Assembly: GCF_036323395.1 (NCBI RefSeq)
Contig: NZ_AP028907.1
Location: 1,260,001-1,292,000, forward strand
Source: Pyrodictium abyssi
GTDB lineage: Archaea > Thermoproteota > Thermoprotei_A > Sulfolobales > Pyrodictiaceae
Reading direction: 5' to 3'
DNA: 32,000 nucleotides
Below the pieces are notes generated by a model. The model was given only the letters and a program-made list of their open reading frames with translations, was not told the DNA's origin and searched no databases. How positions within the stretch are numbered: position 1 is the first letter of the stretch; every line of letters starts with the position of its first letter. This document shows, in pieces, positions 1 to 32,000 of this stretch. The position numbers and the translations under genes were made by a program.

Positions 1-879
1 GAGGGCTGCGGCAAGACCCGGCTCCTCCGGGAGCTCCACCAGGTGCTGAAGCAGCGCGGCGACGTGGTAGCGGTCTACGTGGATGCTCAGAGCACGTCGG
101 GGCCCTGGGAGGCTGTGGAGGCCCCTCCGGAGCTGGCCCGGCTCCTCGCGGAGGCTGCTGCGGAGTATGCTGGGCCCCCGGGCCGGGCGGCTGCGCTGGC
201 TCTGCTCCGCGTCCTCGGCCGGGTCCGGGAGCGGCTCGTCCGCGGCAAGCACGTCGTGGTGCTCGTGGACGATGTGGCGCGCCCCCTGGGGCTAGAGAGG
301 GTAGAGGCCTACACGAAGAGCCTCTTAGACCTCGTGGAGAGGCTCCAGGCCCAGGGCGCTGCGAGCGTGCTAGCCCTGGCGACTACGAGCGAGGCGGCGA
401 GCCGCAGCATCTTGGCGAGGCACAGCCACGCCTCGCTAGCCCAGCTCTGGAACCTGGGCCCCGAGGCCTTCGAGGAGCTACTAGAGGTCCTCAGCGCGCC
501 CCGCCACGTGCGGGAGCAGGCATGGAGGCTGCTGGGCGGCAACCCCCGGCTAGCCCTAGCCCTCCGTGCGAGAGGCTGGAGGGCTGAGAGGCTCATAGAG
601 GACACGTATCCCCGTGTACGCGCCCTCCTCGAGGAGCTCCCCAGGAGCCTCCTCCGGGGCCTAGAGGAGGCCGTAGAGGACCCGGACGCCCTGAGGGAGA
701 ACCAGGAGCTACGCCGACACCTCGTCGAGGCGAACCTCGCCACGCCGGTGGAGAGGCCATGCCTAGGCTACACGCCCCCGCCCGACCCCGAGCAGGGGGT
801 GGGCAGGAGCTACGTCTGGCAGACACCGCTATACCGGATACTCGCCAAAAAGTACCTAGAAGAAGCGGGGAAGCCATGA
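1..879 (+). CDS. Archaeal AAA+-type P-loop NTPase (Arch_ATPase-like), 5' end cut by window edge
   Basis: Frame 1 is open from nt 1 (EGCGKTRLLRELHQ...), so listed ORF 43..879 continues upstream. Walker A remnant G-C-GKT at nt 4-18. Hydrophobic-DD Walker B (HVVVLVDDV). LWNLGPEAFEELLEVL resembles the lid motif of archaeal ATPases (PF01637-like). Family call is from motif memory only. Confidence 0.75.
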   Translation, partial: EGCGKTRLLRELHQVLKQRGDVVAVYVDAQSTSGPWEAVEAPPELARLLAEAAAEYAGPPGRAAALALLRVLGRVRERLVRGKHVVVLVDDVARPLGLERVEAYTKSLLDLVERLQAQGAASVLALATTSEAASRSILARHSHASLAQLWNLGPEAFEELLEVLSAPRHVREQAWRLLGGNPRLALALRARGWRAERLIEDTYPRVRALLEELPRSLLRGLEEAVEDPDALRENQELRRHLVEANLATPVERPCLGYTPPPDPEQGVGRSYVWQTPLYRILAKKYLEEAGKP

Positions 880-1096
880 ACCCTCTCCACCCGCCGCAGC
901 TACGGCGTGCCGAGCCACTCCTCCTAATGGATCTACGTGAACAGGACTCGCCATGCAGCCAGAGCCGGTGCCTTGGAGCACCCTTCAGCCCGGGCAGCGG
1001 CTAGCGCACCGGCATCCCATATGCCGTACATGATGGGTTGCAGGGATGAAGGCCAGCACTGCACGGCGCCACCGCTATACATGCTGTGAGCCCGGC

Positions 1097-1491
1097 CTAG
1101 CATGTAAGCTTGTTTATGAGCTGCTTGGCCTCCTGCAGGAAGCCCTCTAGGCTGGGTTCCTCTAGGGGCTCTACTCTGCCGCCTACATGCTTGTAGTGGG
1201 GAAACGTGGCGCCTCAGCGTGGCGGGGCGCATTGTTATACCGTAGCGCATCTACATGCACACTATCCTTATCGCCGCTACCATACCCCGTTATGACTAGC
1301 TGGTACCCATAGCCTATTAGGCGGCCGCTTCTCCAGACTTCTCTGGCCTCGAGCAGCGCTCGCCTATCCACGCGGAGCCTCAGCCGTAGGACGAATGTTT
1401 CTCTGCCAGCCCTTGTCTTCACGCCGGGTAGCCGCGCTTCCGGGAAATACCTCCTCACCAGGCCTACTATGTACTCTATCCTCGGCTTCAT
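1097..1491 (-). pseudogene. DUF6516/TumE-like toxin, frame broken by an apparent 1-nt gap in a homopolymer
   Basis: ORF 1183..1491 (MKPRIEYIVGL...ALRYNNAPRHAEAPRFP) stops 5 codons after a G4 run at 1198-1201 (C4 on the coding strand). A -1 shift there continues as HYKHVGGRVEPLEEPSLEGFLQEAKQLINKLTC to a TAG at 1097-1099. The joined RYNNAP-H...FPHYKH pattern matches my recollection of the DUF6516/TumE signature (RYDN...HHxH). Confidence 0.6.
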
Positions 1492-1496
1492 GCTGC

Positions 1497-1808
1497 TTAC
1501 CTCAGCCTGGAAAGCACCTTCTCTATATTCTCTACCTCCTCAACAATCTCTTCCCGGGCCAACGCTAGCCCGTGCCACTCTACGGCATCCAGGTCGGCTT
1601 CTTCGGGAAGCCTCCACTCCCCTCTAGCCCTGGCACACTCCTCGTACATCCTCATAAACTCCCTAGTCGGCATACCATACCGCTCCTCATACTCCCGTAG
1701 CTCCGCCTCGACCCTCTGAAGCCTCTTCCTTAGCCTCTCCAGCTCCCGCTCAAGAGCAGCAATCACTGATCCTATCTCCCTCCTCTCTAGCCTAACCTCA
1801 ATAGCCAC
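1497..1808 (-). CDS. Small coiled-coil protein, presumed partner/antitoxin of the TumE-like gene
   Basis: 103-aa GTG-start ORF, highly charged and helical (ERELERLRKRLQRVEAELREYEERYG). Its stop at 1497-1499 lies 5 nt before the ATG (1491) of the downstream gene, giving an operon arrangement. No family recognised. Confidence 0.5.
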   Translation of the reverse strand: MAIEVRLERREIGSVIAALERELERLRKRLQRVEAELREYEERYGMPTREFMRMYEECARARGEWRLPEEADLDAVEWHGLALAREEIVEEVENIEKVLSRLR

Positions 1809-1953
1809 TAAGGAGCCCCAGGAGCACTAGAATAACGGCTACCAGGGCTAAATAGCGCCACTACCCAGGATACTGTAGAGGATGGCCATACACCGTGGAG
1901 GCTCTAGACCCCGTAGATAGCGTGAAAACAGTACTGTGTGTCAGGGCCCGCAG

Positions 1954-1973
1954 CCCCGTTCCGAAGGACGGGG
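1954..1973 (+). other. Stable hairpin CCCCGTTC-CGAA-GGACGGGG inside a ~600-nt gene-free stretch
   Basis: 8-bp stem read directly. One pair is a T-G wobble on the + strand but a C-A mismatch on the - strand, which weakly favours a + strand RNA. Function unknown. Confidence 0.4.
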
Positions 1974-2410
1974 GAAGTTAAGGCGGCCATCATGGCAGCC
2001 TAGATCTGTCTGAAGGACGTACACCGCCCCCGTATATCCTATCACGGCTCCTCACAGCCAGGGCATCCTCGCTATGGCCGCATTGTGTTCGCCGGCTTCA
2101 GAGCTAAGCTCGCAAGTACAGCATTAGACATTAGTTTTACCAACAATACTATAGCCGGTGCCAAGCCTCATGTAATACACGCGGGTAGAAGGCAGTACAA
2201 AGGCACAAAGAGGCAGAAACCAAGCCAGCCATTGCTGTCCAGGGTCCTTGCCGTGGCGACGGGGTTCTGGGCGAGCCTCGCTTGCTCCAAGCCCTAGAAG
2301 AGGGGCCATAAGGGAGTTTGAAAGTCTAGAAACGGGCGGTTGTGTCCAGTAAAGCGAGGGCTTTACTAGCTCTCCAGGCTCCACGGGAGAGGCACGGGTA
2401 ATGGCTGGGC

Positions 2411-3238
2411 TTGAAGCGGTTACAGGCTAGCCGTCGGGTGCTCGGCGCTCTAACGCACTACCTGGCGGTCTCAGCTATGTGGTATACCCCCGTGCTGTAT
2501 CAGGCCCGGGCCGGGGCGCATGGTCTCGCTGCCAGCTTCTCTAACAGCATGGCTGTCCGGCTCGCTGTAGCCGTGGGGGCCGCCGCCTCTGCTTACGCCC
2601 ATTACCGGCTAGGCGTCTGCCAGAGAAGCTACATGAAGTGCCTAGGCCTATCGCGGAGAGGGCTCCTAGAGTCTTTCATCCTGGCCTCGGCGGTGTGGGG
2701 CGTCTTCGTGGCCGCTGGCCTAGCCTATGCTGTGGCCAGGGGCCTGGGCGCCGGGCGGCTGTACGAAATCTACCGCGGCAACGCCATGACTGCACCGGGG
2801 CCCACATGGTTCTCAGACCTTGATCCCCGCATCCTCCCAGTAGCCGCCAGCCTCTTCTGGATGCTCACTGGCCTCCTATGCTTTAGCCTAGTCCAGGCGT
2901 TCATCCTAGAGAGCCTGCCACGGAGGCCCTGGTCCCCGCTCCTAGCGGGCGTGCTCTTCGTAGCCATGTATAACGCGCCGCTGCTGACGGGCGAGTGGAA
3001 GATGGACGATGTAATAGTCCTCGGGATGGCTTACCCTGTAGCCTACTACATGGCTAGGAACTCTATAGGGCTCATTGGGGCCTACGTGGCCGTATACGAG
3101 CTACCAGTCGCAGCCGCTGTGCTACATGGCTGGGGAGAAGGCTGCTTCCGCGTCTTTGTAGCCCTACGCGCCGCCGTGGCCTCCGCGTCTCTGCTCGTAG
3201 CGCCCCTCGTAGTGAAAAGGCTGCTGAGGAGCCGGTAG
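2411..3238 (+). CDS. Polytopic integral membrane protein (function unknown)
   Basis: 275-aa ORF with 6-8 hydrophobic segments (AVRLAVAVGAAASAYA, FILASAVWGVFVAAGLAYAV, LPVAASLFWMLTGLLCFSLVQAFIL, GLIGAYVAVYELPVAAAVL). TTG start at 2411, alternative ATG at 2477. The topology is faintly CPBP/CAAX-protease-like, but the EExxxR and FxxxH motifs are not intact, so no family is called. Confidence 0.55.
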   Translation: MKRLQASRRVLGALTHYLAVSAMWYTPVLYQARAGAHGLAASFSNSMAVRLAVAVGAAASAYAHYRLGVCQRSYMKCLGLSRRGLLESFILASAVWGVFVAAGLAYAVARGLGAGRLYEIYRGNAMTAPGPTWFSDLDPRILPVAASLFWMLTGLLCFSLVQAFILESLPRRPWSPLLAGVLFVAMYNAPLLTGEWKMDDVIVLGMAYPVAYYMARNSIGLIGAYVAVYELPVAAAVLHGWGEGCFRVFVALRAAVASASLLVAPLVVKRLLRSR

Positions 3239-3636
3239 ACCGCTATGCTGCTTGCAGCAAGCCACGGCAACGGATACGCAGCCGCCGCCTCCGGCCATGC
3301 TCCATGGAGGCATAGAGGCCATAACGGGCATCAAGGGTGAAGGGCAGGGAACTACGCGCCTCTTAACCAGGGAGGAGGCTAGGCACACGCCTGCAAGGCC
3401 CTCAGCACGGGGCTATAGATGTCCCGGGCTCCCAGCCCGCTAATCCTCGTCGTCTGCCACTCCATAGTGGCTGCGCCGCCTTACACTACTAGGCTAAGGC
3501 TTAATGAGGAGGTGACCCATCGGGCTCCAGCCAGGACCAGGCGGGCTGGCTTCCGCGGCTCCGCATGTACCACTACTACTGTCTCTAGGCGCCGTTTATC
3601 GGGGCATGTGCCCTCCCCTATGGATGGTGCCGGGGC

Positions 3637-4626
3637 TTGTACCGTGTGCTGGGGAGGACGGGGCTCCGTGTCTCGCGTGCCGGGGTGGGTCTCTGGCAGG
3701 CTGGCTCCCGGCTATGGGGGACGCGCGGGCAGCTACGCGGGGTCAGGGAGGCCATACTGCGGGCCCTCAAGCTCGGGGTCAACCTGTTTGACACGGCTGA
3801 GCTCTACGGTGGCGGCGCCTCGGAGCGCTTGCTTGGCGAGGTGCTGCGCGAGACGGGCGAGGACGCGGTCGTGACCACGAAGGTGGCCGGGTTCCGCACC
3901 ACCGTGGACTCCATAGTGAAGGCTGCCGAGGCTAGCCGGAGGAGGCTAGGCCGGGCGCCAGACCTGCTCCTGCACCACTGGCCGCCGCCATTCTACGTGG
4001 ATGTCTGCCGGGTGGTGCGCGGCCTAGAGGGGGCCGCGGAGAAGGGCCTAGCGGGGTACATCGGCGTCTCGAACTACCCCCAGCCACTCCTAGCCAGGGC
4101 CATGGAGTGCACGAGGCGCTACGAGATAGCTGTGAACCAAGTGCACTATAGCCTAGGCTACCGGGTCGCCGAGAACAGGCTCAAGCCCTTCATGGACCAG
4201 CACGGCGTAGCGCTACAGGCGTGGAGCCCGCTCGACAAGGGCGCCCTCGCCGGCAAGACCAGGGCCGATAACATGGCCCGCCGCCTCGACCCCGTCTTCC
4301 GGGCCGTCGCCCGCGACGGGGAGCTGCAGAGGGTCCTCGGGGAGGCCGCGGAGAGGCTGGGAGTCTCCAAGGCGGTGGTGGCGGCAGCATGGCTGGTCGC
4401 TAAGGGGGCCTTCCCGCTCGTAGGCGTCCGGAAGAGGAGCCACGCCGAGGCAGTGGCCGAGGCTGCGCGGCTAGAGCTGCCGAGCAGCATCATCGAGGCG
4501 CTGGACCGGGCTAGCGAGCGCTACCGCACGCGCTGGGGCACGTGCTACAGCGAGCTACGCTGGAGCCGCGCTGTGCCCGGCCCACTGCAGGCACTGCTAT
4601 TCCGCTACCTGCTACGAGGCATATAG
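3637..4626 (+). CDS. Aldo/keto reductase family oxidoreductase
   Basis: 329 aa. The N-terminus YRVLGRTGLRVSRAGVGLWQ...LFDTAELYGGGASERLLGEVL and later GVSNY and HYSL segments are classical AKR signatures. TTG start. Confidence 0.92.
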   Translation: MYRVLGRTGLRVSRAGVGLWQAGSRLWGTRGQLRGVREAILRALKLGVNLFDTAELYGGGASERLLGEVLRETGEDAVVTTKVAGFRTTVDSIVKAAEASRRRLGRAPDLLLHHWPPPFYVDVCRVVRGLEGAAEKGLAGYIGVSNYPQPLLARAMECTRRYEIAVNQVHYSLGYRVAENRLKPFMDQHGVALQAWSPLDKGALAGKTRADNMARRLDPVFRAVARDGELQRVLGEAAERLGVSKAVVAAAWLVAKGAFPLVGVRKRSHAEAVAEAARLELPSSIIEALDRASERYRTRWGTCYSELRWSRAVPGPLQALLFRYLLRGI

Positions 4627-4692
4627 CAGGGGCTCGGCCCTCACTCTCAAGGACCCATAAAATTATACCTGGAGCTTGGCCGGAACCTAGGT

Positions 4693-4929
4693 ATGGCTGG
4701 TGTAGAGTTGGCAGTGGCTAGGGACAGGAGAACCCTAGTCTTCGAGGAGTCTACCGCCCGGAGCATAGGCCTAGAGCCGGGGAAAAGCTACGTGGTCGTG
4801 GAGCACGGGGACAGGGTAGTCCTTGTCGCAGCCAAGAAGCTCTCGGCGGGGCTGCTCGATGCACTGAGGAAGGCCCGTATCCGTGTCGAAGAAGACGTTG
4901 TGGGCGAGTTTCTAGAGGAGAGAAGATGA
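4693..4929 (+). CDS. vapB: AbrB/SpoVT-type antitoxin (VapB-like)
   Basis: 78 aa. The segment RTLVFEESTARSIGLEPGKSYVVVEHGDRVVLV looks like a swapped-hairpin AbrB fold. The stop overlaps the next ATG (ATGA at 4926-4929). Confidence 0.7.
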   Translation: MAGVELAVARDRRTLVFEESTARSIGLEPGKSYVVVEHGDRVVLVAAKKLSAGLLDALRKARIRVEEDVVGEFLEERR

Positions 4930-5358
4930 GGCTTGTAGTCGACGCCTCGGTCTACGGCGATGCTGTTTACTCCTTCGACTCCAGGCGGACCCAGCTAGTA
5001 GACAAGTTCTTTGAGACTATTATAAGCCGTGGCCACGTAATCGTTGAGCCCCGGATATTCAGCCTTGAGCTAGCGTTCCTCCTCCCGAGGAGGCTTGGCC
5101 CCCAAGAAGGCAAAAGAGTTCCACTCCGCGATAATCGAGGAGGTTGTAGTGATAGATATAGCTGATGATGCAATTCTCCTCGATATATGCTTTTCCACTG
5201 GAGCGAGGGCTGCAGATGCCTACTACATAGCCGCGGCGAAGATTACCAGCGCCGTTCTCGTAGGTAATGATAGGAGGCAAGTGGCGTCTGCGAGAAGGTA
5301 TGGCGTAAACGCCTACTACTTGCTAGAGGAGCACGAGGAGCTCTTCAAGCAGCTCTAG
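4926..5358 (+). pseudogene. vapC: PIN-domain ribonuclease toxin VapC, split by a frameshift in a C5 run
   Basis: ORF 4926..5165 carries the PIN N-half (LVVDASV, EPRIFSLE). ORF 5095..5358 carries the C-half (RAADAYYIAAAK, LVGNDRRQ). Dropping one C from the run at 5099-5103 joins them as ...PRRLGPKKAKEFHSAIIEEVVVID... Confidence 0.8.
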
Positions 5359-5619
5359 TCTAGCCATATCCACGAATAGCCCCACGGCTATCTGGGATGC
5401 CGGGGACCGGCCACACGCTATCGTCCTGCCGCCTGTTGCGGAGTTGTATAGCGGGGCTCGGTTCCCCGCTTTCGGTCACCGCCCCGTGGAGGGCTCCCTC
5501 CTTCCAAGCCTCGCCACAGCCCCGAGAGGGCCAGGCACCGCCAGGGGCCGTATTCTGCGCTCCACACCAGGGCCGGCGGCACGCCCTGGCCCCGTATAGG
5601 AGAAGGGTATCGGTGTGTC

Positions 5620-7530
5620 TTACTCCTCGGCCGTGGTCCTCTTCTCGGCTTCTCTTAGCGCCTTCTCGGCGTCTCCCGCCGCCCAGCCTAGGCCTAGCCG
5701 CTCTAGGGTCTCTGGGAGGGGTATGCCGTAGATGCTGTGGTAGCCGCGTCTGCGGTAGAACTCCCTTATAGCCTCTTCTAGGTCGTGTTGGTCCCGGGCC
5801 GCCTTCTCGCCCTTCATTGGGCCCTCGGGGACTGGCTCCATCCAGCGCTTCGGCGCCGTGTCGCCCTCGGGGACTCTGCCGGCTAGTGCTGCGTGTATCC
5901 TTGCGAGGGCCTCGGCCCTCCAGCCGACTAGCAGGAGGTCCTCCGGCCGGGCCTCGACCCCCGTGACAGCGCTGTATAGCCTGGCTACCTCCTCGCGGGT
6001 GTATGGGAGGAAGCTGCAGAGCCCCATGCTGTCCAGCAGCGCCTTCCAGTCGCGGTCGGCTATGAGGCTCTCCACCATCTCGGCGGCCGGGCCGCGGCTC
6101 GGCGGCTGGTGTGGCCTCGGCCAGCCCCTGAGATGGCTGGCACCCACGTCGGCTGTGGCGTAGCTCACTACTAGGCCGCGGCGGCCACGCGGGTCCCAGG
6201 CTGCCGCCTCGAGGCCCTTAACGTGGACTGCCCGGTCGGAGCCGCGGCCGAGTATACGGGAGGCCTTCTCCACGCCTTCTGCCAGCACCGCGCCTATCCC
6301 GCGGCGCTCCGCGACTAGCCGTGCTAGCTCCCGGACCGCCTCGGGGCTGCCGAACCTGGGCTCGTTCTCCATGCCTGCTAGCTCGCTCCGCTGCACCAGG
6401 CCCTCCTCGTAGAGCTCCATGAGCCAGGACGCCGTCTCGCCGAAGCTTATACTGTCGAGGCCTAGGTTGTTGACGAGCCACTCGGTGTAGAGCACCTCGT
6501 CGACGTCGAGGACGCCGGGGGCTAGGCCGAGCATAGCGAGGTTCTCGTACTCGGGCTTGACCACTATGTGCTCGAGCCCCTTCCTCCTGGGGGAGGCTAG
6601 CTTGCTGCACTTAGTCGGGCAGCCCCAGCCCCAGATGACGCCGGCGTACCTCTTGTAGACGCTGCGCGGCGCCTCGCGCTCTAGAACGGTGTCGCCGCCT
6701 AGCTTCTGGGCCTCCTCCGGTGGGAGCCAGGGCCGGCGCCAGTGCCAGCCTGGGCACATGCTTAGCCTGCTGCAGACGGAGACGCCGTCGTTGGTGCCGT
6801 AGCGGGCCCAGCTCCTGGTGGGCTCGTCGTCGCGTATACGCTTGTAGACCTCAAGGTAGAGTCTCCTCCACTCGTCTGGCCGGGCCCTCTCGGGGACACG
6901 GCTACCCCAGACAGCTACCGCCTTCAGCCCCATCGCGCCCATTACCGCGCCGAGGCCGCAGCGGCCCGCAGCCCGGAAGCCGTCAACCATTATGTTCGCG
7001 TAGCGGACAAGCCTCTCCCCCGCCGGGCCTATCGCCGCCACGCTGGCGCCCCAGCGGGTCTCCCTACGGATCGCCTCCACGACCTCTACCGCGCCGCTGC
7101 CCCATAGGTGCCGGGCAGGCCTCACCTCGATCTCGCCGTTCTCCACGTAGATGTAGACGGGCTCCTCGGAGCGGCCGCTGATAACGAGGGCGTCGAAGCC
7201 TGCTAGGCGGAGCTTGCCCGCGAACACCTGGCCGGCGTAGGTGTCGCAGAGGATCCCCGTCAGGGGGCTCTTAGCCAGGAACCCCGTCTTGGAGGCTCCC
7301 GGGGCGTGGGCTGCCAGCGCCCCAGCCGCTATGATGAGCTTGTTCTCGCGGGGGTCGAGGGGCTCAGCGCTCGGCGCTATCAGCTTGTAGCCGAGGAGGT
7401 AGAGTAGCCCCTTGCCCCCCAGGAAGAGCCTCGCAGCGTCCTTGTCTAGCTCCTCGACGCGGACCCGGCCCGAGGAGAGGTTGATGAAAGCTACCCGGCC
7501 AGCGTACCCAGGCAGAGCCAAGGGGGACAC
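5620..7530 (-). CDS. aor: Tungsten-containing aldehyde:ferredoxin oxidoreductase family protein
   Basis: 636 aa. The N-terminus YAGRVAFINLSSGRVRVEELD...FLGGKGL, the overall size and the Cys-containing central region are typical of AOR-family tungstopterin enzymes. GTG start at 7530, with an alternative TTG at 7521. A weak TATA-like TTTTAGAA sits about 40 nt upstream. Confidence 0.93.
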   Translation of the reverse strand: MSPLALPGYAGRVAFINLSSGRVRVEELDKDAARLFLGGKGLLYLLGYKLIAPSAEPLDPRENKLIIAAGALAAHAPGASKTGFLAKSPLTGILCDTYAGQVFAGKLRLAGFDALVISGRSEEPVYIYVENGEIEVRPARHLWGSGAVEVVEAIRRETRWGASVAAIGPAGERLVRYANIMVDGFRAAGRCGLGAVMGAMGLKAVAVWGSRVPERARPDEWRRLYLEVYKRIRDDEPTRSWARYGTNDGVSVCSRLSMCPGWHWRRPWLPPEEAQKLGGDTVLEREAPRSVYKRYAGVIWGWGCPTKCSKLASPRRKGLEHIVVKPEYENLAMLGLAPGVLDVDEVLYTEWLVNNLGLDSISFGETASWLMELYEEGLVQRSELAGMENEPRFGSPEAVRELARLVAERRGIGAVLAEGVEKASRILGRGSDRAVHVKGLEAAAWDPRGRRGLVVSYATADVGASHLRGWPRPHQPPSRGPAAEMVESLIADRDWKALLDSMGLCSFLPYTREEVARLYSAVTGVEARPEDLLLVGWRAEALARIHAALAGRVPEGDTAPKRWMEPVPEGPMKGEKAARDQHDLEEAIREFYRRRGYHSIYGIPLPETLERLGLGWAAGDAEKALREAEKRTTAEE

Positions 7531-7621
7531 GCACCCGCGGGGGAGTTGCGTCCCCCCGGGTTTCTAAAAGCGGGGCTGCGCCGCCTACCCCGGGGTGCTG
7601 CGCGGGACCCCCTTCGTAGCC

Positions 7622-8257
7622 CTATGTGAGCCTGATGCCTAGTATCTTCTCCAGGATCTTTAGCACGTCGTCCCTTGCCAGCTTCTCCTTTAGAGGAGGC
7701 TCTACCTTCTCGCCGCGCTGTGCCCGCTCACCGCGCTCCCGGAACGAGGGCACAACCTTCTCCAGCTCCTCCCTGGTGAGCACGCCCTCGTACTTCTCCT
7801 GGTACACCGTCTTCCCGCCAGCCACGTAGGCTAGCAGCGTGGTCGGCGACGCGTGGACACGGTGCTCCCGGAAGCTCGCAGACGCGGCTGGGGAGGCGCA
7901 GCGGTGCGTGAACCAGTCGCAGAGCACTATGACGAAGTGGTAGCCCTCGAGCCTCGGCGCCGCGGACTCGACGAAGGGGTGCCAGTACCCGTCGTAGCTC
8001 CTACAAGCCTTGCACTTCGTGTTCCCGAAGTAGACCACGTATACGCCGTCGCCTAGCTCGCCCAGCTGGAAGGCCCCGCCGTCTACCCGGAGTAGCCTCC
8101 ACGCGCCGTGCTCTCTGTCGTAGACGTAGATACCGTTCCGGCTCCCAGCGCCAACCCTCTTCACAATCACCTCCCCCATGCCTCCCTTGGCCTTCTCCAG
8201 CAGTTTGCGGGCCTTCCTCTCTAGCAGTTTCTCGAGCTCCTCGTCTCTCGGCTTCAC
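7622..8257 (-). CDS. Thioredoxin-fold protein with CxxC motif (function unknown)
   Basis: VYVVYFGNTKCKACRSYDGYWHPF resembles a thioredoxin-like CxxC active-site context. The start is uncertain. The ORF opens at GTG 8317, but the first 20 codons are basic and low-complexity, so I prefer GTG 8257 (MKPRDEELEKLLERK). ATG 8179 is also possible. Confidence 0.55.
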   Translation of the reverse strand: MKPRDEELEKLLERKARKLLEKAKGGMGEVIVKRVGAGSRNGIYVYDREHGAWRLLRVDGGAFQLGELGDGVYVVYFGNTKCKACRSYDGYWHPFVESAAPRLEGYHFVIVLCDWFTHRCASPAASASFREHRVHASPTTLLAYVAGGKTVYQEKYEGVLTREELEKVVPSFRERGERAQRGEKVEPPLKEKLARDDVLKILEKILGIRLT

Positions 8258-8344
8258 GCCGCAGACACCCCGTTTAGCCCCCGGGCTCCGGGGGCGGGCT
8301 AGTAAGCCCTTGCCCACAAGGCCGGTAGACGCCCCGGGAGGGCC

Positions 8345-9694
8345 CTAGGCCTCTAGCTGCTCGAGTATTCTAGCCCACTCCGCCCACCTGGTGGCGCAGA
8401 GGTTCTCTGCCTCGCCTAGGGGCCGGGGGTGCCTTGTCGGCGCGGGGTCTAGGGCGGTTAGACAGTACATGTCTATGGCCAGCTTCTCCTGCGGCTCCCA
8501 GTCGCCTTCTAGCACGCCGCGGCCGAGGAGCCGCTTGACCGCCTCCCGGTACCTCGGGTGTATGGGCTGGGGCCTCGCCTTTGCGAGAGGGGTTCCGGGG
8601 AGAGGGAGGAAGGTGTGGAGCCGGAGACGAGCCCCCATATCGGCTAGCCTGTACATTATCTCGACCGTCGCCTCTACGTCCTCCTCGGTCTCCCCGGGTA
8701 GGCCGAAGATTATGTCCACCACGGCCTGGAAGCCGTACCGGTGTATCAGCTCGACCGCATCAACGGCGTCCTCCACGGTGTGGCCCCGGCCCACCGCGTC
8801 GAGGAGCCGGTTGCTGCCCGACTGTAGGCCGACGGATATCCTGCGGTTGGCCGCGTAGCGGCGGACCACCTCGAGGACCTCGGGGGTCACGTACTCTGGC
8901 CTAGCCTCGCTCGGGAAGCTGCCGAGGTAGGGCTCGCCGCCCGCCTCGCGGACACCCCGCAGCAGCTCCTCGATGGCGCCGGGGTCTGGCTCGCCGGGGC
9001 CCCGGGCCATGTAGGCGAAGCCTATTGGGGCTACGAAACGTATCCTCTTCCGCCCCGCAGCCACGTACTCCCGCGCCGCCTCCGCGACCCGCCCCGGGGA
9101 CCGGTAGCGTACACGGGCCTTGAAGAGCCAGGGCACCTGGCAGAACTTGCAGCCGTAAGGGCAGCCCCTCATTATCTCGATGGGCGGGTAGAGGCCGTAC
9201 CTGCTGCTGTACGGCCTGTAGTCGTCCAGCTCGACCAGCTCTATCCTGGTCACACGGAACCCGCCGCCCGGCACGCGGTACGCTATGTTGGGCACGTCCT
9301 CGAGCCCGCGCTCGCCGAGGAAGTGCTCCGCCAGCGCCACTACCGCGTTCTCGCCGTCGCCGACGACCGCCGCGTAGACCCCCAGGCGCAGCAGCTGCCA
9401 GTAAGCGCCCTCCGCATGGGGGCCGCCAACCACCACAGGGTAGCGCCGCGAGACCCGGGAAACCTCCCCCATCAGCTCCAGGAAGACCGGCGTAGAAAGC
9501 CCATAGAGCACCACAGGCCGGAGCCCACGCTCCTCCAGCCCACGGGCTAGGGGCAGCGGGTCATCCCCCACAAAGACGAGATCCACGCCGCGGCCGAGGA
9601 GCCCACTATCCTCTAGAGCCGAAGCCAAGTGGGCGAAAGCATTACGGGCACCATACACAACCCGCGCTATGAACACGACCCGCCGCGCCACCAC
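8345..9694 (-). CDS. B12-binding-domain / radical SAM domain protein (TIGR04013-like)
   Basis: Radical SAM cluster motif MRGCPYGCKFCQV (CxxxCxxC). The N-terminal Rossmann-like domain (VVFIARVVYG...LVFVGDDP...VVVGGPHAE) is typical of class B radical SAM enzymes. The ORF is open to ATG 9799, but the extra 35 aa (W/C/G-rich) look non-coding, so I prefer GTG 9694. Confidence 0.85.
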   Translation of the reverse strand: MVARRVVFIARVVYGARNAFAHLASALEDSGLLGRGVDLVFVGDDPLPLARGLEERGLRPVVLYGLSTPVFLELMGEVSRVSRRYPVVVGGPHAEGAYWQLLRLGVYAAVVGDGENAVVALAEHFLGERGLEDVPNIAYRVPGGGFRVTRIELVELDDYRPYSSRYGLYPPIEIMRGCPYGCKFCQVPWLFKARVRYRSPGRVAEAAREYVAAGRKRIRFVAPIGFAYMARGPGEPDPGAIEELLRGVREAGGEPYLGSFPSEARPEYVTPEVLEVVRRYAANRRISVGLQSGSNRLLDAVGRGHTVEDAVDAVELIHRYGFQAVVDIIFGLPGETEEDVEATVEIMYRLADMGARLRLHTFLPLPGTPLAKARPQPIHPRYREAVKRLLGRGVLEGDWEPQEKLAIDMYCLTALDPAPTRHPRPLGEAENLCATRWAEWARILEQLEA

Positions 9695-9851
9695 AGCCCC
9701 ACAGCCCCAGCCAAGCCAGCGAAGAGAGCAGTCCCTGCTAAACCCTCTAACTCCACTCTCTGTTCCAACGCATCCAGCTCTTGCCGGGTATGGCATCATA
9801 GACCTTCAAACCCCATCAAGGAGCGTGAAGCCCGAAAACATGAAGATAAAT

Positions 9852-9871
9852 GATATATAGAAGTATATATC
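9852..9871. promoter_or_regulatory. Perfect palindrome GATATATA-GAAG-TATATATC: back-to-back TATA boxes in a divergent intergenic region
   Basis: Read directly; 8-nt arms are exact reverse complements. It lies in the AT-rich spacer between the minus-strand radical SAM gene and the plus-strand surface-protein gene. Further TATA-like elements occur at about 9913-9922 and 9929-9936. Confidence 0.4.
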
Positions 9872-10046
9872 AGCAATACAAATTTAAGAACTACGAAGCA
9901 TCCATTGAAAGCCTAATATATCTCCTCTCTTATATAGCCGTATGCTTGACTCAAGCAAGCGACCTAAATCAGCTAGACATGGGTGGTGCCAAGGGGATGA
10001 ACCATGGGAAGAAAGACCATATAATGAGACTAGCAAAATCAAACTC

Positions 10047-11666
10047 ATGTTCGTACTCTTCGCCATAGCAGTAGCAGCCGCGGCAGCATTAGCCTACAAA
10101 GCTCCGGAGTACCTGCGCCAGCCAGTGTATACTGATACACGTCTCCTAGGCGCCGAGGCCGTCTACCTAGAAGACTCCGCCCCTAGGCTAGCCATTCAGC
10201 TGCCCAGCAGCCTAGCAAAAGACGTCTACAAGGTCACAGTGAGCGTCTACGGCTGGTTCCCCGACGGCAGGATAAAGCCCCTCGGCAACTACACGACAAG
10301 AAACGGGGCAGTCACACTAGACGAGACGCGGATAAGAAGCTACATAGCGGCCTGGAGGAGCCACATAGCATCAAAAGGCTCTACACCCGACTACCAGGAG
10401 CCACCGCTGATAATCCTTGCAACAATCATAGTCAAGAACAAGGGCATATACACGGTAGCCAAGACAGTGCCCATAAGGACCGACCTAGTAGCCAAGGGAG
10501 CTATGCCGACAATACGTATCCTAGACAAGCCTGTACTAACAGCCCGCTGGGACGAGCTACCCAGAGAGTTCCGCGACGCAGTACTAGGCAAAAAGCCGCC
10601 CACAACCACCAAGAGCATAGGAGCTGCTGGCACCAGTACAGGTACTCCTACGCCGCCACCAGTGATACCAATAAGCCCAATAGCATACTGGATATTCGAA
10701 GAGCAAGACCCGCACCTCCATGTACACCTGCCAGCAGCCGTAGCCCACGTACACGGCCCAGACACAGATACTGTAAACGATGTAAATCTCATTATGATGT
10801 TCGTTACAGGGTCACAGACCACGACAGAGATCTACTTTACAACTCCTATGGCGTCCTACGATGCAGGACTAGCAAGCATAACAGCATACATCGTAAGCGG
10901 CTACTCTTGGAAGATACAAAGCAGTGAAACGAATACGTGGGCAAAGGTGCATGTACTCTATATTAACAAACCTGGCAGTAGTACTGTATACCGCATTGAA
11001 GGGACAACTGGCGGTGAACTAACTTCCACTGTAGCCATCGATATGAGCAGTGGTGCATACATGGCCGTAGGTATAGTTGGCGATGCGAACTATGCAAAGT
11101 ATCGACTATATATCTGCGACTACTGTATAGGTATTGCCTGCTACTGTAAGCCGGAAGATAAGTATCTTTATGCAACGTATGTACGGCCCAGCACGCCTAT
11201 AAAGGATAAGATAGAAGTATGGTATGAAGCCGATACGTTAGGAGAAGGTTTCGCTAAGAAGGCTATCGATGCAGCATGGATCAATAATAAACCAGAATAC
11301 TTTGGCGGGTTTGACAGTGGCTTCATTATGGATTCAAGCGAGTATGCACAAAAGATTAGCACTTTACCTATATTCTCTCTCACGTTATCAGTGCCGGTGC
11401 CAGCACGTATTGGCGGGTTCCCAGCCGCTCTTGCTGAAGCCTCCGTCGGCATGGCTAGTGCATCATGGAGCTTCAGTCTTGCATCTATGTCCATAGCCCC
11501 TAAGGCCGACTACGCCGATAACGGGTATTGCGAGATATGGCCGACGCTGTTCGAGAGCCGCGCTAGATTCATGTACTATGGTGTTGAGAGCGGCCAGTAT
11601 GTCGGCGACTATCCCTTCGCTGTGCTGTACGGCGACGTATACGCGTGGACGTGGCCTTGCGGCTAA
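10047..11666 (+). CDS. Large secreted or membrane-anchored surface protein, unknown family, AT-rich gene
   Basis: The ORF is open from 9942. The hydrophobic N-terminal segment MFVLFAIAVAAAAALAY starts at ATG 10047. Thr/Pro-rich linker (TTTKSIGAAGTSTGTPTPPPVIPISP). The C-terminal ~330 aa are rich in Tyr/Ser/Thr/Ile with a Cys cluster (CDYCIGIACYC). ATG 9942 lies only about 6 nt after a TATA-like element, so it is an unlikely start. Confidence 0.7.
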   Translation: MFVLFAIAVAAAAALAYKAPEYLRQPVYTDTRLLGAEAVYLEDSAPRLAIQLPSSLAKDVYKVTVSVYGWFPDGRIKPLGNYTTRNGAVTLDETRIRSYIAAWRSHIASKGSTPDYQEPPLIILATIIVKNKGIYTVAKTVPIRTDLVAKGAMPTIRILDKPVLTARWDELPREFRDAVLGKKPPTTTKSIGAAGTSTGTPTPPPVIPISPIAYWIFEEQDPHLHVHLPAAVAHVHGPDTDTVNDVNLIMMFVTGSQTTTEIYFTTPMASYDAGLASITAYIVSGYSWKIQSSETNTWAKVHVLYINKPGSSTVYRIEGTTGGELTSTVAIDMSSGAYMAVGIVGDANYAKYRLYICDYCIGIACYCKPEDKYLYATYVRPSTPIKDKIEVWYEADTLGEGFAKKAIDAAWINNKPEYFGGFDSGFIMDSSEYAQKISTLPIFSLTLSVPVPARIGGFPAALAEASVGMASASWSFSLASMSIAPKADYADNGYCEIWPTLFESRARFMYYGVESGQYVGDYPFAVLYGDVYAWTWPCG

Positions 11667-11702
11667 CGGAGACGTATCGTGGCTGGCGGCTGCGAATGCG
11701 CA

Positions 11703-11730
11703 TCTTTTCTGCCCCGCCTTTTCTCTCCTT
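11703..11730 (+). terminator. Pyrimidine/oligo-T tracts downstream of the surface-protein gene (archaeal-type terminator candidate)
   Basis: The sequence CATCTTTTCTGCCCCGCCTTTTCTCTCC begins about 35 nt after the TAA at 11664-11666. Archaeal termination commonly uses oligo-T runs. This is a positional argument only. Confidence 0.3.
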
Positions 11731-12009
11731 ATTATGCCCCTGCTAGCTCTATTGGCTCCGTTCTATTGTCTAGACGTCTGGTCCAAGCGGCTGTACTTGA
11801 GCCCCGTATCTGTGGAAGGCGTGGCCTGCTTCTACCGCGGGGCAGGCAGGGCGCGTGGCCGGAAACTGGAAAGTGGCTTAATGCGTAACTGGTGTAGCGC
11901 GGTCTCCGCTGAGCATGTAGAGCTGGTTGCTCGCCTCCGGGGTAGTGCTGCTCGGTCTTTCTGTTATGTACCCCCGCTTCTAAAGGGGTGTCGACTTGCA
12001 TGCTGCTGT

Positions 12010-12657
12010 CTATCGTGGCTGCGTGGCTATGAACCAGGACAAGCTCGGGGCGGCTCCTGCGTGGTCATGATTTAGTACGTGTAGACGCGTACCCCCCTTT
12101 CTCGCTGCGTATGCCGCTACTTCTGCTCCTATCATTGCTCCTGCTAGTACTGGTGCTATCCTCCTCTTGTCTGGGTAGTGTTTTGCTGCGAGCTCTGCCT
12201 TTGCTAGTAGGGCTCCCACGTCTCCGATCTTTGGCTTGAGCTTGGCCTCTACGACGTAGACAGCCCGGTCGGTGACTAGTAGTAGGTCTATGTTCTCGCC
12301 GTCTAGCCTGGCGTTGCGCTGCCGGTGTAGTATCTTCTCGCCTGTCTCCCGTATCTCTTCCCGGAGGTCCTCCCAGATCATCCTCGCATAGAGGCTCTCT
12401 GTGAGGGCGCCGGGGCTCATCTCCACATTGCTGAGCCGCTTGTTTATCTCGTCGAGTTTCCCGTCGTGCTCGGAGAGCTTCTCCTCTATGGCCTCGAAGC
12501 GCTTGTCGTGCTCCAGGCTCTTGCGGCGGAGCCAGCGAAGCTCCTCGAGGATCTCCCGGAGGCCGACAAGCCCAGCCACGGCCGGCCGGAACTCCTCATC
12601 CTCCTCTAGGAGCCGTAGCAGCCGCTGCTTCAACTCCTCGTCGCTGAGGCTAGCCAT
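12010..12657 (-). CDS. Coiled-coil (DUF3782-like) + PD-(D/E)xK nuclease-fold protein
   Basis: I take ATG 12657 (MASLSDEELKQRLL...) as the start. The N-terminal half is a coiled coil. The C-terminal half has D-x(n)-E-x-K spacing (IDLLLVTDRAVYVVEAKLK), typical of restriction-endonuclease-fold proteins. The listed ORF extends to 12975, but that extension is P/R/G-rich. The C-terminus may be altered by a C6 run at 12092-12097 (see findings). Confidence 0.65.
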   Translation of the reverse strand: MASLSDEELKQRLLRLLEEDEEFRPAVAGLVGLREILEELRWLRRKSLEHDKRFEAIEEKLSEHDGKLDEINKRLSNVEMSPGALTESLYARMIWEDLREEIRETGEKILHRQRNARLDGENIDLLLVTDRAVYVVEAKLKPKIGDVGALLAKAELAAKHYPDKRRIAPVLAGAMIGAEVAAYAARKGGTRLHVLNHDHAGAAPSLSWFIATQPR

Positions 12658-12699
12658 CCCGCAGCCGCCCTCCCAGAGGGATTGCTTGTGCAGTGGACG

Positions 12700-12705
12700 T
12701 ATATA
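12700..12705 (-). promoter_or_regulatory. TATA box candidate for the DUF3782/nuclease-like gene
   Basis: TATATA lies 43-48 nt upstream of ATG 12657. This is consistent with a transcription start about 25 nt downstream of the box and a short leader. It supports the shorter start call. Confidence 0.4.
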
Positions 12706-12893
12706 GTGATGGGCTCTACGGGTTCTCCGGGAGCCTTGTAGAAGAGGGCGTAACGGCGGGCAGCCGGGCCGTCGCGTTCTACGAGCATCCGCTGGGACCA
12801 TGTTGCATCCCTGCTGGCTCCTGCTGCCAGGCCCGGGCCTTCCGCTGGGGGTCCTAGTGGGCCTGGTCTCGGCGGGTTTGTGCCCGCTGCGTG

Positions 12894-13342
12894 TCACGGG
12901 AGTACTCTGAGCCATGGCACCCGCCTGAAGTCCTCGTCGAAGGTGAGGATGGTATCGATACCATAGTGCCTGCATGTCAGAGCTATAATGGTGTCTGCAG
13001 GGAGTAGGTTGAGCCTTTTAATGGCCTCTATGACCTCCTGGAGCTGGGCCTTGTCCTCTAGGACGGTTATGCCCGCTTCTTTTACGAAGTCGCGGAGTTT
13101 GCCCATCTCCTCTTTAAACGGCTTGTAGCCGTACGCCCTTATGTAGTCTCGCAGGTCCTCTATGCGTCTTATCCCTAGGTCTCTCCATGCCTTCATCCTC
13201 ACGAGTGTGAAGAGAGCCTCGTCGAGCACTCGTAGGCTTGTGTAGAGATCATCCCCTGCTGAGACCGCGTCCCCACTATCCTGGAGTAGGGCTTGACGTC
13301 GTGCAGATAGTAGACTATGGCGTTGGTGTCTAGGAAGAGCAT
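12894..13342 (-). pseudogene. vapC: PIN-domain toxin (VapC-like), frame broken in a homopolymer
   Basis: ATG 13342 opens MLFLDTNAIVYYLHDVKPYSRIV (PIN N-terminal Asp motif), then the frame runs into a stop. The rest of the domain (VSAGDDLYTSLRVLDEALFTLV...LLPADTIIALTCRHYGIDTILTFDEDF) is in the frame of ORF 12894..13409. One extra G/C in the run at 13271-13274 joins them. Confidence 0.75.
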
Positions 13343-13351
13343 TACTGCTCC

Positions 13352-13546
13352 TCAGCATCGAGCATGAACTGGTCGAGGAGCTCTTTCGGGGCTGGTCCGA
13401 GGACCCCACGGTACTATTCGGAGGATACGCCTCTTCTCCTCAGCACTGACTATCTTCACTAGCAGCTCCTCGCCCTCCCGGAACTCCACGCTGTCAAGAG
13501 GCCTTAGTACTCCTTTCTCGTACTTGACACGGATGATCCTAGACAA
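13352..13546 (-). CDS. DUF104 (AF2212-like) antitoxin, C-terminus probably frameshifted
   Basis: TTG 13546 opens SRIIRVKYEKGVLRPLDSVEFREGEELLVKI, the DUF104 signature as I remember it. After a C4 run (13404-13407, + strand) the current frame gives the odd tail PWGPRTSPERAPRPVHARC. Adding one base gives WGVLGPAPKELLDQFMLDAEEQ, ending in a TAA that overlaps the PIN ATG (TAATG at 13340-13344). Confidence 0.7.
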   Translation of the reverse strand: MSRIIRVKYEKGVLRPLDSVEFREGEELLVKIVSAEEKRRILRIVPWGPRTSPERAPRPVHARC

Positions 13547-13739
13547 TGCCTCGGCCCTCCCGTACCCGGGTCTAGCACCGGCTAGGAGCAATTAGCCTTG
13601 CCCCCTTCAGGGGCTGGGTGTGTCTCGGACACATCTGGCTGCCAGCTCCGGGCGCTGGAGGAGCCGGTGGCTGCTGTCACGTACTCGGCGCTAGGAGCAT
13701 CGAGGAAATGGGGTCCGCAGCCAGCTAGTCTGGCTGGGG

Positions 13740-15317
13740 CTATGCTTTGAGGCTTGCTAGTGCCGCGCGGTATGAGTCTCTTAGTGCTGCTGGTGGGTAG
13801 CCTGGCCGGACTAGGTGCTCCCAGGGCCGCTCCTCTGGCGGGCCGTGGGCGTAGCTGTCGGGGTTTACTCCTAGCCTCCGGGCGGCTGTCCATAGCTGGC
13901 CTAGCCGGCCGCCGAGCCGGGCCCACTCGGCGACTAGCTCGGCTACTCTCCCGTCGCCGCGCGCGATCACTGCCTGGGCGTAGGCGTAGCGGTAGCTCAG
14001 CGCGTCTATGCTGAGCACCTTGCTCTGGGCCCGCCGGAGCACGCGGACCCGGCGCTCGTAGGTCTTTCGGTCCACTAGGGGGAGGTACTGGAAGGGCGTC
14101 CAGGGCTTCGGTACGAGGGGGTTCACTGTGACCCGTATCGCGTCGCGGGCTGGGGGCGCGCGGCGGCTGAGCCTGCGTAGCTGCTCCACGTAGTCCTCTA
14201 TGTCGCGGTCTGTCTCGCCGGGGAGTCCGAGCATGAGGTACAGCTTTATGTGCATCCTCCGGCGCCACGCCCACCCGGCTATCTCCTCGACAACGTCAAT
14301 CATTATGCACTTGCCCGTGGCGCGGCATAGCCGGGGGCTCAGGGTCTCCGGGGCCACCGTGACCACGCGCTGGCCCGCCGCGTGGAGCAGCTCTACCCGG
14401 TCCTCGTCTAGGAGGTCGGCGCGGAGACTGCCTATCGTCGCCTCTAGGCCCTCGCCCACAACCCACTCCAGCAGCTCGTCGGCGGAGGGATGGTCGAAGA
14501 AGCTGAGCGCGTAGAAGGCGACCCTCCTCACCCCGTTGGCCTCCACGCCCTGCTCTATCAGCTGCTTTAGCCGCCCGAGGCTCCGGTGCCGGGTCGGGAG
14601 GAGGAAGTGGGCCTCCATGCAGAACCTGCACATGTGGGGGCAGCCGCGGCTAGCCTCCACCATGTAGGCTTCTCCCCAGGGCTCGCCGCTGCCGGGCACC
14701 CGGAACTGAAGCGTAGAGTGGAACGCCTCGTCAAGGCTCCAGGCGACGGCCTTCCCGACGGGCTCGCTGCAGCCCGGTGCCAGGAAGCCACGGCGGCAGG
14801 CGAGCCCGTGGACCGCCTCCCGGCCGCCGGTGTAGAGCTGCTCTGCTAGCCTTGGCACGGTCTCCTCCGCTTCGCCGACGAGCACGAGGTCGGCCAGCTC
14901 CAGGGCTACGGCGGGGTTCATGCTGGGGACAGGGCCTCCGACGACGACGAGGGGGTGGTCCCCCGGCTGTCTCGCGCGGCGTAGCGCTGGCACTCCAGCC
15001 GCCTCTAGCATGCGGGCCATAGTCACGTAGTCTAGCTCGTAGCTGACGGGAACAAGCACGAGGTCGAACCTGTCGAGGGGCGTACCGGTCTCTAGGCTCC
15101 GTGGGGGCGGCTCCTCGCCCGCCATGCTGGTTGCTACGAGCCGCTCTGCCTGGACGTAGTCGATGCTGTTGAGCATGTAGTAGAGGTTCTGGTAGGCTAG
15201 GCTAGCCACAGCCGCGCTGTACACCGCTGGGTACAGCAGCGCCACGCGTAGGCAGCTGCGGCACCGCTTAGCCACGACCCCGTGCTCCCGGAGCCCCTGC
15301 AGAGTTCTCGGAGGCAT
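13740..15317 (-). CDS. Radical SAM protein with N-terminal B12-binding-like domain (TIGR03960-like, function unknown)
   Basis: 525 aa. Cluster motif SRGCPHMCRFCMEAH. The N-terminus LRVALLYPAVYSAAVASLAYQNLYYMLNS...LVVVGGP resembles the uncharacterised radical SAM family I recall as TIGR03960. Confidence 0.85.
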   Translation of the reverse strand: MPPRTLQGLREHGVVAKRCRSCLRVALLYPAVYSAAVASLAYQNLYYMLNSIDYVQAERLVATSMAGEEPPPRSLETGTPLDRFDLVLVPVSYELDYVTMARMLEAAGVPALRRARQPGDHPLVVVGGPVPSMNPAVALELADLVLVGEAEETVPRLAEQLYTGGREAVHGLACRRGFLAPGCSEPVGKAVAWSLDEAFHSTLQFRVPGSGEPWGEAYMVEASRGCPHMCRFCMEAHFLLPTRHRSLGRLKQLIEQGVEANGVRRVAFYALSFFDHPSADELLEWVVGEGLEATIGSLRADLLDEDRVELLHAAGQRVVTVAPETLSPRLCRATGKCIMIDVVEEIAGWAWRRRMHIKLYLMLGLPGETDRDIEDYVEQLRRLSRRAPPARDAIRVTVNPLVPKPWTPFQYLPLVDRKTYERRVRVLRRAQSKVLSIDALSYRYAYAQAVIARGDGRVAELVAEWARLGGRLGQLWTAARRLGVNPDSYAHGPPEERPWEHLVRPGYPPAALRDSYRAALASLKA

Positions 15318-15390
15318 GACTGCTAGACCCTGCCCTGCCGCTCCTCTAGGACCGCCCGCTGCACGGTCACGATGCCGCCGCCTGGGCCAC

Positions 15391-15397
15391 TATATAT
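15391..15397 (-). promoter_or_regulatory. TATA box candidate upstream of the 525-aa radical SAM gene
   Basis: TATATAT sits in the 154-nt gap between the two radical SAM genes, about 75-80 nt upstream of ATG 15317. This suggests the downstream gene can be transcribed on its own. Confidence 0.35.
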
Positions 15398-15471
15398 CCC
15401 GCCCGGAGGGCCCGCAATGAGCCATGCTTCCGCCTAACTGCTATCGAGCGCCCGCTGCGCACCGCCTGCCT

Positions 15472-16479
15472 CTACACCCGGGCCCGGGGCCCTGCTACCG
15501 GGCATAGAGGGTCGGGCGACGGTAGCTGGCCCCAGTGGAGCTGGGCCCGGGCGTAGCAGGCTCCACGGCAGCTGGCCGCTACAGGACAACCCATGCACTG
15601 TCTCGGCGTGGTGTTGATGACCCGGTTTAGTGGGTGCTTCTGTAGCTTCTCCCAGGCGCCCCGTAGGCCGTCCCGCTTCACGTCGGCGACCACGACTCCT
15701 AGCACGTCGCAGAACACTACCTTGCCGCTCGGGGTTATGTCTATGACGTTCCAGTCCCGGCAGTTGCTGCTGATTAGATGCCTTGCCCAGGGCAGGGCCC
15801 TGGTGAACGGGGCGCACCAAACTGCTACGGTTATGCCTAGCTGGCTGGCCGCTTCCTCGGCCTGCCGGAGCGCCTCTAGGAACTCGTGGCTAGAGACACT
15901 CGTCCCTGTCCCCGGGGCTCTCCCGGCCGGCATGGCTGGTATCATGGAGATGCTGGAGGCGCCTAGCTCTACTGCCGTCTTTATCGCCTCGGCAACGCGG
16001 CTGTAGTTGAGCCGGGAGACGGGAATGTTCACGTGGAAGCCTAACCCGTGGCGGCGGACGGCTTCGAGGCCCTTTAGGAACCGGGCCCAGGAGCCGGGGC
16101 CCTTGGCTTTCTCGTAGACGTCGCGGGGCCCGTCGAGGCTGGTGTACAGGAAGGTCTCTAGCCGGGCTAGCCTAGCAGCGGTATCCTCCGTCATGAGGGT
16201 CATGTTGGTGAAGATGCTCGTCTCTATGCCGTGGCTCCTGGCCGCCTCTATCAGCTCGAATATGTCCCGGCGGAGCAGGGGCTCGCCGCCGGTGAAGTTG
16301 ACGTGTTCTACTCCCAGCTCTGCTGCCTCGTCTATGATTCTGAGGCCCTCGCGTGTGGAGAGCGGCTTCTCAGCCTGGTAGCGTGCTGCGTAGCAGTATG
16401 GGCAGCGTAGGTTGCACGCCCCCGTGACTATCCATATGAGCCACTCCGGCCCCTCAGACGTCATAGCATCGCCCACCAT
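15472..16479 (-). CDS. Radical SAM / SPASM-domain protein (AhbD/NirJ/PqqE-like maturase class)
   Basis: GACNLRCPYCYA cluster motif plus GGEPLLR. C-terminal Cys-rich CMGCPVAASCRGACYARA...DPLCP, typical of SPASM/twitch auxiliary-cluster domains. Start taken at ATG 16479, preceded by AGGAGG 12 nt upstream (ATG 16464 is also possible). The ORF extension to 16683 is P/G/R-rich. Confidence 0.85.
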   Translation of the reverse strand: MVGDAMTSEGPEWLIWIVTGACNLRCPYCYAARYQAEKPLSTREGLRIIDEAAELGVEHVNFTGGEPLLRRDIFELIEAARSHGIETSIFTNMTLMTEDTAARLARLETFLYTSLDGPRDVYEKAKGPGSWARFLKGLEAVRRHGLGFHVNIPVSRLNYSRVAEAIKTAVELGASSISMIPAMPAGRAPGTGTSVSSHEFLEALRQAEEAASQLGITVAVWCAPFTRALPWARHLISSNCRDWNVIDITPSGKVVFCDVLGVVVADVKRDGLRGAWEKLQKHPLNRVINTTPRQCMGCPVAASCRGACYARAQLHWGQLPSPDPLCPVAGPRARV

Positions 16480-16691
16480 GTTGTGTGCGTGCCTCCTATG
16501 GGCCGCTGGAGCACCTCTCTGGGGCGGCCCGCTGCAGCGCCTAGGCCGCGGCCCGGCAGGCCCGCCGAGGACGGCAGGGACACACCGTGTCATTATAGTG
16601 CTCCTTGGCCCCTCGGGGCTGCCCCAGGGCAGTCCGTAGCGCGGGCTCCCCTCATAGGGCTTGCCCGGCGGGTCCGCGGCCATGGCTGGGG

Positions 16692-17972
16692 CTAGATGAC
16701 TAGCTTCTCGTCTTCTATCTGGCGGCTCCGGGTGCCGAGGATACTGGCGTTTATCTCCTCGCCGCCATAGAGCGTGGCCTTCTTCCTGCCGAGGGCGAGG
16801 GCTGCTGCTATCCTGCCCACCGCGTCTGCCTTCATTATCCCGCTGCCGCTTGTCCCCGCTGCGACGACTAGGCCGGGCTCGCTGAAGACCACTGGCTGCC
16901 CGTCTATCGACTCGTCGTAAAAGCCTGCCCAGGCCGCTGCTGGCCTGGCGCCCTCGAAGGCTGGCAGGTAGCTGCGTAGGACGGGGTAGACCCCGTAGGT
17001 GTAGAACGGCTCCTCGGGCTGGGGGTCAGGCTCCCAGCGGAATGGCCGGCCTAGGTGGTCGGAGGTGCCTACCCAGAACGCGTTGTCCTCGGGGGCCGGG
17101 CGGACGTAGACACCCTTGGGTAGGAGTATGAAGGGCGCTATGCCGTGCTTGTTGAATCCCTCCGCGTGTAGGAGCCTCTGGAGCCCCGGGCTGCTGGCAC
17201 GGACTACGAATACCTGCCTCTTCTTCGGCTTAGCGTGCACGTCTACGCCTATCGGGTCGAGGAGCGCTGGGGACTCGGCGCCAGCTGCCACTACTGTCAC
17301 ATCTGCACGTATCTCGCCCTGGCTCGTTAGAGCGCCAGCTACCCGGGCCCGCTGCCAGGGGAGGGGCTCGTAGGAGAGGCCTAGAGGCTCCTCGGGCTCC
17401 ACTATGAGCCTCTCGACCCTAGTGCCGTACATGGTTTTGACGCCCATCTCGGTTATCCTGGAGCTGTAGTACTCGACGAGCCTCTCTGGACGCATTATCC
17501 CAGCGTTCTCGGCGAGGACTCCGACCTCTACGTCGGGGAGCTCCATGAGTTCTGCCTCTTCGTCGCCGCGGAGGCGTGTCCGTAGCCCGAGGCCCTCCTC
17601 TAGCTCCTCAGGGCTGTAGACGCGGTAGCCTAGGCCGCGGCGCCGTAGCTCCTGGAGCACCGGCTCTACGGCCCGGTACTGGTCCCTGCTGAGCAGGAAG
17701 AGGTAGCCGATGAACCTCATTCCTAGGTCGAATCCCTCTTTCTCCTGTATGCTCCGGTAGAACGCTATACTTGTGGCAGCTAGCGCCATGTTCGTGCGCG
17801 AGTAGAAGAACGCGCGGAACGAGGCAGCGCTCCTCCCCGTGTCGCCGTGGCCGGGGCCGGGGTGCTTGTCCACCAAGGCTACGCTGCAGCTGGGGCACTG
17901 CTGCTTGACGTGGAAGGCTGTGGCAAGCCCTACTATCCCGGCTCCTATCACCAGCACGTCTACCCTGGCCAT
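16692..17972 (-). CDS. FAD-dependent oxidoreductase (DAO / glycine-sarcosine oxidase-like family)
   Basis: ATG 17972 opens MARVDVLVIGAGIVGLATAF, a GxGxxG dinucleotide-binding fold. Its ~426 aa is typical of the DAO family. Substrate is not inferable. Confidence 0.85.
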   Translation of the reverse strand: MARVDVLVIGAGIVGLATAFHVKQQCPSCSVALVDKHPGPGHGDTGRSAASFRAFFYSRTNMALAATSIAFYRSIQEKEGFDLGMRFIGYLFLLSRDQYRAVEPVLQELRRRGLGYRVYSPEELEEGLGLRTRLRGDEEAELMELPDVEVGVLAENAGIMRPERLVEYYSSRITEMGVKTMYGTRVERLIVEPEEPLGLSYEPLPWQRARVAGALTSQGEIRADVTVVAAGAESPALLDPIGVDVHAKPKKRQVFVVRASSPGLQRLLHAEGFNKHGIAPFILLPKGVYVRPAPEDNAFWVGTSDHLGRPFRWEPDPQPEEPFYTYGVYPVLRSYLPAFEGARPAAAWAGFYDESIDGQPVVFSEPGLVVAAGTSGSGIMKADAVGRIAAALALGRKKATLYGGEEINASILGTRSRQIEDEKLVI

Positions 17973-18090
17973 GGCTTTGCCTCCCGTAGCCGCGGGGTGC
18001 AGTGTCCGGAGAGACTCCGGGTACCGTGGGCCCATCAGGCTCGGGGGGCGACGCTACTACGCGTGGTCTAGCCGTGGGCCAGCTATAAAT

Positions 18091-18771
18091 ATGGAATATG
18101 GCGTGTTAGCCAGCACTGGGCGTGGCAGAGCCTTGACGCCATACCCGTCTAGCGATGGGCTTCTTGAGGCGCTGAGGAGCACCGTCGAGCTCCGGTTCCA
18201 TGGCCGTGGAGGCCAGGGTGCTGTCACCGCTGCTACCCTCCTAGTCCGCGCGGCACTACTAGAGGGCAAGTGGGGCCAAGCTATCCCCAGCTTCGGCGCC
18301 GAGAGGCGTGGCGCTCACGTGCTCGCCTTCGCCCGTGTGGCTGAGAAGCCCGTGCCCCTCCACAGCATGGTAAGGAGGCCCGACGTCGTGGTGGTCCTGG
18401 ACCCGTCGCTTATACGCGTTGAGAAGAGGAAGGTGCTCCACGGCGTCAAGCCTGGCGCAAAGATAGTGGCTAACATCCCGGAGCCCGTGGACCTCGAGGG
18501 CTCGGACGCCCGGCTCTACTGGGTTAACGCCACGCGTATCGCGCAGGATCTCGGCCTCGTCGTGGCGGGCTGGCCGGTGGTCAACACCGCGATGCTTGGC
18601 GCGCTAGCCCGGGCCACCGGCCTAGTCTCGATAGACTCGGTGGTGGAGGCCATCATGGAGTACTGGAGCGGCAGGCCCCGGGTCGCAGAGCTGAATGCTG
18701 AGGCTGCGCGCCGCGCCTACGCCGAGACCCGGGAGGCCATAGCCAGGCCGGCTGAGGTGGCCCAGCCGTGA
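18091..18771 (+). CDS. porG: Pyruvate/2-ketoisovalerate:ferredoxin oxidoreductase, gamma subunit
   Basis: RFHGRGGQGAVTAATLL...PSFGAERRGA is the gamma-subunit signature. The start is uncertain. ATG 18091 abuts a TATA-like CTATAAAT (18083-18090), so in-frame TTG 18133 may be the real start. The listed ORF from 17839 is antisense to the FAD gene. Confidence 0.85.
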   Translation: MEYGVLASTGRGRALTPYPSSDGLLEALRSTVELRFHGRGGQGAVTAATLLVRAALLEGKWGQAIPSFGAERRGAHVLAFARVAEKPVPLHSMVRRPDVVVVLDPSLIRVEKRKVLHGVKPGAKIVANIPEPVDLEGSDARLYWVNATRIAQDLGLVVAGWPVVNTAMLGALARATGLVSIDSVVEAIMEYWSGRPRVAELNAEAARRAYAETREAIARPAEVAQP

Positions 18772-19106
18772 CCGGGCAGGGCAGACCGGGGCTCGTAGCT
18801 GTAGCCGACCCTGCTGGGCACGTGCTGCCGTTGTCGCTCGCCGACAAGGGCTCTGCTGGGCGCACAGGGTTCTGGCGTACCCAGCGGCCGGTGCTCAACC
18901 CGGACAAGTGTACTGGCTGCTTCATGTGCTGGCTGTACTGCCCAGAGGACGTCATAGACATGAAGGAGGGAGCGGGGCCGCGGGGCCAGGCGATACCGGT
19001 GATCGACTATGAGTACTGTAAGGGCTGCGGCGTCTGCGCGGTAGCGTGCCCCACCAGGGCCCTCGAAATGGTTGACGAGGAGAAGTTCATGCACGAGGAG
19101 GGGTGA
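18768..19106 (+). CDS. porD: 2-oxoacid:ferredoxin oxidoreductase, delta subunit (2x[4Fe-4S] ferredoxin-like)
   Basis: Two cluster motifs, CTGCFMCWLYCP and CKGCGVCAVACP. The GTG start overlaps the gamma stop (GTGA at 18768-18771). Confidence 0.9.
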   Translation: MTGQGRPGLVAVADPAGHVLPLSLADKGSAGRTGFWRTQRPVLNPDKCTGCFMCWLYCPEDVIDMKEGAGPRGQAIPVIDYEYCKGCGVCAVACPTRALEMVDEEKFMHEEG

Positions 19107-19113
19107 ACCGGGA

Positions 19114-20349
19114 GTGCCCGTGCTCACCAGTATGAGGGGCAACGACGCGATAGCTTATGCTGTTAAGCTAGCCCGTGTAGAGGTAGTAGCAGCGTACCCG
19201 ATAACGCCCCAGACCATCGTGGTCGAAAAGATCGACGAGCTCATCGCCCGCGGCGAGATGGACGCAGACATGATACACGTGGAGAGCGAGCACAGCGCAC
19301 TAGCAGCAGCCTACGGCGCTGCCGCTGGCGGGGCGCGCGCCTTCACAGCTACTAGTAGCCACGGGCTCGCCTACATGTACGAGATGCTCTGGTGGACAGC
19401 AGCCAGCAGGATACCACTAGTCATGGCTATAATCACGAGGGCCCTGGGCCCACCATGGAACATCCACGTAGAGCACGCAGACATAATGAGCACCCGCGAC
19501 ACGGGATGGCTAATAGCCATGGCCGAGAACAACCAGGAAGCACTAGACCTAGCACTGATGATGTTCCGTGTGACCGAGGACCCACGGGTCTATCTACCCG
19601 GTATAGTCGGGCTCGACGGCTTCATCCTCAGCCACACAGTGGAGCCCCTCGAGCTGCCCGACCAGGAGACCGTGGACGAGTTCCTGCCCCCACGGCGCCA
19701 GCCCTATGTCATGGAGCCGGGCGAGCCGAAGGCTATGGGCAACCTGGTGCCCGACGAGTACTTCGAGGAGCTACGGATGGACATGCACCAGAGCCTATCG
19801 AGGGCACGGCAGGTCATCATGGAGGCTGGCCGGGACTATGGGAAGCTCACTGGGAGGAGCTACGAGAGCCTCGTGGAGTGCTACCGGTGCAGCGACGCTG
19901 ACGTAGTGATAGCCGGTATTGGGTCCTGGATGGGCGACGCGAAGATCGCGGCCGACGTGCTCCGCGAGAAGGGGATACGGGCCGGGGTCCTACGCCTACG
20001 GTGGGTGAGGCCGTTCCCCTGGGAGGAGGTAAGGGAGTCCGCCATCGGCAAGAAGCTTGTCGTGGTGCTAGACCGTAGCGTCTCCTTCGGCCACGCTGGC
20101 CCGCTGTTCCTGGAGATAAGCAGCGCCCTTGAGGCAAGGCCCAGTATGGTGGGCGTCCTAGCGGGCGTGGGCGGCGTTGACATATCCTACGAGGACATAG
20201 CAAGGATAGTGGAGCACGTCTACAGCATGGCCGAGGAGAGGGGCCGAGTCTACATACCGGCCTACTGGTATCACCTCGGCAAGTTCCACCCAATGCCCCC
20301 TTACGAGCCCGCGTTTCTGGTCCCCCAGGAGCTGCCCAAGGGTGAGTAA
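19114..20349 (+). CDS. porA: 2-oxoacid:ferredoxin oxidoreductase, alpha subunit
   Basis: MRGNDAIAYAVKLARVEVVAAYPITPQT is the typical alpha N-terminus. Start is either GTG 19114 (just after the delta stop) or ATG 19132. The ORF opening at 19072 overlaps porD. Confidence 0.9.
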   Translation: MPVLTSMRGNDAIAYAVKLARVEVVAAYPITPQTIVVEKIDELIARGEMDADMIHVESEHSALAAAYGAAAGGARAFTATSSHGLAYMYEMLWWTAASRIPLVMAIITRALGPPWNIHVEHADIMSTRDTGWLIAMAENNQEALDLALMMFRVTEDPRVYLPGIVGLDGFILSHTVEPLELPDQETVDEFLPPRRQPYVMEPGEPKAMGNLVPDEYFEELRMDMHQSLSRARQVIMEAGRDYGKLTGRSYESLVECYRCSDADVVIAGIGSWMGDAKIAADVLREKGIRAGVLRLRWVRPFPWEEVRESAIGKKLVVVLDRSVSFGHAGPLFLEISSALEARPSMVGVLAGVGGVDISYEDIARIVEHVYSMAEERGRVYIPAYWYHLGKFHPMPPYEPAFLVPQELPKGE

Positions 20350-20352
20350 GCC

Positions 20353-21276
20353 GTGGCCGTGAACATACGCAAGCTCCCGCGCAAGAAGTACGTTATGCCG
20401 GGCAACGCGGCCTGCCCCGGCTGCCCGGAGACCATGGGGTTCCGCTACCTGGGCATGGCGCTCGGCGAGAAGGCCGTGGTAGTAATACCCGCCGGCTGTA
20501 GCTCCGTGATACAGGGGCTGTGGCCCCGCCAGGGCTGGGGGCTCCCAGTACTCAACATAGTGTTCGCTGCTGGCGCCGCCGCTGCTAGCGGGCTAGCCCG
20601 CGCACTGCGCCGCCGCGGCGTAGACGCCCAGGTCGTGGTCTGGGCTGGCGACGGCGGCACAGCCGACATAGGCCTCCAGGCTCTCAGCGCCGCCGCTGAG
20701 CGCGGCGAGGACATCATATACATCTGCGTTGACAACGAGGCCTACATGAACACTGGTATCCAGAGGAGCGGCCTCACCCCCTACGGGGCCTGGACCACGA
20801 CAACCCACCGGGGCAAGAGCGAGTTCAAGAAACCGCTCCCACAGATAGTCGCAGCTCATCGCGTCCCGTACGTAGCGACCGCGAGCGTCGGTTACCCCTG
20901 GGACTTCATAGCCAAGCTCCGCAAGGCCGCGAGCATCCGGGGCTTCAAGTACATACACCTCCACGCGCCCTGCCCAGTGGGCTGGAGGTTCGACCCAGGC
21001 CTAACAGCGAAGATAGCACAGCTCGCCGTAGAGACCGGGATGTGGATACTATACGAGTACGAGAACGGGCGGCTGCGGCTGAACCCGCCGAGCAATAGGC
21101 TAGTAGACCCCTCCAAGAGGAAGCCCATAGAGGAGTACATCAAGCTACAGGGCAGGTTCCGCCACCTGAAGCCAGAGGACATCGAGAAGCTGCGCCAGGA
21201 GGTTGAGATGAACTGGCGCGAGATAACGGCTATGCTGAAGCTACAGGAGGAGCTCGAAAGGCAGGAGAAGGCCTAG
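20353..21276 (+). CDS. porB: 2-oxoacid:ferredoxin oxidoreductase, beta subunit (TPP-binding)
   Basis: PGNAACPGCPE at the N-terminus and the TPP motif GDGGTADIGLQALSAAAERGEDIIYICVDNEAYMNTG. The substrate (pyruvate vs ketoisovalerate) cannot be decided from sequence by eye. Confidence 0.92.
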   Translation: MAVNIRKLPRKKYVMPGNAACPGCPETMGFRYLGMALGEKAVVVIPAGCSSVIQGLWPRQGWGLPVLNIVFAAGAAAASGLARALRRRGVDAQVVVWAGDGGTADIGLQALSAAAERGEDIIYICVDNEAYMNTGIQRSGLTPYGAWTTTTHRGKSEFKKPLPQIVAAHRVPYVATASVGYPWDFIAKLRKAASIRGFKYIHLHAPCPVGWRFDPGLTAKIAQLAVETGMWILYEYENGRLRLNPPSNRLVDPSKRKPIEEYIKLQGRFRHLKPEDIEKLRQEVEMNWREITAMLKLQEELERQEKA

Positions 21277-21333
21277 ACCCCTGCTCTTTTAGCTCAGCAG
21301 CCAGGGGGCTCCATCCCCCCGGGGGCCGGCGCT

Positions 21334-22077
21334 CTACTCGTGGCCCCACTTTATCGCCCTCGACGCTAGCGCGAGGGCCGCTACGTTCCACGCGGCAAGG
21401 ACCAGGGCTGGCAGCTGCGGCTGGTAGACGGCGTAGTAGCCTGCGAGCCCCCGTGCCAGCTCTGCCGCTGCTGCTGTAGGCGCTAAGAGTGCTACTGGCT
21501 GGAGCGGTGCTGGTAGCGCCGCGAGAGGGTAGAATACTGGCGGCAGCATTATGAGGATCATTGATATCGGGTTTGTTATAGCCGATATGTTGGTGTGCTT
21601 CCGTATCCTCATTGCTAGGGCTAGGCCTAGGAACACCGAGCACGGTAGCAGGAGGAGCCCCGCGGCCACGGCTGCTGGTATGAGGCCTAGCGCGTCTAGG
21701 GCGGCTGCTATCAGCGAGAGGACCGCTATGCTTATCGGCATGTGTACCGCGAAGTGGCTGGCCAGGAGGCCGAGCAGGTAGACACGGGGCGTCACAGGGG
21801 ACGCTATGTACATCTGGAGTTTGCCGTAGACGCGCGCCCACGCTATGTCCTGCCCTACGAGGTTTATGCCAGTGGACCAGGAGCCCGCGACTATCCATGC
21901 TATTATTATGCTCTTTACAGCCTCGGCGCCTCCCCAGGCCCAGAGTATGAGCGCGAATGATAACGCCATGAACGCGTCCTGTATCAGCCAGCCAGGCTGC
22001 CTTATCACCCACCTGCTTTCGAGCACCGCTATGCCCAACACGCTCCTAAGCGCTCCAAGCCAGCCGTGCGTGCCCAC
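21334..22077 (-). CDS. ABC-2 type transporter permease
   Basis: 247 aa with about 6 hydrophobic helices. The GTG start overlaps the stop of the upstream ABC ATPase by 1 nt (TAGTG). This is the typical ATPase-permease pair of ABC-2 exporters. Confidence 0.8.
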   Translation of the reverse strand: MGTHGWLGALRSVLGIAVLESRWVIRQPGWLIQDAFMALSFALILWAWGGAEAVKSIIIAWIVAGSWSTGINLVGQDIAWARVYGKLQMYIASPVTPRVYLLGLLASHFAVHMPISIAVLSLIAAALDALGLIPAAVAAGLLLLPCSVFLGLALAMRIRKHTNISAITNPISMILIMLPPVFYPLAALPAPLQPVALLAPTAAAAELARGLAGYYAVYQPQLPALVLAAWNVAALALASRAIKWGHE

Positions 22078-23023
22078 TAGCCCTCCACCTCCTCCCTCTG
22101 CGCCTCGTGCACGTAGTAGAGGTAGACATCCTCGAACCCCACGGGCTCCACGGTAGCCGACTCCGCCTCGGCATCTTCTGCTACTGCGTGGGCCTCACTG
22201 CGGGACCGGGTATACGCTATCACCGTGTCACCTAGGCGTATGGTCTTGGCGGCTACTGGGCTGCGGCGGGGCCGGCGGAGTACGACCCGGTAGCGGTAGG
22301 GTAGCGCCTCCCGGAGCCTCTCAGGGCTCCCCTCTGCCACCACCCTGCCTCTCGATATGAAGACGGCGTGATCTGCCAGCATCTCCGCCTCTCTCATGTC
22401 GTGGGTGGTGAACACTATGCAACGGCCCTCGGCTGCTGCGCTCCGGACGGCGTCCCATACGCTGTAGCGGCTCTCCACGTCTAGCCCCGTGGTGGGCTCG
22501 TCGAGGAAGACCACCTCGGCCTCCGTAGCCAGGGCCATGGCGGTCACTGTCTTCCTCTTCTGGCCGCCGCTGAGTCCCCAGCCACTACGGCTGCGTATCT
22601 CCCAGAGCCCTAGCTGCTCGAGCAGCTCGCTGCCGCCCGGGGGCTCCAGCCCCGGGCTACGAGGTACCACTTCACGGCCTCCAACGGCGTCCAGTTGAGG
22701 TCTATACGGGCCTCCTGCGGCACCAGGGCCACGCGGCGCCGGACCTCCCGGGCCTCCATGACCACGTCGAACCCGGCCACTAGTGCGCGGCCGCGGCTCG
22801 GCATGAGCACTGTGGAGAGCATGCCTATGGTAGTGGTCTTCCCGGCTCCGTTTGGCCCGAGGAGCACCGTTACCCTGCCCCAGGGCGAGGAGAAGCTCAC
22901 GTCCACAGCGCCCCAGACGCCCCCTGGGTACCTCTTAGCTAGGCCCTCCGCCACCACCGCGTCGCCGCCCGGCACGGCCCCGGCACCCGGCCCCGTGGGG
23001 GAGTACCCCCTCAGTCCTTCCAT
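22077..23023 (-). pseudogene. ABC transporter ATP-binding protein, split by a frameshift in a G/C homopolymer
   Basis: ORF 22610..23074 has Walker A (GPNGAGKTT) and the Q-loop (LVPQE). ORF 22077..22670 has the signature (LSGGQKRK), Walker B (VVFLDEPTTGLD) and the H-loop (TTHDM). One extra base in the C4 run at 22650-22653 (or the G5 run at 22639-22643) fuses them: ...WYLVARGLEPPGGSELLEQLGL... The start is ambiguous (GTG 23074, ATG 23023 or a downstream GTG). Confidence 0.9.
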
Positions 23024-23185
23024 ATAAGCTGGGTGTGGATAACGCTCGGCACGAGAATGTGGAGCAGGCTCCACACATCACCGTGGACTCGCCCTACACG
23101 GCTGCTGCATGGTCTCTCAGCGGGCTCATAGCCGTCATTAAGCCCTATTACCCGGTATAGGGGCTCTATGCACTAGGGCGCCTAG

Positions 23186-23428
23186 ATGCCTAGACGTACA
23201 ACAGTTATCCTTGAGGACGATGTCTACGAGAAGCTTGTAGAAGAGAGCGTAAAGAGGTACGGGACAGCAAGAGCCATATCTAGGGTGCTCAACGAGCTAC
23301 TGCGTGAAGCCTTCAGAGCTAGAAAAGAGCTCCTCGAGCTAATCTACTCGGAGAAGCTGGTCTACATAGACGAGGAAGAGTTCGAGGAGACACGAAGAGA
23401 GCTTAGCGAGAGGCTGGCAACGAGATGA
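23186..23428 (+). CDS. vapB: Ribbon-helix-helix (CopG-like) antitoxin (VapB-type)
   Basis: 80 aa. The N-terminal beta-strand-like RRTTVILEDDVYEKLVEES followed by helices fits an RHH fold. The stop overlaps the PIN gene start (ATGA at 23425-23428). Confidence 0.65.
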   Translation: MPRRTTVILEDDVYEKLVEESVKRYGTARAISRVLNELLREAFRARKELLELIYSEKLVYIDEEEFEETRRELSERLATR

Positions 23429-23853
23429 TAATCGACACTACCTATATTCTTCCGCTAGCCGGTATAGGCGTTAAGGCTGATCTCCTCCGGGCTGCTGCCG
23501 AGGGATCAGCGCGAGTGAGCCTCGATGAGCTAAAGCTCAGCATGATATCGCTGTTCGAGCTACAGGCTAAGGCAGCCAAGCTCGGGATACCGCCGGAGAG
23601 GGTCACGCGGGCAGTACGGGTCATACTGAGGAGCTTCGAGGTCGTACCCTTCTACCGCGGAGACGTCATAGAGCATGCTCACATCCTCAGAAGCTTGCTA
23701 AGAGACTACATAGACTGTGTGGTGGTCGCGACCGCGGCGGCGCTCGGCGAAGACCTGGTAACAGAGGATAGGGATATACATGCCGCGAAGAAGGATATCG
23801 AGAGCCGTTACGGCATAGACGTGCTCAGCTACCGGGACCTCGTGCCTGGCTAG
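23425..23853 (+). CDS. vapC: PIN-domain ribonuclease toxin VapC (intact)
   Basis: 142 aa. MIIDTTYILPL (N-terminal Asp), SLFELQAK (Glu), DCVVVATAAALG and LVTEDRDI (C-terminal Asp residues). Confidence 0.8.
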   Translation: MIIDTTYILPLAGIGVKADLLRAAAEGSARVSLDELKLSMISLFELQAKAAKLGIPPERVTRAVRVILRSFEVVPFYRGDVIEHAHILRSLLRDYIDCVVVATAAALGEDLVTEDRDIHAAKKDIESRYGIDVLSYRDLVPG

Positions 23854-23977
23854 GCCCTACCGGAAGGGGGCAGCATTGCTCAACCCTTATCGGCCCCGGT
23901 GCGCACACCCTCAGTGTCCAGGGGCTGCTGCCAGTACGCCCAGGGACGACGGGGGCTGGTGAACCATGGAGGGCGGG

Positions 23978-24304
23978 ATGGTCCGCGCGTATCTCCGCAT
24001 CTATGGGCTTGTCCAGGGTGTGTTCTTCCGGGCTACTATGAGGGACGTGGCGCGCCGGCTCGGGGTTACGGGCTGGGTGCGTAACATGCCGGACGGCAGC
24101 GTTGAGGCCGTAGTGGAGGGGCCTCGGGAGGCTGTGGAGGAGGTGATACGCTGGGCTCACCGCGGGCCGCCGGCTGCCCGTGTGGAGCGTGTCGAGGTCG
24201 TGTGGGAGCCCTATAGGGGCGAGTACAGGGACTTCACTATACGCTATGACCTGGAGCCCTACACGCCAAGGCCCATAAAGCAGGGCGGAGAGGGCCAGGG
24301 CTAG
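23978..24304 (+). CDS. acyP: Acylphosphatase
   Basis: [40 protein letters not shown] is the acylphosphatase signature (V-x-G-x-V-Q-G-V-x-F-R ... G-W-V-x-N). Start is ATG 23978 or 23966. Confidence 0.9.
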
Positions 24305-25452
24305 TGCCCCCGGCCAGCTGCTGCTACGACCGTCTCAACGATCTCTTCTACGTCGCTTGGTGTGTGGCACCACTTCGCCACGTACCTCAGCACGCCGTGC
24401 AGCCGGGACGGGTAGAGCACCCAGCCCCGCCTCCTCAGCGCCTCAGCCACGCTGCCTGCTTTACGCCCCACGTTGAAGGCTACTAGGGGTGTCCAGGGCC
24501 CGCTATGCACCGGGACCCCGGCTGTACGCAGGGCCTCTGCCATGCGTGTTGCTAGCCCGTAGAGGTGCTGGGCCAGCCTCTCTAGGCCGTCCTGGCCGAG
24601 CGCTTCTAGCGCAGCTACGGCGGCTGCGAGCCCGGCTGCTGTGCGCGTCCAGGGCAGGCCCCTCTGCCGGCCGGAGGGCATGTAGGGCGCCCTGTGCTCC
24701 ACAATGCCGAGGAGCTCTGGCGTGTTCGCGAGGAGGACGCCGCTAGGGGGCGGCGCTACGTGCTTGTGGAAGTCTATCCCCGCGAGAGCGGGGCCGCCGC
24801 GCGGCAGTATGGTGCTCCGGGCTGCTGGGCGGCCTAGGAGGGGGAGTCCGCCCCACGCCGCGTCCACGTATAATACTGCACCGTTCTCCCACGCTACCTC
24901 CGCCGCCTCTAGGACAGGGTCTAGAGCCCCGTTGTCGGTGACCCCTAGCGTCGCGACCACTGCTGCCACACGGCCACTGTTGGCGCGGAGGATTCTGCGG
25001 AGCTGGTCCACGTCAAGGCGGAGATCATAGTCCACGGGGGCCTCTATGAGCCGCATGCCCAATATCCTGGCGTCCTTCGCTATACTCGCATGCGCCGCTG
25101 AGCTGGCTACGACCGTGTCCCGGCCCGTAGCCTCCCTGGCTATGAAGAGCCCCGTTAGCGCTGACTCGCTGCCACCGCTCGTGGGCAACATGTCTAGCCC
25201 GGGGCCGAGCACCCCTTCTAGGAGCCGCCGCAGCCGCTCCACGAGAGCCTCGACACTACGCCATGTAGCTGGGTCATTGAGGTTGGCCCTGGCGTATAGC
25301 GTGTAGGCCTGGAGCGCTACGGGTAGAGGCTCAGCGGTCATCCCACCGGCTACACGGCAGGGCGGCGGGTCCCCGGCCCTTAGCCTCCTGAGCTCATCGA
25401 TCACCTTCTCCGCCTTCCCGTTGCCGAGCAGCCAGCTGGCTTCGCTGGGCAA
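24301..25452 (-). CDS. mfnA: Group II PLP-dependent decarboxylase, MfnA family (tyrosine/aspartate decarboxylase-like)
   Basis: [36 protein letters not shown] (PLP lysine) and PPPSGVLL align by eye with the M. jannaschii MfnA motifs I recall. I take TTG 25452 as the start (384 aa). The ORF extension to 25611 is P/R/T-rich. Confidence 0.8.
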
Positions 25453-25616
25453 GACGGATTGTGCCTCCGAAGACCCGGCTGTGCTACGCTTGCCCGGCGT
25501 GGATGGCCGTGCATCGCCCCCAGGGGGTGCTACCCGGGTAGTACGAGCCCGGGGACCCGGCTCGGCGGGTGTGGCTGTATGAGTGTTACCGTGCCTCCTA
25601 CTAGGGGGCACCCGCT

Positions 25617-28600
25617 ATGCCGCCAGAGACTGGGCAGGCAAGGCCGCGGTGTGGGCCGCCGCCAAGCCGTCTCCCGAGCCTGACTGGTACTGATGCCCGG
25701 CTCCTGGACGAGTATCTGCCGCCGCTGCCTAGCAGGCAGAGGGTCTACCAGCAGGTCGTCGAGGCCCTTAACGAGATGGAGAAGAGCCAGGACCCGGTGC
25801 TGGTCCTCCTCGTGGCCGAGTGGGGCGAGGGGAAGACGAGCATCTACAACGCCCGTGTGAAGCCCTGGCTGGAGGAGAGGGGCTGGAGGAGCCTAGAGGC
25901 CCGCGCCGCCACGGTGATGGCGCATCTAGCCTCGCTCCGGGGCCGCAGCGAGCGCGACCCAGCCTACCGGCTCATGGCCGCGCTGCTCGCGGCCGGGCTC
26001 GAGCAGGAGGGCCTGCTGGCCAGGCACGGGGCCCCCGACGCCGCGGGGAGCCTCCGCGAGTACGTGGAGCGTGTCCTCCGCAGCCTCGTCCCCCAGGGCG
26101 GCAGGCTAGTGGTCTTCATCGACGAGCTGGAGGACCTCGTGGCCTCGGCGCGGGAGGAGGAGCTAGCGGAGCTCGTCGCCGGGCTCGTCGGGATACTCAA
26201 CGGCGACGTCGAGGCCGTCTCCGCCCAGTGCCGCGGAGAGGGCTGCATGCCAGGCTCCTTCCACATTGTGGCTAGCCTCACGCCGCCAGCCTACAGCAGG
26301 CTCATGGGCCTCCGCGACTTCGCCACCGTGGCGGCGAGGCTTCGGAGGAGGATACGCAGCATCTGGATACAGCCGCTGCCACGCCGCGAGGCCTTCGCGT
26401 TCCTCGAGAGCCTTGCCCGCTACACGCTGGGCCGCGGGCTAGACGCGCTCCTCGAGGACCACAGCCTCGCCCACGCCGTCGTCTCCGGCACCCTGGGGAA
26501 CATGGGGGCGCTCGTCTCGGCGTTCCGGTACCTCGTCTCCTGGGCCCGTGGCCGCGGCGGCTGCGGCGACGGGGTAGCAGTGCTCTCGACCAGCGAGGTC
26601 CTCGAGGCGCTTCAGGGGCTCACGCTGAGCGTCGGGGGCGCCGAGCTACCCGCCCTCAACAGCGAGGCCTACGCGCGGCTAGCTGAGGGCTGGGAGGCGC
26701 GCGCCAAGCTAGCCGGGTTCGACACTGCCGTCGCCCGGAGGCTGCTCGACGAGCTGGTCGCGCGGGGCACAGTCCCCGTCGAGGAGCTCGCCGTAGCCGT
26801 CGGGGCCCGGCCGGGCGTCGTAGCCGAGATGGTGCAGGAGCTCAACGTGTACGGCGAGCAGTCGTGGCCGCGCCGCGAGCTGGGAGTGCAGAGGCTCGTC
26901 CACGAGGTCGTGGAGGCCCCGGCTGTGGAGGACGCGTTCAAGCTGCTCCGGGCCGTGGAGCCCGAGGCTGTGAAGCTTCTCCCCCAGCTCGCTGGGCGGG
27001 AGGAGCAGAGGCCGCTAGAGCAGCTGCTCGACACCCTCGTCTACCTCGACTCGGCCGGCCGGCTCGTGGTAGCCGTCCCCGCAGACGAGCGCTCGGCGGC
27101 AGACCTGGTGGCCGACGCGTCCCCGCTGGAGCTGAGCCGCGCCGAGGCTGAGAGGCTCGCAGCGCTGCTCTGGGAGGCCATCTTCTCCAGGCTACTGGGC
27201 TCCGGCGGCGCACGGGCCTACATGCTCTCCCCGAGGCTGCAACGTCTACTCTACGTGAGCCCCGAGCTGAGCTACCTGGACTTCATAGCCGACCGTGTCG
27301 AGAGGCTGCAGGTTATACGCCGCGTCTACACCGAGGCCAGCCGCGGCCACCTAGCCGCGGGGATCTCGGCGCTCCTCGCCGCCGAGGGGCTCCTCGCCGA
27401 GCCGCCAGCGCTGCAGGGCGAGGGCGTGGCCCGCGCAGAGCTGTCCCTCCAGGGCGGCGCCAGGGCCAGGGTGCTCGTCTACACCGTGCCGGGCGAGGTG
27501 ACGGCCGCGGAGGCCCGGCGGCTGGAGAGCCAGGTTATGGCTGCGCTTATGAGCGGGTGGAGGCCCCACGCTGTACTCCTCGTCCACCACGGCGGGGTCG
27601 AGCCCCAGGCGCAGCGGCTCCTAGACACGCTGGAGGGCAAGCTCTTCCTCAAGGTAGTAGACGCGCCGATAGAGTCTATGGTGTCCCGCGCCAGGCTCCA
27701 GGCCCTCGGCGTCAAGCTCGCCGACGAGGCCGGCGGCGTGGAGGAGGCCCTCCGCGCCGCGGTCGAGGTGGCGAGGAACCCGGCTACTGCCGAGGGCATG
27801 GGCTTCGACCCGCTGAGGCTCCACTCGCTGCTACGGGAGCTAGCCGAGGAGATACGGCCACGGGAGAGGCTCGAGAGGGCCCTCGAGGAGGGCGTGGACG
27901 GCGCGCCCCTGGTGATCCGGGACCCCAGGCTGGGCTACGACGTGGAGAGGCCTACCGAGCTCAGCGGCGCGCTCCGCTACTTCCTCGTAGTGCCCAGCAC
28001 CCGTGCCTCGGCCCGGGAGGCGCTCCACGCCGCCTACGAGTACGTGATGCGGTACCACCTCTACCGGGGCCCTGGCGGCGAGGGCCGGGGCCTGCTCAGC
28101 CCCGACATAGACCGGGGAGAGGCGCAGACCCTGGAGAAGTACATGCTGCTACTGGCGGCCAACGGGTTCCTCGACAAGACCAACGGCACAGTGAGGATAG
28201 ACACGCTGAGCCCGATGGAGCGCAGCGTGCTCCGCGCGCTAGAGCAGCTCGGCGCCCGTAGCCAGGAGGTCCCGGCCTCCAGGGTCTGGGAGCTGCTGGT
28301 CATGGAGGCCCGTAACCCGGGCACCCGGAGGATGCTGCTCCAGGCGCTCGTCCACCGCGGCCTCGTCTCCGCGGCCGCCTCGCGCAGGGTAGACCCCGAG
28401 CGCTCTAGGCTAAGGCTACGCGACGGCGAGGAGGCAGCGTGGCAGCTGATACGCGAGGCACGCAGCCTGCTCAGAGAGGTCGAGGAGGACCCTGAGGCCA
28501 GGGCGTGGGGCCTAGTAGTGTCGGCTAAGGCTCGTGACTACCGCGCCGGCAGCCTAGAGGAGTTCGCGCGCAAGATGAGCAGCCTCCTGGACACCGCCGA

Positions 28601-30056
28601 GGAGGCCCTAAAGGCCGGCAACGTGCTGATGGCGCTGAGGCTAGCCCGCACAGTGCTGGACACCGTGGAGTACGTCCGGGACGAGGTCCTCCGCGGCCAC
28701 GTGAAGCCGGCCGCCGCCGAGGCTAGGAGGCTACGCGGCCTCCTCGAGGAGTACGCTGAGAGGATAGAGGAGGCCCGCCACGCAGCCGAGAAGATGCTCG
28801 AGCAGCTGACCGGCCGCCCGGTGAAGCTGCGGGTCGAGGGGCTGGAGAGGCTACAGGAGGCCGTAAGGGCGATAGAGGAGGTGGAGGAGCTCAGGCTCAG
28901 CGAGAAGCAGCTAGAGGAGGAGGTCCAGCGGCTCTGGGAGGAGGCACGGCGCCGCTACCCACGCGACCCGGGGCGCCACCTGCCCTTCTACGTCGGCGGC
29001 TCGGGGCCGGCGCTGCACTTCAACTACAAGCTGTGGCTCATAGCGCGGAGGCTCGAGGAGCTCGGGCTAGCACGGCTGGGCGAGTCCGGGCTCGAGGAGG
29101 GAGACTGGCTACGCCGCACCATCCAGGCCCTGGAGGCCCTCGCCAGCGAGGCCAGGAGGCTGCTAGAGGAGAGCGCCGGGCTGCGCCGCCGCGCGGAGAG
29201 GCTGGCTGAGCGGCTGAGGAGGCTCGGCGTAGAAGCCCCGGCGCCCCAGAGCATTGTGCTGCAAGGGCTCAGCGCGCCCGAAGAGCTCGGCCTCGACGAG
29301 GCTGAGCAGCTGCTGCAGGAGGCCCGGCGCCAGCTAGAGGAGGGCCGGCGGCCACTCCTCGAGCTCGAGGAGCAGGTCGACCGGCTCCTAGGCGAGCTCG
29401 AGCAGCTAGAGGAGCTAGCCGCGGAGGCTGAGAGCTGGATACACGGGCTAGAGGAGGCGGCCCGCCACGCCCGAGAGGCCGGGCTGCCCGTCGGCCAGAG
29501 GCTCCGCGAGGCCCTAGAGGACCTGGCCCTGGCGCTAGACCAGGCCCAGGCGATGAAGGGCAAGGCCAGGGCAGTGCTGCAGCAGCCCGGCAGGCTCCTC
29601 GACGCTCTCCGGGACGCGCGCAGCCTCGTGGAGAGCGCGCTCACGCTGCTACGCGACAGCCTGGAGAGGAGCAAGAGGATACACGCGGAGGCCGTCGCCG
29701 AGGCTGAGAGGCAGCGCCAGGCCCTAGAGGCCGAGGCCCAGGCGCTCCGCGAGGCCCTAGAAAGGGCTAGAGCAGGGGCACCACAGCCGCCTAGGAGCAG
29801 CGACCCGTTCGCCGCCGTCGCCGGGCTCCACGAGTACATGGAGAAGCTCCGCCGCATGGCCGCGGAGGCCGGGGTGCTGTCGCAGACCGAGCTGGAGGCC
29901 TACAAGGTGGTGGCGCTGGAGCGGAGGAGGCGCGGCGAGCTGCTGCTGAGGGAGGCTGCTGAGCTGGTGGCGGAGAGGCTCGGCATAGGCCCCGAGGAGG
30001 CTCGCCGCATACTCATATCGCTTATAGAGAAGGAGGTGCTCGAGCCGAGGCTCTAG
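25617..30056 (+). CDS. Giant (1479 aa) P-loop NTPase with wHTH-like segments and a long C-terminal coiled coil; no characterised family recognised
   Basis: Uninterrupted 4.4-kb ORF. Walker A AEWGEGKTS (nt 25815-25841). Walker B LVVFIDELEDL (nt 26106-26138). Lid-like IWIQPLPRREAFAFLESL. wHTH-like aa 865-917 and aa 1420-1479. Aa ~935-1395 are E/R/L/A-rich helical repeats. Confidence 0.85.
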   Translation: MPPETGQARPRCGPPPSRLPSLTGTDARLLDEYLPPLPSRQRVYQQVVEALNEMEKSQDPVLVLLVAEWGEGKTSIYNARVKPWLEERGWRSLEARAATVMAHLASLRGRSERDPAYRLMAALLAAGLEQEGLLARHGAPDAAGSLREYVERVLRSLVPQGGRLVVFIDELEDLVASAREEELAELVAGLVGILNGDVEAVSAQCRGEGCMPGSFHIVASLTPPAYSRLMGLRDFATVAARLRRRIRSIWIQPLPRREAFAFLESLARYTLGRGLDALLEDHSLAHAVVSGTLGNMGALVSAFRYLVSWARGRGGCGDGVAVLSTSEVLEALQGLTLSVGGAELPALNSEAYARLAEGWEARAKLAGFDTAVARRLLDELVARGTVPVEELAVAVGARPGVVAEMVQELNVYGEQSWPRRELGVQRLVHEVVEAPAVEDAFKLLRAVEPEAVKLLPQLAGREEQRPLEQLLDTLVYLDSAGRLVVAVPADERSAADLVADASPLELSRAEAERLAALLWEAIFSRLLGSGGARAYMLSPRLQRLLYVSPELSYLDFIADRVERLQVIRRVYTEASRGHLAAGISALLAAEGLLAEPPALQGEGVARAELSLQGGARARVLVYTVPGEVTAAEARRLESQVMAALMSGWRPHAVLLVHHGGVEPQAQRLLDTLEGKLFLKVVDAPIESMVSRARLQALGVKLADEAGGVEEALRAAVEVARNPATAEGMGFDPLRLHSLLRELAEEIRPRERLERALEEGVDGAPLVIRDPRLGYDVERPTELSGALRYFLVVPSTRASAREALHAAYEYVMRYHLYRGPGGEGRGLLSPDIDRGEAQTLEKYMLLLAANGFLDKTNGTVRIDTLSPMERSVLRALEQLGARSQEVPASRVWELLVMEARNPGTRRMLLQALVHRGLVSAAASRRVDPERSRLRLRDGEEAAWQLIREARSLLREVEEDPEARAWGLVVSAKARDYRAGSLEEFARKMSSLLDTAEEALKAGNVLMALRLARTVLDTVEYVRDEVLRGHVKPAAAEARRLRGLLEEYAERIEEARHAAEKMLEQLTGRPVKLRVEGLERLQEAVRAIEEVEELRLSEKQLEEEVQRLWEEARRRYPRDPGRHLPFYVGGSGPALHFNYKLWLIARRLEELGLARLGESGLEEGDWLRRTIQALEALASEARRLLEESAGLRRRAERLAERLRRLGVEAPAPQSIVLQGLSAPEELGLDEAEQLLQEARRQLEEGRRPLLELEEQVDRLLGELEQLEELAAEAESWIHGLEEAARHAREAGLPVGQRLREALEDLALALDQAQAMKGKARAVLQQPGRLLDALRDARSLVESALTLLRDSLERSKRIHAEAVAEAERQRQALEAEAQALREALERARAGAPQPPRSSDPFAAVAGLHEYMEKLRRMAAEAGVLSQTELEAYKVVALERRRRGELLLREAAELVAERLGIGPEEARRILISLIEKEVLEPRL

Positions 30057-30280
30057 CCCGCCGGGCACCCACGCCCCGGCCCCTCTTTCTCCACCGCTAC
30101 CGCGTACACCCTCGGCTTGCTTGGTGTTGGCACTGGGCGTCCCGGGGGCGAGTAGGTTCGGGTGCGTGTAGCTAAGGCTATAGCTTAGCCGCCCCGTCTC
30201 CCGGGGCTACTAGGGTGTATCCCCCGCCCCTGTTCTCCCAGCAGCCCACCCGAGGGCAGCGAGACCAGAGCGCTGGGGCC

Positions 30281-30985
30281 ATGATAGTGTTGAGGAGCCG
30301 CCGGCTCGACGAGTACCTTAGAGAGCTAGGCGCCGCGGTTAGGAGCAAGCAGGTAGACGTCGAGGCGCTCGTGCGCCGCATAGTCGAGGAGGCTGTCCGG
30401 GAGGCTGGCTGCGGCGCCAGCGGCTCCCTGGACCCGGGGCTGCTGGAGAGGCTTGAGCGGGTAGAGCAGCGGCTCGAGAGGATAGAGCGGAGGCTAGAGC
30501 AGCTGGAGCGGCGCGGCGCCAGCCTCTCCAGGAGGGATGTCGACGAGCTGGCCCGCGCTATAGCCTCGGCCGTGGCGGCTGCTGTCAGGGCCCAGGCGGG
30601 GCACCAGCGTGGCCAGAGGGATGAACCGCGGTGGCTACGCGCTATCGTGGAGCGGCTACGGGGCCGGGGCTACGTTGTGCTGCACGAGCTGCCGCCCGAC
30701 GTGCGGGATGGCTTCGACCCGGAGGAGGCCAGGCGCCGGGGACTAGTAGTGGCCAGCCTCGGGGGCCAGACCGTGGTTATGACGAGGCAGGGGCTGCGAG
30801 ACTTCATGGAGAAGCTGCGGGGGCTCCGGGCGAGCGACGAGTACGAGGCAGAGACCCAGCTGGGGCGCTACAAGCTGCTGTTCCGGCTCCTCCGGGAGGA
30901 GGGCCTCGTCTACTACGCCGGGCCCAGCAGGGGCTGGGTGGTCCAGGGCCAGCTGGAGAAGCTAGCCCATGAACACCTTGTATAG
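30281..30985 (+). CDS. Coiled-coil protein with basic C-terminal (wHTH-like?) domain, unknown function
   Basis: Start taken at ATG 30281 (MIVLRSRRLDEYLRELG...). Coiled-coil core LERLERVEQRLERIERRLEQLERRG. C-terminal WLRAIVERLRGRGYVVLHELP...LFRLLREEGLVYYAG. Same strand as the giant NTPase, 224 nt downstream. The 3' end overlaps the convergent NUDIX gene by 24 nt. Confidence 0.6.
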   Translation: MIVLRSRRLDEYLRELGAAVRSKQVDVEALVRRIVEEAVREAGCGASGSLDPGLLERLERVEQRLERIERRLEQLERRGASLSRRDVDELARAIASAVAAAVRAQAGHQRGQRDEPRWLRAIVERLRGRGYVVLHELPPDVRDGFDPEEARRRGLVVASLGGQTVVMTRQGLRDFMEKLRGLRASDEYEAETQLGRYKLLFRLLREEGLVYYAGPSRGWVVQGQLEKLAHEHLV

Positions 30986-31510
30986 CAGGAGGCCTGCCAC
31001 TGTCTTGCCGTCGCGTATCTCGCCGCGCCTTATCATCTCCAGGGCCTCGTCTAGGGGGATCCAGAGGGTCTCTATCAGCTCGTCCTCCTCGGGCCGTGCC
31101 TCGGCCTCGCGTAGGTCGCCGGCCGCGTATATGTACATGACCTCGGTGGAAACGCCGGGGCTCGTGTAGAACCTGGCTAGCAGGCGGAGCCAGCCGGGCT
31201 CGTAGCCGGTCTCCTCGACCAGCTCCCTGCGCGCCGTCTCCTCCGGCTGCTCCCCGGGCTCGAGAGTGCCAGCTGGTATCTCGTAGAGCCACTCGCCCAC
31301 ACTAGGGCGGTACTGGCGCTCTAGCAGGACCCTCCCCGCCTCGTCCACGGCTACTACTGCTACCGCGCCTGGGTGGCGTAGCGTGTCGTAGACCTGCCTC
31401 CGGCCACGGATCAGCGCCTCTATCTGGCCGAGGGCGAAGCGCCGGCCGCGGCACAGCTCCCGGTACCCTAGGATACGTGGCTCAGCATCCACGCCGGGGC
31501 ACCCGCGCAC
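30962..31510 (-). CDS. NUDIX hydrolase (ADP-ribose pyrophosphatase-like)
   Basis: Nudix box GTLEPGEQPEETARRELVEETGY (G-x5-E-x7-REUxEExGU). Start is GTG 31510 or GTG 31492. Confidence 0.85.
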   Translation of the reverse strand: MRGCPGVDAEPRILGYRELCRGRRFALGQIEALIRGRRQVYDTLRHPGAVAVVAVDEAGRVLLERQYRPSVGEWLYEIPAGTLEPGEQPEETARRELVEETGYEPGWLRLLARFYTSPGVSTEVMYIYAAGDLREAEARPEEDELIETLWIPLDEALEMIRRGEIRDGKTVAGLLLYKVFMG

Positions 31511-31570
31511 CCCGAGGAGGCCCTGGCGGCGTAGAAGAGGGTAGCGGGGCCCAAGGCCCCATTAGGAGGG

Positions 31571-31576
31571 TATATA
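31571..31576 (+). promoter_or_regulatory. TATA box candidate for the pilin-like gene
   Basis: GGGTATATAGG. The predicted transcription start about 26 nt downstream (~31600) coincides with ATGs at 31598 and 31603, a leaderless-type arrangement. Confidence 0.4.
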
Positions 31577-31616
31577 GGAGCATTATCTGCCTACTACATG
31601 TCATGGTGGCGCCCCT

Positions 31617-32000
31617 GTGAGGGGGCTCTCGCAGACCACAGCAGTAGCGCTCCTCACGCTGATAGCCGTAGTGTCGGCCGGGATACTCTACATGTGGTAC
31701 TCCGGCTTCACCGGCGGCAACGAGCCCAGCGCTTCTAGCGGCTTGGCCGCTTTGCGTATAGTGGCTGTCTCGCCGCTCTATAGCGGCAACAGCGAGTACT
31801 GCTACGGCGTATCCGTCGCCGTAGCCAATATAGGCGATGCTCCTGTCACGCTGGGCAACGTATCCAGCATCATACTGGGAGATGCTAGCGGCTCGACGGT
31901 GCCGTGCATAGGGCTCTGGGACGGCGATACCACGATACCCCCTGGCGAGATTGTAGAGTTGACGGCTCTGCCTATGGGGCAGCTGTCTAGCGCTAGGACC
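31617..32000 (+). CDS. Archaeal type IV pilin-like protein with class III signal peptide (3' end cut by window edge; not in ORF track)
   Basis: My own translation from GTG 31617: (M)RGLSQTTAVALLTLIAVVSAGILYMWYSGFTGGNEPSASSG..., open to nt 32000. A basic-Gly cleavage motif followed by a ~22-aa hydrophobic helix is the archaeal pilin/archaellin N-terminal signature. It is absent from the track, presumably because it has no stop in the window. Confidence 0.6.
   Translation, partial: MRGLSQTTAVALLTLIAVVSAGILYMWYSGFTGGNEPSASSGLAALRIVAVSPLYSGNSEYCYGVSVAVANIGDAPVTLGNVSSIILGDASGSTVPCIGLWDGDTTIPPGEIVELTALPMGQLSSART

Follow-up and report, generated by a model that had tools for sequence, protein, structure and literature searches.

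The longest open reading frame of the window, by which we mean the whole 32-kb stretch of Pyrodictium abyssi DNA analysed here, is confirmed as a real gene. Its 1479-residue product (the giant protein, or giant, below) appears from its sequence and modelled fold to be a DNA-binding ATPase, a genuine conserved orphan in the window. Outside Pyrodictiaceae and Ignicoccus, relatives of this gene nearly always lie in clusters with divergent HerA, NurA, TGT and ArcS-C1 genes. We lean towards the view that the family supplies the large ATPase to a DNA modification-restriction ('capture') system, Dpd/BREX-like and apparently undescribed, and that the Pyrodictium copy is an unlinked derivative.

Architecture and extent of the giant family

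A homology search matched the giant at 100% to a P. abyssi hypothetical protein and recovered 22 more full-length homologues. The whole length is conserved across these 23 sequences (42-100% identity), with K73/T74 and D169/E170 invariant. The ATPase motifs of the P. abyssi copy are intact, and purifying selection acts on the gene. AlphaFold models, confident at pLDDT 84.5 (N-terminal part) and 89.7 (C-terminal part), predict the following order: an Orc1/Cdc6–STAND-type AAA+ module, an α/β region, two wHTHs, an arm of ~480 aa and a C-terminal HTH. The features, with the evidence for each, are:

25617..30056, + strand: giant ORF, multidomain AAA+/wHTH/helical-arm protein, 1479 aa (ORF list, translation)
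25617..25727, + strand: N-terminal extension, aa 1-37 (conserved C12 and RLPSLTG motif)
25728..26366, + strand: AAA+ α/β base, aa 38-250 (Walker A/B, AlphaFold, Foldseek)
26370..26552, + strand: AAA+ lid, aa 252-312 (Foldseek alignment to the Cdc6/ORC lid)
26589..26918, + strand: winged-helix region after the lid, aa 325-434 (helix/strand pattern in the model)
26925..27896, + strand: central α/β region, aa 437-760 (DSSP of the model, invariant columns)
27951..28421, + strand: helical linker and two wHTH domains, aa 779-935 (H-H-H-β-β in both models)
28428..29876, + strand: helical arm, aa 938-1420 (AlphaFold pLDDT 89.7)
28812..29099, + strand: conserved insert or 'apex' subdomain in the arm, aa 1066-1161 (invariant columns, model)
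29883..30053, + strand: C-terminal three-helix HTH, aa 1423-1479 (helices in the model)
30281..30985, + strand: 234-aa coiled-coil ORF (own 23-cluster family; syntenic neighbour at the level of Pyrodictium)

In the N-terminal extension, the homologue alignment shows conservation of 90% or more at C12, L19, P20, S21 and G24, and the Thermococcus homologue retains RLPS.TG despite 25% overall identity. The N-terminal ~430 aa form the AAA+ module (base, lid, winged helix) according to AlphaFold and Foldseek. Its base carries Walker A (AEWGEGKTS, aa 67-75, nt 25815-25841) and Walker B (VVFIDELEDL, aa 165-174, nt 26109-26138); W69-G-E-G-K-T-S75 and D169-E170 are invariant among homologues, and the likewise invariant R241/R244/R245 ahead of β5 may provide an arginine finger. 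The modelled lid consists of helices 256-271, 282-292 and 296-310, the first of which starts within QPLPRREAFAFLESL (aa 252-266), and includes a G294-N-M-G297-A-L motif. Foldseek matched the module to Orc1/Cdc6 with probability 1.00 (2qby_B, E 8.7e-7; 1fnn, TM 0.60) in alignments of ~400-470 columns, that is, base, lid and WH, and, with the same probability, to PAB2304 (2qen) and CED-4. With its Walker A/B motifs, base, lid and winged helix, the giant belongs at fold level to the Orc1/Cdc6–STAND-type AAA+ ATPases; the P-loop of family members is faintly matched by nSTAND_NTPase5 and AAA_16. Archaeal Orc1/Cdc6 initiators and Arch_ATPase proteins (PF01637, PAB2304) have this fold in common with the giant's first ~430 aa, whereas the giant differs from them by ~1050 additional residues and by its genomic context. 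It was rejected as a replication initiator, since the TIGR02928 model, with its cut-off of 181.3 bits, gives it 19 bits over aa 32-186 only, and since its 1479 aa compare with ~400 aa for an initiator.

A Pfam search of 20 family members gave no match to the central α/β region, and no fold was identified for it. The region contains a βββ-α-β-α-β-α unit (aa 598-705) with invariant R606, R618, P650 and H651, whose topology may perhaps resemble a restriction-endonuclease fold. TrmB, HTH_45, ScpB and GntR (Pfam) match the wHTH region of family members weakly. The E/R/L/A-rich part that follows had been described as a single coiled coil of SMC-arm length; this description needs correcting, since its AlphaFold helices measure 63 residues at most, fold back on each other and are interrupted at ~1066-1161. 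The interrupting insert is modelled as mixed α/β, with short strands and helices, and has W1107, G1119, P1123-F-Y and N1136-Y-K as invariant positions in the homologue alignment, a motif retained in the Thermococcus homologue. No PDB structure matched the arm (best E 0.075), and a PDB sequence-profile search returned coiled-coil noise only. In some relatives the gene is split into two ORFs at the arm linker near aa 1200-1215. The terminal HTH comprises modelled helices 1423-1439, 1444-1455 and 1459-1471, with L1443, L1469 and the EPRL terminus conserved.

An earlier note on this DNA had proposed an NTP-driven protein with several wHTHs, a helical arm and an ORC/STAND-type P-loop module, and the Foldseek matches bear this out. 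Its coordinates, the longest-ORF status and a 224-nt gap to the next gene proved accurate, and every motif it quoted was located: both Walker motifs, QPLPRREAFAFLESL, the wHTH-like segment (aa 867-917), the C-terminal ELLLREAAELVAERLG...EKEVL (aa 1441-1475) and, in the small downstream ORF, LERLERVEQRLERIERRLEQLE. It had also set the protein apart from several ATPase classes, and we agree. An SMC/Rad50/MukB-type ABC ATPase does not fit, as both Walker motifs are N-terminal and at most 100 aa apart, SMC_N and Rad50 models gave no match and the helices are short; matches to LmuB and JetC (13-24 bits) are confined to helical regions. KAP NTPases have transmembrane helices set into the P-loop domain; their model (PF07693) is matched at only 38 of 293 positions near Walker A (21 bits), and the giant's base is predicted to be contiguous and soluble. 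For Avs/STAND defence NTPases, PADLOC Avs models found no match, and the models of the giant contain no TPR/WD or other repeat sensor and no effector domain.

With a profile of aa 1-940, 219 representative clusters were collected at E<=1e-3, of which 192 also pass E<=1e-10. A length of 1400-1560 aa is nearly universal among them, and no Pfam, NCBIfam or PADLOC model corresponds to the family. The window protein aligns with P0059 of Thermococcus argininiproducens over 1374 positions (25% identity, E 3e-73). The named records recovered are scattered over a single Thermococcus species, Thermoproteales, Desulfurococcales and an Elusimicrobiota MAG, a patchiness that favours the system reading. Plasmid and phage searches found no giant homologue, and defence HMMs matched neither the giant nor NurA; these results speak against a modification-restriction system.

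Neighbourhood of the giant in Pyrodictium

The giant is flanked by genes for a PLP decarboxylase, an acylphosphatase, a NUDIX hydrolase, pyruvate:ferredoxin oxidoreductase subunits and an ABC transporter, in an order syntenic with P. occultum. The immediate surroundings are not the accessory-like neighbourhood that had been suggested. The window does contain one PIN/VapBC-like pair and one truncated Arch_ATPase.

Within Pyrodictiaceae the giant is single-copy, vertical and highly conserved (83% and 65% identity). HMMs for HerA, NurA, TGT and ArcS-C1 matched no ORF of the 32-kb window, and these genes are likewise absent beside the giant in Pyrodictium, Hyperthermus, Pyrolobus-like and Ignicoccus loci. 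The P. abyssi giant belongs to the family, its locus does not belong to the cluster, and the gene is vertically inherited but physically unlinked from these partners. Because the partners are absent from the window, they were invisible to the earlier reader, and the system reading is transferred to the window from homologues at 20-28% identity. Vertical inheritance and fixed Pyrodictium synteny suit a housekeeping gene better than mobile defence.

The ORF downstream of the giant spans 30215..30985; its ATG at 30281 gives the 234-aa protein and leaves the 224-nt gap after the giant's stop. The two had been proposed to form a dedicated two-gene system, the small protein being an obligate partner, for instance an arm adaptor or regulator. 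Both genes lie on the same strand a short distance apart, both proteins have heptad-rich helices, and the pair is kept in the window and in L028 and L030, three Pyrodictium genomes or contigs in all, within a fixed order acylphosphatase–giant–small–NUDIX. Among the loci surveyed, the pair was found nowhere else. The small-protein family counts 23 clusters from Pyrodictium, Pyrofollis and metagenome contigs, and its HMM detected no copy beside the giant in the other surveyed loci, more distant giants included, or within 8-10 kb flanks of Hyperthermus-like giants (64% identity). No giant lies within 10 kb of the homologue in Pyrofollis japonicus (50% identity), and the ORFs that follow the giant elsewhere (242 aa in L001, 284 aa in L006) have no similarity to the small protein, which itself gave no Pfam or PDB match above coiled-coil noise. 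Absence beside homologues in other genomes was the outcome that the earlier note itself had named as fatal, and the phyletic pattern brings the two-gene system close to refutation; we give it very little credence. The small gene is a genus-level neighbour, not a conserved partner, and the proposed partnership should be dropped.

Conserved gene context in other lineages

For the counts of gene context, redundant loci and the clades of Pyrodictiaceae and Ignicoccus were set aside; most of the remaining loci are metagenome contigs of unknown taxonomy, and partners were sought within 5 kb. A divergent HerA lies directly upstream of the giant in all 43 of 43 loci. NurA and a divergent TGT paralogue are each found within 5 kb in 26 of 26 loci, and a stand-alone ArcS-C1 domain in 23 of 26. 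Gene order differs from locus to locus; in T. argininiproducens the operon reads HerA, giant, NurA, DUF5591, TGT, DUF6884. DUF5591 is the ArcS C1 catalytic core, which occurs stand-alone in DpdA-carrying viruses (PMC10516641). DUF6884 is distantly akin to YaaA/DUF328 (PMC11701544), the latter being the DpdC family (PMC12839542); the Thermococcus protein is DpdC-like, with weak DpdC matches only (E about 2e-4). Within the window protein's own clade the contexts form a transition series. Relatives of ~42-50% identity to the window protein have a NurA-like gene within 1 kb downstream of the giant, directly adjacent except in L006, and in a 53% relative a Vut_1 gene accompanies a divergent HerA–NurA pair 2-6 kb upstream. 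Vut_1 is the family of the YhhQ preQ0 transporter (PMC5372724). A neighbour-joining tree, rough since the sequences are very divergent, places the clades of this series nested among operon-type lineages.

To judge from their scores, the cluster partners are extra paralogues and not housekeeping genes: HerA reaches 95-102 bits where the cut-off is 800, TGT 82-121 bits where that for TgtA is 350, and ArcS-C1 41-70 bits where it is 440. Their catalytic residues are kept, namely PCx3KPYx2Sx2H in ArcS-C1, DSGGF and CxCPxC in TGT, D/E/D/H in NurA and the Walker motifs in HerA. The cluster TGT scores higher on archaeal tRNA TgtA than on DpdA (22-60 bits, cut-off 200), a point against DNA modification.

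In archaea the canonical complex for end resection is HerA–NurA (PMC3326311, PMC5715905), and the giant could be a housekeeping genome-maintenance factor that loads or scaffolds such a machine, plays a structural part like that of Rad50 or organises the chromosome. On this view the connection with TGT/ArcS-C1 would stem from tRNA or nucleotide metabolism and not from self/non-self marking, and the Pyrodictium copy would show the core function. The single-copy, vertical and conserved state of the gene in Pyrodictiaceae agrees with this, as do the lack of plasmid or phage copies and the orc1/cdc6, cdvABC, DNA ligase or RNase HII genes near some loci. The likeness to the HerA–NurA–Mre11–Rad50 operon lies in HerA and NurA families standing beside a large helical-arm ATPase. 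However, the giant is AAA+ and not ABC-type, without Zn hook or C-terminal ABC half, neither mre11 nor rad50 was found in the clusters, and the linked HerA and NurA are divergent paralogues, HerA at ~100 bits falling far below the curated cut-off for repair HerA. The patchy spread, with one Thermococcus species and one bacterial MAG among named records, is atypical for core repair, and a near-obligate extra TGT/ArcS-C1 with intact catalytic motifs has no obvious place in end resection. We consider the housekeeping explanation unlikely.

Judged by the gene context of its relatives, the function best supported for the giant lies in defence or nucleic-acid handling. This part of the earlier proposal stands.

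Comparison with known systems and a possible mechanism

BrxC consists of AAA+, wHTH, an α+β domain, wHTH and a coiled coil of 250-500 aa with an apex subdomain (PMC12839542), and the secondary-structure order in the giant's models parallels this description. BRC systems from the same work also join a large ORC/Cdc6-type, BrxC-like ATPase with HerA and TGT, for which a 7-deazaguanine self-mark was proposed. The giant might thus be a highly divergent true BrxC/PglY (DUF6079/DUF499) homologue and its cluster an offshoot of BRC. Family-level searches did not find such a relationship: among 20 members there was no Pfam DUF499/DUF6079 match at E<=0.1, PADLOC BrxC and PglY models gave none, and E. 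coli HS BrxC aligned with the family profile at an hhalign probability of 0.3. In the clusters no PglZ, BrxB-like STAND, DUF4007/BrxA-like or GNAT gene was detected; ArcS-C1 and NurA are there instead, and NurA is not a BRC component. True BrxC homology is in our estimation rather improbable. The earlier note's analogy with BrxC appears apt for the architecture as modelled, and these searches gave no sequence relationship. Membership in BREX or BRC was likewise rejected, as PglZ, PglX and BrxB/BrxA-like genes were found neither in the window nor in the relatives' clusters.

The HerA/FtsK 'capture' systems with Orc/Cdc6-family AAA+ proteins (PMC10853773) offer a similar proposed logic, in which AAA+/wHTH localises on DNA and HerA feeds a nuclease. 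The nucleases of those systems have the REase fold and their Orc/Cdc6 protein carries an inactive REase insertion, whereas the giant clusters have NurA, a 1400-1560-aa ATPase with a long helical arm and, nearly always, TGT/ArcS-C1; the window itself has no linked HerA or nuclease. Dpd (DpdA/B/C and DpdD-K; PMC10164549) shares with the clusters a TGT-family transglycosylase beside an ATPase, DNA-processing enzymes, modification-plus-restriction logic and, in Thermococcus, a YaaA/DUF328-like gene. It differs in that the cluster TGT is TgtA-derived and far under the DpdA cut-off, that ParB-like DpdB and the DpdD-K helicases are missing from the clusters, where HerA–NurA would be the restriction module, and that ArcS-C1 suggests an archaeosine-type or lysine-adduct product, not dADG. 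Dpd membership was rejected on these TGT scores, the lack of a ParB-like gene and the weak DUF6884 match, with no Dpd component in the window.

The analysis establishes the gene, its modelled fold, its place in the family and the linkage of genes in relatives; DNA modification, restriction or defence, and any activity of the Pyrodictium copy are inferred. In the modification-restriction system that we favour, the giant would be a large ATP-driven DNA-binding scaffold. A base-modification module of divergent, DpdA-like TGT and stand-alone ArcS-C1, sometimes with a YaaA/DpdC-like DUF6884 protein, would put a 7-deazaguanine derivative into host DNA as a mark. The giant would use its AAA+ module and wHTHs to assemble on DNA, which it would read or scan. 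DpdA requires an ATPase partner (PMC10164549), and the giant possibly provides ATPase activity for DNA transglycosylation as DpdB does for DpdA. It would engage HerA–NurA, a translocase of hexameric type and the nuclease of the machine, so that unmarked DNA is threaded and degraded. Partners of the Pyrodictium copy may be encoded elsewhere in the genome, or the copy may have been co-opted to a chromosomal role. A more specific version, which we advance tentatively and think doubtful in its full form, is a mainly archaeal, occasionally bacterial system in which TGT and ArcS-C1, with or without the DpdC-like protein, write an archaeosine-type 7-deazaguanine mark into the chromosome, a BrxC-like scaffold directs a dedicated HerA–NurA at unmarked DNA, and the giant of Pyrodictiaceae and Ignicoccus escaped the operon and was domesticated as a stand-alone, chromosomal DNA-binding ATPase with a new role.

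For the window the practical result is more modest, a conserved orphan ATPase. Should the system exist, cellular archaea would join bacteria and viruses in marking DNA with 7-deazaguanine, by an archaeal chemistry (TgtA-derived transglycosylase and ArcS-C1), and HerA–NurA, which is known to date as a repair machine, would serve as a restriction arm. There would be a role open to testing for a family of about 200 sequence clusters, annotated as 'hypothetical proteins' of 1400-1560 aa. The steps from full operon through NurA only to solitary gene would be a natural series in which to ask how a defence scaffold turns into a vertically inherited chromosomal protein. The idea can be tested now, as T. 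argininiproducens grows in culture and dPreQ0/dG+ can be measured by an established LC-MS/MS method.

The giant gene and its predicted architecture

The giant and the divergent gene next to it begin close together:

25617..30056, + strand: giant ORF, 1479 aa, the longest of the window
25611, - strand: mechanical GTG start of a divergent PLP-decarboxylase ORF, 5 nt from the giant ATG (25617)

A homologue search returned a P. abyssi hypothetical protein identical to the giant (100%), and the full length is conserved across 22 further full-length homologues (42-83% identity) and one at 25%. Because homologues conserve the whole length, the giant is no chance ORF of GC-rich DNA. All motifs quoted in the earlier note were found in the relative positions assigned to them, and Walker A (W69-S75) and Walker B (D169, E170) are invariant in the homologue alignment. 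That its motifs are intact and its sequence strongly conserved argues for a functional Pyrodictium giant. As regards the divergent ORF, the MfnA model aligns from its residue 67, and the real decarboxylase start therefore probably lies about 60 codons downstream. Such a start would leave a divergent promoter region of about 180 nt between the two genes.

The giant was modelled in two overlapping parts, each with the family alignment, and both models are confident (mean pLDDT 84.5 for aa 1-940 and 89.7 for aa 861-1479). In Foldseek searches against PDB, the first ~430 aa resemble Orc1/Cdc6 (2qby_B, E 8.7e-7; 1fnn, TM 0.60 over target) and also match the Pyrococcus Arch_ATPase PAB2304 (2qen) and CED-4; the best 50 matches are AAA+ proteins exclusively. 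As modelled, this part is an AAA+ base with lid and winged helix. Family models agree weakly with the structure: KAP_NTPase scores 21 bits, over the P-loop, TIGR02928 scores 19 bits against a cut-off of 181, and about half of the family members give faint nSTAND_NTPase5 and AAA_16 matches. An α/β region follows (aa ~437-760), in which no recognisable family was found and R606, R618, P650 and H651 are invariant; it leads through a helical linker to two predicted wHTHs (aa ~836-935).

The SMC-like single coiled coil proposed for the E/R/L/A-rich region is not borne out by the predicted structure. No helix there exceeds 63 residues, the helices fold back on one another, and a conserved mixed α/β insert (aa ~1066-1161, with invariant P1123-F-Y and N1136-Y-K) breaks them up. 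The protein is predicted to end in a three-helix HTH. For the C-terminal 619 aa Foldseek found no structural match in PDB (best E 0.075). Against Pfam, NCBIfam and PADLOC, the giant and the small ORF yielded marginal P-loop or coiled-coil matches at most, and no model in these collections covers the giant family. PDB searches by sequence and profile brought up nothing but coiled coils, designed or natural, and these were taken as compositional noise.

Extent of the family and distribution of the small ORF

A word-indexed search recovered at least 23 homologous proteins, to which a broadened alignment added none. When 1.84 billion representatives were searched exhaustively by HMMER, a profile built on aa 1-940 gave 219 clusters at E<=1e-3, of which 192 reach E<=1e-10 and 129 reach E<=1e-30. 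With few exceptions their length is 1400-1560 aa, and the family boundary is therefore sharp. Contig scans located 75 loci (19 genome and 56 metagenome), most with full-length homologues to which the family HMM aligns from about position 10 to about 1465. Named members come from Ignicoccus pacificus, a Pyrolobus MAG, Desulfurococcales and Thermoproteales MAGs, Thermococcus argininiproducens and an Elusimicrobiota MAG. The window giant and the T. argininiproducens protein share 25% identity over 1374 positions (E 3e-73), with signature motifs common throughout.

One subclade has the giant split over two consecutive ORFs, the first of about 1160-1190 aa and the second about 300 aa long (loci L026, L048, L050, L052, L055, L056, L062 and L070; in the last, 5968-9450 and 9449-10336). 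The break falls in the same linker each time, near window aa 1200-1215, and finding it in at least eight loci points to genuine fission of the gene or to a frameshift that is conserved. It also implies that the last three long helices and the HTH form a separable module.

The earlier note had combined the giant with the small ORF into an undescribed two-gene system.

30281..30985, + strand: small ORF, 234 aa from the ATG at 30281, starting 224 nt past the giant stop codon

The distribution of the small gene speaks against this pairing. Its family is narrow (23 clusters from Pyrodictium, Pyrofollis and metagenome contigs), with no Pfam or PDB match other than coiled-coil noise. It follows the giant in P. 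abyssi, P. occultum and the contig locus L028 (giant 83% identical), always in the order acylphosphatase, giant, small ORF, NUDIX, the last on the opposite strand. In the neighbourhood survey of homologues, the small-family HMM found no copy beside the giant in any other locus, including the 64%-identity Hyperthermus-like relatives (8-10 kb of flank), and by pairwise BLAST the ORFs after the giant in other clades have no similarity to the small ORF. Pyrofollis japonicus, in turn, carries the small gene with no giant within 10 kb. We therefore regard the adjacency as genus-level synteny, not a conserved functional pair, and abandon the two-gene system.

Between the two genes lies an inverted repeat (GCTAAG/CTTAGC) around a TATA-like CTATAG, AGCTAAGGCTATAGCTTAGC (window 30170-30189), about 30 nt upstream of a GTG at 30215. 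By its sequence, this element could be a promoter serving the small gene; that would speak against transcription of the two genes as one unit.

Partner genes of the relatives

Clustering of ORFs within four genes of each giant, with naming by Pfam and NCBIfam, revealed four recurrent partner families:

HerA: PF01935; 95-102 bits against the repair-HerA cut-off of 800
NurA: PF09376; no NCBIfam match
TGT superfamily: PF01702; 82-121 bits against the TgtA cut-off of 350, and 22-60 bits on DpdA models
DUF5591 (ArcS-C1): PF17884; 41-70 bits against the ArcS cut-off of 440

All four are extra divergent paralogues, not housekeeping genes. Their catalytic motifs are conserved: PCx3KPYx2Sx2H in ArcS-C1, DSGGF and the CxCPxC zinc site in TGT, the D/E/D/H residues in NurA and the Walker motifs in HerA. 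Linkage was counted over non-redundant loci outside the Pyrodictiaceae and Ignicoccus clades, most context loci being metagenome contigs without taxonomy. HerA abuts the giant upstream in all 43 of 43 such loci; within 5 kb of the giant, NurA and TGT are each present in 26/26 and ArcS-C1 in 23/26. Gene order differs between these loci, which argues for selected linkage over inherited synteny. The T. argininiproducens operon, for example, reads HerA, giant (1561 aa), NurA, DUF5591, TGT, DUF6884.

DUF5591 provides archaeosine synthase with its catalytic C1 core, and viruses whose DNA is modified by means of DpdA carry it stand-alone (PMC10516641). YaaA/DUF328 proteins are distant relatives of DUF6884 (PMC11701544), and DpdC belongs to DUF328 (PMC12839542). 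Insertion of preQ0 into DNA by DpdA needs the ATPase DpdB (PMC10164549). From the gene linkage of the relatives we infer that the family acts in an R-M-like system. In it, TGT and ArcS-C1, alone or together with a DpdC-like protein, would place a 7-deazaguanine derivative in DNA as a mark. The giant would assemble on DNA as an AAA+/wHTH scaffold, may furnish the ATPase that transglycosylation needs, and would engage HerA–NurA, whereupon unmarked DNA would be degraded. For the window giant, this functional reading is carried over from homologues at 20-28% identity.

The main rival reading is a housekeeping repair or organiser factor. A patchy distribution that takes in Thermococcus and a bacterium and a near-obligate extra TGT/ArcS-C1 pair count against such a role; vertical inheritance in Pyrodictiaceae is in its favour, as is the lack of plasmid or phage copies (no tblastn match in either collection).

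The R-M-like arrangement has parallels among known systems. HerA/FtsK 'capture' systems are coupled to Orc/Cdc6 ATPases (PMC10853773), a theme that the giant family matches, and a BREX-related capture system joins a BrxC-like ATPase, HerA and TGT (PMC12839542), again a matching theme. As to the analogy to BrxC/PglY drawn in the earlier note, the predicted domain order of the giant parallels the description of BrxC in PMC12839542, but no sequence relationship to BrxC, DUF6079 or DUF499 was found (hhalign to E. coli BrxC gave no signal, a weak negative as the template was a single sequence). Because of this, and because PglZ, BrxB-like and BrxA-like genes are absent from the clusters, we do not file the giant as BrxC. 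We rate the family system as a relative in kind of the Dpd, BREX-related and HerA capture systems. A literature search on HerA or NurA with TGT, archaeosine or deazaguanine found no paper with this arrangement, which may have been described elsewhere.

Further genes accompany the giant at some loci. A ~450-aa protein directly follows it in L040, L041, L044, L046 and L083 (cluster C7; e.g. L044 9325-10692), and a ~185-aa protein occurs in L026, L048, L062 and L070 (cluster C12; e.g. L070 10329-10889); neither has a Pfam, NCBIfam or PADLOC match. In the Elusimicrobiota MAG (L089) what comes after the NurA–HerA–giant trio, within the available flank, is an AAA_15/AAA_21 (OLD/ABC-like) ATPase at 7492-8820 in place of TGT/ArcS-C1. 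This locus may represent a variant whose accessory module differs.

The Pyrodictium giant and its surroundings

No HerA, TGT or ArcS-C1 was found beside the giant in the window or in the Pyrodictium, Hyperthermus, Pyrolobus-like and Ignicoccus loci. Within the clade of the window giant the context is graded. Relatives ~42-50% identical to it carry a NurA-like gene downstream, no more than 1 kb away and, except in L006, directly adjacent. A 53% relative (L001, giant at 8001-12446) carries a divergent HerA–NurA pair (500-3241) 5 kb upstream, and HerA, TGT and ArcS-C1 are present in L026, from a Desulfurococcales MAG. In a midpoint-rooted NJ tree, a rough one, the Pyrodictiaceae and Ignicoccus clades are nested among operon-type lineages, and the solitary state therefore looks derived, as an indication. 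The Pyrodictium giant may work with unlinked partners or may have a new chromosomal role.

Between the HerA–NurA pair and the giant of L001 lies a Vut_1 (PF02592) gene (5272-6006), of the same family as the preQ0 transporter YhhQ (PMC5372724). A ~220-aa membrane protein with a weak ECF S-component match (cluster C5) occurs at seven operon-type loci. Together they hint at import of a 7-deazaguanine precursor.

The neighbourhood of the window giant, earlier described as accessory-like, turned out to be mostly metabolic: PLP decarboxylase, acylphosphatase, NUDIX hydrolase, pyruvate:ferredoxin oxidoreductase subunits, aldehyde:ferredoxin oxidoreductase (AFOR), radical SAM enzymes and an ABC transporter. 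Four toxin-antitoxin pairs had been counted in the window; one toxin-antitoxin-like pair was confirmed. A second Arch_ATPase is indeed present, but as a fragment.

43-879, + strand: Arch_ATPase (PF01637) fragment, matching the C-terminal half of the model only
8345-9799, 13740-15317 and 15472-16683, - strand: three radical SAM genes, two with B12-binding domains
9942-11666: 574-aa ORF in the low-G+C region, without Pfam match
12010-12975, - strand: 321-aa ORF in the low-G+C region, without Pfam match
22077-22670, - strand: ABC-transporter ATPase ORF, 197 aa, with C-terminal ABC_tran only (model positions 87-137)
22610-23074, - strand: overlapping 154-aa ORF just upstream of the ABC ATPase ORF
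23186-23853, + strand: PIN-domain gene with small upstream ORF, VapBC-like

Over window 10001-12000 the G+C content is 0.52 against about 0.65 elsewhere, and AT skew is strongly positive over 9-11 kb; the low-G+C region may be foreign DNA. The ABC ATPase gene may be frameshifted or mis-started.
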